Shown piece after piece: positions 1 to 40,079 of a DNA stretch of 40,079 nucleotides; within the stretch, counting starts at the first letter, position 1, and every line of letters begins with the position of its first letter. The notes under the pieces were generated by a model, which was not told the DNA's origin, searched no databases, and saw nothing but the letters and a program-made list of their open reading frames with translations. Source of the stretch: Gemmatimonadota bacterium. GTDB taxonomy: Bacteria; Gemmatimonadota; Gemmatimonadetes; Gemmatimonadales; JACORV01. The translations under genes and the position numbers were made by a program. The stretch spans positions 1 to 40,079 of the forward strand of contig JACQVG010000018.1 of assembly GCA_016209905.1 (NCBI GenBank). The letters run 5' to 3'.

Positions 1-165
1 AAAAAGGCCGGCTTCCGCATCGCCCGCCAGGGCAAGCACATCGTGATGACGGACGGTGTGCGTATCCTCACGATCCCGCGCCACAATCCGATCAATGCGA
101 TCACTACGGGCGGCATCGTGCGCGACGCCAGCCTGAGCATCGAGCAATTCCGCCAGCTTCTCTAG
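1..165 (+). CDS. hicA: HicA-family toxin, 5'-partial
   Basis: Not in the ORF track. Frame +1 reads KKAGFRIARQGKHIVMTDGVRILTIPRHNPINAITTGGIVRDASLSIEQFRQLL*, matching the HicA pattern GF...G-x-H...TIP-x-H...I...EEF..LL. Confidence 0.8.
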   Translation, partial: KKAGFRIARQGKHIVMTDGVRILTIPRHNPINAITTGGIVRDASLSIEQFRQLL

Positions 166-177
166 GACCGGGCTGCC

Positions 178-303
178 GTCTAACGTGAGCGGCATAAGCT
201 GCAGCGCGGCCGACGACTGGGCAAGTGAGTCGAGCGCGACCCCGCACGAGCCGCGCACCTGGGCATGACCGGCCGCGCTGGCAGCTTCATTCGCTTGTTA
301 GGC
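178..303 (-). mobile_element. attC: Integron attC recombination site
   Basis: On the minus strand: R'' GCCTAAC (303-297), AAGCG spacer, arm ATGAAGCTGCCAGCGCGGCCG pairing with CGGCCGCGCTGCAGCTTAT with extrahelical bases, then R' GTTAGAC (184-178). 126 bp; the toxin stop codon lies in R''. Confidence 0.9.
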
Positions 304-600
304 GCCACCGGACAACTCGGGAGGCTCGGGTAGCTGAGCGTCGTGCCACACCGCAACCACCCAGACCGCGCGCCCCTGGGTGCGATAGAAGAATCGATAA
401 GGAGGCAGCACGACCTCGCGGTGAGGCAGGTCGGGGAACTCCGGGATGCGGCGCCCCGACGCAGCGTACCGCTCGAGTCGGCGCAGAGCCCTCTCGGCTC
501 GCTGCCGGAACCGTCGAGCCGCCAGTGGTCGGTCTTGGGCGATGTAGCCAACAGCCGCTACAAACTGCGCGCGGCCAGCCGGCGTGAACTGAACGCGCAC
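298..600 (-). CDS. RelE/ParE-family toxin
   Basis: MRVQFTPAG...YIAQDRPLAARRF...SGRRIPE...REVVLPPYRFFY...VWVVAVWH, a typical RelE/ParE sequence; starts 3 bp after the antitoxin stop. Confidence 0.85.
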   Translation of the reverse strand: MRVQFTPAGRAQFVAAVGYIAQDRPLAARRFRQRAERALRRLERYAASGRRIPEFPDLPHREVVLPPYRFFYRTQGRAVWVVAVWHDAQLPEPPELSGGA

Positions 601-603
601 GGG

Positions 604-879
604 CTAGGCCCGCTGAAGCAACTCGTCGGCCTCAGCCAGCACCGCGTCCAGGGCATGGCCGCGACCGGCCCGTATCTCTTTCTCTCCGCGTGCCAGCAAC
701 TTGAGAATCTGACGCTCGCGCTCACCCTGACGGTAGGCATCAATGCTCAGCAAGACGGCCGCCGCCCGACCGCGTTGAGTGACCACAAGCGGCTGCTTCG
801 AGCGGCCGACGCGCTTAAGGGTGCCCGCCGCATCCTGGCGGAGATCCGAAACCGGAATGATGTCGGGTACACGTGCCAA
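604..879 (-). CDS. Phd/YefM-family antitoxin
   Basis: IIPVSDLRQDAA..LKRV..SKQPLVVTQRGRAAAVLLSIDAY; TTG start with GAGGA ribosome-binding site. Confidence 0.88.
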   Translation of the reverse strand: MARVPDIIPVSDLRQDAAGTLKRVGRSKQPLVVTQRGRAAAVLLSIDAYRQGERERQILKLLARGEKEIRAGRGHALDAVLAEADELLQRA

Positions 880-896
880 CGGGTCCTCGGGCTTTG

Positions 897-934
897 GTAC
901 AACCTAAGGTACTGTTGCTGGTACTGCCTGGCAA
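897..934 (-). promoter_or_regulatory. Sigma70-type promoter and operator of the TA cassette
   Basis: TTGCCA (934-929), 17 bp, TACCTT (911-906); GTAC palindromes at 897, 909 and 921 (12-bp period). Confidence 0.7.
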
Positions 935-946
935 GGCCCCGGTGGT

Positions 947-980
947 GCCTAACTAGTAATTGAACAGAACTATCTAGCAC
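947..980 (-). mobile_element. Putative attI site (5' boundary of first cassette)
   Basis: Core GTTAGGC (953-947) is the exact complement of the cassette's R'' GCCTAAC. It is preceded by AT-rich TAGATAGTTCTGTTCAATTACTA, and no upstream R'' or hairpin makes it an attC. Confidence 0.6.
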
Positions 981-1393
981 GCCGGTCGAGCATCTCCTCG
1001 CAACCTATCGCTCGCCAGAGCGTGGGCGAGAAGCGGTTCAACTCCCCGGCACCAACGAAGATGTGGCTGCGGCGGAGCGAACACCAGCCGGTGATAGACT
1101 GCACGAAATCGCGGTTCATCCGCAAGGCCGAGGCCCGGCGGTGGCGAAGGTACGGGTCGGCCATCGCGCCCCAGCCGGAGCTTCGACCGCATGAGGGTCA
1201 AGAGTTGCGGATTGAACCACGCGATGGTCCTTGAGGCCAAGCCTCTCCCGAACGATATTCGCTACGAGCACGTTGCCCTCCAAGCAGTCCCGGTTGTCTC
1301 GACCAGGACCGGGAATAGCCGACAGGACACGTGCTCTTCAACATTCACGTCCTACGCGGCAGCACGGATTCTCGAGAGGAGCATCATTCCGGA

Positions 1394-2644
1394 ATGCCGA
1401 TCGGCGACGCCTTCCTCCTCGCGCTGCGCGCGATCTGGGCCCACAAGCTCCGCTCGTTCTTCACCCTGCTCGGCATCATCGTCTCCGTGGCGTTCCTGGT
1501 GGCGGTGCTCGCGATCATCCACGGGATGAACGCCTACGTCCGCGAGAACATCGTCCAGGCGATCGCCGGCTCGAACACCTTCCAGGTCCGCCGCGATCCG
1601 CTGCTCTCCGGGTTCAACTTCGACGAGCTCGAGTGGCGGCGGATCGAGCGCCGCCCCGTCGTCTCGCGCGATGACGCCGAGGCGGTGGCGCGCGCGATCC
1701 CCGACGCCAGAGCGGTCGCGATCCAGACCGGCTTCCCGCCGCCGTTCTCGGAGGTCCGGTGGCACGGGCAGTCGGCGGACGGGGTCATCACCCTCGGTAT
1801 CACCCCCGCGTGGCACCGGATCCAGGAGCACCAGTTCGCCATGGGGCACGGCCTCAGCGACGTGGACGTCTCGCAGCGCCGGCCCGTCGCGGTGATCGGC
1901 TGGGACGTGTACACCCAGCTCATGGGCGAGCAGGTGCCGCCGGTCGGCCAACGGGTGCGCGTCAACGGCCACGAGGTCACGGTCGTCGGGGTCGTCGGCC
2001 ACCGCGGCACCGTGCTGGGCCAGTCGCGGGACAACATGATCCTCCTCCCCTTCCCGACCTTCGAGGGCTTCTTCGGGCGGCGCAAGACGACCGTCGTGTT
2101 CGTGAAGATGGCGGAGGTCGGCGAGCTCAGCGGGGCGATGGCGCGCGCCGAGCAGGCGATGCGGGTCCGGCACCGCCTGCGGCCCATGCAGGAGAACGAC
2201 TTCACCATCGAGGCGTCGGACGCGCTGGTGGGGTTCTGGACCCGGCTCACGTCCCTGCTGTTCGCGATCATCCCGAGCGTGGTCGTCATCGGCGTGCTGG
2301 TGGGCGGGATCGTGATCATGAACATCATGCTCATGACCGTGAACGAGCGCACCCACGAGATCGGGATCCGCAAGTCCCTCGGCGCGCGCGCGCGCGACAT
2401 CCGGCGGCAGTTCCTGATCGAGTCCGCCACGATGGCGCTGATGGGCGGGGCGATGGGCGTCCTGGCCGGGACGCTCTTCGCCTCGCTGATCGCGACCGTG
2501 ACCCCGCTGCCCGCGAGGGTGAGCCTGACCTCCGTGCTCGGCGCCCTCGCCCTGGGAGCGGCGGTGGGGATCGTCTTCGGCGTCGTGCCGGCCGCGCGGG
2601 CGGCGCGGCTCGACCCCGTCGTGGCGCTGCGGGCGGAGACGTGA
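1394..2644 (+). CDS. MacB/FtsX-type ABC transporter permease
   Basis: KLRSFFTLLGIIV, MacB periplasmic domain, GGIVIMNIML..V.ERTHEIGIRKSLGA...QFLIE, C-terminal ARLDPVVALR. Start set to ATG 1394. Confidence 0.92.
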   Translation: MPIGDAFLLALRAIWAHKLRSFFTLLGIIVSVAFLVAVLAIIHGMNAYVRENIVQAIAGSNTFQVRRDPLLSGFNFDELEWRRIERRPVVSRDDAEAVARAIPDARAVAIQTGFPPPFSEVRWHGQSADGVITLGITPAWHRIQEHQFAMGHGLSDVDVSQRRPVAVIGWDVYTQLMGEQVPPVGQRVRVNGHEVTVVGVVGHRGTVLGQSRDNMILLPFPTFEGFFGRRKTTVVFVKMAEVGELSGAMARAEQAMRVRHRLRPMQENDFTIEASDALVGFWTRLTSLLFAIIPSVVVIGVLVGGIVIMNIMLMTVNERTHEIGIRKSLGARARDIRRQFLIESATMALMGGAMGVLAGTLFASLIATVTPLPARVSLTSVLGALALGAAVGIVFGVVPAARAARLDPVVALRAET

Positions 2645-3888
2645 ACGGCCTGCACCGGCTCCGGCTCGCCGCCGAGGGCGTAGTGATCGCCCTCGACGCC
2701 ATGCGCTCCAACAAGCTGCGCTCGGCGCTCACGATCCTCGGCGTGCTGATCGGCGTGACGACGGTGATGACCATGGCAGCGCTGATCCAGGGGATCAACG
2801 ACGACATCACCTCGCAGATCGAGAACGCGGGGCCGACGACTTTCTACGTCGTCTGGTGGTGGAACGGGGGCCTCCAGGTCGGGCGGCCGCCCGCCGAAAT
2901 CCGCCTGCGCCCGTACCTCGTCAAGGCGGAGGCCGACGCCCTCGAACAGCTGCCGGAGATCGAGTACACGGCGATGTACGGGTTCACCAACCAGCGGGTC
3001 AGCTACAAGGGCGACCAGACCCGGCCGATCACCATCTACGGCGGGAGCCGCCACGGCCTGGAGATTGACGGCGGGGTCATGGTGGCCGGACGCCAGTTCA
3101 CGCGCGACGAGGAGCTGGTGGGCGCGCCGGTCGTGGTGCTGTACGAGGAGGTGGCCGACCGGCTCTTCGGTCCCTCGATCCCGCTCGGCAAGGTCGTCCA
3201 GATCGGCACGCGCGGCTACCGCGTGATCGGCATCTACCGACGACCCGACAACCTCTTCGCCTCCGACGGACAGAGCGAAGCCGCCGTCATTCCGTTCCAG
3301 AGCCTGCGCCACAACTTTAGGTTCCCGGAGGAGCAGAACTCGATCGTCGCGAAGCCGAAGCCGGGCGTCCCCGTGTTCCGGGCGCAGGACGCGGTGACGC
3401 GGGAGCTGCGCCGGGTGCGCAACATCCCCGTCGGCGCCCCGAACACGTTCGACATCGTGACCCAGGCGCAGGTGCTCGACACGTGGAACAAACTCACCAG
3501 CGTGTTCTTCCTGGTCATGCTGGTGCTGGCCGGCGTGTCGCTGATGGTCGGCGGCATCGGCGTGACCGCGATCATGATGGTCTCCGTCACCGAGCGCACC
3601 CGCGAGATCGGCCTGCGCAAGGCGCTCGGGGCGCGGCGGCTGGATATCCTGTGGCAGTTCCTGGTGGAGGCGGCGACGCTGACGGCTCTGGGCGGCACGG
3701 CGGGCCTGGTCTTGGGCGGCGCCGTCGCCGCGACGGTCGCGCGGCTCACGCCGATCCCCGCCCAGGTGCCGCTCTGGTCGGTGGTGGCCGCCGTCGGCGC
3801 CAGCGTCGCCGTGGGGGTCGGGTTCGGCATCTTCCCCGCCAATCGGGCCGCGAGGCTGGACCCGATCGAGGCGCTGCGCTATGAGTGA
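2641..3888 (+). CDS. MacB/FtsX-type ABC transporter permease
   Basis: NKLRSALTILGVLIG, ERTREIGLRKALGA, ARLDPIEALRYE; GTG start overlaps the previous stop (GTGA). Confidence 0.92.
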   Translation: MNGLHRLRLAAEGVVIALDAMRSNKLRSALTILGVLIGVTTVMTMAALIQGINDDITSQIENAGPTTFYVVWWWNGGLQVGRPPAEIRLRPYLVKAEADALEQLPEIEYTAMYGFTNQRVSYKGDQTRPITIYGGSRHGLEIDGGVMVAGRQFTRDEELVGAPVVVLYEEVADRLFGPSIPLGKVVQIGTRGYRVIGIYRRPDNLFASDGQSEAAVIPFQSLRHNFRFPEEQNSIVAKPKPGVPVFRAQDAVTRELRRVRNIPVGAPNTFDIVTQAQVLDTWNKLTSVFFLVMLVLAGVSLMVGGIGVTAIMMVSVTERTREIGLRKALGARRLDILWQFLVEAATLTALGGTAGLVLGGAVAATVARLTPIPAQVPLWSVVAAVGASVAVGVGFGIFPANRAARLDPIEALRYE

Positions 3889-3897
3889 GGGAGGCCC

Positions 3898-4614
3898 GTG
3901 AAGCTCGATCTCTTGGCCATCGCCGCCCACCCCGATGACGCGGAGCTGACCTGCGGCGGCACCCTCGCCGCCGCCGCGCGGCAGGGTTACCGCGTCGGCA
4001 TCCTCGACCTCGTCGCCGGCGAGGCGGGCACGCGGGGCTCGGCGCCGACGCGCGCCCGGGAGGCCGCCCGGGCGGCACGCGCCCTCGGCGTACGGATGCG
4101 CGACAACGCCGGCCTCACGGACGCCCATCTCTTCAACACGGACGCCGCCCGGCGCCTCGTCGTCGGCTGGATCAGACGGCTCCGCCCGCGAACCGTCATC
4201 CTTCCCTTCCCCGTGGGCCGCCACCCCGACCACCGCGTCGCCTCGGAGCTCGGCCGCGACGCCTGTTACCTCGCCGGCCTCGCGAAGCTCGACGCGCCCG
4301 GCAAGCCGCACCGCCCGGCCAAGCTCCTCTACGCCCTGGCCTACCGCGAGGACCCGGTGAAACCCACGTTCGTCGTGGACGTCTCGGCCACGTTCGCCGC
4401 CAAGATGCGTGCCATCCGCTGCTATGCGTCGCAGTTCGAGGGCGCTCACACGGCGGGCGAGATCTTCCCCACGGGCCAGCACCTCTACGACCTGATCGTG
4501 ACCCAGTCGGCCCACTACGGGTCGCTGATCCGGGCGAGGTACGGGGAGCCGTTCTTCACCTACGAAACCGTGGCGATCAGGGACGTCGTCGCGATGGAAG
4601 TCCGGTCGCTCTGA
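3898..4614 (+). CDS. bshB1: Bacillithiol biosynthesis deacetylase BshB1 (PIG-L family)
   Basis: AHPDDAELTCGGTL, GEAGTRG, RHPDH, YASQF, YGEPF motifs. Confidence 0.8.
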   Translation: MKLDLLAIAAHPDDAELTCGGTLAAAARQGYRVGILDLVAGEAGTRGSAPTRAREAARAARALGVRMRDNAGLTDAHLFNTDAARRLVVGWIRRLRPRTVILPFPVGRHPDHRVASELGRDACYLAGLAKLDAPGKPHRPAKLLYALAYREDPVKPTFVVDVSATFAAKMRAIRCYASQFEGAHTAGEIFPTGQHLYDLIVTQSAHYGSLIRARYGEPFFTYETVAIRDVVAMEVRSL

Positions 4615-4670
4615 ATCGTCGGGACGCGAGGTCGCCACCCCGCCGTTCGGTGAGATAGATTACGGCCGTC

Positions 4671-5870
4671 ATGCCCGATCGCCTCTATCTCGACCACGCC
4701 GCCACCACGCCGGTCCGGCCGGAGGCGCGCGACGCGATGCTCCCGTTCCTCGGGGACGCCGCGTTCGGCAACCCGTCTTCCGGCCACGCGTTCGGCCGCG
4801 CGGCGCGCGCCGGCCTGGAGAACGCGCGGCAGCAACTCGCCGCCGCGCTCGGAGTCCGAGCCCCCGACGTCATCTTCACGTCCGGCGGCACCGAGGCCGA
4901 CAACCTAGCCGTCCTCGGCGCCGTGCTGGCCGCCCGCCCTTCGCTCGGCGGCGGAGGCGCCGCCCACCTCGTCTCCTCCCCGACGGAGCACAAGGCGATC
5001 CTGGGCGCGCTCCACGAGGCCGAGCGCCACGGCGCGAGGGTGACGTTCCTGCCGGTGAACGCGACCGGTCTCGTGGACCTCGCGGCTCTCGACGACCTGC
5101 TCGCCGGCCGGGCACCGGGCGGCAGGCCGACGCTCGTGTCGGTCATGTGGGTCAACAACGAGGTCGGCACGGTGCAGCCGGTGCGCGCGATTGCGGACCG
5201 GTGCGCTGCGGCCGGCGTGCCCTTTCACACCGACGCGGTGCAGGCCTTCGGCAAGCTCGCGGTGAACCTGGCCGCCGTGCCCGTGAGCGCCGCGTCGCTC
5301 TCGGCGCACAAGATCGGAGGTCCGAAAGGGATCGGCGCGCTGGTGGTGCGCGATCGCCGGGCCGTCGGCCCGATCCTCCACGGCGGCGGGCAGCAGGGCG
5401 GCCTGCGCCCGGGGACGGAGAACGTGCCGGGGGCGGTCGGCTTCGGGGTGGCGGCCGAGCTGGCGGCCGGGGAGCAGCCGGAGACTCACGCGCGGCTGGG
5501 CGCGATGCGCGACGCGCTGGAGACGGCGCTGCGGGAGCGGCTGCCCGACCTGGTGGTGCACGGGGCCGGGGCGGAGCGCGGACCCAACATTCTGAACGTC
5601 AGCGCGCCCGAGACCGACTCGGAGGCGATGCTCATGCACCTCGACCTCGCGGGGCTCGCCTGCGCCTCGGGCTCCGCCTGTACGACCGGCGTCGTAGAGC
5701 CCTCGCACGTGTTGACGGCCATGGGCGTGCCGCGCGACCTCGCCGTCGGCGCGGTCCGCCTCTCGCTCGGCGCGCTGTCCTCGCCCGACCGGGTCCCGCA
5801 GATCGCGGACGCGTTCGCGGGCGTCGTGGCAAAGGTCCGCCGACTGCGCTCGGTCCTGGCGCGGGCCTGA
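4671..5870 (+). CDS. iscS: Cysteine desulfurase (IscS/NifS family)
   Basis: YLDHAATTP, FTSGGTEADN, HTDAVQ, SAHK (PLP lysine), catalytic SGSAC. Confidence 0.93.
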   Translation: MPDRLYLDHAATTPVRPEARDAMLPFLGDAAFGNPSSGHAFGRAARAGLENARQQLAAALGVRAPDVIFTSGGTEADNLAVLGAVLAARPSLGGGGAAHLVSSPTEHKAILGALHEAERHGARVTFLPVNATGLVDLAALDDLLAGRAPGGRPTLVSVMWVNNEVGTVQPVRAIADRCAAAGVPFHTDAVQAFGKLAVNLAAVPVSAASLSAHKIGGPKGIGALVVRDRRAVGPILHGGGQQGGLRPGTENVPGAVGFGVAAELAAGEQPETHARLGAMRDALETALRERLPDLVVHGAGAERGPNILNVSAPETDSEAMLMHLDLAGLACASGSACTTGVVEPSHVLTAMGVPRDLAVGAVRLSLGALSSPDRVPQIADAFAGVVAKVRRLRSVLARA

Positions 5871-5916
5871 AGCTGTGCCGCTCCCCCGCTGACGCCCCCG
5901 GCCCGATGGCCTCCTG

Positions 5917-6975
5917 ATGGCTCCCCGCGTCCTGGTCGCCATGTCCGGCGGCGTGGATTCGTCCGTGGCGGCGGCCCTCCTCGTCGAGGCGGGCTTCGAC
6001 GTCGTGGGCGTCACGATGAAGCTCTTCTGCTACGCCCGCACGCCGGTTCCCGACCGGCCGTGCTGCTCCCTCGACTCGATCCTAGACGCGCGCGCGGTCG
6101 CCGAGCGCCTCGGCGTTCCCCACTACACGCTCAACTTCGAGGATCGCTTCGGGCGGGACGTGATCGAGAACTTCGTGGCCGAGTACGCTCGCGGCCGGAC
6201 ACCGATCCCGTGCGTGCGCTGCAACGCGTTCACGAAGTTCTCCGACTTGCTGGCGCACGCCGATGCCCTCGGCTGCGAGGCGCTCGCCACCGGCCACTAC
6301 GCGCGAGCGGAGCAGGGCTCGCTCTACCGCGCGCTCGACCGCGCCAAGGATCAGTCCTACTTCCTGTGGGGCGTGCGGCGCGAGGTCGTTCCCAGTTTGC
6401 TCACGCCGGTGGGCTCACGGACCAAGGAGCAGACTCGGGGCGTCGCGCGCCGCCTCGGGCTGGTCACGGCGGAGAAGGTCGAGAGCCAGGAGATCTGCTT
6501 CGTGCCGACCGGCGACTACGTGAGCGTCCTGGAAGAGCGCCTGCCCGCGGGCGCGGCGGCCCTCGCGCCGGGGCCGATCGTCACGACCCGCGGCGAGACG
6601 ATCGGGGAGCACGCCGGCTTTGCGCGCTACACCGTCGGCCAGCGGCGCGGCCTCCCCGGCGGCTCGTCCCGGCCGCGCTTCGTCGTGGCGATCCGGCCGG
6701 AGACGCGAGAAGTGGTGGTCGGCTCCGCCGACGACCTCGACCGCTGGGATGTCGAATTGCGCGAGCTCAACTGGCTCGCCGATCCGTTGGCCGCGGGCGA
6801 GGAGTGCGAGGTCCAGGTGCGCAGCCACGCGCGGGCGGTTCGCGCCGAAGTGCAAGCCGTCAGCGCCGAGGCAATATCGCTCGGGCTGCGTGAGCCGGCG
6901 CGCGCCGTCGCACCGGGCCAGAGCGGGGCTCTCTACCGCGGCGACCGCCTCCTGGGCGGCGGCGTCATCGCGTAG
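5917..6975 (+). CDS. mnmA: tRNA 2-thiouridine(34) synthase MnmA
   Basis: AMSGGVDSS, PCVRCN, ATGHY, KDQSYFL, SQEICF, YTVGQRRGL, PGQS, LLGGG. Confidence 0.97.
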   Translation: MAPRVLVAMSGGVDSSVAAALLVEAGFDVVGVTMKLFCYARTPVPDRPCCSLDSILDARAVAERLGVPHYTLNFEDRFGRDVIENFVAEYARGRTPIPCVRCNAFTKFSDLLAHADALGCEALATGHYARAEQGSLYRALDRAKDQSYFLWGVRREVVPSLLTPVGSRTKEQTRGVARRLGLVTAEKVESQEICFVPTGDYVSVLEERLPAGAAALAPGPIVTTRGETIGEHAGFARYTVGQRRGLPGGSSRPRFVVAIRPETREVVVGSADDLDRWDVELRELNWLADPLAAGEECEVQVRSHARAVRAEVQAVSAEAISLGLREPARAVAPGQSGALYRGDRLLGGGVIA

Positions 6976-6980
6976 CGGGC

Positions 6981-7484
6981 ATGGAAGTCATCCTGATCCG
7001 GCACGCGAAGGCCGGAGCCCGAGACCCCAACACCTGGCCCGACGACGACGACCGTCCGCTGACCTCCCAGGGGCGCAGCGAGCAGCGCGCGGCGGCGAGG
7101 GCGATGAAGAAGATGGGGATCAAGTTCGACTTCCTCGTGACGAGCCCGCTCGCGCGCGCCAGGCAAACGGCCGAGATCGTGGCCGCAGTCTATGGCTGGG
7201 TGGAGCCGCCCCAGCAAGCCGACCAGCTCGGCCACGGCTGCTCGGTGCCGGCCGTGATCAAGCTCCTCGCCAAATTCCCCCCCGACGTGCGGGTGGCCCT
7301 CGTCGGCCACGAGCCGGACTTCTCCTCCCTCGCCGCCGCGCTGATCAGCCATTCGGGCCATGTCGGCATCACCCTCAAGAAAAGCGGCGTCGTCGGGATC
7401 GAGTTCGACGGGGCGGCCGCGGCCGGCGCCGGGACGCTGATGTACCACCTCAAACCGAGCCAGCTCAGGGCCGTGGGCCGGTAG
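6981..7484 (+). CDS. sixA: Phosphohistidine phosphatase SixA
   Basis: LIRHAKA, DRPLT..G, SPL.RARQTA, LVGHEP. Confidence 0.9.
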   Translation: MEVILIRHAKAGARDPNTWPDDDDRPLTSQGRSEQRAAARAMKKMGIKFDFLVTSPLARARQTAEIVAAVYGWVEPPQQADQLGHGCSVPAVIKLLAKFPPDVRVALVGHEPDFSSLAAALISHSGHVGITLKKSGVVGIEFDGAAAAGAGTLMYHLKPSQLRAVGR

Positions 7485-7558
7485 GCGCGCGTCGGGCCCC
7501 CCCCGCCCCCGGGCGGAAGCGCCTGCCGCGTGGTGCACCGCTCGCTCCAGGAAAGCGA

Positions 7559-7583
7559 AGGCGCCCCGCTGTAGGGGGCGCCT
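7559..7583 (-). terminator. Hairpin between convergent sixA and cupredoxin genes
   Basis: AGGCGCCCC-7 nt-GGGGCGCCT, followed on the minus strand by TCGCTTT. Confidence 0.5.
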
Positions 7584-7613
7584 CGTCACTCGACTGGCTA
7601 GGCCGCCGCTCGG

Positions 7614-8015
7614 CTAGTCCCCCCCGACCGGAGTCACCACGATCATGCCGCTCATCTGGCCGTGCGTGGGACCGCAGTCAAACGTGCAGTACCACTCGCG
7701 CCCACCGAGCCAGTCGGCGACGAACGTCACCTCGGCCGGAATGCCGGGGTAGGCCGTGACCTCGATGTCCGTCCCCTGCACCCTGAAGCCGTGCGCCGAA
7801 TCCATCGCGCGCAGCGTGACGTGGACGGTGTCGCCGCGGCTGGCGCGGATGACCTGCGTCAGGTAGCCGCCCATCCTGGCGTCAATCACCACGTCCACAC
7901 GCTTGGGGCCGGCAACCTCGCTCGCGGTTGCGCTGAGCCGCGCCGCGGCGGCGCCGGGCAGGAGAAGGACGAAGATGAGCTGGAAGATCTTTCGAGTCAT
8001 GGTGTTAGACTCCAT
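7614..8015 (-). CDS. Exported stand-alone CuA cupredoxin (COX2/NosZ CuA-like)
   Basis: Signal peptide; D.AHGF...WYCTFDCGPTHGQMSG supplies the H...CxxxCxxxHxxM CuA ligand set. Start could be the second Met. Confidence 0.8.
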   Translation of the reverse strand: MESNTMTRKIFQLIFVLLLPGAAAARLSATASEVAGPKRVDVVIDARMGGYLTQVIRASRGDTVHVTLRAMDSAHGFRVQGTDIEVTAYPGIPAEVTFVADWLGGREWYCTFDCGPTHGQMSGMIVVTPVGGD

Positions 8016-8027
8016 GGCAATGGTACT

Positions 8028-8066
8028 TTGTGAAAATGTTCACAAGATTTGTGAAAAAAATAACAA
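8028..8066. promoter_or_regulatory. Tandem Rex-like operators
   Basis: TTGTGAA-AATG-TTCACAA (8028-8045, perfect Rex consensus) and TTGTGAA-AAAA-ATAACAA (8049-8066). Confidence 0.78.
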
Positions 8067-8293
8067 GCGCTGGGCGCGTAGTATAGCGGCAACCCTCCGC
8101 GAGTGGAAGGGGCTGTCCGGGAAAGGCCGTCTCGGATCGGGGCGCCGGCGCGCGCGGGGCCGCGCAGCCGTCCACCTCACCGCCGTCGGTGAGGCGTGGC
8201 CTGCGCCTCGCCTGTAGAAGGGCGCGCCCACCCGCTATATTCGTGCGTCCGCGGACTCGCGCGCATGTCACATCCACCCCGGAGAACAGACGG

Positions 8294-8479
8294 ATGACCA
8301 AGGGAAAGGGCGACAAGGCGGCCGCGATGGCTGCCGATGAGGGCTACTGCGTCAAGTGCAAGGCCAGGCGGACCATCACCGGCGCCAAGACGGTCAAGAT
8401 GGCCAACGGCCGACCGGCCCTGAAGGGCACCTGCTCCAAGTGCGGCACCGGAATGTTCAGGATCCTCCCCCCGAAGTGA
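8294..8479 (+). CDS. Small zinc-ribbon protein (DUF5679-like)
   Basis: GYCVKCK...MANGRPALKGTCSKCGTGMFRI; start is 8294 (GGAG upstream) or 8327. Confidence 0.75.
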   Translation: MTKGKGDKAAAMAADEGYCVKCKARRTITGAKTVKMANGRPALKGTCSKCGTGMFRILPPK

Positions 8480-8480
8480 G

Positions 8481-9710
8481 ATGACTCGAACCGCCGAGTA
8501 CCTCGACGAAGTCGAGCGGTGCAGTGCGCGCAACTACAAGCCGCTTCCCATCGTGCTGGAGCGAGGCGAGGCGGCCTGGGTCTGGGATGTGGAGGGCAAG
8601 AAGTACCTCGACTGCCTGAGCGCGTACTCCGCGCTCAACCAGGGCCACAGGCACCCGGCCATCGTGAGGGCGGCGAAGGAACAGCTCGACCGGCTCACGC
8701 TGACGTCCCGCGCCTTCCACAACGACCGGATGGGGCCGTTCCTGCATCAGCTCTGCGAGCTGGCCGGTTTCGCGAAGGCGCTCCCTATGAACACGGGCGC
8801 CGAGGCGGTCGAGACGGCAATGAAGGCGGTCCGCAAGTGGGGCTACCGCGTGAAGGGCGTGCCGGAGGGCAAGGCGGAGATCATCGGGTGCGAGAACAAC
8901 TTTCACGGGCGCACGATCTCGATCATCTCCTGGTCCACGGAGCCGCAGTACCGCGATGGCTTCGGGCCGCTGACGCCGGGCTTCACTCTCGTTCCCTACG
9001 GCGATGCCGCGGCGCTCGAGCGCGCGATCACGCCGAACACGGTCGCGTTCATCGTCGAGCCGATCCAGGGGGAGGGCGGCGTGATCGTGCCCCCCGCCGG
9101 CTACCTCAAGCGGGCGCGGGAGATCTGCACCAGGCACGGCATCCTGTTCGTGGCGGACGAGATCCAGACGGGTCTCGGCCGGACCGGAAAGATGTTCGCG
9201 TGCGAGTGGGAGGGCGTCCGCCCCGACGCGATGATCCTCGGCAAGGCGCTCTCCGGCGGCCTGTATCCGGTCTCGGCATTCCTGGCCGACGAGGCGGTCA
9301 TGGGCGTCTTCACCCCGGGGGACCACGGCTCGACGTTCGGGGGCAATCCGCTGGGCGCGGCGATCGGTTGTGCGGCGCTGCGGGTGTTGGTGGAGGAGAA
9401 ACTCGCCGACCGGGCGCTGGAGCTGGGTGGGTGGTTCCTGGCCGAACTCCGGAAGATCGGTTCGCCGCACGTTGCCGACGTCCGCGGGCTGGGCTTCCTG
9501 ATCGGGGTCGAGATCAGGAAGGCGAGCGGTGCGGCGCGCCCCTACTGCGAGGCGTTGATGGAGCGAGGCATCCTGGCCAAGGAGACGCACGACCAGGTCG
9601 TGCGCTTCGCGCCGCCGCTCGTGATCGCGAAGGCCGATCTCGAGTGGGCTCTCCCCCGCATCGCCGAGGTGCTGGCGATGAGTTTCGAGCCGGCGATGGC
9701 GGCGCCCTAG
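8481..9710 (+). CDS. rocD: Ornithine--oxo-acid transaminase
   Basis: YLDCLSAYSALNQGHRHP, LTLTSRAF, PMNTGAEAVET, EPIQGEGG, DEIQTGLGRTG, LGKALSGG, HGSTFGGNPL. Confidence 0.95.
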   Translation: MTRTAEYLDEVERCSARNYKPLPIVLERGEAAWVWDVEGKKYLDCLSAYSALNQGHRHPAIVRAAKEQLDRLTLTSRAFHNDRMGPFLHQLCELAGFAKALPMNTGAEAVETAMKAVRKWGYRVKGVPEGKAEIIGCENNFHGRTISIISWSTEPQYRDGFGPLTPGFTLVPYGDAAALERAITPNTVAFIVEPIQGEGGVIVPPAGYLKRAREICTRHGILFVADEIQTGLGRTGKMFACEWEGVRPDAMILGKALSGGLYPVSAFLADEAVMGVFTPGDHGSTFGGNPLGAAIGCAALRVLVEEKLADRALELGGWFLAELRKIGSPHVADVRGLGFLIGVEIRKASGAARPYCEALMERGILAKETHDQVVRFAPPLVIAKADLEWALPRIAEVLAMSFEPAMAAP

Positions 9711-9717
9711 ACCGGCC

Positions 9718-9771
9718 TGAAGGAATCTTCACCCTCGATTCACGGTTGTCCCCCACCGCCCCGTCTACGTT
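9718..9771 (+). promoter_or_regulatory. nos operon promoter with TGAA-N6-TTCAC-N6-TTCAC box and -10 TACGTT
   Basis: Same architecture and spacing as 18205-18258 and 18944-18997. Confidence 0.65.
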
Positions 9772-9800
9772 CCGCCGCATCTTATCCGAAGGATCGAGCA

Positions 9801-10217
9801 GTGTCGGCAGTTCGATTCGTGCCAGCGCTCCTCGCCGTGCTCGCGCTCGCCGCGTGCAACCGGGCGGACTCGGCGGACCGGGAAGAGCGCGAGGAGCGGG
9901 CTGAAGAGAACCCACTGATCGAGATGCAGCCGGAGGCGGCGCGGCGCGACCCCCGGACGCAGATCTTCCTCGCCAGGGGCTGCGCGCAGTGCCACGCGAT
10001 CAGCCGCCTGCAGGTGGTCTCGCCGACCAACGTCGGCCCCGACCTGAGCACCGCGGCCGCCGACGTGCCGCGGCGGTTTGGCGTACAGCTCGACCAATTC
10101 CTACGCAGCCCGACGGGCACCATGCAGATCGTGCTCTCGGGTCAGATCCAGCTCTCGGTGCAGGAGCGCGATTCGATCGTCGCCCTGCTCCGCCGGCTCG
10201 ACACCAACAACCCGTGA
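9801..10217 (+). CDS. Monoheme c-type cytochrome lipoprotein
   Basis: Lipobox LALAA-C; heme motif CAQCH; GPDL; distal Met candidate in PTGTM. Confidence 0.88.
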   Translation: MSAVRFVPALLAVLALAACNRADSADREEREERAEENPLIEMQPEAARRDPRTQIFLARGCAQCHAISRLQVVSPTNVGPDLSTAAADVPRRFGVQLDQFLRSPTGTMQIVLSGQIQLSVQERDSIVALLRRLDTNNP

Positions 10218-10243
10218 CCCGCTCACGGGGGAGGCAGCCGACC

Positions 10244-12157
10244 ATGCAGCGCCCCGCAGTGCTTCTCGTCACCGGACTCGTCGCTGTGGCGGGCTGCGGT
10301 CCCAGGGGAACCCAGGGCCGCAACGCCCAAATCGCCGACGTGGCCACGGCTTCGCGAGCCACGTACGTCGCGCCCGGCCGGCAGGACGAGTTCTACCTGT
10401 TCTATTCCGGCGGCCACTCCGGCCAGGTCTACGTCGCCGGCGTGCCCTCGATGCGGCACATCTCGACCATCCCCGTCTTCGCACCCTACCCGGCGACCGG
10501 GTACGGCTTCGACGAAGACAGCCGCCGCATGCTGGGCGAGTACAGCTGGGGCGATGTGCACCATCCCGCCCCGAGCCGCACCAACGGCGACTACGACGGC
10601 CGGTGGCTGTTCGTGAACGACAACGCGAACAATCGCGTCGCCCGCATCGACCTCCGGGATTTCAAGACCAAGCAGATCCTGGGTCCGATCCCGAACTCGA
10701 GCGGGAACCATGGCTCCTCGTTCACGACCGCGAACACCGAGTACGCGCTGGTCGCCTCGCGGTTCTCGATTCCGATCCCGAAGGGCACGGTGGCGCCGCT
10801 CGCGCGCTACGCCACCGACTATCGCGGTATCGTGAGCGGGATCAAGATCGACAGCGCGACCGGCACCATGTCGCTCGACTGGCAGATCGAGACCCCGCCC
10901 ATGAACTGGGATCTCGCGTCCACCGGCAGAGAGCTCTCCGGCGACTGGGCCGTGTGGAGCTGCTACAACGCCGAGCGCGCCACCGGTCGCCTCGAGGTGA
11001 CCGCCTCACGGCGCGACCGCGACTACCTCGCCTTCATCAACTGGCGTCGGGCGGCCGAAGCGGCCCGCGCGGGCCGCTTTCGCATGGTGGGCGGCGCCCG
11101 GGTGCTGAACCCCCGTGACGTGCCGGGCCTGATGTACCTGATTCCGCTGGCCAAGAGCCCGCACGGCGCGGATTTCTCGCCCGACGGCCGGTACGTGGTG
11201 GGCAGCGGCAAGCTCGCGCCCTTCGCCACCGTGTACGACTTCCAGAGGTTCCTCGACGCGGTGCAGCGGAACGACACGGTCGGCAACGAGGACGGGATCC
11301 CCGTCCTGCGCTACGAGTCGGTGCGCGTCGCCGAGGTGCCGGTGGGCCTCGGTCCCCTCCACACGCAGTTCGACGCGGACGGGTACGCCTATACGTCGCT
11401 GTTTGTCGAGTCGGCGATCGCCAAGTGGCGCCTCGGCCCGTTCGACGGCAACGACTCGGCGCTCGTCGTGGCCAAGATCCCGGTGCACTACAACGTCGGG
11501 CACCTCGTCGTCGCGCACGGCGACGCCCGCCATCCGGTGGGACGCTACCTCGTCTCGATGAACAAGCTGTCCCACGGGCGGCATCTCTCCGTCGGCCCGT
11601 CGCAGCCGGAGTCGAGCCAGCTCATCGACATCACCGGCAGCGGGATGACGATGCTGTACGAGGCGTACACGGAGCCCGAGCCGCACTACGCCATCCTGAT
11701 GCAGGCCGGCCTGCTGCGGCCGATCGAGGTCTACCCCCGCGAGGAGAACCGGAACCCCAACGCTATCTGGTCGCCGCAGGAGGCCCGGGTCACCCGCACG
11801 GGGAACCGCGTCGACGTGCGGATGTTCGCGGTGCGCACCTATTTCGCGCCCGACAACATCGAGGTGAACCAGGGCGACTCGGTCCGCATCTACGTCACCA
11901 ACACCGAGCAGAGCACGGACGAGCTGCACGGGTTCGGGCTCGCCGAGTACAACATCAACATCGTGATGGACCCGGGCGAGACGAAGACCGTGGCGTTCCG
12001 CGCCACCAAGCCCGGCGTGTTCCCGTTCTACTGCACGAACTTCTGCTCCGCGATGCATCAGGAGATGCAGGGCTACCTCCTGGTCCGGCCCCGGGGCGGC
12101 ACCACGGTCGCGCAGGCGCAGCGCCGTCGCAGCACGCCGCGGCATCGCGCCGACTGA
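10244..12157 (+). CDS. nosZ: Nitrous-oxide reductase, clade II (Sec-type)
   Basis: SGGHSGQ; CuZ histidines DVHH, GNHG, SPHG, GPLH, VGH, EPH; CuA LHGF...FYCTNFCSAMHQEM; no twin-arginine motif, lipobox VAG-C. ATG 10244 follows GGAGG. Confidence 0.97.
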   Translation: MQRPAVLLVTGLVAVAGCGPRGTQGRNAQIADVATASRATYVAPGRQDEFYLFYSGGHSGQVYVAGVPSMRHISTIPVFAPYPATGYGFDEDSRRMLGEYSWGDVHHPAPSRTNGDYDGRWLFVNDNANNRVARIDLRDFKTKQILGPIPNSSGNHGSSFTTANTEYALVASRFSIPIPKGTVAPLARYATDYRGIVSGIKIDSATGTMSLDWQIETPPMNWDLASTGRELSGDWAVWSCYNAERATGRLEVTASRRDRDYLAFINWRRAAEAARAGRFRMVGGARVLNPRDVPGLMYLIPLAKSPHGADFSPDGRYVVGSGKLAPFATVYDFQRFLDAVQRNDTVGNEDGIPVLRYESVRVAEVPVGLGPLHTQFDADGYAYTSLFVESAIAKWRLGPFDGNDSALVVAKIPVHYNVGHLVVAHGDARHPVGRYLVSMNKLSHGRHLSVGPSQPESSQLIDITGSGMTMLYEAYTEPEPHYAILMQAGLLRPIEVYPREENRNPNAIWSPQEARVTRTGNRVDVRMFAVRTYFAPDNIEVNQGDSVRIYVTNTEQSTDELHGFGLAEYNINIVMDPGETKTVAFRATKPGVFPFYCTNFCSAMHQEMQGYLLVRPRGGTTVAQAQRRRSTPRHRAD

Positions 12158-12218
12158 CACCCGAATGGAGCGCGGGGAGCGGCCCGGGGGCCGTTCCCCC
12201 CGCCCCGCGGTGAAGACC

Positions 12219-12869
12219 ATGGCTCTACCCGCATCGCTCCAAGGTCCCGGTCGCATCGCCCTCTGGCTCGACGGCACGCTGAACAAGCCTGCCCGCATCG
12301 CGATAGTGCTCGCAAGCCTGCTTCTCCTCGTCTCGTTCGCCCTCCCCATGTGGCGCATCACGATGTTCGCCACGCAGTTTCCGGACGGGCTGGAGATGGC
12401 GATCTACCCGCAGCGGATTGCGGGCGGCAACGGCGGCCGGGACCTGAGCGAGATCAACACCCTCAACCACTACATCGGGATGAGGACCATCCAAGCCCGG
12501 GACTTCGCCGAGATGAGGTGGATTCCGTTCGCCCTCGGCGTCTTCGTGCTCCTGGCGGCGCGCGCGGCGGTGTTCGGCAAGGTGGGCAACGCCCTCGACC
12601 TGCTGGTGCTTTTCACCTACTTCGGCCTCTTCTCGCTCGGCTCGTTCTACTACCGGCTGTACAGCTACGGTCACCAGCTCGACGCCGAGGCCCCCATGAC
12701 GGTGGCGCCGTTCACGCCGCCGCTGATCGGGCACCACCGGCTCGCCAACTTCGATGTCTACAGCTTCCCCGGCCTCGGCAGCGGGCCGTTCCTCCTCTTC
12801 GGCGCCGTCCTCGCGGCGGTCCTGGTGGCGGACTACCGGCTGAAGCGGAGGAACCGGGTGGTGGCATGA
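12219..12869 (+). CDS. nosB: NosB-type membrane protein of clade II nos clusters
   Basis: P.WRI...A.QFPDGL, EINTLNHYIGM, YSYGHQLD, PFTPPLIG...LANF...SFPG.G; directly after nosZ. Confidence 0.85.
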   Translation: MALPASLQGPGRIALWLDGTLNKPARIAIVLASLLLLVSFALPMWRITMFATQFPDGLEMAIYPQRIAGGNGGRDLSEINTLNHYIGMRTIQARDFAEMRWIPFALGVFVLLAARAAVFGKVGNALDLLVLFTYFGLFSLGSFYYRLYSYGHQLDAEAPMTVAPFTPPLIGHHRLANFDVYSFPGLGSGPFLLFGAVLAAVLVADYRLKRRNRVVA

Positions 12870-14206
12870 CGCTGCTCGCGGCGCTCCTCGCCCTCGCGGC
12901 CGACACGGTCCGCGTGACGGCCGGCGACGCGGCCGCGCTCCGGGCCGCCCTCGACTCGGCGCCCGGCGGCAGCGTGGTCGCCGTCGGCCCCGGACGCTAC
13001 GACGGGCCGTTCATCGTGACCCGATCCCTGACCATCCTCGGCGAAGGGCGACCCACGCTGGGGGGGCGGAGGCAGGGGACGATCGTGCGGATCACCGCGC
13101 CCGACGTCACCCTGCGCGGCTTCCGGCTCGAGGAGGGAGGCCCCGACACCGATCGCGACGACGCCGGCGTGCTGGTGGAGGCCGTCCGCGCCCGCCTCGA
13201 AGACCTCGAAATCCGGGACGTGCACCACGGCGTGTATCTCAAGCAGGCGCATCACGCCGTCATCCGCGGGGTGACGATCCGTGGGCGCGCGGCGCTCGGG
13301 CCCAATCAACGCGGCGACGGGATCCACTTCTACTTCTCCACCCACGTCTTCGCCGAAGGGAACGACATCGCGGACGTGCGGGACGGGATGTACTTCTCGT
13401 ACAGCGACACGACGGTCGTTCGCGGGAACCGGGTCACGCGCTCCCGCTACGGTCTCCACTACATGTTCTCGCACGCGAACCGGTTCGAGGACAACCGCTT
13501 CACCGCCAGCGCGGCAGGAACCTCGATCATGAACTCGCGAGACGTCCTCGTGCGCGGCAACCTCTTCGCGCACAACCGCGGCGTCGAGTCGTTCGGCCTC
13601 CTGCAGCAGACGACCGAACGCGTCACGCTGGAGGAGAACGTGTTCCTCGACAACGGGGTCGGCCTCTTCTTCGACGGCGCCGTGGACGGCGTCGTGCGCG
13701 GCAACCTGGTGGCAGGGAATTTCGTCGGCCTCGAGATCTACCAGAGCGCCGAGCGGAACCGCGTGTGGGACAACGCGATCGTCGGGAACAGCTACCCGGC
13801 CACCGGGGCCGGCCGGGGCAACGTCTTCTGCGTGAACGGGCGCGGCAACTACTGGGACGACGGCCGGCGGTACGACCTCGACGGCGACGGAGTGAGCGAC
13901 GTGCCGTTCGAGACGGCCTCGCCGCTGACGGAGCTGTCGCGGGGCAGACCTGCGCTGCGACTCTTCCTGGCGAGTCCGGCCGCCGCCGCGCTGGGCTGGG
14001 CCGAGCGAACCTTCCCGGTCTTCGACATCGCGTCCGTCACCGACAGCTGCCCCCTCGCCGCGCCGCCCCGTGATTGGCACGCGGCCGGCGCGTGGGAGGC
14101 GCCGCGCGGCGGGAACGGCCCCACCTTGGTAACCGCCGGGGCGACTCTGCTGCTCGGCCTCGCCCTGCTGCTCCGGGGCGCACCGAGGGGGAGGGGGCGC
14201 GCATGA
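12866..14206 (+). CDS. nosD: NosD copper-binding beta-helix maturation protein
   Basis: RGDGIH, VRDGMYF, SRYGLHYMFS, GNYWDD...YDLDGDGVSDVP; ATGA overlap with nosB. Confidence 0.93.
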   Translation: MTLLAALLALAADTVRVTAGDAAALRAALDSAPGGSVVAVGPGRYDGPFIVTRSLTILGEGRPTLGGRRQGTIVRITAPDVTLRGFRLEEGGPDTDRDDAGVLVEAVRARLEDLEIRDVHHGVYLKQAHHAVIRGVTIRGRAALGPNQRGDGIHFYFSTHVFAEGNDIADVRDGMYFSYSDTTVVRGNRVTRSRYGLHYMFSHANRFEDNRFTASAAGTSIMNSRDVLVRGNLFAHNRGVESFGLLQQTTERVTLEENVFLDNGVGLFFDGAVDGVVRGNLVAGNFVGLEIYQSAERNRVWDNAIVGNSYPATGAGRGNVFCVNGRGNYWDDGRRYDLDGDGVSDVPFETASPLTELSRGRPALRLFLASPAAAALGWAERTFPVFDIASVTDSCPLAAPPRDWHAAGAWEAPRGGNGPTLVTAGATLLLGLALLLRGAPRGRGRA

Positions 14207-14922
14207 TCTGCGTCGAGCGGCTGACCAAGCGCTTCGGCTCCCGGGAGGCCCTGCGCGACGTCTCCGTCTCGGTCGCTCCCGGCGAAGTGGTGGCCGTCGT
14301 CGGAGCGAACGGCGCCGGGAAGTCCACGCTGCTCAAAGCCGTGGTCGGGATCGTCCGGCCCAGCGGCGGACGCATCACGGTGGGCGGCCACGACGTCGAA
14401 GCCGAGGCCGTGGCGGCGCGCCGTCTCGTGGGGTACGTGCCCCAGCGGCTCGCCTTCCCCGACCACGTCACGCCCCACGAGCTGTGTCGCCTGGTCGGCA
14501 CGCTCCGGGGCGTGGGGGCATCCGACGCCGACGCCGGCGCGACCCTGGACGCCGTGGCGCTCGGCGAGCGCGCGCGCTCGGGGGTGCGGGACCTCTCCGG
14601 AGGCCAGCGGCAGCGGCTGTCCCTCGCGCTCGCCCTGGTCGGCGCGCCGCGCGCCCTCGTTTTCGACGAGCCGTCCATCTCACTCGACGCCGACGGGGCG
14701 GAGGTCGTTCGCGCGGCGATCCTCTCCGCCAAGACCCGAGGTGCGGCGATCCTCTTCGCGACCCATCACCAGCACGAGGTAGCGGCGCTGGCAGACCGTG
14801 TCGTGGTGCTCAGCCACGGGCAGGCGGTGGCCCGGGCCGGGGCCGCCCAGATTCAGGGGCCGGGCAGTTTTGAAGCGTTCTATCGCGACGCGCTCCGCCG
14901 TGAGGTGTCCCGTGCGGCGTAG
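14203..14922 (+). CDS. nosF: ABC ATPase NosF
   Basis: GANGAGKST, LSGGQRQR, LVFDEP, H-loop; lies between nosD and the permease. Confidence 0.88.
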   Translation: MICVERLTKRFGSREALRDVSVSVAPGEVVAVVGANGAGKSTLLKAVVGIVRPSGGRITVGGHDVEAEAVAARRLVGYVPQRLAFPDHVTPHELCRLVGTLRGVGASDADAGATLDAVALGERARSGVRDLSGGQRQRLSLALALVGAPRALVFDEPSISLDADGAEVVRAAILSAKTRGAAILFATHHQHEVAALADRVVVLSHGQAVARAGAAQIQGPGSFEAFYRDALRREVSRAA

Positions 14923-14946
14923 CCGGCACCGCCCTGAGGAGCGGCC

Positions 14947-15825
14947 GTGACGACCGTCGCCGAGCCGGCGCCGCTCAGCTTCGCCCGGCCTAGGGCGATC
15001 CGGCCGCTCGGCCGCCAGCTGGCGGCGCTCGCCCGCTACGAGCTCGCCGTGGAGATGCGGGGCAGAATCCTGCCGGTCTTCGCCGTCGGCTTCGCGCTCG
15101 CGGCGCTGGCGGTCGCGCTCGTGGGTATGTCGGCGGGCGGCACGATCCTCGTGCAGGGATTCGGCCGGACGGCGGTCAGCCTGCTCCAACTCTCCCTCTG
15201 GGTCGTCCCGCTGGTCGGGCTGGCGGTGAGCGCTCTCGCCGCAGCCGACGGCTACGACATGGAGACGCTGGCCGCGCAGCCCATCGGCCGGGGCACCCTG
15301 GTCGTGGGCCGCGCGCTCGGGCGCTTCGTCGCGCTGGGCGCGGCGGTGGCGGTCGGTTACGGCGTGGCGGGCGTCGTGATCGCGGGGGCGGCCGGGACGG
15401 GCGACGCGCTGCGCTACCTCGGCCTGGTGGGCGTGGCGGTCGCGCTGGCGGCAGCGAGCACCAGCCTCGGCACGCTGGCGGGCGTCGCTGCGCGCACCCG
15501 CACGCGAGCGCTGGCGCTCGCCGTCGGACTGTGGTTCGTCCTCGCGCTGGGGTTCGACCTGGCGGCCATCGCCGCGCTCGGCGTTCTGCCGCGCGCCCAG
15601 CTGACCTGGTGCCTGTCGGGGCTCCTCCTCCTCGACCCGGTGGATACGGCGCGCGCCATCGGCGTGGGTCTCCTCGGTGCGGAGGCGATCGCCGGGCCGA
15701 TGGGCGCGGCGCTGCGGCGTGTCCTCGGTCCTTGGGGTCTCTTGGCGTTGTGGGTGGGGCTCGCGGCGTGGACGGCGCTGCCGCTCGCCCTCGCGGCCCG
15801 CCTCTTCGCGCGCCGTGACCTCTAG
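14947..15825 (+). CDS. nosY: ABC permease NosY
   Basis: Multi-TM protein; FGRTAVSLLQL...VPL, ETLAAQPIGR, LLLLDPVD..R. Confidence 0.85.
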   Translation: MTTVAEPAPLSFARPRAIRPLGRQLAALARYELAVEMRGRILPVFAVGFALAALAVALVGMSAGGTILVQGFGRTAVSLLQLSLWVVPLVGLAVSALAAADGYDMETLAAQPIGRGTLVVGRALGRFVALGAAVAVGYGVAGVVIAGAAGTGDALRYLGLVGVAVALAAASTSLGTLAGVAARTRTRALALAVGLWFVLALGFDLAAIAALGVLPRAQLTWCLSGLLLLDPVDTARAIGVGLLGAEAIAGPMGAALRRVLGPWGLLALWVGLAAWTALPLALAARLFARRDL

Positions 15826-15943
15826 GCCAGGGAGGCTTCGCTCGGCTTTGGCGCCCCCGTCGCGGGGAGCCGAGTATCGTGACTTGACGTCGCCGGGGGT
15901 GGAACGGGAATGGAGCGGGGCCCCGGGACAAGGAGTGGGCGCG

Positions 15944-16864
15944 ATGACGTGGAACCCCATCATCGTCGGCGTGGACGGCTCGCAGGAGTCGGTGCGGGCG
16001 GCGGTCATCGGATGCGCGGTGGCGAAAGCGGCCGGCACGGACTGCCAGCTCGTCCACGCGGTGCCCGACTACTGGGGGGCGACCTGGATGCCCGAAGTCG
16101 CGGGCGACCCGGCGGAGTTGAACGAAGCGTTGAGAGGCCACGCCCGCACGCTGCTGGTGAGCGCGCTGGAGGGAAGCGTGCCGAGCCGGCTGCTGCGCAA
16201 CCTCGACGTCCGCGTCGGCCGGGCGCCGATCGTGCTGGCTCACGTGGCGGCCGAGCGTGGTGCCGGGCTGGTGGTGCTGGGCGGCAAGCACCACAAGGGC
16301 CTGGGCCGGCTGGGCAGCAGCACGCTGCAGCACATGGTGCGCACCTCCGACGTCCCGCTGCTCGCCACGGACGGCACCTCGGGAACCGTCGAGCGCGTGC
16401 TCGTAGCTGTGGACCTCTCGTACGCCGCCAGGCCTGCCATCGAGGCCGGTGAGCGGTTCGCCAAGCTGTTCGACGCGCAGCTTCGAGTCATGCACGCCGT
16501 CGAGCCGGTCCCGGTGATCCCGGGCTTCCCGCTGGACATCGGCGACGACGACTGTTACCGCAGCGTCGAGCGGCTCCTTGAGATGACGGTGTGGCCGCTC
16601 GTCGAAGCGCCGGGAGCGGAGAAAGTCGTGCGGCGGGGGCGGGCGGCCGCGGTCATCGTCAGCGAGGTGACCCAGTGGCGGGCGGACCTCGTGATCGTGG
16701 GCTCGCACGGGAAAGGGTGGGTGGACCGGCTGCTGATCGGCAGCACGTCGGAGCGGCTGCTCCACCTCCTGCCTACGCTCACGCTCGTCATCCCGGTCGC
16801 CAGGCCGAGCGATGCCGGCCCTCTGCCGGCGGTCGCGCCGCCGCCGGCCGGCACGGCGAGGTAG
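15944..16864 (+). CDS. Tandem-domain universal stress protein
   Basis: IIVGVDGS, second domain VLVAVDLS, ADLVIVGSHG...LLIGSTSERLL; AGGAG ribosome-binding site. Confidence 0.92.
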   Translation: MTWNPIIVGVDGSQESVRAAVIGCAVAKAAGTDCQLVHAVPDYWGATWMPEVAGDPAELNEALRGHARTLLVSALEGSVPSRLLRNLDVRVGRAPIVLAHVAAERGAGLVVLGGKHHKGLGRLGSSTLQHMVRTSDVPLLATDGTSGTVERVLVAVDLSYAARPAIEAGERFAKLFDAQLRVMHAVEPVPVIPGFPLDIGDDDCYRSVERLLEMTVWPLVEAPGAEKVVRRGRAAAVIVSEVTQWRADLVIVGSHGKGWVDRLLIGSTSERLLHLLPTLTLVIPVARPSDAGPLPAVAPPPAGTAR

Positions 16865-16938
16865 CCGGACCGCCGCCCTAGACGTAGGTTTCGCGCGGAC
16901 CCCCGCGGACCCCCGCGGCCGCTCGCGCCGAGGACCGG

Positions 16939-18207
16939 TTGCCTTCCCACCGCACCGCCGGAGAGCCGCTGACCTCCGACCCCGACACCTTCCGCATCCG
17001 GGAACGGTTCGAGCGGCTGCTCGCAGCCGGGATCTCCATCTCCTCCGAGCGCTCCCTGGACCGCGTGCTCCAGCAGGTCGTGGACTCCGCGCGCGCGGTC
17101 GTCGAGGCGCGCTACGCCGCCCTTGGCATCCTGGGCGAGGACGGCGCCACGCTGGTGCGCTTCGCCGCGTCGGGCCTGAGCGAGGCCGAGCGGGAACGAA
17201 TCGGCGCCTGGCCGCGCGGCCGCGGGCTGCTCGGGGCGGTGATCCGGGATCGGAAGCCGCTGCGCATCGCGGAGATCGGCGCCCATCCGGAAGCCTACGG
17301 CTTCCCCGCCCACCATCCCGCCATGCGCTCGTTCCTCGGCGTCCCCGTCGTCGGGCGCACGGGACCGGTCGGGAACCTGTACATGGGCGACAAGATCGGG
17401 GCGCGCGAGTTCAGCGCGGAGGACGAGTCCATCGCCGTCCTCCTGGCGGCCCAAGCGGCGGTCGCGGTGGAGAACGCCCGACTCTACGACGAGACGGCCC
17501 AGCTGCTGGGCAGGGTGCAGGCGATGCAGCGCCAGCGCGATCAGTTCTTCGCCATGATCAACCATGAACTGCGCAACGCGCTGACCGGTGTGTACGGATG
17601 GGCCGAGCGGCTGCTCCGCTCCCATTCGGGAAGGGCGGCCGCCCGCGCGGCGCGGGAGGTCTACGAAGGAGCGGAGAGGGCGGTCACGCTGATGAACAAC
17701 CTGCTCGACCTGAGCCGCCTGGACGCCGGGAAGGTGCAGGCGGTGTGGCGCCAGGCCGCGCTCCGCGACGTCGTCGAGCGCGCCCGGGCTCTCGTCCAGC
17801 CGGCCGCGGATGCCAAGCGGATCGCGCTGGAGGAGGAGTTCCCGGAGCCCTCGCCCCGCTGCCGCACCGACACCATGCGCTTCGAGCAGATCCTGGTGAA
17901 CCTGTTGAGCAACGCCATCCGCCACAGCCCGTCCGGCGAGACGGTCGCCGTCAGGGTCGAGACCACGGCGGACGAGATCCTGGTGCACGTCATTGATCGC
18001 GGGCCCGGCATCCCGCTCGAAGCGCAGGGCAAGATCTTCGAGCCCTACATCCGCGTGGACCCGGAGTCCGGCCTGGGCTCGGGCCTGGGCCTGCCCGTCT
18101 CGCGCCGCCTGGCGGAGCTGCTGGGCGGCCGGCTGAGCGTGCACAGCGCGCTGGGCCGCGGCGCGACGTTCACGCTGGCGGTTCCGAGCGCTCCGCCCGG
18201 CGAATGA
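16939..18207 (+). CDS. Soluble GAF-domain sensor histidine kinase (DosS/DosT-like GAF with HisKA/HATPase)
   Basis: ARYAALGI...PRGRGLLG...HPEAYGFPAHHPAMRSFLGVP...GNLY; H-box HELRNAL; NLLSNA, DRGPGI, GSGLGL; no TM segment. Start uncertain. Confidence 0.9.
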   Translation: MPSHRTAGEPLTSDPDTFRIRERFERLLAAGISISSERSLDRVLQQVVDSARAVVEARYAALGILGEDGATLVRFAASGLSEAERERIGAWPRGRGLLGAVIRDRKPLRIAEIGAHPEAYGFPAHHPAMRSFLGVPVVGRTGPVGNLYMGDKIGAREFSAEDESIAVLLAAQAAVAVENARLYDETAQLLGRVQAMQRQRDQFFAMINHELRNALTGVYGWAERLLRSHSGRAAARAAREVYEGAERAVTLMNNLLDLSRLDAGKVQAVWRQAALRDVVERARALVQPAADAKRIALEEEFPEPSPRCRTDTMRFEQILVNLLSNAIRHSPSGETVAVRVETTADEILVHVIDRGPGIPLEAQGKIFEPYIRVDPESGLGSGLGLPVSRRLAELLGGRLSVHSALGRGATFTLAVPSAPPGE

Positions 18208-18258
18208 ACCTTTCTTCACGCCGGGTTTAGCGGCGATTCAGCCGTCGCGAGGTATGGT
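18205..18258 (+). promoter_or_regulatory. Response-regulator promoter with shared box, likely leaderless
   Basis: TGAA-N6-TTCAC-N6-TTTAG-N6-TTCAG-N11-TATGGT; ATG 7 nt after the -10, no Shine-Dalgarno. Confidence 0.65.
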
Positions 18259-18264
18259 GCCCGA

Positions 18265-18936
18265 ATGAAGATCCTCGTCGTCGAAGACGATCGCAAAGTC
18301 GCCGGGTTCATCGAGCAGGGCCTCCGTGAGGAGGGCTACTCCGTGGACGTCGCCCCCGACGGCGACGAGGCGACGATGCTCGCCCACGTGTACGATTACG
18401 ACGTGATCGTTCTCGACGTGATGCTGCCGAAGAAAAGCGGACTGCACGTTGCGGCGGAGCTTCGGCGCGAGGGCCGGGGGACGCCGGTCCTCATGCTGAC
18501 CGCGCGGGACGCCACGGAGGACATCGTCCGCGGACTCGACGCCGGTGCCGACGACTACCTCACCAAGCCGTTCAAGTTCGATGAGCTGCTCGCGCGGGTG
18601 CGCGCCCTCGTGCGCCGCGGCGGCGCGACCCGGACGGAGCTGTTGACGTACGGGCCGATCGAGCTCGACCGGCTGAAGCACAAGGTCCGCGTCGGCGGGA
18701 GGGGGCTGGAGCTGTCTCCCAAGGAGTTTCACCTGCTGGAGCACTTCCTCCTGCGCCCGGAGGAGGTGGTGCGTCGCACCGAGCTGTTGGAGAAGGTGTG
18801 GGACATGCACTTCGACCCCGAGAGCAACGTCGTGGACGTGCACGTCGGGAATCTGCGGCGCAAGCTTCGGCAGGCCGCCCAGATGAGCCTGATCCACACC
18901 GTGCGCGGCGTCGGCTTCCGCCTCCAGAAACCCTAG
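18265..18936 (+). CDS. OmpR/PhoB-family response regulator (CusR/CopR-like)
   Basis: ILVVEDD, LDVMLP, LTARD, GADDYLTKPF, VWDMHFDPESNVVDVHV, IHTVRGVGF. Confidence 0.95.
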   Translation: MKILVVEDDRKVAGFIEQGLREEGYSVDVAPDGDEATMLAHVYDYDVIVLDVMLPKKSGLHVAAELRREGRGTPVLMLTARDATEDIVRGLDAGADDYLTKPFKFDELLARVRALVRRGGATRTELLTYGPIELDRLKHKVRVGGRGLELSPKEFHLLEHFLLRPEEVVRRTELLEKVWDMHFDPESNVVDVHVGNLRRKLRQAAQMSLIHTVRGVGFRLQKP

Positions 18937-18943
18937 GCCTCGA

Positions 18944-18997
18944 TGATGGGATCTTCACGCAACTTTCACGCTGCCTTCATCCGGCGCGGGCTAGGCT
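18944..18997 (+). promoter_or_regulatory. Promoter with shared box pointing into an ORF-poor structured region
   Basis: TGAT-N6-TTCAC-N6-TTCAC-N6-TTCAT-N11-TAGGCT. Confidence 0.65.
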
Positions 18998-19003
18998 CGC
19001 TGT

Positions 19004-19260
19004 GACCACCCGAATCGGTGGTCGGTGCGGGATCGCCCCTGAGGAGGGGCCGGCGCTCAAAACGCCGCCGACGGATCGGTTCGCTCGGAGTCACCGGCCG
19101 CACGTTCACTGGCTCGCGCCGGTACGAGAACACGAAACCCGGCGACAAACAGGCACTCGAGGAGCGGACGCCATCGGGTCAGGCACGACCCGACCAAAGT
19201 GATCGGTCGGAAGAAATGTCCTCCAGCCCCCGCGCTCCCCCGGAGAACGGGGGCTGATCT
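19004..19260 (+). ncRNA. Putative novel structured small RNA
   Basis: Predicted start coincides with the first base of hairpin GACCACC/GGTGGTC; a chain of further hairpins ends in the 9-bp stem CAGCCCCCG/CGGGGGCTG. Confidence 0.5.
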
Positions 19261-19271
19261 CTTCCAGCCTC

Positions 19272-20384
19272 CTAGTATCTCAGCCCCGTCGCGTCCGCGA
19301 ACTGCTTCAGGATGGCTTCCTGCTCGGCCGAGAGCTTGGTGGGAACCTCCAGGCTGACCTCCACCAACTGGTCGCCCCGCGCGCTGTTCTTCTCGATGCC
19401 CTGCCCCTTGATCCGGAACTTGCGACCGGGCTGGGTGCCGGCCGGAATCCGGAGCACGACGTGCTTGCCGTCGAGCGTGCGCACCTTGAGCTTCGTTCCG
19501 AGCATCGCCTGGGCGACGTTGATCGGCACCACGCAGTGCACGTCGAGTCCGTCGCGGTGGAAGAATCGGTCGGGCTCGACCTGGAAGGTGATCACGAGGT
19601 CGCCCGCTGCCGCGCCGCCCGTCCCGCGCAACCCCTGCTCCTTGAGGCGCAGCTTCGCGCCGGAATCGGCGCCGGCAGGCACCTCGATCATCAGGCGTTT
19701 CTCGAGCTTGACGTCGCCGACCCCGTGGCAGGTGCCGCACCGCCGTGACGCGACCCGGCCCTTGCCGCGGCAGGCGGGACACGGTCGCTTGACCGCGAAG
19801 CCTCCGTAACCGAACGAGACCTGCCCGCTCCCCTGGCACTCGGAGCAGGCCGTGAGCGTCGCGCCCGGCGCGGCCCCCGAGCCTCCGCAGGTCGGGCAGC
19901 CTTCCGTCACGGGCACAACCACCGGCACCTTGCCGCCGAGCGCCGCTACTCGGAACGGGAGGGTCACCACCGTCTCCACGCTCTCGCCCCGCTCGCGCCC
20001 GCCGCGCTTCGCCTCGCCGCCGAAGATGGAGGAGAACAGGTCGCCGATCCCGCCCAGACCAGCGTAATCCTTGAGGTCGAAGTCCTCGAACCGCGCACCC
20101 GCGCCGCCGCCGGCCGGCCGGCCCGGGGCGCTGCGCGCCCCGAAGCCGGTGAATCCGCCGTAGCGGCGGAGGCGGTCGTAGTGCTTGCGCTTTTCGTCGT
20201 CGGACAGGACGGCATACGCTTCGGTGATCTCCTTGAAGCGTTCGCCGGTCGTCCTGTCCCCCCCGCCGGGGCTGGCGTCGGGATGGTGCTTCTTCGCCAG
20301 TTTCCGGTAGGACCGCTTGATCTGGTCCTTCGTCGCCGATTCGGCGACGCCCAGTATCCGGTAGTAGTCCTTCTGCTGCGACAC
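19272..20384 (-). CDS. dnaJ: Chaperone DnaJ
   Basis: J domain with HPD, G/F-rich linker, four CxxCxGxG motifs, C-terminal domain. Confidence 0.95.
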   Translation of the reverse strand: MSQQKDYYRILGVAESATKDQIKRSYRKLAKKHHPDASPGGGDRTTGERFKEITEAYAVLSDDEKRKHYDRLRRYGGFTGFGARSAPGRPAGGGAGARFEDFDLKDYAGLGGIGDLFSSIFGGEAKRGGRERGESVETVVTLPFRVAALGGKVPVVVPVTEGCPTCGGSGAAPGATLTACSECQGSGQVSFGYGGFAVKRPCPACRGKGRVASRRCGTCHGVGDVKLEKRLMIEVPAGADSGAKLRLKEQGLRGTGGAAAGDLVITFQVEPDRFFHRDGLDVHCVVPINVAQAMLGTKLKVRTLDGKHVVLRIPAGTQPGRKFRIKGQGIEKNSARGDQLVEVSLEVPTKLSAEQEAILKQFADATGLRY

Positions 20385-20387
20385 CGG

Positions 20388-21071
20388 CTAGCTCGCCGCT
20401 TCGTCTTCGGCCCGCGCCGTCCAGGTCAGCACCGCCACGCGCGCCGGTCTGAGGAGCGTGCCCCGGAAGCGATAGCCGTGCTGGAACACATCGCCGACCG
20501 TGTGGTCCGCCTCCGGCGAGGGCGCGGCCAGCGCCGCCACCGCCTCGTGACTGTTGGGGTCGAAGGGCTGGCCGGCCGGATCGAGGCGCTCGAGCCCCGC
20601 GCCCTCGAGCACCTTGAGGAGCTTGCGCTCGACGAGCCCGACGCCTTCGTGGAGCGCGGCCGCAGACGTCTGCTCGGGGTCGAGCCGAGCGACGCGCGCC
20701 AGGTCGTCCACGACCTCCAGGATGCGCCGCAGCAGCTCCGCCTGCCCCCGGCCCCACGCATCGTCCCGCTCGCGAATCGCCCGCTTGCGATAGTTCTCGA
20801 GGTCCGCCGCGGTGCGCAGGCAGCGATCCTTCCACTCGGCCAGCTCGCCGGCGAGCCTTTGGACCGCCTCGTCGGCAGACTCGAGCACCGCCGCGGCGCT
20901 CGCGTCGCCCGGTGCCGCCGCCGCGTCACCAGGCTCGTGACCGACCGCCTCGTCCGTCACCGAGTCCGGTGCGGGCGCCGGTTCCGACGCCTCTCCCGCC
21001 GGGCCGTCCCCCCGGCCTGCGGTGGCGGGGGAGCCGACATTCGCCGCGCGGCCCTGATGCTTCTTTCCCAT
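20388..21071 (-). CDS. grpE: Nucleotide exchange factor GrpE
   Basis: LRTAADLENYRKR, VDDLAR, FDPNSHEAV, GY...LLRPARV. Start uncertain; ATG 21071 chosen. Confidence 0.93.
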   Translation of the reverse strand: MGKKHQGRAANVGSPATAGRGDGPAGEASEPAPAPDSVTDEAVGHEPGDAAAAPGDASAAAVLESADEAVQRLAGELAEWKDRCLRTAADLENYRKRAIRERDDAWGRGQAELLRRILEVVDDLARVARLDPEQTSAAALHEGVGLVERKLLKVLEGAGLERLDPAGQPFDPNSHEAVAALAAPSPEADHTVGDVFQHGYRFRGTLLRPARVAVLTWTARAEDEAAS

Positions 21072-21247
21072 GGTGCTCCCAGCTTGCATGGCGCAAGTCT
21101 GCGCCTTGAACGATAACGCGGGTGGCAAGGGCCGTGCCACCGCGGACAGCCACGACGGCAGTCGCTAGCGCGGCCCGTCGGATGGAGCCGCAGGCGCGGC
21201 ACCGTCCGCCGCGCGCCCACGAGGGACGCGCCGGCCGGCCTGGAGCT

Positions 21248-22615
21248 TCAGCCCACGACCGGCTCGAGCCGCGCCGTGAAGTGCGGAAGCACCGGGCTGC
21301 GCGACACGATCCTCAGGCCGCGGACGGCGCCGCGGCCGGCCAGCAGCGCCGCGCACACCTCGGCGACGTAGTCGAGGTGGCTATCCGTGTAGACCCTGCG
21401 TGGGACGGCGAGACGCACCAGCTCGAGTTCCGGCCACTCCCACGTCCCCGTCGCCTCGTCCGGCTTGCCGAACATCAGCCCGCCGATCTCGACCCCGCGG
21501 ACGCCTCCCTCCAGGTAGAGCGCGCACGCCAGCGCCTGAGCGGGAAACTGCTCCTGAGGGATGTGCGGCAGGAAGCGCCGCGCGTCGAGGTACACGGCGT
21601 GTCCCCCGATCGGCAGCAGCACCGGGGCGCCGAGCGCCTGGAGCCGCTCGCCGAAGCGTCTCACCTGGCCGACGCGATGCTCCAGGTAGCGTTCGTCGAG
21701 TACCTCCTCGAGCCCGCGCGCCATCGCCTCGAGGTCGCGCCCCGCCAGCCCCCCATACGTCGTGAAGCCCTCGATCAGGACCAACATGCTCGACACCCGC
21801 GCGGCGAGCGCCTCATCGTTCATCGCGATGAAGCCGCCGATGTTGACCAGGCCGTCCTTCTTCGCCGACATCGTGCAGCCGTCACCCAGGGCGAAGAACG
21901 CCCGCGCGATCTCCTCGATCGATCGGCCGGCGCACCCGGTGTCGCGCGTCTTGCAGAGGTATGCGTTCTCAGCGAAGCGGCAGGCGTCATAGTAGAGGGG
22001 GATGCCGTGACCGTGGCACCAGTCCGCCGTCGCGCGGGCGTTCCCCAGGGAGACAGGCTGACCGCCTCCCGAGTTGTTGGTGATGGTCAGCATCACCAGC
22101 GGGATGCGATCGCGCCCCACCTCGGCGAGCACGCGGTCGAGCTTCGCCAGATCCATGTTCCCCTTGAAGGGGTGATTGACTGTCTGATCGTACGCTTCGT
22201 CTATGACGCAGTTGACCGCCACACCCCGGTTGTGCTCGACGTTGGCGCGCGTGGTGTCGAAGTGGATGTTGTTCGGCACTCGGTCGCCCGGCCGCAGCAC
22301 GGTGCTGAAGAGGAGGTTCTCCGCCACGCGACCCTGGTGGGTCGGGATCACCTCACGGTAGCCGGTGACGCGCCGCACCACGGTCTCGAAGGCGTAGAAG
22401 TTGCGGCTCCCCGCGTACGACTCGTCGCCCAGCATCATCGCCGACCACTGGCGGTCGGACATGGCGGAGGTCCCCGAGTCGGTCAAGAGATCTATCGTGA
22501 TGAGCGAGGCCGGGAGGTTGAAGAGGTTATGCCCCGCCTGCGCGAGGGCCTCGGCGCGCTCGGCCCGCGTGGTGAAGGCCAGCGGCTCGACGACCTTGAT
22601 CTTGAAAGGTTCCAT
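21248..22615 (-). CDS. tnaA: Tryptophanase
   Basis: EPFKIKVVEP, IDLLTDSGT, THQGR, MSAKKD (PLP lysine). GVRGVEIG and PHFTA favour tryptophanase over tyrosine phenol-lyase (SGKKD/MERG/RFFTA). Confidence 0.85.
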   Translation of the reverse strand: MEPFKIKVVEPLAFTTRAERAEALAQAGHNLFNLPASLITIDLLTDSGTSAMSDRQWSAMMLGDESYAGSRNFYAFETVVRRVTGYREVIPTHQGRVAENLLFSTVLRPGDRVPNNIHFDTTRANVEHNRGVAVNCVIDEAYDQTVNHPFKGNMDLAKLDRVLAEVGRDRIPLVMLTITNNSGGGQPVSLGNARATADWCHGHGIPLYYDACRFAENAYLCKTRDTGCAGRSIEEIARAFFALGDGCTMSAKKDGLVNIGGFIAMNDEALAARVSSMLVLIEGFTTYGGLAGRDLEAMARGLEEVLDERYLEHRVGQVRRFGERLQALGAPVLLPIGGHAVYLDARRFLPHIPQEQFPAQALACALYLEGGVRGVEIGGLMFGKPDEATGTWEWPELELVRLAVPRRVYTDSHLDYVAEVCAALLAGRGAVRGLRIVSRSPVLPHFTARLEPVVG

Positions 22616-22641
22616 GTCAGGACGCCCTGCGTCGCGGAGTG

Positions 22642-23490
22642 TCAGCGCTGAGGACGCGGCAGGACGCGGTCGAGCCACGGCTCGATGTCCGCGAAGGCGC
22701 GGTCCCGCTCGCGCTCGTTCAGTACTTCGTGAAAGAATCCTTCGTACACCCGGACCGTGACGTCGCCCGGCAGCCCCACCGCGAACGCCTCCGCCGCCGG
22801 ACGCGACACGATGCGGTCGTCGCCGGCGAGCAGGAAGAGGAGCGGCACCGTGATCCGGTCTCGCTGGGCGAGGAGCAGCGCCTGGGCGTCTACCGTCTCG
22901 CGATACGCCATCGGCGACATGACCTGGTGGCAGAGCGGGTCGCTCTTGACCGCCTCGCCCACCGCAGGGTCGGTGGACAGGTGGGCGAGCTCCACGCCGG
23001 TGGAGATCCCGATGGCGGGAGCGAGCCCCGCGAGCCACGAGGCGAGCGTGGTCTTCCAGGCCGGGATGCGTATGGCCAAGACCACCGCGGGGCTGGAGAG
23101 AATCGCGCCCGAGAGCCCCTGCGGTCCGGTCTCCAGGTAGCGCAGCGCGATCGCGCCGCCGAAGGAGTGGCCGAGGACGAGCTGCGGCCCCGGCGCCTCG
23201 GCGGCCGCGAGCTTCCTGAGCGCCACGACGTCGGACAGAAACTGCGCGAAGCGCGCGACGTGCCCGCGGGGTCCCGGCGACCGGCCGTGGCCGCGCAGAT
23301 CGAGCGCGAAGACGCTGATGCCGCGGCCGGCGAACCAGCCGGCGACGTGGCCGTAGCGTCCGCTGTGCTCGCCGAAGCCGTGCAGGAGGACGAGGGATGC
23401 CCGGTGCCGGCCCTGCGCGCGGGCGCGCCGGAGGGCCAGCCGCGCACCGTCCGCCGCCGTCCAGTGCTCGACCCGGTCGAACTCCCCCAC
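22642..23490 (-). CDS. Alpha/beta hydrolase (lysophospholipase/monoacylglycerol lipase)
   Basis: LLHGFGEHSGRY, DLRGHGRS, GHSFGG nucleophile, FHEVLNE. Confidence 0.9.
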   Translation of the reverse strand: MGEFDRVEHWTAADGARLALRRARAQGRHRASLVLLHGFGEHSGRYGHVAGWFAGRGISVFALDLRGHGRSPGPRGHVARFAQFLSDVVALRKLAAAEAPGPQLVLGHSFGGAIALRYLETGPQGLSGAILSSPAVVLAIRIPAWKTTLASWLAGLAPAIGISTGVELAHLSTDPAVGEAVKSDPLCHQVMSPMAYRETVDAQALLLAQRDRITVPLLFLLAGDDRIVSRPAAEAFAVGLPGDVTVRVYEGFFHEVLNERERDRAFADIEPWLDRVLPRPQR

Positions 23491-24788
23491 TACAGCGTGC
23501 CTGCAGCCACGCGGCGCAGGTAGTTCAGCGCCGCCTGCGCGGCGCGTCGGCGCACGTCGTCGCGTTCGCCGGGGAAGACGTGCCGGAAAGCGCGCACGAC
23601 GTCGTGCCACAGCACCGCGATCCAGACCGTGCCGACCGGCTTCGCCTCCGTCCCGCCGGCGGGGCCCGCGATTCCGGTGACGGCGATCGCGGCGTCGGCG
23701 CCCAGAGCGCGCGCCACGCCCGTGCTCATCTGCCGTACCACCGCCTCGCTCACCGCGCCGTGCTCGGCGATGGCGTCAGCCGCGACACCCAGCAGCCCGA
23801 GCTTCACCTCGTCGTCGTAGGCGACGACTGCCCCCAGGAAGACGGTCGAGCTGCCCGGCACCGCCGTCAGGCGTGCGCCGAGGAGGCCGCCGGTGCACGA
23901 CTCCGCCACCGCGAGCTTCGCGCCCGCCCGCTCGAGCGCCAGGAGGACGACCGCCGCCAGGTCCTCGTCGCCGTCGCCGTACGCGTGCGGAGCGACGACG
24001 GCGCGCAGGGCGTCGCCCGCCCTGGCGAGCTCGGCATCGGCCTCGCCGGGCGGGAGCTCCCACGCCGTCAGCCGCAAGTCCACCCCGTCCACCGACGGCA
24101 GCGATGCCAGGGTGACCGCCGGCCCCAGCGACATCGCCGCTTCGCGCACCAGGTCCGCGAGCGCCGACTCGGCGACACCGGTCGTGCGGATGGTGCGGGA
24201 CCGGATGACTCGGGCGCCGCCGCTCCGATCGGCCGGCGCGCTCGCGCGGGCCGGGGCGCCCCGGTCCATCCGCGCCCGGAGCCGCGGGAGCACCTCGCGT
24301 TCGAGCAGGGCGCGCATCTCGCTCGGCACGCCGGGCAGGAGCACGGCGAGGCGCCCGGCCTCGTCCTCGATCCACAGGCCGGGCGCGGTGCCCAGCGGGT
24401 TGGGGAGGACGGTGGCCCCCTCGGGTACGTCGGCCTGGGAGCGGTTCGCTTCCGGCATGGGAGAGACGCCGCGGCGGCGGTGCTGCGCCTCCAGCGTCGC
24501 CAGGATCTGCGGGTCGCGCCGCAGGCGCTTCCCGAAAAGCTGGGCCACCGCCTGCCGGGTGAGATCGTCGTGCGTCGGGCCCAGGCCGCCCGTGACAATC
24601 ACCGTCCCGCAGCGCTCCAGCGCGGCCGCTACGGCCCCGCGCACCTCCGCCGCCTCATCGGCGACCGTCGCGCGACGGCGCACGCGCACGCCGCTCGCCG
24701 CCAGGGCGCGGCCCAAATCCGCCGCGTTGCTGTCCTGGACGAGGCCGAGGACGAGCTCGGTGCCGACGGTGAGAAGCTCGCAATCCAT
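23490..24788 (-). CDS. cinA: Competence/damage-inducible CinA (NMN deamidase fusion)
   Basis: VGTEL, TGGLGPTHDDLT, GTAPG, LPGVPSEM, AESCTGG, HGAVS, TGIAGP.GG...KPVGTV. Confidence 0.94.
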   Translation of the reverse strand: MDCELLTVGTELVLGLVQDSNAADLGRALAASGVRVRRRATVADEAAEVRGAVAAALERCGTVIVTGGLGPTHDDLTRQAVAQLFGKRLRRDPQILATLEAQHRRRGVSPMPEANRSQADVPEGATVLPNPLGTAPGLWIEDEAGRLAVLLPGVPSEMRALLEREVLPRLRARMDRGAPARASAPADRSGGARVIRSRTIRTTGVAESALADLVREAAMSLGPAVTLASLPSVDGVDLRLTAWELPPGEADAELARAGDALRAVVAPHAYGDGDEDLAAVVLLALERAGAKLAVAESCTGGLLGARLTAVPGSSTVFLGAVVAYDDEVKLGLLGVAADAIAEHGAVSEAVVRQMSTGVARALGADAAIAVTGIAGPAGGTEAKPVGTVWIAVLWHDVVRAFRHVFPGERDDVRRRAAQAALNYLRRVAAGTL

Positions 24789-25430
24789 CTACCGGCCGGC
24801 GGTCCGGAGGAGCGCGCGGTAGCGGTAGAGATACACGGCGAGCGAGGAGACCGTGAGAACGATGGCTGCGGCGAGGGTCAGCGCGACGACGGCGCCGTGG
24901 AACTGGTCCCAGTAGTCGCGCAGCCGCCCGGTCCAGCGCATCTCCACGATGAGATCCTTCCAGGCGAACCACGCGATCGTGGCCCCGATGAAGATGTTCT
25001 GGAAGACGGCCTTCAGCTTGCCGGCGCGGCCGGCCGGGATGATCACGCCGCGGCGCCTGGCCTGGAAGCGGAAGATCGTCATCAGAGTCTCGCGCCCCAC
25101 CAGGAGCACGGCGACCCAGAGCGGCAGGCTGCCCCACCACGGGATCTGATAGTCGGCCAGCAGCGTGGGGTGGCGCGTGATCCAGTAGATCGGGACCAGG
25201 GTGGCGAAAAGGAGGAGCTTGTCGGCGATCGGATCGAGCAGCTTGCCGAGGTCGGTGACCTGGTTGCGGCTGCGCGCGAGGTAGCCGTCCGCGACGTCGC
25301 TCACGGCGGCGACGACGAAGATCACGAACGCCACGACCTTGGGCCACGAGCCCTGGATGAACGGCAGGAGCGCGATGACGGGGGCCAGCCCGATGCGCGC
25401 CAGGGTCAGGACGTTGGACAGGGTCCACAT
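24789..25430 (-). CDS. pgsA: CDP-alcohol phosphatidyltransferase (PgsA-like)
   Basis: NVLTLARI, DVADGYLAR...TDLGKLLDPIADK, GKLKA. Confidence 0.88.
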   Translation of the reverse strand: MWTLSNVLTLARIGLAPVIALLPFIQGSWPKVVAFVIFVVAAVSDVADGYLARSRNQVTDLGKLLDPIADKLLLFATLVPIYWITRHPTLLADYQIPWWGSLPLWVAVLLVGRETLMTIFRFQARRRGVIIPAGRAGKLKAVFQNIFIGATIAWFAWKDLIVEMRWTGRLRDYWDQFHGAVVALTLAAAIVLTVSSLAVYLYRYRALLRTAGR

Positions 25431-25438
25431 GACCCGGC

Positions 25439-26116
25439 TCAGCCCAGGGATTTCAGGACGAGCTTGCTGACCGCCTTGAGGGTCTCGAACACCCCGTCAC
25501 CGGTGATGGCGACGGCCTCGCGCGCCGGCGCCCGCTCCACCCACTCGCCGGTCGGCAACTGCCGGACGAGAAAGTCACCCGGGAAAACCGGGTCCGGCAC
25601 GGGCGTCTGCTTGTCGGAGTCGGCGACCGGCCAGCCCGGATTCAGCGCTGCCTGAAGCTCCTTGACCGGGGAGGCGTTCGGCAGATCCCGCTTGTTGAAC
25701 TGGACGACGAACGGGATCTTGGTGAGATCGTACCCGTACTCCCCCATGTTGTCGTACAGGTTCTGCATGGACTCGACGTTCGCCTCCAGCCGCTCGAGCT
25801 GGCTGTCGGCGACGAACACGACGCCGTCCACGCCCTTCAGGATGAGCTTGCGGCTCGCGTTGTAGTAAACCTGGCCCGGCACCGTGTAGAGGTGGAACCG
25901 GGTCTTGAAACCTCGCACCGTGCCAAGGTCCACCGGGAGGAAGTCGAAGAACAGCGTCCGCTCGGTCTCCGTGGCCAGCGAGATGAGCTTGCCGCGGGAC
26001 GCCGGGTTCACCCTGCCGAACACATGCTCCAGATTGGTGGTCTTGCCTCCGAGCCCGGGCCCGTAGTAAACCAGCTTGCAGTTGATCTCGCGCGAGGCGT
26101 AGTTGATCATCGACAT
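25439..26116 (-). CDS. mglA: MglA small GTPase
   Basis: [48 protein letters not shown]. Confidence 0.95.
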
Positions 26117-26128
26117 GGTGCGCGCCTC

Positions 26129-26620
26129 TCAGTCGCCGAACAGCTTGTCGATCTCATCTTCCGCCTCTTTGCTCGCGAAGCCCTCGAGCTTGGTTGACTC
26201 CGGCCCGGTCCGATCGAACATCGCCTCGAACAGCTTGCTAAGATCCTCGACCGCGGTCTTGACCTTCAGCCGCACCATGCCCAGCGTCGTGCGGTTGTCG
26301 AACAGCGCGACCAGAATCACGCGCCGGGCGACGTCGGCGAGGTACATGGATTCTTTCTCGCCCTGATGGAACAGCGATGAGAACTCCTGCTCGCCGATCA
26401 TCTTGGCCAGCTGGTCGTTGGCGCTGAAATCGGCTGCGGTGAGGGACGCGAAGGCCTGCGGATCGAATTGGGGGGGCTCGCCGACGCTGGCGACGACCTG
26501 GCCGGCGCGGTCCACCAGGAGGAGGCTCTTGACGTTGGTCTCCCGGAGGAGGCCGTTCATGTGAGCCGAAATGGCCTTGGAGTCTTCTTCCCGGAACGAC
26601 CAGCTGGACGCACCCGGCAT
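26129..26620 (-). CDS. mglB: MglB roadblock/LC7 GTPase-activating protein
   Basis: LLVDRAGQ, ASLTA, LAKMIGE.EF..LFHQGE, TTLGMVRL; adjacent to mglA. Confidence 0.93.
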   Translation of the reverse strand: MPGASSWSFREEDSKAISAHMNGLLRETNVKSLLLVDRAGQVVASVGEPPQFDPQAFASLTAADFSANDQLAKMIGEQEFSSLFHQGEKESMYLADVARRVILVALFDNRTTLGMVRLKVKTAVEDLSKLFEAMFDRTGPESTKLEGFASKEAEDEIDKLFGD

Positions 26621-26633
26621 CGGCGCCTCGCCT

Positions 26634-26903
26634 CTAGTCCAGTTTGGCTTCCATGCGGCGCATGATGGCCTCGGCCCGCCGCCGCAGCGACGGATGCTCC
26701 TCCCACGCGATGTACTCGCGCAGCACCCGCACCGTCTCGACCCCCGGGTGCCCGCTCAAGTAGCCCAGCGCCGACAGGCGGCGGAGCGGACGGGCCGAGA
26801 ACAGCGAGGAGCGCCAGCGACCCATCGAGCGCTGCGCCAGCGCGGCGCCGACGACGAAGCCGGCTGCGAGCGACCCCATGAAATACCAGGCGCGGCGCCT
26901 CAT
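26634..26903 (-). CDS. Small membrane-anchored hypothetical protein
   Basis: 89 aa; N-terminal hydrophobic helix followed by HEAT-like RRLSALGYL helices; ATGA overlap with the recR stop. Confidence 0.7.
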   Translation of the reverse strand: MRRRAWYFMGSLAAGFVVGAALAQRSMGRWRSSLFSARPLRRLSALGYLSGHPGVETVRVLREYIAWEEHPSLRRRAEAIMRRMEAKLD

Positions 26904-27499
26904 TCCTGCGCCATCGAATGCCGCGCGGCGATGGCCTGGGCAATCGTCTCGCCGTCGGCGTACTCGAGCTCTCCCCCCATCGGCAGCCCCCGGGCGAGGC
27001 GCGACACTCTCACGCCCAGCGGCCGGAGGACTCCCTCCAGGTAGTGGGCGGTCGCTTCCCCTTCGACCGACGGGTTCGTCGCCACAATCACCTCCCGGAT
27101 CCTCGATCCGTTCCCGACGCGCCGGACGAGCGCCGGAACGCTGAGTGCGTCGGGGCCCACGCCGTCGAGCGGAGACAGCCGTCCACCCAGGACGTGGTAG
27201 AGCCCGCGGTATTCGCCGGCCCGCTCGATGGCCAGCACGTCGGAGGCCTCCTCGACCACGCACAGCACCCCGGAGTCCCGTCGGGAATCGCTGCACAGCG
27301 CGCACGGGTCCGCCTCGGTCAGGTTGCCGCACTCCGAGCAGGCCCGCACGCGCTCTCCCAGCGCCGCCACGGCGCGCGCCAGCCGGGCCGACTGCTCACG
27401 AGGCTGCTTGAGAAGGAAATACGTGAGACGCTGCGCCGTCTTCCGACCGATGCCGGGGAGCTTGGCGAACTCGGCGACCAGCTCCTCGATGGCCGACAC
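26900..27499 (-). CDS. recR: Recombination mediator RecR
   Basis: LPGIGRKTAQRL, C4 zinc finger, YHVLGG.LSPLDG, ATNPSVEGEATA, GGELEYAD. Confidence 0.97.
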   Translation of the reverse strand: MSAIEELVAEFAKLPGIGRKTAQRLTYFLLKQPREQSARLARAVAALGERVRACSECGNLTEADPCALCSDSRRDSGVLCVVEEASDVLAIERAGEYRGLYHVLGGRLSPLDGVGPDALSVPALVRRVGNGSRIREVIVATNPSVEGEATAHYLEGVLRPLGVRVSRLARGLPMGGELEYADGETIAQAIAARHSMAQE

Positions 27500-27501
27500 G
27501 G

Positions 27502-27816
27502 CTACAACGCGAACGGCAGCGGGAACGGCAGGGCGCCTTGAACCTTCTTGATCTCGTCCTGCGCAATCTCCGCCGCCCGCTTCTGCACCTCTGACACGGC
27601 GGCCACCACGAGATCCTCGAGCATCTCGACGTCGCCCCCGAGGAGGCCGGGATCGATTCGAATCTCGCGGATCTGGCCGCGCCCGTCGGCGGTCACGGTC
27701 ACCATGCCCCCGCCCGCCGAGCCGGTCACCGTCCGCTGCGCCAGCTCGCTCTGAATCGCCGCCAGGCGCCCCTGCACCTGCTGCCCGAACTGCAGGAGCG
27801 CGCGAAGATCGGTCAT
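27502..27816 (-). CDS. ybaB: YbaB/EbfC nucleoid-associated protein
   Basis: GSAGGGMVTV, IDP, DVEMLEDLVVAA; between dnaX and recR. Confidence 0.93.
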   Translation of the reverse strand: MTDLRALLQFGQQVQGRLAAIQSELAQRTVTGSAGGGMVTVTADGRGQIREIRIDPGLLGGDVEMLEDLVVAAVSEVQKRAAEIAQDEIKKVQGALPFPLPFAL

Positions 27817-27854
27817 TGGCTACAACCTAGAGTCCGGGCGGGCCGGTGGCAAGC

Positions 27855-29543
27855 CTACTCCAACAGCTCCAGGTCCAGCGCATCGATGGCACGATCGAGC
27901 GCCGGGTCTCGCGCACGCAGCGCCCGCGTTCGCTCGGCCTTGGCGTCGCCGGGCGAGGCCCGCCGCGGCTTCGCGACCGCGGCCCGGGACGGCTCGGGAT
28001 CGGCGGAGGCCACCGTGACCCGGAGCGGCGCGCCGGCGACGCGGGCGATGACCGCCTCGACCGCCGCGCGGTGGCGGCCGAGTCCCTCGGCGGTGAGTGG
28101 GCTTCCGCCCAGCGGCCGCAGGGCGAGCGCGTCTCCCTCGAGGCTGTCCGGGAGGGCGTCCGCGAGTGCTTCGGCCACCAGCATCTTCTTGCCCGTCCGG
28201 GCGGCGACGACGATCTCCGGCCACAGCTCGCGCAACGCGTCCAAGGTGAGAGGACCGGACCGGCGCGCGGACGGCCGAGCGGGCTCGGACGCCTCCGGGC
28301 CTCGTGGGCCGGGGCTCGCCGGGCTGCGATCGGACAGTGCGCGCGGCGGCGAAGTCGGCTCAGCCTCCTCCGTCGCCCGGGCATCCCGGTGTGCGCCGAC
28401 CGCCTTCACGAGCTCGGCGATGTCCACCGTCCGGTCCATCAGCGCCCACCGGAGCAGCAGCGTCTCGAGGGCCAGACGCGGCGCGCCACCGCGCCGGATC
28501 GGCTCCTCCGCTTCCGCCAGGGCGCGCAGGATGCGGAGCAGGTCGCCGGGGGCCAGCTCGCCCGAGCGCCGCACGACCTCGGCGGCGAGCGCGGCGCTGA
28601 CGCCGTCCGGCGCGGCGCCGACGCGGGCGGCGAGCGCGGCACGCCACAGGTCGCCGGCTCCCTCGGCGAAGGCGGCGAGATCCACGCCGGCGTCCACCAG
28701 CTTGGCGACGAACGGGAACACCTCCCGCGGACGGCGCTCGATCACGAGGGAAAACAGCTCCGCGTAGACCTCGTCCCCCACCAGGCCGAGCACGTCGCGC
28801 ACCCGGGCGGCGGACACCACGCCGGAACCGAACGTCGTGACCTGCTCCAGGATGGAGAGCGCGTCCCGCACGCCGCCGTTGGCGACGCGCGCGATGAGCT
28901 CGACCGCGTCCTCGTCCGCCTCCACCCGCTCCGCGTCCGCGACCTCCCTCAGCCGCTCGGCGATGGCCCGCGGGCCGACGCGCCGAAAGTCGAACCGCTG
29001 GAGCCGGCTCATCACGGGAGCGGCGGTGTTCGTGATCTTGTGCGGCTCCGTCGTCGCGAAGACGAAGACGACGCCCGGCGGCGGCTCCTCCAGGATCTTG
29101 AGGAGCGTGTTCCACGCCTCGCGCGTCAGCATGTGCGCTTCGTCCACGATGTAGACCTTGAAGCGCCCCTCCTGCGACGCGGCGTACATCGCACGCTCCC
29201 TCAGCTCGCGCGCGTCGTCCACGCCGCGGTTGCTCGCCGCGTCGATCTCGACGACGTCGAGGCTGGTGGAGCCGCTCCAGATGCGCCGGCACGACACGCA
29301 CTCGCCGCACGGCTCGCCGGGCGCCGCAGTCGGCGCGCCCGCGTGTCGGGCATCGCAGTTCAGGGCCATGGCGAGGATGCGCGCCGCAGTCGTCTTGCCC
29401 ACTCCGCGCGGGCCCGCGAAGACGTAGCCGTGCGCCACGCGGCCCTGCTGCACCGCGCCGCGCAGCGCGCGCGCGACGTGATCCTGGGCGATCAGCTCGC
29501 CGAAGAGGCGCGGACGGTACTTGCGGGCGAGGGCTACGTGCAT
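27855..29543 (-). CDS. dnaX: DNA polymerase III subunit gamma/tau
   Basis: ALARKYRP, GPRGVGKTT, PCGECVSC, EIDAASNRGVDD, IVDEAHML, LLKILEEPP. Confidence 0.97.
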   Translation of the reverse strand: MHVALARKYRPRLFGELIAQDHVARALRGAVQQGRVAHGYVFAGPRGVGKTTAARILAMALNCDARHAGAPTAAPGEPCGECVSCRRIWSGSTSLDVVEIDAASNRGVDDARELRERAMYAASQEGRFKVYIVDEAHMLTREAWNTLLKILEEPPPGVVFVFATTEPHKITNTAAPVMSRLQRFDFRRVGPRAIAERLREVADAERVEADEDAVELIARVANGGVRDALSILEQVTTFGSGVVSAARVRDVLGLVGDEVYAELFSLVIERRPREVFPFVAKLVDAGVDLAAFAEGAGDLWRAALAARVGAAPDGVSAALAAEVVRRSGELAPGDLLRILRALAEAEEPIRRGGAPRLALETLLLRWALMDRTVDIAELVKAVGAHRDARATEEAEPTSPPRALSDRSPASPGPRGPEASEPARPSARRSGPLTLDALRELWPEIVVAARTGKKMLVAEALADALPDSLEGDALALRPLGGSPLTAEGLGRHRAAVEAVIARVAGAPLRVTVASADPEPSRAAVAKPRRASPGDAKAERTRALRARDPALDRAIDALDLELLE

Positions 29544-29550
29544 CGAGACC

Positions 29551-29590
29551 AGAGTTGCAGAGTTGCAGAGTGAGAGAGTTGCAGGTGCAG
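29551..29590. repeat. Imperfect 8-bp tandem repeat (AGAGTTGC)
   Basis: agagttgc agagttgc agagtgag agagttgc aggtgcag; another cagagttgc near 29723. Confidence 0.7.
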
Positions 29591-29629
29591 ACGGCCCCCC
29601 GAACGGCTATGCAGTTCCGAGTGGGTGAG

Positions 29630-29702
29630 CTGGGGCGGGAGGATTCGAACCTCCAACTTCCCGGTTAACAGCCGGGCGGTCTGCCAGTTGACCTACACCC
29701 CA
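29630..29702 (-). tRNA. tRNA-Asn (GTT)
   Basis: TGGGGTG/CGCCCCA acceptor stem, anticodon arm CCCGG-CT GTT AA-CCGGG, T-arm GGTTCGAATCC; CCA not encoded. Confidence 0.96.
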
Positions 29703-29751
29703 ACGAGCCGGCAGCGAGTTCGCAGAGTTGCGGGCCACTGGAAACGGGAGT

Positions 29752-29848
29752 GCCCCAGGCTCCCCGTCGCGACGCGAGACATCGCTTAGCGCTGCTGCCT
29801 GCGGGGCCCTGACGCGGTTCGCAAGCCCGTGCCCGACGGACCTGGGGC
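29752..29848 (-). ncRNA. ffs: Small SRP RNA (4.5S)
   Basis: Terminal stem GCCCCAGG/CCTGGGGC and helix-8 signature GAACCGCGTCAGG-GCC...GGC-AGCAGCGCTAAG; upstream of dnaX as is common. Confidence 0.88.
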
Positions 29849-29854
29849 GATCAC

Positions 29855-29883
29855 AAGATAGTTGGACGCTGCGCCGACGCCAA
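29855..29883 (-). promoter_or_regulatory. Sigma70-type promoter of ffs
   Basis: TTGGCG, 17 bp, TATCTT; places the start at about 29848. Confidence 0.6.
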
Positions 29884-29908
29884 GGCGCCGGCGGGCACGA
29901 TGCCCGTC

Positions 29909-30805
29909 TCAACCGGAGAGGATCGCGCGCTGCGCCGCCTGGCGGCGCCGCAGCTCGTAGACCTGGGCGATCTCGCCGCCGAGGAGGAACACGAAGGTCA
30001 TGTAGTACACCCACCCGACGAAGAGCAGGAGCGCGCCGAGCGTGGCGTCGCTCACCAGCTGGTCGGCCCGGACCATTGTCCGGAAGTAGAGGCCGAGGAC
30101 CTGCTTGGCGATCTCGAAGCCGAGGCTGCACGTCACCGCGGCCACCAGCGCGCTGTCCCACCGGATGCGGCGCGCCGGGGCATAGCGGAACACGACCAGA
30201 AAGAGCAGGAGCACGAACACGTAGGCGAGGAGCTGGACGATCACGAACTCCAGGAACCCGATCGCCGGGTTGCGCTCCCCCAGCACGGCCAGCCCTTCGG
30301 AGGCCGCGGCATTCGCGACGAACAGGAGGCCGGTCACCAGCACCAGGGCGACGTCCTGGAGCTTGCCCCGCAGCCAGGAGCGCGTCTCCTCCGTGTCGAA
30401 GACCTCGCACAGCACCGCACGGAGCGAACCGAACAGCCGGGTGGAGAACCAGACGAAGAGCGGCAGGCCGAGGACGCCGAGCGTGCCGCGCGACTGGGTG
30501 ACTCCCTCGGCCAACCGGATCACCGGCTCGAAGGGGTCGGTGCCGCCGCGCGCCCTGGTGGGCAGCCACCGCTGCAGGTAGTCGCGCAACTCCACCTGCG
30601 CCGCGTCCGCCCCGGCGTTCAAGAGGTAGCCGACCAGGGAGAGGACCAGCAGCGCCAGCGGAATGGCCGCCAGGAGCGCATCGAAGGTGAGCCCGCTGGC
30701 GAGGAACGGCACGTTCGACTCCGCCGCGCCCTGGTAGACCCGGCGGACGAAGTTCCGTACGTCGTGCCACAGAAAGCGCCAGCGGAGCCCGGCAGTGGCC
30801 TCCAC
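29909..30805 (-). CDS. YihY/BrkB-family membrane protein
   Basis: ASGLTFDALLAAIP, FRYAP, FEIAK..LGLY, LG..LLFVGWVYY...FLLGGEI. Confidence 0.88.
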   Translation of the reverse strand: MEATAGLRWRFLWHDVRNFVRRVYQGAAESNVPFLASGLTFDALLAAIPLALLVLSLVGYLLNAGADAAQVELRDYLQRWLPTRARGGTDPFEPVIRLAEGVTQSRGTLGVLGLPLFVWFSTRLFGSLRAVLCEVFDTEETRSWLRGKLQDVALVLVTGLLFVANAAASEGLAVLGERNPAIGFLEFVIVQLLAYVFVLLLFLVVFRYAPARRIRWDSALVAAVTCSLGFEIAKQVLGLYFRTMVRADQLVSDATLGALLLFVGWVYYMTFVFLLGGEIAQVYELRRRQAAQRAILSG

Positions 30806-30813
30806 GGCCAAGC

Positions 30814-31245
30814 CTATGCGACCGGCTCCTCGTCGCTCGCGGCCGGGCGGGCCGCGCGCCTTGCCTCGCGGGCCTCGCCGAGGCGGCGCTCCAGCTCCTC
30901 GCGCGCCGTGTGGGCCGCGGCGCGCCCCGCCTCCGCGACGTCGCCGGCCACCTGCCGACCCTCGCGCACGCCGCGCTTGGCCGTCTCGAGCCCCGCCTCC
31001 ACGCCCGCCCGCGCCCGCTCGTACGTGTCGGTCACCAGTTCCTGGAGCTCGTCCGCCTTCGACACCGCCAGGTCCGTGAGGCGGCGCCCGCGGGTCCGAA
31101 GGTTCGCGCGCATCTCCTCGCCGCTCATCGGCGCGAAGAGCAACGCGAGGGCCGCGCCGACGGCGACGCCCCACAGGAAGGGCACCACCGGGAAGCCGCG
31201 TTTCTCGACCACCACGACCTCGTCCTCGTCCTCATGCCGTGCCAT
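30814..31245 (-). CDS. YtxH-domain protein
   Basis: FLWGVAVGAALALLFAPMSGEEMR followed by a coiled region. Confidence 0.85.
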   Translation of the reverse strand: MARHEDEDEVVVVEKRGFPVVPFLWGVAVGAALALLFAPMSGEEMRANLRTRGRRLTDLAVSKADELQELVTDTYERARAGVEAGLETAKRGVREGRQVAGDVAEAGRAAAHTAREELERRLGEAREARRAARPAASDEEPVA

Positions 31246-31261
31246 ACGAAGTCCTCCCCTT

Positions 31262-32680
31262 CTACTCCCCTGCCTCGGCGTCGTCCGGCGCGGCGGCCAT
31301 GGTGACCGCCGGCTCGGGCCGCCGGATGGATGGAGCGCCCCCGTACCGCGCCACGACGTCGGCCGTGTCCGCCACCCGCAGCGACCTCAGCAGGAAGGCG
31401 AACTGCTCCTCCAGCGCGGCACCCAGGGCCGTCCGCACCACCTCGGGCAAGTTCCACCACTCCGCCTTGAACGGCCCCAGCGCCTTCTTACGGGTCTTGT
31501 AGAAGAACTGCTCGTCCGTCTCGCCCGCCTTGCGCTCGCCCGCGGCGTTCTCGCGCAGCCAGTCGTAGAGCTTCGCCTTGAACGCCACCGGCGTCGCCTC
31601 GTGCTCGAACAGCAGCGTCTGGAACGCCGTGGCGAGATGGATCTCGGCAGTCTCAATCTCGGGAAATCTGCCGAACGCGGAGGCCGGGAGGGTGGACGCG
31701 CCGTGCTGCACCGCGCCGGCCAGACCATAGCGCTCCCGCGCTTCCCGGGAGAGCGCCTCCAGCGCCTGGAGGTCGAGCTTGACCTCGGCGATGGACCCGT
31801 CCGGCAGGACGACGCCCCCGTGCGACGTGCCGGTCTGCACGCTGATCTTCGAGATGCCGGCCAGCTCCGGGCCGAACTCGGCGAGCGCTCGGGCGTAACC
31901 CTCCATGAAGGCGCGCAGCTCGTGGACGTCGCTGTTCTTGCCGCCGACCTCGCCGATCTCGGCCCCGACCGAGACCGTGAGCCCGGGGGGCTCGTGCGCG
32001 CGAATGCACGCCGTGATCTCGGCCGCCCGCTCGTAGTTGGCGCGCTGCTGGAGATCGAGGGTCGGTTGCGACAGGTCGACGAGCGTGGACGTGTCCACGT
32101 CGATGTTGTAGAACCCGGCGGCGAGCTCCTCCTGGATCAGCGACGTCACGGCCCCGACCTCTCCCTCGGGGTCGCCGGCGTACTTCTTGGCATTGATCTG
32201 GCAGTGGTCGCCCTGGATGAACAGCGGGGCCTGGAATCCCTCGCGCAGCGCCGCAGCGAGGAGGACCGCGACGTACTCCGCCGGGCGCTGGTCCGTGTAG
32301 GAGATCTCGGACCGGGCGATCTCGCAGATGAAGGCGCCGGCGTTGAGCTGCCGGGCCGCGCGGAAGAGGGCGCGCGCCGACTCGTAGGCCAGGCCGCGAA
32401 GGTTGATAGCGGGCACCGTGAACCCGCCGACCTCACCCCGGCCCCGCGCCAGGTAGAGCTGGTGGATCGACGCGGGCTTCGCGCCGACCTCCTGCCCGAT
32501 CTCCCACAGGAGCCACCGCGCGGCGTCGCGCGCGATGTCGTCACCGAACACCGCTGTGCAGACCAGCCGGTCGGTCGCCGGGCCCATCAGGTCGCGCGGA
32601 CGCGGAACCTGCACGCTGCCGCCCGCGCCCACCACCGCGCCGCCGAAGGGAGCGAGCAGTCTCTGGACGATATCGTTCAT
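31262..32680 (-). CDS. Class II fructose-bisphosphate aldolase family protein
   Basis: VPAIN, IQGDH, VSVGAEIGEVGG, GTSHGG, VQHGASTL; ATG 32680 follows AGGAG. Confidence 0.85.
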   Translation of the reverse strand: MNDIVQRLLAPFGGAVVGAGGSVQVPRPRDLMGPATDRLVCTAVFGDDIARDAARWLLWEIGQEVGAKPASIHQLYLARGRGEVGGFTVPAINLRGLAYESARALFRAARQLNAGAFICEIARSEISYTDQRPAEYVAVLLAAALREGFQAPLFIQGDHCQINAKKYAGDPEGEVGAVTSLIQEELAAGFYNIDVDTSTLVDLSQPTLDLQQRANYERAAEITACIRAHEPPGLTVSVGAEIGEVGGKNSDVHELRAFMEGYARALAEFGPELAGISKISVQTGTSHGGVVLPDGSIAEVKLDLQALEALSREARERYGLAGAVQHGASTLPASAFGRFPEIETAEIHLATAFQTLLFEHEATPVAFKAKLYDWLRENAAGERKAGETDEQFFYKTRKKALGPFKAEWWNLPEVVRTALGAALEEQFAFLLRSLRVADTADVVARYGGAPSIRRPEPAVTMAAAPDDAEAGE

Positions 32681-32724
32681 GGCGACTCCTGGCTGTCGTT
32701 CCGCGGGGAGAAATGTAGACCCGG

Positions 32725-33498
32725 TCAGACCTCGATCACCAGCCCGTCGTACGCCGGCCGAATCCCGGGCGGCAGCTCGGCTTCGAGCTCGGCGTGTCCC
32801 GTCTCGTGAGTCAGGTGGGTGAGATAGGTCCGCGGCGCCCCGATGGCACGCGCCGTTTCGACGGCTTCGGGGATCGACAGGTGGGTCGGGTGGACCCTGT
32901 GGAACAGCGCGTTCAATACGAGCACCCTGACCCCCGCGAGGGCGCTCCGGGCCTCCGCGGGGACCTCCTTGGCGTCGGTGATGTATGCCAGGTCGCCGAA
33001 CCGGTACCCGAAGACCGTCGTCGGGCCGTGGCCGAACGCCAGCGGCAGCACGGCGATCCCGGCGACGGTCGCCGGCCTGCCCGCCGGAAGCGGCGTGACC
33101 TCCACGTCGGGCCGGGGCGAACCGGGAAGGGGCCGGGCGTCGGGATCGAAGATGTAGTCGAACCGCTTGCGCATCCGCTCCAGCGAGTCGGCCGGCCCGA
33201 AGATCCGGAGGGTCCCGTGGCGACCGCCGGAGAGGGCGCGCAGGTCGTCGATGCCGTGGGTGTGATCGGCGTGGTCGTGGGTGTAGAGAACCGCGTCCAC
33301 CGCGCCGATGCCGGCGCGCACCATCGCGATCCGAAGCTCGGGGGGCGTGTCCACCAGCAGCAGGGCGCCCCGCTCCTCGACGACCACGGCGGTGCGGGAG
33401 CGTCGGTCGCGGCTGTCGGGCGAGCGGCAGACTCGGCAGGAGCATCCGATCTGCGGGATCCCGAACGAGGTGCCCGTTCCCAGAAAGTGCAGCCTCAC
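32725..33498 (-). CDS. PhnP-like MBL-fold metallohydrolase
   Basis: FLGTGTSFGIPQIGC.C.VC, THDHADHTHG, AYITD, HPTH, LTHLTH, AYDGL. Confidence 0.9.
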   Translation of the reverse strand: MRLHFLGTGTSFGIPQIGCSCRVCRSPDSRDRRSRTAVVVEERGALLLVDTPPELRIAMVRAGIGAVDAVLYTHDHADHTHGIDDLRALSGGRHGTLRIFGPADSLERMRKRFDYIFDPDARPLPGSPRPDVEVTPLPAGRPATVAGIAVLPLAFGHGPTTVFGYRFGDLAYITDAKEVPAEARSALAGVRVLVLNALFHRVHPTHLSIPEAVETARAIGAPRTYLTHLTHETGHAELEAELPPGIRPAYDGLVIEV

Positions 33499-33504
33499 GC
33501 CGGG

Positions 33505-34914
33505 CTACACCTCCTCGACCTTCATCATGTTGGTGGTGCCCGGAACGTCGAAGGGAACGCCCGCCATGACCACCAAGCGGTCGCCCTTCCGTGCGAGGCC
33601 GTGCACGAGGATCCGCTCGCGCGCGGCGTCGAGCATCGTCCCGTAGCGCGGCGGCTCGTCGGTCAGCATCGGCACGACGCCCCATACGAGGGCCAGCTGG
33701 CGGAAGACACGCTCCTTGTCCGTCACGCCGAGAATGGGCATGGGCGGGCGGCTGGCGGCGACGACCCGCACGCTGAATCCGCTCGACGTGAAGGTCACGA
33801 TGATGGGAACGCGCAGCATGCGCCCGGCCGCCACGGCGGCGGCGGCCACGGCATGTTCCGTCTTGACCGGGTCGCCGTCCTCGGGAGGCCACGCCTCGCG
33901 AGAGGGCCGCCCGGAATCGTGCCGCTCCATCTCGCGAATGATCCGGTCCATCGCCTCGAGTGCCTCGCGCGGGTAGTGGCCGGCGGCCGTCTCCGCCGAG
34001 AGCATGACGGCGTCGGTACCGTCCACGATCGCGTTCGCGACGTCCGAGGCCTCCGCCCGCGTGGGCCGCGGGTTGTGGACCATGGACTCCAGCATCTGGG
34101 TGGCCGTGATCACGGGTCGGCGGTGTCGGATCGCCATCCGGATTAGCCGTTTCTGGACCAGCGGCACCTCCTCGAACGGGAGCTCGACGCCGAGGTCGCC
34201 CCGGGCCACCATGATGCCGTCGCTCGTCTCGATGATCCGGTCCGCGTCCCTGAGCGCAGTGTCCTTCTCGAACTTGGCCACCACGTGCGTCCCCGCGGGC
34301 AGGAGCGCGCGCAGCGCCGCCACGTCCTCGGCGCGGCGCACGAACGAGAGACCCACGTAGTCCACGTCGTGCTCGGCCGCAAAGGCGGCGTCGGCGCGGT
34401 CCTTCTCGGTCAGCGTCGGCGCCGACACGTCCACACCCGGCAGGTTCATCCCCTTGTGGCTCGTGAGCTCGCCGCCGTACTCGACCCGCGCCTCGATGAG
34501 CGGCCCCCGCACCGCGGTCACCTCCGCCGCCAGCAACCCGTCGTCGAGGAGGATCCGCGCCCCGACCCGGACATCGGCCGCAAGGTCGGCATAGGTGGTG
34601 GGGATCTCGCCGGGCCGTGCCTGCCCCTGGGGCGCGAAGACGATCGTCTCTCGGGGGACGAGCGTCAGCGGCGCCGCCAGCTCGCCGACGCGGATGCGCG
34701 GTCCCTGCAGGTCGAGGAGCACCGCCACCGGCCGGCCGGCGTCGCGGGCCGTCGCGCGCACGGTGCGAACCAGCGCGGCGCGCTGCTCCGGCGTCCCGTG
34801 GCTGGCGTTCACGCGGGCCACATCCATTCCGGCGGCGATCAGCGATGCCACCACCTCCGGCGCGGACGAGGCCGGCCCCAAGGTGGCGACAATCTTGGTG
34901 CGGCGGACGGTCAG
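33505..34914 (-). CDS. pyk: Pyruvate kinase
   Basis: RRTKIVATLGPAS, LDLQGP.IR, DGIMVARGDLGVE, ATQMLESM..NPRPTRAEASDVANA, MLSAETA; start probably CTG 34914. Confidence 0.96.
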   Translation of the reverse strand: MTVRRTKIVATLGPASSAPEVVASLIAAGMDVARVNASHGTPEQRAALVRTVRATARDAGRPVAVLLDLQGPRIRVGELAAPLTLVPRETIVFAPQGQARPGEIPTTYADLAADVRVGARILLDDGLLAAEVTAVRGPLIEARVEYGGELTSHKGMNLPGVDVSAPTLTEKDRADAAFAAEHDVDYVGLSFVRRAEDVAALRALLPAGTHVVAKFEKDTALRDADRIIETSDGIMVARGDLGVELPFEEVPLVQKRLIRMAIRHRRPVITATQMLESMVHNPRPTRAEASDVANAIVDGTDAVMLSAETAAGHYPREALEAMDRIIREMERHDSGRPSREAWPPEDGDPVKTEHAVAAAAVAAGRMLRVPIIVTFTSSGFSVRVVAASRPPMPILGVTDKERVFRQLALVWGVVPMLTDEPPRYGTMLDAARERILVHGLARKGDRLVVMAGVPFDVPGTTNMMKVEEV

Positions 34915-34928
34915 GCGGACCCCCGGGG

Positions 34929-35396
34929 CTAGCGCCCCTTCTTGTACTCCTTGAGGAAACCCCTGAAGATCCGGAGGTGGTGCTCCTCGTCCGCGAGAAG
35001 CCGAACGCAGAGGTCCTGGGTCACGTAGTCCCGGCCTTCGCACATGGCGATGGTCGCGTTGTACTCTGCGCACGCGCTCTCTTCGGCGGCGATGACGCCC
35101 TCGATCACGGAGATCACGTCCGTGGGGTCCTCGGGTGGCTGGAGCTTCTTCTGCGCCGCCCTGAACTGCATCGAGCCGGGCAGCGTCCCGCCCAGCTCCT
35201 TGATGCGGTTGCCGAGGGAGGTCGCGTGCAGCAGCTCGTCCTGCACCTCGGTCGTCAGCGACTTCTTGATCTCCTCGGCACGCACCCCGTCGAGGTGGAT
35301 CGAGTTCGCCAGATAGTTGAGGACGGCCTCGATCTCCATCCAGTACGACCTGATCAACGCCCGGACGATTTGCTGCCTGGTGGCCGCTTTGGCCAT
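34929..35396 (-). CDS. Ferritin-like di-iron protein (bacterioferritin/rubrerythrin-like)
   Basis: E..A...Y, DELLHA, E....EY, DEEHH carboxylate/His motifs. Confidence 0.85.
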   Translation of the reverse strand: MAKAATRQQIVRALIRSYWMEIEAVLNYLANSIHLDGVRAEEIKKSLTTEVQDELLHATSLGNRIKELGGTLPGSMQFRAAQKKLQPPEDPTDVISVIEGVIAAEESACAEYNATIAMCEGRDYVTQDLCVRLLADEEHHLRIFRGFLKEYKKGR

Positions 35397-35465
35397 GCGG
35401 GAGACCCTCGGGTGCGGGACGCTAGCAATGTAGCCTCCGCGCCGGTGGCGCGGAATGAGGCCGCC

Positions 35466-37013
35466 TCACGCGCTGGACGGCGGGAAGCGCGTCGCGATCC
35501 ACAGCCGCCACCGCGCGTGCCGCTGCATGGCGCGCACGTACGCGCGCTCGCGCCTGCCCTCCTTTGCCCTCATGAGCCTGACGAGCCCGCGACGCTCCGC
35601 CGGCGTCCAGGCCCCGAGGTCCCCCACCAGCGCCGCGACCGGCACGAGGCGCTCGGGCACCCGGCGGGCGCCGAGCCGACGTGCGACGCGCCGGCTGAGG
35701 TCCCGGAGCGCCCGAGCCCGATCGCCCGCGTACCGCCGCTCGATCAGGCGCGTCACCGCGAGGCCGATCGCCTTGACGTCCGCGTCACGGAAGTCCTCGA
35801 CCGTCGTCCCGTCAGTGGCGAGCACCAGGTCGCTGCGGGCGAGGCGGCGCAGCTCCGCGGGACCCGAGCGCGCGCCCGGCCGACGGTTCAGACGCGCGCA
35901 CTCCCGCTCCGCCGCTGTCCGCGCCCGCGCATCCACCGGACGGAAACCGAGCTTGTAGTAGAACCAGAACGACCCGGCCTCGATCCCTTCCGGGTTCTCG
36001 TGCCCGAGCTGATAGCGCCGCATGATGAACTTCCGGACGCCGAAATGGTGGTGGAACAACGCGGCGAACCGCCCGAAGACGAACGCCGATTCGCCCGCCC
36101 GGTAGGTCGGAAACACATTAATCGCGATATCCGCCCGGTCGAAGAGCAGGACGGCGTAGCCGTAGCCGATCGGAATCCCGTTCTTGACGAGCAGGGCGCC
36201 GTAGTCGCTCTCGAGGGTGAGGCGCAGCGCCCGCGCCAGGCCGATGACGTAGATCTCCAGGCCCCGGCCCGCCGCCACGCGGTAGACCTCGTCCCGGTTG
36301 CCGTGCACGATGACGTGGAACTCGCGCTCGCGCTGGGACAGCGCGGCGCGCGCCGCGTCAATGACGCGATCCGCGCGGCTCGGGGCGAGCGGCTCGAGCG
36401 GGCCGAGCGGGCGCCGCACCTCGGCGGCGAAATCGGCAGGCCGCTCCCGCAGCAAGGTGCGGTGGTAGAAGATCCGCCGCACCGGAAGCCGCGCGTGCGT
36501 CACCGCCTCGGCGCAGGCCGAGAGGTCCCAGCGGAGCGGCAGGTTCAGCCCCTCGAAGAGGTGCCGCTCCAGTTCCCCCGGGAACCCCCGCGCGCGCAAC
36601 GCGTCCAGCAGCCACGCGAGGTCGGTCCGCCGGTCTGGGCCCTTGGCCCACCGGATCCAGCCCCACGACGGCACGTCGTCGTCGTCCAGCCCTTCATTCT
36701 CCGCCCAGGCCACCACGAGCGAGAACAGCGCGGCGATCTCGTCCCAGCGGTGGCGCTTGTACGCCGGCCAGTCGATCTCAACGGCCCGGCCGTAGCGGTC
36801 GCTGAGCCACCGCGCCATGGCGTGGTTGAAGGGGTAGTGATACGCAGTACCGGCGATGCCGGAGTTGGCGAGCTCCGCCCGGTAACGCCCAACCCGGCGC
36901 TCGAAGCCGGCGAGCGACCGCGCGGCCCGCCGCCACTGCGCCGCGCTCCTCGGGAAGGCACGGGCGAAACAGAGGCGCTCGTGCAGCGCGAGGAGGTCGC
37001 CTGCCGAGCTCAC
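35466..37013 (-). CDS. Hypothetical protein with a GNAT-like motif
   Basis: 515 aa with protein-like composition, tightly coupled to dat and the ferritin-like gene; contains SFWFYYKLGFRP. Confidence 0.75.
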   Translation of the reverse strand: MSSAGDLLALHERLCFARAFPRSAAQWRRAARSLAGFERRVGRYRAELANSGIAGTAYHYPFNHAMARWLSDRYGRAVEIDWPAYKRHRWDEIAALFSLVVAWAENEGLDDDDVPSWGWIRWAKGPDRRTDLAWLLDALRARGFPGELERHLFEGLNLPLRWDLSACAEAVTHARLPVRRIFYHRTLLRERPADFAAEVRRPLGPLEPLAPSRADRVIDAARAALSQREREFHVIVHGNRDEVYRVAAGRGLEIYVIGLARALRLTLESDYGALLVKNGIPIGYGYAVLLFDRADIAINVFPTYRAGESAFVFGRFAALFHHHFGVRKFIMRRYQLGHENPEGIEAGSFWFYYKLGFRPVDARARTAAERECARLNRRPGARSGPAELRRLARSDLVLATDGTTVEDFRDADVKAIGLAVTRLIERRYAGDRARALRDLSRRVARRLGARRVPERLVPVAALVGDLGAWTPAERRGLVRLMRAKEGRRERAYVRAMQRHARWRLWIATRFPPSSA

Positions 37014-37014
37014 C

Positions 37015-37857
37015 CTACGCGCACTCGCGCGCGATCGTCTCGCCGAGGAGACGCTGGAGCCGCTCCGTCACGGGCCGCGCCTCGGGCAGGGTCCTTCCGT
37101 CCAGTTGGTGGATGGGGGCGACGCCGAACGACGTGCTGCTCACGAATAGCTCCTCCGCCTGCGCCAGCTCGTGGTGGAAGATCGGCGTCTCGCGGCAGGG
37201 GATGCCGTGCTCGCGGCAGAGCTCGAGGACGAGGGCGCGCGTGACCCCGGGGAGGATGTAGTTGGACAGCGACGCCGTGCGGACCTCACCCTCGAACACG
37301 GCGAAGAAGTTGCTCAACGTCCCCTCCAGCACGACCCCGTCGCGAACCAGGAGCGCCTCCTGCGCCCCCCGCTCCGCGGCGCGCTGGTGCGCCAGCACGT
37401 TCGCCACGAGGGAGACGACCTTGATGTCGCACCGCGCCCAGCGCTCGTCCGGCGCCAGGATGACCGTGAGCCCCGGCGCGCTCCAGGCAGGGTTCGGCGT
37501 CAGCTCCCAGGCGTAGGCGAAGATCGTCGCCTTCGTGTCGGGAGGAGGAAAGGCGTGCTGGCGCGGCGCGGCCCCGCGCGTCACCTGGAGGTAAATCAGC
37601 GCGTCGCCGCCGCCCAACCCGTTCTCCTCCACGAGCCGCGCCGGCACGTCGGTGAGCGGCGAGAGGTACACGCCCAGGCGGATCTTCGCGAGGCTGTCGG
37701 CCAGCCGCGCGAAATGTGCCTCGAGGCGGAACGGCCTTCCGCGGTACGCCCGGACGACCTCGTACACGCCGTCGCCATAATTGAACCCCCGATCCAGCGG
37801 GCTGATGCGCGCCTGCTCCAGGCGCAGAAACTGGCCGTTGAGATAGACCGTCGTCAT
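37015..37857 (-). CDS. dat: D-amino-acid aminotransferase (class IV)
   Basis: ISPLDRGFNYGDGVYEV, YLQVTRGAAPRQHAFP, RW.RCDIK, EGTLSN, ILPGVTR. Confidence 0.88.
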   Translation of the reverse strand: MTTVYLNGQFLRLEQARISPLDRGFNYGDGVYEVVRAYRGRPFRLEAHFARLADSLAKIRLGVYLSPLTDVPARLVEENGLGGGDALIYLQVTRGAAPRQHAFPPPDTKATIFAYAWELTPNPAWSAPGLTVILAPDERWARCDIKVVSLVANVLAHQRAAERGAQEALLVRDGVVLEGTLSNFFAVFEGEVRTASLSNYILPGVTRALVLELCREHGIPCRETPIFHHELAQAEELFVSSTSFGVAPIHQLDGRTLPEARPVTERLQRLLGETIARECA

Positions 37858-37924
37858 GGCTCCCGATGATTCTAGCGGCTCCTCGCGCCGGCGCCAGAGC
37901 CCGGCTAGCTTCCCCGGCGGCCTC

Positions 37925-38629
37925 ATGCGCTTTGCACGGTACGGGTTGGCGGCGATCGGCCTCATCGCCCGCGCCGCCGCGGCCGACGCCCAGGCGGCGC
38001 TGGAGCGCGAACGCCGCTCGATGGTCGAGCGCCAGATCGTGGAGCGCGGCGTCCGGGATTCCGCGACGCTCCGGGCGATGCGGACGGTACCGCGGCACGA
38101 ATTCGTTCCCGCGCAGTTTCGCGGCGCCGCGTACGCCGACTCGCCGCTGCCCATCGGCTTCGGCCAGACCATCTCTCAGCCCTACATCGTCGCGTACATG
38201 ACGGCGCTGCTGGGTCCTGCCCCCGGGGCCCGCGTGCTCGAGATCGGCACCGGCTCGGGCTACCAGGCCGCCGTGCTCGCCGAGCTCACCGACGACGTCG
38301 CGACGATCGAGATCATCGGCGAGCTGGCCACCAGCGCACAGGAGCGGCTGCGGAGGCTCGGCTATGGCCGAGTCCGGACGCGGCATGCTGATGGCTTCTA
38401 CGGGTGGCCGGAGGCAGCACCGTTCGACGCCATCATCGTCACCGCGGCCGCCGGATTCATCCCTCCGCCCCTCGTCGAGCAGCTGCGGCCGGGAGGCCGC
38501 ATGGTGATTCCCGTCGGGAGCATCTACGGCGCGCAGTTCCTCGTTCTGGTCGAGAAGGCGGTGGACGGCAGCCTATCCACACGCACGCTGCTCCCGGTCC
38601 GGTTCGTGCCGCTCACCGGAGACCACTAG
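37925..38629 (+). CDS. pcm: Protein-L-isoaspartate O-methyltransferase
   Basis: VPRHEFV, AY.D.PLPIG.GQTISQPYIVA, VLEIGTGSGYQAA, APFDAIIVTAA, VRFVPL. Confidence 0.95.
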   Translation: MRFARYGLAAIGLIARAAAADAQAALERERRSMVERQIVERGVRDSATLRAMRTVPRHEFVPAQFRGAAYADSPLPIGFGQTISQPYIVAYMTALLGPAPGARVLEIGTGSGYQAAVLAELTDDVATIEIIGELATSAQERLRRLGYGRVRTRHADGFYGWPEAAPFDAIIVTAAAGFIPPPLVEQLRPGGRMVIPVGSIYGAQFLVLVEKAVDGSLSTRTLLPVRFVPLTGDH

Positions 38630-38635
38630 CCTCCC

Positions 38636-40079
38636 GTGACCGCCGCGGTGTTCGCGATCTCGGCGGCGGCCCTCGCGTTCGAGATCGTCCTGCTCCGCAT
38701 CTTCGCCATCGAGCACTACCACCACTTCGCCTACGCGGTGGTCTCGATCGCGATGCTCGGAGGCGGAGCGAGCGGGACGCTGCTGGTTCTCCTGCGCGAT
38801 CGGGTGCGGGGCCGTGAGGAGCGCCTGTTCCGCGTGAGCGCGGCGGCATTCGTGGTGCTGCTCGCCGCGGCGCCGTGGATCGCGCGCCAGCTCCCGTTCG
38901 AGCCCACGGCGCTCGCCTGGAGCGGGAGGCAGTGGGGCGTTCTTTTGGCGCTGTATGTCACGCTCGCGCTCCCGTTCGCGGCGGCGGCGGCGGCGGTGAT
39001 CCTGGCCCTGCTCGCCGAACCTGCCCGGACCCCTGCGCGCTACGCCGCCAGCCTCGCGGGCTCGGGGATGGGCGCTCTGATCGCGCTGGCCTGCCTGTTC
39101 CTCCCGGCGCCGTGGACGCCGCACGTCACTTCCTTCAAGGCGCTGCCGCAGGTCGAGGCGTATCCGGGCGCCCGGAAGCTGGCCGAGCGCTGGAGCCCTC
39201 TCGGCTGGCTGGTCGCCGTGCAGACGCCCGCGTTCCACTACGCCCCGGGCCTCAGCCTCGGCTTCCGCGGGTCCCTGCCGCCGCAGACGGGCGTCTTCCT
39301 CGACGGGGACTTGGCCGGCGCGGCGACCGGCTGGGCCGGCGCGCCCGACTCCGCGGCCTTCCTCGACTGGCTCCCGGCGGCGGCGGCGTATCGGCTCGGC
39401 GCCGCCGAACGCGTCCTGGTGATCGGCGCGGGGGCGGGACTCGAAGTGCTGAGCGCCCTGGCTCACGGCGCCGGGCGCGTGGTCGCCGTCGAGCTCAACC
39501 CGCAGGTGGTGAGGCTAGCGTCGGCGCTCGATGGGGCCTCGAACGCCTACGGTGACCGGCGCGTGGAGGCCGTGATCGCGGATGCGCGCAGCTTCGCGGC
39601 CCGCAGCCGCGAGCGCTACGACCTCGTCGTGATCTCGCCCGGCGAGCCGTTCGGGGCCTCGGCGGCGGGAGTGCACGCGCTCGCCGAAGACTACCTCACC
39701 ACGGTGGAGGCGCTGCGCGCCTACGTCCGGTTGCTCGCGCCGGGAGGCGTGCTCGCGATCACGCGCTGGGTCCGCAGCCCGCCGCGCGACAACGTGCGGA
39801 TGATCCTCACGGCGGCTGAGGCGTTGCGGGCATCGGGCGACACGCTGGTGGGCCGGCACCTGGCCTTCATCCGGGGCTGGTCGGCCGCGACGCTCCTCGT
39901 CAAGCCGCAGGGCTTCACGGGCCCGGAGCGAGACCGGCTGCGCGCTTTCGCGTCATCGCGCCTCTTCGACCTGGATTGGCTGGCAGGCGAAGCGCCTACG
40001 GGGTCGGTACACAACCGACTGGAGCGGCCGGTCTACGCCGAGGCGGCGGCTGCGGCGACCGGGCCGGAGAGCGCGGCGG
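38636..40079 (+). CDS. Membrane spermidine-synthase-like SAM-dependent protein, 3'-partial
   Basis: Not in the ORF track (no stop in the window). SAAALAFEIVLLRIF...HHFAYAVVSIAMLG.GASGT TM region, then VLVIGAGAG, VAVELNP, DARSF, YDLV, EDYLTTVEA. Confidence 0.85.
   Translation, partial: MTAAVFAISAAALAFEIVLLRIFAIEHYHHFAYAVVSIAMLGGGASGTLLVLLRDRVRGREERLFRVSAAAFVVLLAAAPWIARQLPFEPTALAWSGRQWGVLLALYVTLALPFAAAAAAVILALLAEPARTPARYAASLAGSGMGALIALACLFLPAPWTPHVTSFKALPQVEAYPGARKLAERWSPLGWLVAVQTPAFHYAPGLSLGFRGSLPPQTGVFLDGDLAGAATGWAGAPDSAAFLDWLPAAAAYRLGAAERVLVIGAGAGLEVLSALAHGAGRVVAVELNPQVVRLASALDGASNAYGDRRVEAVIADARSFAARSRERYDLVVISPGEPFGASAAGVHALAEDYLTTVEALRAYVRLLAPGGVLAITRWVRSPPRDNVRMILTAAEALRASGDTLVGRHLAFIRGWSAATLLVKPQGFTGPERDRLRAFASSRLFDLDWLAGEAPTGSVHNRLERPVYAEAAAAATGPESAA

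Follow-up and report, generated by a model that had tools for sequence, protein, structure and literature searches.

Gemmatimonadota are common carriers of clade II nosZ in soil and water. In the review passages on nos control covered here (PMC8139620), only proteobacterial FNR/DNR/NNR/NosR/FixK2-type regulation is described, and FNR, ANR-DNR/NNR, FixK2 and NosR tie proteobacterial nos transcription to low O2/NO (PMC8139620, PMC5582078). The locus described here resembles these systems in its presumed physiological output, nos transcription at low O2/NO. They are, however, CRP/FNR-family proteins or the membrane protein NosR and belong to clade I nos, whereas here control would run through a haem kinase and an OmpR-type regulator. 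A denitrification-linked small RNA, DenR, is described for Paracoccus denitrificans (PMC8139620); a small RNA also appears to be co-regulated with denitrification genes here, but this highly structured RNA of ~260 nt has no sequence or Rfam kinship with DenR.

On the sensor side the locus can be compared with DosS/DosT-DosR (DevS/DevR), the hypoxia/NO/CO system of M. tuberculosis. The GAF domain of the kinase is clearly homologous to the haem GAF-A domain and retains both the proximal His and the distal Tyr, a usp gene lies in the operon here as Rv3134c does there, and the regulator is apparently autoregulated. The two differ in that the kinase here has one GAF and HisKA (PF00512) in place of the GAF-A/GAF-B tandem, in that its partner is of the OmpR/PhoB and not of the NarL/LuxR type, and in that the DNA boxes are unrelated, the targets here include nosZ and respiratory oxidases, and the phylum is Gemmatimonadota. 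The DosR regulon also contains a small RNA, DrrS.

The pho boxes of PhoB/PhoP share with the present sites a winged-helix regulator, an 11-bp half-site period over the -35 region, a fixed -10 box and the lack of a -35 consensus. A missing -35 box is a hallmark of activator-dependent promoters, pho-box promoters among them. Here, however, the half-site is CTTCA, the array opens with an inverted TGAAG, and the sensor part of PhoR is unrelated to the kinase; the PhoB NCBIfam models score below cut-off on the regulator (215.6 vs 296.2 bits). The nearest NCBIfam subfamily of the regulator is that of CusR/CopR/HprR (TIGR01387), whose boxes contain an inverted repeat, but the regulator lies below the family cut-off, no membrane CusS-type kinase is present here and the box sequence is another one.

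The nos operon and the two-component system

The window analyzed is a stretch of 40,079 nt of contig JACQVG010000018.1 (GCA_016209905.1), from a genome of 2,174,858 bp, and all features given below lie on its forward strand. The first gene of the operon (9801..10217) encodes a small c-type cytochrome-like protein with a CAQCH motif, which gave no Pfam or NCBIfam match; a homologue also precedes nosZ in a related genome, G010. The nosZ gene itself (10244..12157) was identified by Pfam nos_propeller (2.5e-32) and Cupredoxin_1, and the N-terminus of its product, MQRPAVLLVTGLVAVAGC, is a Sec/lipoprotein-type signal without a twin-arginine motif. Between nosZ and nosD, in a NosB-like position, an ORF of 234 aa (12165..12869) had no match in Pfam or NCBIfam and is left without a family. 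The nosD gene is listed at 12350..14206 (Pfam NosD, 3.2e-35); this start is probably too early, the NosD/beta-helix domains occupying residues 273-504. Genes for a nosF-like ABC ATPase (14074..14922; ABC_tran, 1.1e-29) and a nosY-like ABC-2 permease (14947..15825; ABC2_membrane_2, 1.7e-17) follow, and a tandem universal stress protein gene, usp (15941..16864; Pfam Usp, two stretches, 1.4e-32), lies between nosY and the kinase gene. A Pfam search of ten window ORFs detected no nosR domain. The Sec-type signal, the upstream CxxCH protein and the absence of nosR among the ten ORFs place the cluster in clade II (atypical), an assignment made on these features rather than on a NosZ phylogeny.

The kinase gene (16939..18207) encodes a soluble sensor histidine kinase, in which Pfam identified one GAF region (residues 37-178), HisKA (199-264) and then HATPase_c. 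In a phmmer comparison to PDB the GAF region matched DosT (2vzw, E 1.9e-38) and DevS (2w3d, E 1.4e-33). His126 and Tyr148, within the motifs HHPAMR and GNLY, align with the haem ligand His147 and the distal Tyr169 of DosT, residues for which the roles of proximal haem His and distal Tyr are described in DosT/DevS (PMC4082495). By alignment the kinase has the residue pair of DosS/DosT GAF-A, and the region is a putative haem domain. The tandem of GAF domains and the NarL-type partner were not found, the kinase having one GAF and an OmpR-type neighbor; since it also carries HisKA and not HisKA_3, the signal-transfer rules of DosS/DosT are not simply transferable. Judged by this domain, the regulon switch is probably a haem-based oxygen/NO sensor kinase.

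The adjacent gene (18265..18936) encodes an OmpR/PhoB-family response regulator with Response_reg (residues 3-113, 7.8e-31) and Trans_reg_C (residues 146-220, 3e-26) domains. Its best NCBIfam match, TIGR01387 (E 2e-69), reached 233.5 bits against a cut-off of 279.2, the RppA, PhoB and MtrA models scored nearly equally, and the CusR equivalog NF007346 gave 196.8 bits (cut-off 420). With the regulator under the heavy-metal family cut-off, the likeness to the CusR/CopR box (TGAC-N6-GTCA) that had been drawn in the original prediction is weak. The DosT/DevS likeness of the kinase and the tandem usp gene had gone unnoticed in that prediction.

The promoter motif and its conservation

The original prediction placed three promoters with one motif ahead of the nos operon, the regulator gene and the RNA, and upon re-reading all positions proved correct. 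The nos promoter box (9718..9743) consists of the inverted repeat TGAAGGAATCTTCA (9718-9731) plus TTCAC (9739-9743), with TGAA at 9718 and TTCAC at 9728 and 9739. Its -10 box TACGTT (9766..9771) predicts a start at ~9778, followed by a leader of ~23 nt with AAGGA ahead of GTG 9801. The regulator box (18205..18241) reads TGAAC-N4-CTTCA and continues with TTTAG and TTCAG, each a further 11 bp on (TGAA 18205, TTCAC 18215, TTTAG 18226, TTCAG 18237), and the TGA within its TGAA is the kinase stop codon. The -10 box TATGGT (18253..18258) lies 6 nt ahead of ATG 18265, with which the predicted transcript start coincides, so that the mRNA would be leaderless. The RNA promoter box (18944..18980) reads TGATG-N4-CTTCA, then TTCAC and TTCAT (TGAT 18944, TTCAC 18954 and 18965, TTCAT 18976), and is followed by the -10 box TAGGCT (18992..18997), in place of which relatives have TAGAAT, TAGATT, TACAAT and TAGCTT. 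The common core of the three sites is the inverted repeat TGAAG-N4-CTTCA followed by direct TTCA repeats at 11-bp steps, one in the nos site and two in the regulator and RNA sites. The predicted fixed step of 38 bp from the first TTCA to the start of the -10 box was found in all three (3/3). No sigma-70 consensus promoter was found across 9600-19400, which fits activator dependence.

Allowing one mismatch, TTCAC-N6-TTCAC has three matches in the window against 0.46 expected, a count obtained in 1/100 shuffles. Over both strands of the whole genome the exact pattern has four matches, two at the locus and two in coding-looking sequence; TTCA-N7-TTCA has 12 matches, three of them at the locus, and the triple TTCA repeat has a single one, at 18954. 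A weight-matrix scan of the genome, suggested with the original prediction as a check, was carried out with a full matrix of 46 columns trained on the regulator promoters of nine relatives and on zero sites from the studied genome. Among 4.33 million positions the regulator site ranked first (25.3) and the RNA site second (16.9). The nos site scored 4.1, with 47 genome positions above it, because the third repeat is absent there; with a 16-column core matrix (TGAAG-N4-CTTCAc) it scored 23.8 and was ranked first in the genome. The matrix background in genome G000 was 11 positions scoring at least 16 among 4.34 million.

Outside the training set the box lies ~60 nt (mostly 60-61) before the regulator ATG in 34/40 orthologues, for which reason the gene is probably autoregulated and its mRNA leaderless; the remaining six have degenerate versions, as judged by eye. 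In a first set, the box was seen in 9/14 orthologues with upstream sequence. The kinase abuts the regulator gene in four of the five box-less cases, while L003 has a spacer without a box. G007, G001 and G020, three of the five, do have a box further upstream, and in G007 and G001 the gene directly behind it is a tandem usp (Pfam).

Within 1500 nt upstream of nosZ the box was present in 36/52 regulator-positive vs 2/28 regulator-negative genomes, with 0/52 and 1/28 in reversed-sequence controls (Fisher p = 6e-8, the genomes being related and hence non-independent). Since both box and regulator track phylogeny (family f3 vs f2), kinship is a partial confounder here. One of the two regulator-"negative" genomes with a nosZ box, G280, has a truncated regulator orthologue. 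Among the regulator-positive genomes 16/52 have nos promoters below threshold, and in G010, whose nosZ is 83% identical, the 1500 nt ahead of the nos operon are free of the box. The 38 aligned nos sites of the order have the consensus aTGAAGAAnnCTTCAnnnnnnCTTCA and show A..TT where the -10 box is expected (A 71%), and the box architecture of the studied genome is repeated in these 38 promoters. Loss of motif and spacing from orthologous promoters had been named as evidence that would speak against the prediction; both are kept in most such promoters of regulator-positive genomes. In 18/55 genomes with both genes, nosZ and the regulator gene lie 2.6-6.5 kb apart on a single contig, as read off the coordinates. 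G036 and G032 carry nos and regulator on separate contigs and keep the nos box. Some relatives also have an extra TTGAT-N4-ATCA-like box in their nos promoters. The exact palindrome was counted 54 times in 16 regulator-positive genomes (10 for reversed-pattern controls) and 34 times in 25 regulator-negative genomes (15 for controls), and these counts distinguish the two groups only modestly.

The motif had been picked by eye from three sites, and in a genome poor in AT any AT-rich word is conspicuous. Chance resemblance or local duplication of a promoter cassette is excluded for practical purposes by the independent training, the genome ranking and the order-wide conservation at orthologous promoters.

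The regulon and its control

In relatives the box was also found upstream of usp (L041 9998, L053 2691, L054 9417), a P-type ATPase operon, haem-copper oxidase genes, a NirK-like copper oxidase gene, feoB, an Rrf2 regulator gene and pyruvate:ferredoxin oxidoreductase, the Pfam families of the targets being Usp, E1-E2 ATPase, COX1/COX2, two-domain multicopper oxidase, Rrf2, FeoB, POR and PALP. In the studied genome none was found upstream of usp. Together with nos this set looks like a low-oxygen/NO regulon, and it is probable, based upon comparison of genomes, that the two-component system controls a regulon of this type in Gemmatimonadales. The original prediction had the adjacent two-component system activate nos, its own regulator gene and the RNA. 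Comparative genomics supports a link of all three to that system; the regulator as binder, its activating role and the signal are what we infer. A search for RNA sequencing runs that contain this DNA listed none.

The soluble kinase, with its single DosT/DevS-like haem GAF, would sense a diatomic gas or the redox state and phosphorylate the OmpR/PhoB-family regulator. The latter would bind the arrays of CTTCA half-sites, in which an inverted pair plus one or two direct repeats is seen. The arrays span the -35 region, and the distance from the first TTCA to the -10 box is constant at 38 bp. Since a usable -35 box is lacking from these promoters, the regulator is most likely a class II activator like PhoB. 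In the studied genome it would drive three transcripts, namely the operon cytochrome c-nosZ-nosDFY(-usp-kinase), the ~260-nt RNA and the leaderless mRNA of the regulator itself, through which a positive feedback would arise. A broader and more tentative proposal, which may well not hold in full, is that a haem gas-sensor kinase rewired to an OmpR-type regulator is the master switch of N2O reduction and micro-oxic respiration in much of Gemmatimonadales, replacing the proteobacterial FNR/DNR/NosR logic, and that one subclade adds an RNA which would remodel metabolism at O2 exhaustion, post-transcriptionally or via a protein. In the literature collection searched, no paper joined nosZ and DevS/DosS with Gemmatimonad*, and clade II nosZ together with a two-component regulator and promoter gave two unrelated matches only. 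Now that a box is defined and candidates for the haem sensor and the regulator are named, the induction of clade II nosZ in Gemmatimonadales becomes directly testable, and together they permit genome-based prediction of nos-inducing conditions.

The boxes could instead be read by a different factor of equal phyletic spread, for example a CRP/FNR-type dimer recognizing TGAAG-N4-CTTCA, with the regulator gene as its target. The strongest common element is a 5-N4-5 inverted repeat, which is the geometry of FNR/DNR, FNR-family factors are known as nos regulators elsewhere (PMC8139620), and the extra box in some relatives' nos promoters would suit such a factor. The box bases nevertheless differ from the FNR/DNR consensus TTGAT-N4-ATCAA, and the palindrome is always extended by TTCA repeats with the 11-bp period typical of winged-helix OmpR/PhoB proteins. 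The fixed distance before the regulator gene (34/40 orthologues), the rarity of nos boxes in genomes without the regulator (2/28) and the lack of any alternative candidate factor in the locus also make this unlikely. Binding by the regulator as a repressor, where its phosphorylated or unphosphorylated form blocks polymerase until the signal removes it, is distinctly improbable. The sites do reach into the spacer between -35 and -10, and where there are three repeats the last one, at only ~11 nt from the -10 box on its upstream side, could occlude polymerase, but no promoter has a usable -35 box or a sigma-70 consensus, and an unaided promoter strong enough to require repression is not visible.

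It is very unlikely that the signal is copper, with a CopR/CusR-like circuit governing cuproenzyme genes and a copper-type P-type ATPase in response to the metal and not to oxygen/NO. Among the targets are a P-type ATPase and several copper enzymes (NosZ, haem-copper oxidase, NirK-like oxidase), TIGR01387 is the best NCBIfam match, and nosZ expression in Paracoccus is described as copper-dependent (PMC8139620). That match is, however, below cut-off and nearly equaled by other models, the kinase is soluble with a DosT-like haem GAF and without a periplasmic CusS-like sensor, the ATPase has no HMA domain in Pfam, and the usp, FeoB, POR and Rrf2 targets are better suited to hypoxia. Activation by the two-component system in response to oxygen or NO is the preferred reading.

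The structured RNA

The predicted start of the RNA, 19004, is the exact onset of a conserved structure of ~260 nt (19004..19264; covariance-model match, E 7.8e-64). Its 5' hairpin sits at +1, and its terminal hairpin is GC-rich. Nine distinct copies were identified as homologues, and three TTCA-like repeats with a -10 box lie upstream of 9/9 of them. The model has 72 pairs and 96.1% of cells paired, the structure being derived from the same nine related sequences. There are 15 compensatory pairs against 7.0 +/- 1.6 in shuffled alignments (0/500 reach 15) and 1-4 in slid controls, and the alignment contains 1- and 2-nt indels that break any reading frame. By its conserved structure, compensatory changes and frame-breaking indels the stretch is classed as a predicted structured non-coding RNA. 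A search of 18900-19300 against Rfam 15 gave no family at gathering level, and the sole match at E <=1 was Twister-sister (16.3 bits vs gathering 34, E 0.86); we regard the RNA as an undescribed structured RNA without an Rfam match. It is restricted to a few Gemmatimonadales genera, where an undescribed RNA family would join the hypoxia response.

The nos locus and its promoter element

The window is one entire contig of 40,079 bp from a metagenome-assembled genome of 2.17 Mb (71% G+C, completeness 89.5%). The region listed begins with an aminotransferase gene (8481-9710), followed by a small CxxCH cytochrome-like gene (9801-10217) and nosZ (10244-12157), the product of which carries a Sec/lipoprotein signal without a twin arginine. 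An unknown ORF of 234 aa separates nosZ from nosD, nosF and nosY, which occur in this order. Downstream are genes for a tandem universal stress protein (usp, 15941-16864), a soluble GAF-HisKA-HATPase kinase (16939-18207) and an OmpR/PhoB-type regulator (18265-18936), all of the above being on the + strand. A spacer of 335 bp lies between the regulator gene and the convergent dnaJ (19272-20384, - strand). The sole Rfam match at the gathering threshold in the window was a tRNA gene (29630-29702, - strand). Crude GC3-based gene calls put several genes on the wrong strand, and Pfam-checked ORFs alone were relied on. None of the tested ORFs of the window was recognised as nosL; an ORF at 15910-16452 (180 aa), nosL-like by position, gave no family match, overlaps the true usp gene in a different frame and was treated as spurious. 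One in-frame TGA was reported in the nosZ match of a relative, genome G007 (locus L032, G007:C13:3953-5947), and a single in-frame TAG or TGA is found in several further nosZ matches of the order.

The original prediction was that one promoter element, here called the CTTCA box, is shared by nos (9718-9771), the regulator gene (18205-18258) and an RNA (18944-18997). Upon re-reading of the sequence all its coordinates were correct, including the spacing of 38 bp between the first TTCA and the -10 box. The sequence TTCAC-N6-TTCAC occurs four times genome-wide on both strands, two of these being in the window and the other two within coding-looking sequence, while the triple TTCA repeat occurs only once in the genome.

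A full matrix of 46 columns was trained on nine orthologous regulator-gene promoters, all from other genomes in order to avoid circularity. Over 4.33 million positions it ranked the regulator site first (25.3) and the RNA site second (16.9). For the nos site the score was only 4.1, because nos promoters have two direct repeats rather than three, and a core matrix of 16 columns (TGAAG-N4-CTTCAc) was therefore used in the nos comparisons. With the core matrix the nos site was the best in the genome (23.8); a site on contig C1 of the same genome came next, ahead of the regulator and RNA sites. The C1 site (25450-25463) is a fourth strong box, in the divergent spacer between rpiA (- strand) and a gene for a GltD-like Fer4_20/Pyr_redox_2 oxidoreductase (+ strand). 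Based on the rankings of the three sites by the two matrices, the common element is an inverted pair of CTTCA half-sites with one or two direct repeats added at a period of 11 bp. Counts of exact palindromes per genome (54 versus 10 in controls for 16 regulator-positive genomes, and 34 versus 15 for 25 others) are weak evidence for a link between regulator and box.

Conservation of the box at regulator and nos promoters

Orthologues of the regulator (at least 71% identity) were identified in 121 of the 301 sampled genomes of the order. These were distributed as 108/137 genomes in family f3, 4/137 in family f2 and, besides the window's genome, 8/26 in its own family. Among 40 orthologues outside the training set (loci L189-L228), 34 have the core box no more than 130 nt from the start codon, and it mostly starts 60-61 nt before the ATG; the remaining six carry degenerate versions, as judged by eye. 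A gap of 6-8 nt separates the -10 box from the regulator ATG, both in the window (18253-18267) and in relatives, from which a leaderless mRNA is predicted for the regulator. A few genomes (G026, G300, G070 and G198) differ, their box standing 82-84 nt upstream of the regulator gene with a leader after it.

In the first set of orthologues, the box was present in 9 of the 14 with upstream sequence. Kinase and regulator genes adjoin each other in four of the five without it, and the fifth (locus L003) has a boxless spacer. A box was located further upstream in three of these five genomes (G007, G001 and G020), and in G007 and G001 the gene directly after it encodes a tandem usp (Pfam). No box was found before usp in the window, where usp and the kinase gene are probably transcribed by read-through from the nos promoter and the regulator gene from its own. 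In many relatives an ORF of approximately 600-650 aa directly follows the regulator gene (L041 13106-14911, L050, L051, L052, L053, L057 and L059). By Pfam the L041 ORF is an E1-E2 P-type ATPase in which no HMA domain was detected; the sizes of the others come from crude calls only. The window has no such ATPase gene, and there the RNA stands after the regulator gene.

Of the 301 genomes, 85 gave a nosZ match, 55 with and 30 without the regulator. The 1500 nt upstream of every nosZ match were scanned with the core matrix at a threshold score of ≥16, and genomes with less than 700 nt available were dropped (regulator-positive G300, G064 and G288; regulator-negative G285 and G281). The core box was present upstream of nosZ in 36/52 regulator-positive versus 2/28 regulator-negative genomes (Fisher p = 6e-8, the related genomes not being independent), and reversed-sequence controls gave 0/52 and 1/28, respectively. 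G280, one of the two box-bearing "negative" genomes, has a truncated regulator orthologue, and G292, also scored as negative, has one cut by the contig end. The positive match in G284 lies inside the cytochrome gene and is probably false. The 38 aligned nos sites read aTGAAGAAnnCTTCAnnnnnnCTTCA, with A..TT at the -10 offset, the same architecture as at 9718-9771.

The nosZ-regulator distance, read from match coordinates, is 2.6-6.5 kb in 18 of the 55 genomes with both, and the box also precedes nos where nos and regulator are on separate contigs (G036 and G032). No box was found at the nos promoter of G010, despite the presence of the regulator and an 83%-identical nosZ. In this genome (L042, G010:C184 2400-3000) the nos operon is preceded by an unrelated gene and by a spacer that contains TTGACG and looks like a different promoter; G010 also carries the RNA.

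The cis-element is real, as are its three targets. This comparative evidence from sequence gives good support to their proposed link with the adjacent two-component system.

In the nos promoters of G160 (L140), G230 (L145), G066 (L142), G182 (L154) and G212 (L123) a second AT-rich element adjoins the CTTCA box, being either TTGAT-N4-ATCA-like or ATATATCAC..TGTTCATGATA. This could be a site for an FNR/DNR-type or other second regulator. The nos upstream regions of G086 (L130), G272 (L141) and G266 (L126), in which the CTTCA box is below threshold, have a common ACGATAACTTCATGTTAATATCGT-like palindrome approximately 190 nt before nosZ.

The RNA downstream of the regulator gene

Four relatives, in two further genera, share the spacer downstream of the regulator gene at 73-78% identity. 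The RNA was also present on five metagenome contigs, one of them identical to the copy in genome G007. A covariance model run over 27 genomes of the family returned only the five known carriers, with 72 first-look candidates scored per genome and limited sensitivity. A scan of contigs gave six loci, of which four were true and already known, and two (Devosia and Planctomycetia records) were chance coding matches; the metagenome scan gave nine loci, five true and four false.

Three TTCA-like repeats and a -10 box precede all nine distinct copies. The conserved sequence begins 6-8 nt past the -10 box with a hairpin and has a GC-rich hairpin at its end. The covariance model places the RNA at 19004-19264, in agreement with the start at 19004 which had been predicted from the promoter. 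The alignment contains indels of 1-2 nt, and a conserved reading frame is therefore excluded. The consensus fold comprises 72 pairs, and 96.1% of the cells are paired, the structure being derived from the same nine related sequences. Changes on both sides were observed at 15 pairs, versus 7.0 +/- 1.6 in shuffles (0/500 reached 15) and 1-4 in slid controls, and the single-sequence fold gave z = -2.54. These results provide evidence that this is a structured non-coding RNA. No matching family was found in Rfam, where E values up to 1 gave noise only. In a target search by RNAduplex over 1,107 roughly defined translation starts, GC content dominated the energies, and the regulon leaders, at ranks from 163 to 1102 of 1107, were not set apart from the rest.

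The RNA faces a convergent dnaJ in the window and in 5 of the 8 copies searched in relatives. Its terminal hairpin (window 19226-19274; L104, L107, L074 and L082) ends approximately 8 nt from the dnaJ stop codon. The hairpin may serve both transcripts as a bidirectional terminator; alternatively, read-through past it could be antisense to dnaJ.

The two-component system and other putative targets

The best curated family for the regulator was the heavy-metal subfamily, at 233.5 bits against a cut-off of 279.2, and the RppA, PhoB and MtrA models scored nearly as high; from these scores it is classed as an unclassified member of the OmpR family. The single GAF domain of the kinase resembles the haem GAF-A domains of Mycobacterium tuberculosis DosT (2vzw, E 1.9e-38) and DevS. 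His126 and Tyr148 of the kinase align with His147 and Tyr169 of DosT, given as the proximal and distal residues, respectively, in the review PMC4082495. The kinase differs from DosS/DosT in its single GAF domain, its HisKA domain and the OmpR type of its partner. Among 8000 scored metagenome candidates, at least 3874 proteins were homologous to the kinase at E ≤1e-30, all of them with generic names only.

In the proposed mechanism the putative haem kinase would sense O2, NO, CO or redox state, and the phosphorylated regulator would bind the CTTCA arrays. Once bound it would activate promoters without a -35 box, with positive feedback through its own putatively leaderless gene. The parts are of known kinds (two-component system, OmpR-type repeats, DosT-like sensor, small RNA). 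Neither their combination nor its putative role in the control of clade II nosZ turned up in the open-access papers and preprints searched.

Other genes preceded by the box in relatives were sampled via the exact palindrome in four genomes, and are not a regulon census. They encode tandem usp, the kinase and regulator followed by the E1-E2 ATPase of about 600 aa without an HMA domain, a Tat-signal two-domain multicopper oxidase (NirK-like), COX2/COX1 oxidase, an Rrf2 regulator, a sulfide:quinone-reductase-like flavoprotein, FeoB, a TonB-dependent receptor, a PLP enzyme and pyruvate:ferredoxin oxidoreductase. In content this sample resembles a hypoxia or anaerobiosis response more nearly than a metal response. 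The box also directly precedes genes for two homologous, small, secreted-looking proteins of 111-114 aa with no Pfam family (L097 2609-2953 in G012, and L102 2619-2954 in G020).

Follow-up and report, generated by a model that had tools for sequence, protein, structure and literature searches.

A candidate heme-GAF two-component system beside a clade II nos cluster in Gemmatimonadota

In a 40,079-nucleotide stretch of DNA from a Gemmatimonadota bacterium (contig JACQVG010000018.1; hereafter the window), the genes for a sensor histidine kinase and a response regulator come after a gene for a tandem universal stress protein (USP) and a clade II nos cluster, which raises the question of what this pair might sense and whether it might control the reduction of nitrous oxide. 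For Proteobacteria, passages of PMC10100939 describe FnrP, NNR and ANR-DNR as coupling nos transcription to O2 or NO, and the nos regulators named in them are Crp/Fnr-type factors. Their physiological role is the same as the one proposed below for the window pair, but they are one-component Crp/Fnr factors whose sensing relies on an Fe-S cluster or heme, whereas the window encodes a two-component system. In a full-text search of the literature, no paper was found on a heme-GAF kinase of Gemmatimonadota or on a regulator of their nos genes.

The nos cluster, like all features described here, lies on the + strand. It is headed by a gene for a small c-type cytochrome (9801..10217; 138 amino acids, GTG start) with a CAQCH heme-c motif and a weak match to Pfam Cytochrom_C (E 0.0013; 20.4 bits, the cut-off being 21.3), and a cytochrome c gene likewise precedes nosZ in the relative locus L070. 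The nosZ gene (10244..12157), whose likely ATG at 10244 is preceded by GGAGG, codes for a Sec-type (clade II) nitrous-oxide reductase with nos_propeller and Cupredoxin_1 domains, scoring 813.7 bits with TIGR04246 (cut-off 625) and only 458.3 bits with the TAT-type model TIGR04244 (cut-off 625). It is followed by orfX (12165..12869; 234 amino acids), a conserved nos-linked reading frame that has no match in Pfam or NCBIfam and that, according to tblastn, adjoins nosZ in six of the seven relatives' loci with a nosZ match (L068, L069, L070, L072, L073 and L074). Further downstream are nosD (12866..14206, ATG at 12866; Pfam NosD, E 3.2e-35, and Beta_helix), a nosF-like ABC ATPase gene (14203..14922, ATG at 14203; ABC_tran, E 1.1e-29), a nosY-like ABC-2 permease gene (14947..15825; ABC2_membrane_2, E 1.7e-17) and the tandem USP gene (15944..16864; 306 amino acids, two Usp stretches, E 3.9e-32). 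With a NosZ above the TIGR04246 cut-off accompanied by nosD and the ABC genes, the cluster is of the clade II (Sec-type) kind, and the Usp, NosD, ABC_tran, ABC2_membrane_2 and TIGR04246 matches bear out the USP and nos neighbours named in the original prediction. Of 40 relatives, 22 have a tandem USP gene inside the 20-kb locus.

A simple scan of positions 9500-19400 gave no sigma-70 promoter, and a terminator scan gave no convincing + strand terminator within the cluster. The nos genes, the sensor pair and the operator candidates discussed below form one 9.6-kb block, the borders of which are undefined because the intergenic DNA of the family relative G155 offers no usable match at the block edges outside coding sequence. 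The nos block sits in a variable region of its own genome.

The kinase gene (16939..18207 in the ORF listing; 422 amino acids, TTG start) and the gene for an OmpR/PhoB-type response regulator (18265..18936; 223 amino acids, ATG start) together span exactly the coordinates given in the original prediction. In the kinase, Pfam recognises a GAF_2 domain (residues 37-178, nt 17047-17472; E 2.4e-19), a HisKA domain (PF00512; residues 199-264, nt 17533-17730; E 3.4e-13) and a HATPase_c domain (residues 311-417, nt 17869-18189; E 2.3e-26), while the same scan found no HisKA_3 match and a single GAF stretch with no second GAF (GAF-B). The position of the heme ligand is taken by His126 (codon 17314-17316, the second H of AHHPAM), the distal position by Tyr148 (codon 17380-17382, the Y of GNLYM), and the phospho-acceptor is His209 (codon 17563-17565). 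His126 and His209 are 83 residues apart, a spacing that recurs in 34 of 37 further Gemmatimonadota loci and excludes room for a second GAF. The hydrophobic stretches of the kinase are all too short for a membrane helix, with a maximum Kyte-Doolittle mean of 1.33 over 19 residues, in keeping with the cytoplasmic location proposed originally. The regulator comprises a Response_reg domain (residues 3-113; E 7.8e-31), in which Asp51, the phospho-acceptor, as well as Thr79 and Lys101 are present, and a Trans_reg_C domain (residues 146-220; E 3e-26), so that the combination of a lone GAF with a HisKA kinase and an OmpR-family regulator, as first proposed, is confirmed at the level of Pfam domains. 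In 39 of 40 fetched loci the regulator gene lies directly 3' of the kinase gene, the remaining locus being truncated by a contig end, and the regulator is the better conserved of the two (71-88% identity across loci versus 47-67% for the kinase). The own genome encodes another OmpR-type regulator on contig C190, which is 44% identical to this one. Judged from sequence, the pair is a conserved Gemmatimonadota family.

With respect to the sensor domain, a phmmer search of PDB sequences returned GAF-A of DosT (2vzw, E 1.7e-39) and of DosS (2w3d, E 1.6e-34), and the next-best GAF reached only E 2.5e-6. The alignment to both structures contains one gap, one residue long, and places His126 on DosT His147/DosS His149 and Tyr148 on DosT Tyr169/DosS Tyr171, with the DosS/DosT numbering checked against PMC4082495. 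Among 38 kinase orthologues, with an overall identity of just 47-67%, none departs from His126, Tyr148 or the Gly-rich heme-contact loop, and the stretches HP-x-M-x-x-FLGVP and G-x-LY are invariant or almost so. When an AlphaFold model (mean pLDDT 83.2) was compared to the PDB by Foldseek, the 17 top matches were all DosS/DosT GAF-A (TM 0.76-0.88, rmsd 2.1-2.6 A, 42-49% identity), and GAFs other than those of DosS/DosT began at E 7.9e-9. The likeness to DosS GAF-A that had been noticed from the letters, including the equivalents of His149 and Tyr171, is thus upheld by alignment, by conservation and by structure comparison, and the GAF of the kinase is, on the strength of these comparisons, a true homologue of DosT/DosS GAF-A.

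The resemblance to DosS (DevS) and DosT of Mycobacterium tuberculosis extends from the homologous GAF-A, with its proximal His, distal Tyr and Gly-rich loop, to the soluble nature of the kinase. In addition, USP and CBS-pair genes, which belong to the Dos regulon, are found near the Gemmatimonadota pair, and as DosS and DosT both feed DosR, so two kinases flank one regulator in Gemmatimonadota relatives. However, the mycobacterial kinases have GAF-A and GAF-B where the window kinase has one GAF, and a HisKA_3 core where it has HisKA (PF00512); DosR is of the NarL type, whereas the partner in the window is an OmpR/PhoB winged-helix protein; and the window pair belongs to Gemmatimonadota, with a three-half-site 11-bp repeat as its predicted operator. 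A similar outline is also offered by FixL-FixJ of rhizobia, in which a heme-PAS O2 sensor kinase induces genes for microaerobic and N-oxide respiration, e.g., for the cbb3 oxidase, and ccoN, FixO, FixP and FixG are found near the pair in some relatives; there, however, the heme is held in a PAS and not in a GAF fold, the partner is of the NarL/FixJ type, and the sensor domains are not homologous.

The combination of this GAF with a HisKA core differs between phyla. In 80 genome loci inspected with regular expressions, a HisKA_3 signature was present in 33 of 35 Actinomycetota and in all seven Chloroflexota carriers, and a HisKA H-box in 36 of 37 Gemmatimonadota carriers, all 37 of which are metagenome-assembled genomes. 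A quick version of a GAF-domain tree separates Actinomycetota from Gemmatimonadota plus Chloroflexota (SH-aLRT 91). GAFs of the DosS/DosT heme type were found in HisKA, HisKA_3, PAS, hybrid and fused-regulator architectures, an example of the last being the metagenomic protein P0240, in which a GAF kinase of this kind is fused to REC and Trans_reg_C. Irrespective of architecture, the heme signature is present in all 27 closest cluster representatives (36-59% identity), which were chosen by eye from a representative search in which summed scores put giant multi-GAF proteins on top. All but three of the representatives longer than 1,100 residues have no heme signature, and the 1,713 proteins at E <=1e-30 therefore overstate the size of the family. 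As a sensor cassette, the DosS/DosT heme GAF has evidently been reused widely.

Is the system then linked to nitrous oxide respiration in other genomes? Both the GAF and nosZ occur in 92 genomes, 63 of the 155 GAF-carrier genomes have no nosZ that could be found, and 72 of the 164 nosZ genomes are without the GAF. The kinase and nosZ are placed on one contig in 35 genomes, within 10 kb of each other in 21 of these 35 as read by eye, and one-contig placement is not shown for the other 57 of the 92. Given the carriers without nosZ and the nosZ genomes without the system, nos can be one target at most. Neighbours of the pair in relatives include USP genes, CBS pairs, ccoN/FixO/FixP/FixG, other heme-copper oxidases, a NirK-like protein and nosZ, a context that fits low-oxygen respiration. 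The proposal of a sensor for N2O respiration therefore stands insofar as the linkage to nos recurs and the nos operon is preceded by a candidate operator; it has to be given up insofar as it implies a system devoted to that process, since the neighbourhoods and the motif sites described next span USP, CBS-pair, heme-copper oxidase, NirK-like and metal-transport genes as well.

The candidate operator has the form TGAA-N6-TTCA-N7-TTCA, i.e., three half-sites with a strict 11-bp period. Box 1 (9718..9742, TGAAGGAATCTTCACCCTCGATTCA), an exact match, starts 8 nt past the stop codon of the gene for ornithine aminotransferase, and its end is 58 nt short of the GTG that opens the cytochrome c gene. 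Box 2 (18205..18229, one mismatch) has as its own TGA the stop codon of the kinase gene and ends 35 nt before the regulator ATG, and box 3 (18944..18979, one mismatch, with an extra TTCA one period further) begins 8 nt after the regulator stop codon; the 335-nt stretch 18937-19271 gave nothing in Rfam and tRNA scans, no Rfam family reaching its gathering score. Sites with at most one mismatch are lacking directly upstream of the USP and kinase genes of the window, and sites near USP genes in L049, L057 and L072 have the opposite orientation. In the own 2.17-Mb genome only four sites have at most one mismatch, three of them within the 9.6-kb block and the other on contig C1, and just two match exactly, box 1 among them. 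A simple TTCAC-N6-TTCAC repeat, the first lead, was not enriched genome-wide over other spacings (four sites for N6 versus six for N7 and seven for N10) and was for this reason replaced by the spacing-specific pattern of three half-sites. A position weight matrix built from constrained seeds is circular and was left out of all counts.

In 782 kb of loci, 20 copies of the 12-base pattern were counted, compared to 0-2 for each of 48 other spacer combinations. A site at the junction of kinase stop and regulator start, in the same orientation as box 2, was found in five of the first 40 loci (L050 included) and in 15 of 37 independent Gemmatimonadota loci, and no site was found anywhere in 43 loci from other phyla. 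The motif lies upstream of nosZ or cytochrome c-nosZ in four relatives' loci, and upstream of nosZ in five of 20 genomes with the GAF versus none of 20 without it. Among 401 genomes, 99 of 155 GAF carriers have the motif versus 38 of 246 non-carriers, counts that are not independent because motif and kinase follow the same phylogenetic distribution, largely that of family f2, in which three of 33 genomes without the GAF have the motif; a reversed control pattern gave nine matches in total across the same 401 genomes. We infer that the regulator is the protein binding this motif, though a different regulator travelling with these loci could also be its owner.

Our preferred reading, which we consider reasonably probable, is a heme-GAF two-component system that controls the nos operon and its own gene via the candidate operator. 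The pair would constitute a two-component system of a Gemmatimonadota-specific family with a soluble kinase, and heme binding, the identity of the gas, the sign of the response and phosphotransfer are all predicted in what follows. As in DosT/DosS GAF-A, the single GAF would bind a b-type heme through His126, Tyr148 facing it from the distal side. The C-terminal helix of the GAF continues towards the HisKA helix bearing His209. By analogy with DosT, deoxy (or NO/CO-bound) heme would permit autophosphorylation of His209 and binding of O2 would turn it off. Phosphate would then move from His209 to Asp51 of the adjoining OmpR-type regulator, which is predicted to bind the three half-sites 11 bp apart and from there to activate the cytochrome c-nosZ-orfX-nosDFY(-USP-kinase) operon together with its own gene. 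In the own genome, a 2-oxoacid:ferredoxin oxidoreductase operon would be activated as well.

A different picture arises if the regulator is part of a copper or heavy-metal system of the CopRS/CusRS/CzcRS kind, answering mainly to a periplasmic metal-sensing kinase and controlling cuproenzymes (NosZ, the NirK-like protein, heme-copper oxidases) and metal transporters, with the GAF kinase as an accessory input or phosphatase and the metal kinase here lost or encoded elsewhere. We regard this as unlikely, even though the top NCBIfam family of the regulator is indeed the heavy-metal family TIGR01387 and 21 of 40 relatives encode, immediately after the regulator, a CopS-like membrane kinase that could be its main partner in those loci. 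The three such kinases that were scanned have the heavy-metal sensor family TIGR01386 as their best family, a P-type ATPase follows in 10 of 40 relatives, the scanned one being a P1B heavy-metal ATPase (TIGR01525, 497 bits, above the cut-off of 346), and multicopper-oxidase-like, ZIP, COX1/COX2 and nosZ genes recur near the pair. However, the regulator reaches 233.5 bits with a cut-off of 279.2, so that the label "CusR-like" given to it originally holds for the best family but not for membership, and the second kinases likewise stay below their cut-off (230-241 bits versus 292.55). Moreover, the window has no CopS-like kinase beside the regulator, the best match to one in the own genome (89.5% complete) is only 36% identical, and the window kinase is without periplasmic sensor or membrane segment. 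It is the GAF kinase that invariably accompanies the regulator (39 of 40 loci, compared to 21 of 40 for the second kinase), and USP, CBS and ferredoxin-oxidoreductase targets do not belong to metal handling. Three specificity positions past the H-box His were also compared between the two kinase types; two of the three agree (Thr/Ala vs Thr, Gly vs Gly, Trp vs Glu), and the comparison was set aside.

With respect to the sensor itself, it seems rather improbable that a GAF of DosS/DosT fold should here sense another ligand, or redox by another route, with the conserved His and Tyr serving that purpose instead of a gas at heme. The ligands of GAF domains are diverse, and the lower-scoring Foldseek matches include GAFs that bind cNMP, bilin or nitrate. 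Of the 11 heme-contact residues of DosT named in PMC4082495, five are changed in the kinase (Tyr98 to Ala, Ser111 to Ala, Leu112 to Trp, Glu114 to Arg, Val118 to Leu) and six are identical (Arg106, Ile109, Gly110, Gly115, Arg116, Gly117). The Glu87-His89 relay of DosS is also missing, its positions being taken by Gly63, a Gly in all 39 aligned rows, and Leu65, but DosT (Gly85) too carries a Gly at the Glu87 position according to the same source, and from Gly63 a stable oxy form, like that of DosT, would be expected. Against a non-heme sensor stand, furthermore, the 42-49% identity to two solved heme GAFs with a very large score gap to all others, the heme His, distal Tyr and Gly-rich loop retained in every orthologue, and the heme signature of all the closest representatives picked by eye. 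Finally, it is quite improbable in our view that the nos adjacency is incidental, the motif belonging to another factor, e.g., of the Crp/Fnr type, and the two-component system controlling something else. The first two half-sites do form an inverted repeat (TGAAG-N4-CTTCA in several sites), a layout that Crp/Fnr-type dimers also use; motif and kinase sit within one lineage, so that their co-occurrence may be inherited; the 38 non-carrier genomes have the motif nonetheless; and the 57 genomes without shown one-contig placement, as well as the variable region around the nos block, would also suit chance adjacency. The third half-site, however, keeps the strict 11-bp period, three of the four genome-wide sites fall inside the block, and in many loci the motif stands about 35 nt ahead of the regulator gene, as expected of an autoregulated response regulator; among the 40 loci, the pair has no other conserved transcription factor gene as a neighbour, with Rrf2 turning up in only three.

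The metal reading and the heme-gas reading are not exclusive, and a dual-input system is possible. More tentatively, and with some doubt, one may picture the Gemmatimonadota of one large family as using a dual-input switch for copper-dependent respiration, in which the cytoplasmic heme-GAF kinase (O2/NO) and the CopS-like membrane kinase (periplasmic copper) would feed one OmpR-type regulator. Via the three-half-site operator, this regulator would switch on NosZ, metal transporters, USPs, heme-copper oxidases and the NirK-like enzyme. Should this hold, no O2-responsive regulator of clade II nosZ outside the Crp/Fnr world would have been described before it. For the biochemistry of heme sensors, the family would offer a minimal natural DosT-like module, in which a fixed linker joins a single GAF to a standard HisKA core. 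With sensor, regulator and operator defined, the conditions under which these soil bacteria turn on N2O reduction would become directly testable with purified proteins and reporters.

The protein encoded at 16939–18207 (+) has 422 residues and comprises one GAF domain (residues 37–178), HisKA (199–264) and HATPase_c (311–417), and it is followed by a gene for an OmpR/PhoB-type regulator (18265–18936, +). According to Pfam, the architecture is thus as stated in the original prediction, and the kinase is also soluble, the highest 19-residue Kyte–Doolittle mean being 1.33, which is too low for a membrane helix. The proposed likeness of the GAF domain to those of DosS and DosT was borne out by a search of all PDB chain sequences, in which DosT GAF-A (2vzw, E = 1.7e-39) and DosS GAF-A (2w3d, E = 1.6e-34) aligned with one single-residue gap, and in which the best match of any other GAF domain reached only E = 2.5e-6. 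An AlphaFold model from 20 family sequences (mean pLDDT 83.2), compared with the PDB by Foldseek, gave only DosS/DosT GAF-A chains as its top 17 matches (TM 0.76–0.88, rmsd 2.1–2.6 Å, 42–49% identity), other GAF domains starting at E = 7.9e-9.

The presumed equivalents of the two heme-pocket residues could be located as well: the proximal heme ligand corresponds to His126, which falls on DosT His147 and DosS His149, and the distal tyrosine to Tyr148, on DosT Tyr169 and DosS Tyr171 (residue numbers checked against the review PMC4082495). Consistent with the alignment, the two are 22 residues apart in this kinase and in DosS/DosT alike, and together with the phospho-acceptor His209 they are invariant in 38 of 38 orthologues of 47–67% overall identity; a 39th alignment row, the sole exception in most listed columns, is a wrong kinase and lies outside the 38. 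Of 11 DosT residues listed as heme contacts (≤4 Å) in PMC4082495, six are identical and five different in this GAF. The position of DosS Glu87 is taken by Gly63 here and likewise by glycine in DosT (Gly85), where, according to the same review, it has been proposed to permit a stable oxy complex.

In a protein search, more than 5,000 matches reached E ≤ 1e-10. All of the best 120 combine GAF, HisKA and HATPase_c; they are mostly about 400–440 residues long and, apart from the window's own protein, 62–72% identical, and the few named ones are GAF-domain sensor kinases of Gemmatimonadales. Within the phylum, the GAF was found at E ≤ 1e-25 in 155 of 401 sampled genomes, 14 of which, at about 1e-26 to 1e-27 only, may represent another subfamily. 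Carriers make up 133 of 166 genomes in family f2, 6 of 93 in f3, and none of the five in the window's own family, f1, besides the window itself. Forty loci, each no longer than 20 kb, were retrieved, half of them from genomes with nosZ and half from genomes without. The regulator lies directly 3′ of the kinase in 39 (counting the partial locus L052), and the fortieth, L042, stops at a contig end; identity across loci is 71–88% for the regulator versus 47–67% for the kinase. In an independent set of 80 loci, taken from named public genomes, the 37 Gemmatimonadota carriers are all metagenome-assembled, 36 having the HisKA H-box NHE[LM]RN and 34 a distance of exactly 83 residues from the heme histidine to the H-box; a HisKA_3 signature, scored by regular expression and not by Pfam, occurs in 33 of 35 Actinomycetota and 7 of 7 Chloroflexota carriers.

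The pattern H-P-x-M-x-x-F-L-G-x-P followed by G-x-L-Y is present in all 27 cluster representatives chosen by eye from the representative search (36–59% identity). The architectures bearing the heme signature include one, two or three such GAF domains on HisKA, PAS-GAF-HisKA, DosS-type GAF-GAF-HisKA_3, a hybrid kinase, and the 987-residue metagenomic protein P0240, in which GAF-GAF-HisKA-HATPase is joined to a receiver and an OmpR-type DNA-binding domain; the heme-type GAF module has thus been reused widely, as a cassette. Tandem heme-signature GAFs, two or three in number, occur in the metagenomic kinases P0121, P0123, P0124 and P0240.

The window (66–75% G + C) lies on contig C145 of a metagenome-assembled genome (2.17 Mb, 225 contigs, estimated completeness 89.5%). 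Between an ornithine aminotransferase gene (8481–9710) and a convergent dnaJ-grpE pair, a single block of co-oriented + strand genes comprises a small cytochrome c with a CAQCH motif (9801–10217), nosZ (10244–12157; TIGR04246, 813.7 bits, cut-off 625), a conserved ORF of 234 residues without any Pfam or NCBIfam match (12165–12869), nosD (12866–14206; Pfam NosD), a nosF-like ABC ATPase (14203–14922; ABC_tran), a nosY-like permease (14947–15825; ABC2_membrane_2), a tandem USP gene (15944–16864; two Usp stretches), and the kinase and regulator genes. The ORF between nosZ and nosD also adjoins nosZ in six relatives (L068–L070 and L072–L074; 34–41% identity, tblastn). Two tandem copies of the 10-bp unit GCGGACCCCC occupy 16895–16914, inside the 74 nt that separate the USP stop codon from the kinase start codon. 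The 335 nt from the regulator to the 3′ end of dnaJ (18937–19271) contain no called gene and no match to an Rfam family, and close with a G + C-rich inverted repeat at about 19226–19258 that could terminate both strands. The sole RNA gene detected in the window is a tRNA-Asn (GTT; 29629–29702, −); a small Arf/Ras-like GTPase gene lies beside a Roadblock/LC7 protein gene (25439–26755, −), which we take to be an MglA/MglB-like pair, and two MacB-type permease matches (MacB_PCD + FtsX; 1331–3888, +) fall on the ORF 1331–2644 and on the C-terminal half of the ORF 1759–3888, which overlaps it in another frame.

The block (9711–19271) was compared with contigs of three family relatives (G155:C99, G069:C1 and G328:C3); an alignment of its edges with intergenic DNA of G155 did not define its borders. 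The aminotransferase and dnaJ genes are separated by just 162 nt in family relative G155 (C99) and by 17.5 and 32 kb in two others, and are on separate contigs in the last two of the five family relatives; nosZ, the GAF and the operator motif described below are each absent from all five. Therefore, the region that holds the block from cytochrome c to regulator is variable, and the block as a whole may have been acquired in one piece.

With respect to the predicted association with nos, nosZ was found in 164 of the 401 genomes, and a cross-tabulation compiled by hand gave 92 genomes with GAF and nosZ, 63 with GAF in which the search found no nosZ, 72 with nosZ in which it found no GAF, and 174 with neither. 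Positions read by eye placed GAF and nosZ on one contig in 35 genomes, at ≤10 kb in 21 (several orientations), 14–32 kb in 11 and 51–96 kb in 3; in the other 57 genomes with both, they are on different contigs or their place is not listed. The two genes are thus often linked but need not be, and the system clearly also occurs where nos does not.

For the neighbourhood of the 40 loci, our own ORF calls, made with a codon-position G + C filter that may miss genes, were clustered, and one or more members of a cluster were compared with the Pfam and NCBIfam models. Recurrent neighbours were a tandem USP (22 loci), a P-type ATPase (14; the one scanned is of the P1B heavy-metal type, TIGR01525, 497 bits), a CBS-pair protein (13), heme-copper oxidase subunit I (12, plus ccoN in 5), a NirK-like two-domain copper protein (8; TIGR02376, 183 bits, below the cut-off of 296.3), nosZ (7, or 8 counting the window), SulP-STAS, COX2 and ZIP (6 each), and FixO, FixP, FixG, globin, Rrf2 and radical SAM proteins (3–4 each). 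A CopS/CzcS-like membrane kinase lies directly 3′ of the regulator in 21 of the 40 loci (e.g., L036:11888–13291, L071:11902–13290 and L065:11937–13805), which places a kinase on either side of the regulator; the three scanned match best the heavy-metal sensor family TIGR01386 (230–241 bits, short of the 292.55 cut-off). A P1B ATPase gene follows the regulator instead in 10 loci. The window contains neither gene, and the best match to the second kinase across the whole genome has only 36% identity. In many relatives, though not in the present genome assembly, copper input via a CopS-like kinase is likely.

A candidate operator was first indicated, on reading intergenic DNA, by TTCAC-N6-TTCAC 5′ of the nos operon. 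The full motif, TGAA-N6-TTCA-N7-TTCA, consists of three half-sites at 11-bp spacing, the first inverted, and occurs 20 times in 782 kb (window and 40 loci), as against 0–2 times for any one of 48 alternative spacings. The whole 2.17-Mb genome has two exact and two one-mismatch sites, three of the four in the block: at 9718–9742 (+), its end 58 nt short of the cytochrome c start; at 18205–18229 (+), sharing its TGA with the kinase stop and leaving 35 nt to the regulator start; and at 18944–18968 (+), just 3′ of the regulator stop, where the copy opening the intergenic stretch bears a fourth TTCA repeat. The sole exact site outside the window (contig C1, 25450–25474) is about 95 nt upstream of genes for a Fer4_20/Pyr_redox_2 flavoprotein resembling the glutamate synthase small subunit and for a 2-oxoacid:ferredoxin oxidoreductase (POR, POR_N, PFOR_II; both at L115:1570–5041, the locus around this site). 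Oxidoreductases of this type are oxygen-sensitive, and these genes may be another target at low oxygen. Exact sites in relatives precede the regulator gene (5 loci), the kinase gene (1), nosZ or cytochrome c-nosZ (4), a NirK-like gene (2) and a nosF-like ABC gene (2), and lie near USP in opposite orientation (3); two have no downstream gene assigned.

The motif was present within 2 kb 5′ of nosZ in 5 of 20 kinase genomes versus none of 20 without the kinase (8 of these from f2), and, among the 401 genomes, in 99 of 155 with GAF (208 sites) versus 38 of 246 without (55 sites), although these counts are not independent trials since the genomes are related. It occurs in only 3 of 33 f2 genomes lacking the GAF, and a reversed control pattern gave 9 matches in total. 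In the independent set of 80 loci, a site with at most one mismatch lies at the kinase-stop/regulator-start junction in 15 of 37 Gemmatimonadota loci, and no site was found in 43 loci (221 kb) of other phyla. The strict spacing, a fixed position 5′ of the regulator gene and the clustering of sites in the block together fit a putatively autoregulated OmpR-family regulator with nos among its predicted targets.

Most likely, low O2, or NO or CO, would leave the predicted GAF heme unliganded or in an activating state, and the signal would travel along a helix of fixed length to His209, from which phosphate would be transferred to Asp51 of the regulator; bound to its boxes, the phosphorylated regulator would activate both its own gene and the nos operon. 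Read-through from the latter may also cover the USP and kinase genes, as a promoter/terminator scan found no convincing + strand terminator within the cluster. For both the ligand and the sign of the response, the inference is from DosT alone. Since oxygen inactivates N2O reductase (PMC10100939), hypoxic induction would make physiological sense.

Full-text searches of literature outside subscription journals yielded no paper on this kinase family or on nos regulation in Gemmatimonadota. As three of the four defining features of DosS/DosT looked for, namely GAF-B, HisKA_3 and a DosR-type partner, are missing, the system should not be filed as a member of that class. Most likely, sensing is DosT-like and output is OmpR-family-like, and what is new with respect to the characterised DosS/DosT is the wiring and not the sensor.

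Follow-up and report, generated by a model that had tools for sequence, protein, structure and literature searches.

A stand-alone folded RNA of about 260 nt in a group of Gemmatimonadota, apparently controlled by an adjacent signalling system of the oxygen/redox type

Most small RNAs known to stand under two-component systems act by base pairing, and neither RoxS/RsaE nor the C-rich small RNAs of other high-GC bacteria are known to require Hfq. The regulator gene cbrB is followed directly by crcZ. In the pho box, direct repeats with an 11-bp period replace the -35 element and stop some 10 nt short of the -10 element; DosR is a regulator of a different kind, the NarL type. The large orphan structured RNAs raiA, OLE and ROOL, discovered through comparative genomics, are lineage-restricted, show covariation and form transcription units of their own. 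The phylum Gemmatimonadota, abundant in soil and groundwater, is barely studied, and our full-text literature searches returned no regulatory RNA or RNA motif described for it.

According to the part of PMC4409812 used here, RoxS/RsaE of Bacillus and Staphylococcus is transcribed in response to NO under the OmpR-family systems ResDE and SrrAB and adjusts redox and respiration genes. For M. tuberculosis, the portion of PMC5360333 drawn on here presents DrrS (MTS1338) as activated by DosR and accumulating in stationary phase, and the DosR regulon table in PMC4082495 includes hspX, a ferredoxin and a cation-transport ATPase.

We report that a Gemmatimonadota locus carries a stand-alone, previously undescribed folded RNA which, judging from the sequence, appears to be switched on by a neighbouring signalling system of the oxygen/redox type. 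The window (the whole stretch of DNA analysed, 40,079 nucleotides) contains the RNA gene in the gap between the stop codon of an OmpR-type response regulator and a convergent dnaJ:

15677..16864, + strand: ORF of a tandem universal stress protein (Pfam Usp in two stretches, E 3.9e-32)
16939..18207, + strand: cytoplasmic sensor histidine kinase (Pfam GAF, HisKA, HATPase_c)
18265..18936, + strand: OmpR/PhoB-family response regulator (Pfam receiver domain and winged-helix Trans_reg_C)
19004-19262, + strand: the RNA gene, about 259 nt, its 5' end placed from the -10 box and its 3' end from the terminator
19272..20384, - strand: dnaJ, convergent (Pfam DnaJ, DnaJ_C and CXXCXGXG domain), a neighbour lying outside the RNA
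20388-21140, - strand: grpE (Pfam GrpE), next after dnaJ

The Usp ORF, whose true start may lie downstream of 15677, heads a Usp-kinase-regulator cluster found in identical order in two further genomes (G007 and G020). The first-pass annotation, made from the letters of the window, had proposed an unannotated structured RNA gene of about 250 nt at this place. The proposal is upheld by the absence of Rfam matches, conservation across two families, covariation and the lack of a coding signal, and we consider 19004-19262 (+) to be almost certainly a real structured non-coding RNA.

No Rfam 15 family matches the RNA at gathering score, which agrees with the earlier failure to see a tmRNA, RNase P or 6S signature, and none matches any of nine homologous loci. 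When Rfam was run in E-value mode over 18850-19400, chance-level matches alone were returned; the best, twister-sister, scored 16.3 bits where 34 are required (E 1.2) and reached into the promoter. Elsewhere in the window, a tRNA at 29630-29702 is the sole Rfam match at gathering score.

Could the stretch be a small protein gene? Two frames are open here: a 66-codon GTG ORF at 19002-19202, which had been suggested at first reading and lies in frame inside the listed ORF 18798-19202, and a 79-codon ORF at 19018-19257 with a fairly high third-position GC. Neither frame is conserved. Against eight close homologs, substitutions fall equally on the codon positions (e.g., 17/20/21) with no codon periodicity, and each comparison contains 5-7 runs of indels that break the frame, their lengths not being divisible by three. 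Among 26 homologs the longest ORF measures between 26 and 92 codons, in a frame that shifts, and the conservation is accounted for by structure covariation. A protein-coding function can thus hardly be credited.

A loose likeness to CsrB/Rsm sponges, which would titrate a CsrA-type protein through GGA motifs, had also been noted at first reading. The count of eight GGA triplets is correct and two of them occupy conserved unpaired places (19030 and 19043), but the supposed modest enrichment does not hold, as a first-order Markov model expects 8.0 +/- 2.6; only three of the eight recur in 25 or more of the 27 homologs. Moreover, CsrA (PF02599) was found in none of six RNA-carrier genomes that are 89.5-100% complete, with positive controls in E. 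coli, B. subtilis and T. maritima, and no Rfam CsrB/Rsm model matches. We regard a sponge of this kind as extremely improbable. Hfq models likewise found nothing in the six carrier genomes.

Homologs were collected at 35 distinct loci, all in Gemmatimonadota metagenome-assembled genomes (MAGs); the long forms measure 251-284 nt and the short ones 144-161 nt. Four genomes belonging to other genera have intergenic DNA with 73-78% identity, and conservation spans two GTDB families. Searches with the covariance models R1 and R3 detected the RNA in 14 of 151 genomes of the order and, in a sample of the phylum, in 11 of 151 genomes, all from families f1 and f3; since 12-71 first-look candidates were scored per genome, non-detection in these counts is soft evidence. 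Among the searched genomes, the RNA family is confined to part of the order Gemmatimonadales. A third model (R2) found the core domain P6-P8 alone in four further genomes.

A pattern scan of genome contigs gave 72 stretches, of which about 21 are true, every one titled Gemmatimonadota or a subordinate taxon; about 50 (from other phyla, together with six Gemmatimonadales loci) lie within protein genes or are otherwise unrelated and were rejected. Five of the eight metagenome stretches are true, and the other three (L015, L016, L019) are chance matches inside a coding region. Two loci with marginal scores of about 19 bits (L057, L098) were set aside, and a second weak match at L018 (42 bits) proved to be a duplicated 3' module behind a cupredoxin-like ORF and not a paralogous RNA.

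The RNA fold consists of a core (P1, a pseudoknot and P6-P8) to which the long forms add the accessory helices P2-P5. Its parts in the window are as follows:

19003/4-19023/4, + strand: P1, the 5'-terminal hairpin; both-side changes in 4 of 9 pairs, 91.7% of cells paired (27 sequences)
19025..19030, + strand: 5' strand of the pseudoknot, N-UGCGG, with its partner at 19098-19103; 98.1% of cells paired
19036-49, + strand: P2, loop GAGG; one pair changes from C-G to U-A in 11 of 27 sequences
19051-67, + strand: P3, stem CGGCG/CGCCG; four of five pairs never vary
19068-77, + strand: 5' strand of P4, a long-range helix with 19201-19210; both-side changes in 7 of 9 pairs
19079-87, + strand: 5' strand of P5, a long-range helix with 19161-19169; both-side changes in 9 of 9 pairs
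19090..19146, + strand: core domain P6-P7-P8, in long and short forms; both-side changes in 4 of 8 pairs of P6
19161..19210, + strand: 3' strands of P5 and P4, with the variable hairpins P9 and P10 (19171-19196) between them
19211..19223, + strand: linker AAGAAAUGUCCUC, CU-rich, with an anti-Shine-Dalgarno-like end directly before the terminator

Covariation backs this fold. Compensatory changes occur in 52 of 80 base pairs among the 27 long forms, a number reached in none of 500 shuffles, although such pair counts are inflated, since the alignments A4, A5 and A7 (the last holding the 27 long forms) were fitted to the model structure. In the long forms 90.9% of cells are paired; shuffles give 74.2%, and sliding the partners leaves 39-46%. 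Compensatory changes exceed both controls, as expected of a structured non-coding RNA, and a model-independent MAFFT alignment already shows them in 16 of 86 pairs. All nine pairs of helices 9 and 10 change on both sides, P9 being mostly mismatched in this window.

Of the seven hairpins read at first from the letters, five agree with the covariation consensus (P1, P2, P3, 19177-19190 and 19224-19256). The remaining two do not: the segment 19068-19079 is instead the 5' strand of the P4 helix, and CGCCGG/CCGGCG at 19117-19144 is superseded by a helix 19090-97/19139-46 with further helices inside it. The long-range helices, the pseudoknot and three direct repeats upstream of the RNA go beyond that reading.

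The 5' strand of the pseudoknot, UGCGGGA, is nearly invariant; its 3' strand, CCGCA (19098-102), faces CGAAAC (19133-38) in the conserved internal loop of the core. The closing pair is CG in 14, GC in 10 and GU in 1 of the long forms and A:U in four of five short forms, so that the covariation of the pseudoknot amounts to one pair in three states and reflects few evolutionary events. With the pseudoknot taken into account, nearly every invariant unpaired base is explained. The accessory domain P2 and P3 is found in long forms and is missing from all five short forms. An upstream extension of P1 past +1, drawn by RNAalifold for the short forms, was omitted, as these bases probably lie upstream of the start, and a helix of 19028-33 with the tail after the terminator was discarded as implausible.

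The signals that delimit transcription are the following:

18954..18980, + strand: three direct repeats with an 11-nt period, TTCAC (18954-58), TTCAC (18965-69) and TTCAT (18976-80)
18992..18997, + strand: -10-like hexamer TAGGCT, 11 nt past the third repeat and 6 nt ahead of the first hairpin base
19224..19265, + strand: intrinsic terminator with stem 19224-32/19248-56, a variable loop and a tail that is U-poor in this window

The terminator changes on both sides in 11 of 17 pairs while its loop sequence varies freely. U tracts clearly end the homologs, unlike the tail in this window, whose U-poverty is the reason why a simple scan missed the terminator. It stands 6 nt from the stop codon of dnaJ and is probably bidirectional; in five of nine loci of family f1 it is common to the RNA and a convergent dnaJ. 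Two weak terminator-like sites on the minus strand at 19137-19166, given by the simple scan, are within chance expectation.

This sharing bears on the possibility that there is no separate RNA gene, and that the conservation comes from the 3' untranslated end of dnaJ with its terminator or from a DNA-level element. The predicted folding energy of the 257-nt stretch is -121.6 kcal/mol (z = -2.64; one of 200 shuffles as low), and the reverse strand, with z = -2.33, comes close enough to speak for such a view. However, the promoter and the orientation are kept beside quite other genes (msrA, hsp20, Usp with a beta-CASP ribonuclease, cytochromes), and the model matches are strand-specific save for the palindromic terminator: the covariance-model scores, 226 bits with R1 and 194 with R3, belong to the + strand alone, and the G-U pairs, those of P1 included, are compatible with no other strand. 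We therefore consider a mere dnaJ 3' end or DNA element very improbable and continue with a separate RNA gene.

By our own ORF calls with a GC3 filter, 24 of the 35 loci have the next gene on the opposite strand and 11 have it on the same strand, which is not the arrangement of a leader or riboswitch. Among the same-strand genes, at about 20-120 nt, are two cases of msrA, four of hsp20 and a thioredoxin locus; in one clade, 15 of 16 loci have a beta-CASP ribonuclease lying tail-to-tail with the RNA. A folded core that is an aptamer or catalytic RNA, either sensing a ligand in trans or serving as an orphan riboswitch whose terminator would be the expression platform governing read-through into any gene that follows, would suit the compact pseudoknotted fold, its invariant junction bases and the 11 same-strand loci. 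The opposite-strand majority argues against it, as do the hsp20 gene behind the short form, which has its own repeat promoter past the RNA terminator, and the zero matches to Rfam riboswitch or ribozyme families; an unsystematic look noticed no anti-terminator pairing. We believe this explanation to be improbable. That the RNA acts in trans is in our opinion quite likely.

The first reading had also given the RNA a promoter of its own with TAGGCT, and the box is indeed at 18992-18997, with +1 seven nt on at 19004, the first G of the hairpin. TAGGCT does not match the sigma-70 consensus, and a simple promoter scan gave no sigma-70-type promoter. In 27 of 28 homologous promoters, the three repeats are in register and are followed 11 nt on by TAnnnT (promoter alignment), the -10-like box being at equal spacing to the first hairpin, also in 27 of 28. 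Some homologous promoters have CTCA as their first repeat. By a PWM scan, the repeat site scores 24.1 bits in the source genome; the runner-up has 12.8, and shuffles reach 16.9 at most.

We propose that the TTCA(C/T) repeats are a response-regulator box overlapping the -35 region. As in a pho box, repeats of about 11 bp replace or abut -35 at a fixed distance from -10, and in predicted architecture the promoter is an OmpR/PhoB-type activator site. This architecture, together with adjacency and co-occurrence, makes it probable that the RNA promoter depends on the adjacent regulator. No claim is made for autoregulation of the regulator gene, whose upstream region has one good repeat (below 12 bits).

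The closest solved relatives of the regulator are PrrA, DrrD, M. tuberculosis PhoP and MtrA. Its gene adjoins the RNA here and lies 2-7 kb from it in G007, G020, G086, G120 and G124. Of 151 genomes of the order, 69 have an ortholog (E<=1e-75), among them 14 of 14 RNA-positive ones, and the pattern TCA-N7-TTCA-N7-TTCA has 31 sites in five regulator-positive genomes versus 2 in five regulator-negative ones (of other genera or families than the positive ones); as the compared genomes are relatives, both the 14 of 14 and the 31 versus 2 overstate independence. A reversed pattern had no sites in all ten genomes, and an off-register one with an 8-nt first spacer had 1 and 1. The regulator itself does not need the RNA, since the RNA was undetected in 55 of the 69 regulator-positive genomes, including a 98% complete genome of the same genus (G001) which has the ortholog, but carries two small COX1-like ORFs at the expected place of the RNA.

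In the source genome, neither the strict repeat pattern nor the PWM gave any site above noise besides the RNA promoter, and the regulon is therefore visible only in relatives. There the motif stands ahead of hsp20 directly after a short-form RNA; in G086 and G120 it lies within about 115 nt upstream of genes for a 2Fe-2S protein and a HypB/CobW-type GTPase, and about 370-390 nt upstream of an aconitase ORF. It is also found upstream of CBS, BON, cytochrome c/c7 and PAS-GGDEF genes.

As to the signal, the best solved-structure matches of the kinase GAF domain are DosT GAF-A (2vzw, E 1.9e-38) and DevS/DosS GAF-A (E about 1e-34). In the DosT/DevS alignment the kinase retains the proximal, heme-ligand His and the distal Tyr: its segment FPAHHPAMRSFLGVPV aligns to FPPYHPPMRTFLGVPV of DevS, and its GNLYM to GTLYL. 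The part of PMC4082495 used here names H149 as the proximal His and Y171 as the distal Tyr of DosS. Homology and conserved residues assign the GAF domain to the DosS/DosT heme type, with heme binding predicted; that the signal is heme-based (O2, NO or redox) we hold to be as likely as not.

The following chain of events is proposed. The kinase would sense falling O2, NO/CO or a redox shift and phosphorylate the adjacent OmpR-family regulator, which would bind the three TTCA(C/T) repeats in place of -35 and recruit RNA polymerase to TAGGCT. Transcription would begin at about 19004 and, as the sequence signals suggest, stop at the terminator 19224-19265; of the 13 sequencing runs listed for this stretch, none is recorded as RNA. 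The RNA would fold into P1, the pseudoknot N-UGCGG:CCGCA-N' and the P6-P8 core, with P2-P5 added in long forms, and would work in trans as one output of a regulon for stress or low oxygen, which in related genomes would also include Hsp20, Usp, Fe-S and cytochrome genes. We would place the chain as a whole, up to and including a regulator-induced RNA acting in trans, slightly on the doubtful side.

For the last step, we presume tentatively, and with somewhat more doubt, that the effector is the folded core, recognised by a protein partner for which the RNA would be a decoy or scaffold. We prefer protein binding by elimination and for want of a conserved open seed: the linker is reduced to 3 nt between two helices in the short forms, Hfq and CsrA were found in none of six carrier genomes, and the invariant unpaired bases are mostly used by the pseudoknot. 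The beta-CASP ribonuclease is one candidate partner of the core.

An antisense RNA of the same gene and regulation, independent of Hfq, would act differently: UCCUC at 19219-19223 or another loop would pair with Shine-Dalgarno regions of target mRNAs and lower translation under redox stress or when oxygen is low. A (U/C)CUC element stands 1-3 nt ahead of the terminator in the long forms and also in four of five short forms; here UCCUC with the next base gives CCUCC, and the CU-rich stretch is predicted to be open with an unpaired probability of 0.75. Carrier genomes use GGAGG-type Shine-Dalgarno sequences (e.g., at hsp20), and the six examined for Hfq are without a detected gene, as are other high-GC bacteria with C-rich small RNAs. 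RoxS sets a precedent, being described in the part of PMC4409812 used here as induced by NO through an OmpR-family two-component system, with C-rich regions that block ribosome binding sites. On the other hand, the mean unpaired probability of the CCUC linker is only 0.33 over the 27 long forms (range 0.02-0.94), and in long forms of family f3 the CCUC can pair with an upstream GGAGG. The short forms leave 3 nt of linker, one of them (L029) has no CU element at all, the flanks of the element differ between clades, and the most conserved unpaired 7-mer is consumed by the pseudoknot. Complementarity of UGCGGG to the hsp20 leader, seen in one of four genomes (L026), was dropped. We consider the antisense mechanism rather unlikely and return to the folded core as the effector.

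A bolder version of the folded-core reading, in our view unlikely, is that the invariant core is a new fold recognised by its shape that binds and controls a specific protein or small molecule, as the dedicated output of a rewired DosS/DosT-like oxygen/NO/redox sensor with an OmpR-type regulator. If so, it would found a new class of ribonucleoprotein regulators under the control of a signal, and no riboregulator would have been described for Gemmatimonadota before it; and if the RNA acts by its fold and not by a seed, it would join the few bacterial RNAs that regulate through protein binding. In any case, the data provide a new, well-supported RNA family that has a pseudoknotted core and can be submitted to Rfam, and a testable triplet of a heme-GAF kinase, an OmpR-type regulator and a threefold TTCA(C/T) box. 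They also give a first outline of a putative low-oxygen/stress regulon whose content resembles the mycobacterial dormancy regulon under a different regulator family.

Among known systems, DrrS is likewise a stand-alone small RNA put out by the regulon of a heme-GAF kinase, the promoter link being a proposal here. As in the DosR regulon, the motif and gene cluster touch hsp20, 2Fe-2S proteins, Usp and a P-type ATPase. In contrast to DrrS, to which it has no sequence or Rfam relation, our RNA is larger and has a covariation-backed pseudoknot; the linked regulator is OmpR-type (Trans_reg_C) with direct repeats, unlike the NarL-type DosR, so that the promoter is not a DosR promoter of the DrrS kind. 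The kinase, with one GAF domain and HisKA, also counts as different from that of the DrrS system.

The RNA resembles RoxS/RsaE in its OmpR-family two-component system, the proposed activator here, and in having no apparent need of Hfq (none detected in the six carrier genomes); Rfam gives no RsaE match. RoxS is short and has several open C-rich regions, whereas the present RNA is about 260 nt long, nearly all structured, with one CU-rich stretch whose accessibility varies. The sponges CsrB/RsmZ and CrcZ are also stand-alone and under two-component control and act by protein binding; like crcZ, our gene lies downstream of its (candidate) regulator gene. Unlike all of these, it has no repeated motifs, its carriers show neither CsrA nor Hfq (0 of 6), and its conservation is in a single tertiary fold.

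The architecture of the promoter is similar to the Pho box of PhoB and to M. tuberculosis PhoP sites, with the differences that the candidate site has its own TTCA(C/T) sequence and three half-sites rather than two. Finally, like raiA, OLE and ROOL, the RNA is lineage-restricted, rich in covariation, with invariant junction bases and a transcription unit of its own; it differs from them in matching none of their Rfam models, in being smaller than OLE and ROOL, and, as against most of them, in having an identifiable candidate site for its regulator.

On sequence evidence, the RNA is a real, previously undescribed family and probably a stress-regulated bacterial sRNA. Comparison of its copies establishes a gene for a non-coding RNA with a pseudoknot, conserved and specific to one strand, with two predicted and conserved signals, an activator-type promoter and a terminator. 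It lies in the 335-nt gap between the regulator gene and the convergent dnaJ.

Genes and repeats of the window
16939-18207, forward strand: GAF-HisKA-HATPase kinase gene, preceding the regulator gene
18265-18936, forward strand: OmpR-type response-regulator gene, left flank of the gap
18954-58, 18965-69 and 18976-80, forward strand: three direct repeats
19272-20384, reverse strand: dnaJ, right flank, convergent with the RNA gene
29630-29702, reverse strand: tRNA gene (67.7 bits); nothing else in the window matches Rfam

The Rfam search proposed in the first-pass annotation, which had read the stretch as a structured RNA, found no known family at the locus: no model matched at the gathering score, and the E-value mode gave chance-level matches alone. 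By DNA search of 40 relatives, the intergenic stretch was found, 73-78% identical, in four genomes, which belong to two other genera, and in none of three same-genus genomes. In the plain alignment, indels of 1 and 2 nt break the frame, the terminator loop varies and the first hairpin shows compensatory changes. A covariance model built on the five first sequences (R1) detected the RNA in 5/27 genomes of the family and 14/151 of the order (4/26 in family f1, 0/62 in f2 and 9/62 in f3). The model of 27 long forms (R3) again gave 14/151 in the order, and 11/151 in a phylum-wide sample, all in f1 and f3, with 0/46 in families f4-f12; just 12-71 first-look candidates were scored per genome in these searches, so non-detection is soft evidence. 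The short form (144-161 nt) is mostly restricted to one genus, and its model (R2) also turned up four additional long forms. A pattern scan of metagenomes gave eight stretches, five of them true copies and three chance matches in coding region; the scan of genomic contigs gave 72, about 21 of them true, all titled Gemmatimonadota, Gemmatimonadales or Gemmatimonadaceae. The distinct copies number 35: nine window-type, 16, four and one of other long forms, and five short forms.

The folding energy alone (z = -2.64 against shuffles for a 257-nt stretch; -2.33 for the reverse strand) is suggestive of a structured RNA and no more. The covariation check, also proposed in the first-pass annotation, bore out the structured reading in two alignments, which favour structure because they are fitted to the model.

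Covariation in the model-fitted alignments (10 close long forms, 9 distinct; then 27 long forms)
Cells paired: 91.5%; 90.9%
Cells paired in shuffles: 88.3%; 74.2%
Cells paired, partners slid: 34-45%; 39-46%
Pairs with both-side change: 17; 52/80
Shuffles reaching the observed value: 0/500 on four of five measures and 82/500 on further pair types; 0/500 on all five measures

Both-side changes occur at 7/9 and 9/9 pairs of the long-range helices among the 27 long forms, and a model-free MAFFT alignment of five sequences holds 16 compensatory pairs.

Consensus helices, forward strand
19003-24: P1
19036-49: P2
19051-67: P3
19068-77 with 19201-10: P4
19079-87 with 19161-69: P5
19090-19146: P6-P8
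19171-96: P9 and P10
19224-56: terminator

Five of the seven hairpins originally proposed belong to this set; the other two are displaced by conserved alternative pairings. The near-invariant UGCGG that follows P1 is the complement of the near-invariant CCGCA in the P6 internal loop, and the base before the former covaries with the base after the latter (among the 27 long forms, C:G in 14, G:C in 10 and G:U in one; A:U in 4/5 short forms). Our interpretation is a pseudoknot of 6 bp, 19025-30 with 19098-103; its covariation comes from one pair with three states, so the support amounts to few evolutionary events. P2-P5 are missing from the short form, which retains P1, the pseudoknot, P6-P8 and the terminator; these elements thereby define the core.

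A 66-codon GTG ORF (19002-19202) had been offered as the alternative to an RNA. In eight homologs, substitutions in this ORF and in that at 19018-19257 are even over codon positions, and in every comparison 5-7 indel runs have lengths not divisible by three, which argues against coding. The suggested likeness to CsrB/Rsm sponges did not hold either: eight GGA are observed against 8.0 +/- 2.6 expected, three of the eight are conserved, and the CsrA and Hfq Pfam models have no match in six carrier genomes, although they do match in control genomes.

The RNA would act in trans. For the effector step we tentatively prefer a protein that recognises the fold over antisense pairing, because with the pseudoknot counted almost no invariant base is unpaired, and because in the short forms only three bases separate the terminator from the helix before it. 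Antisense pairing, which we consider somewhat less likely, draws support from a CU-rich, anti-SD-like segment ahead of the terminator, predicted to be open in the window (0.75) but not on average over the 27 long forms (0.33), and from the rule of thumb that small RNAs controlled by two-component systems work by pairing. Ligand sensing or catalysis by the RNA is possible but unsupported, and we give it very little credence.

Upstream of the RNA, 27 of 28 loci share [T/C]TCA-N7-TTCA-N7-TTCA, followed by TAnnnT 11 nt past the last TTCA(C/T); the exception, L025, has only two repeats in register. In textbook PhoB/OmpR-type activation, repeats spaced by one helical turn take the place of the -35 box and end about 10 nt upstream of the -10 box. 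TAGGCT lies at 18992-18997 and the first G of the first hairpin at 19004, as first annotated. The RNA promoter alone stands above noise in the window's own genome (24.1 bits; next site 12.8; shuffles up to 16.9).

The adjacent regulator would activate this promoter; position, co-occurrence and motif enrichment link it to the repeat box, as support and not proof. The RNA gene lies 67 nt downstream of the regulator gene in the window, 2 kb downstream in G007 and G020, behind a P-type ATPase gene, and 4-7 kb from it in G086, G120 and G124. A regulator ortholog is present in 14/14 RNA-positive genomes of the order sample, at 73-100% identity, and in 69/151 genomes overall (f3 52/62, f1 11/26, f2 5/62). 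TCA-N7-TTCA-N7-TTCA has 3, 5, 5, 6 and 12 sites in five regulator-positive genomes and 0, 0, 1, 1 and 0 in five regulator-negative ones, a difference that is no proof because the genomes are relatives and the sets differ in lineage; the reversed pattern is absent from all ten, and an off-register version has one site per set. Against a strict one-to-one link stand 55 regulator-positive genomes without an RNA match (soft, given the 12-71 candidates) and G001, with two small COX1-like ORFs at the syntenic RNA place.

The ATPase gene (about 600 aa) between regulator and RNA genes at L113 (G007) and L114 (G020) is kept at L112 (G001), where the COX1-like ORFs replace the RNA; window 18936-19004 has no such gene, the RNA promoter directly following the regulator stop codon. 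Within 18210-18267, TATGGT stands 6 nt before the regulator ATG at 18265, and this gene may be leaderless; upstream of it, a single good TTCAC repeat is accompanied by two degenerate copies, and the region scores <12 bits by the promoter matrix.

By our own ORF calls, the next downstream gene is on the opposite strand in 24/35 loci: dnaJ in five and, in 15/16 loci of one clade, a beta-CASP ribonuclease gene, with a Usp gene divergently upstream of the RNA in 15/16. In that clade (L021-L023 and 12/13 further loci: L079, L087, L069, L041, L078, L064, L055, L051, L062, L081, L075, L060) the beta-CASP/RMMBL gene ends 3-96 nt from the RNA 3' end, the divergent upstream gene is a tandem Usp gene, and the triplet is kept over many genera. 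The f3 long-form promoters (L021-L023, L079, others) have a fourth half-site, inverted, (G/C)TGAAG, 11 nt upstream of the first repeat and facing Usp, which may be part of a bidirectional region that controls both genes.

The other 11 loci have a same-strand next gene (msrA, hsp20, a thioredoxin locus, unnamed ORFs). At the short-form loci L024 and L026-L028, hsp20 directly follows the RNA terminator and carries a three-repeat promoter for itself; this and the many opposite-strand neighbours mark the RNA as a separate transcription unit rather than a leader of the next gene. The terminator U tail there overlaps the first hsp20 repeat, two tandem regulator-type promoters lying within about 200 nt. 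The msrA start is 17-42 nt past the RNA terminator in L007 (~1459-1500) and L014 (~517-535), with TAGACT 9 nt before the ATG, and its mRNA is possibly leaderless. L018 has a copy of the last ~75 nt of the RNA (linker and terminator; 98-271, reverse strand) behind a cupredoxin-like ORF that separates the RNA gene from the msrA promoter, as if a gene had been inserted and the RNA 3' module duplicated in the process.

The gene order is Usp-kinase-regulator(-ATPase)-RNA; window 15677-18936 encodes one GAF domain only, a HisKA domain and the OmpR-family partner. The GAF domain of the kinase begins at residue 37, which leaves no space for a membrane sensor. This domain matches the heme-binding GAF-A of DosT (E 1.9e-38) and DevS/DosS (about 1e-34), both from M. 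tuberculosis, and keeps the ligand histidine and the distal tyrosine, aligned with DosS His149 and Tyr171, whose functional roles are described in PMC4082495. The cluster looks like a rewired DosS/DosT system, and the signal to the kinase would be heme-based O2/NO/redox. In relatives the repeat box precedes hsp20 as well as CBS, BON, cytochrome c and c7, radical-SAM/4Fe-4S and PAS-GGDEF genes; in both G086 and G120, genes for a 2Fe-2S protein and a HypB/CobW-type GTPase each follow a box within ~115 nt, and an aconitase ORF is a weaker link because its start is ~370-390 nt downstream of the box. These genes were chosen by our own GC3 filter, and some box sites may lie within genes. In content they resemble the mycobacterial DosR regulon, the table of which in PMC4082495 includes hspX, a ferredoxin and a cation ATPase.

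The family combines an unusually rich fold with a clean regulatory handle. Main texts in the paper library that was searched gave nothing relevant on sRNAs or RNA motifs of Gemmatimonadetes/Gemmatimonadota. The RNA belongs to none of DrrS, RoxS/RsaE and crcZ, because it has no Rfam match, a regulator of non-DosR family and no reiterated motifs. Its layout, with the RNA behind the regulator, resembles that of crcZ, located behind cbrB. The regulatory logic is nearest to that of DrrS in the DosR regulon (PMC5360333), although the regulator is of another family than DosR, and also to that of RoxS/RsaE under ResDE/SrrAB (PMC4409812).
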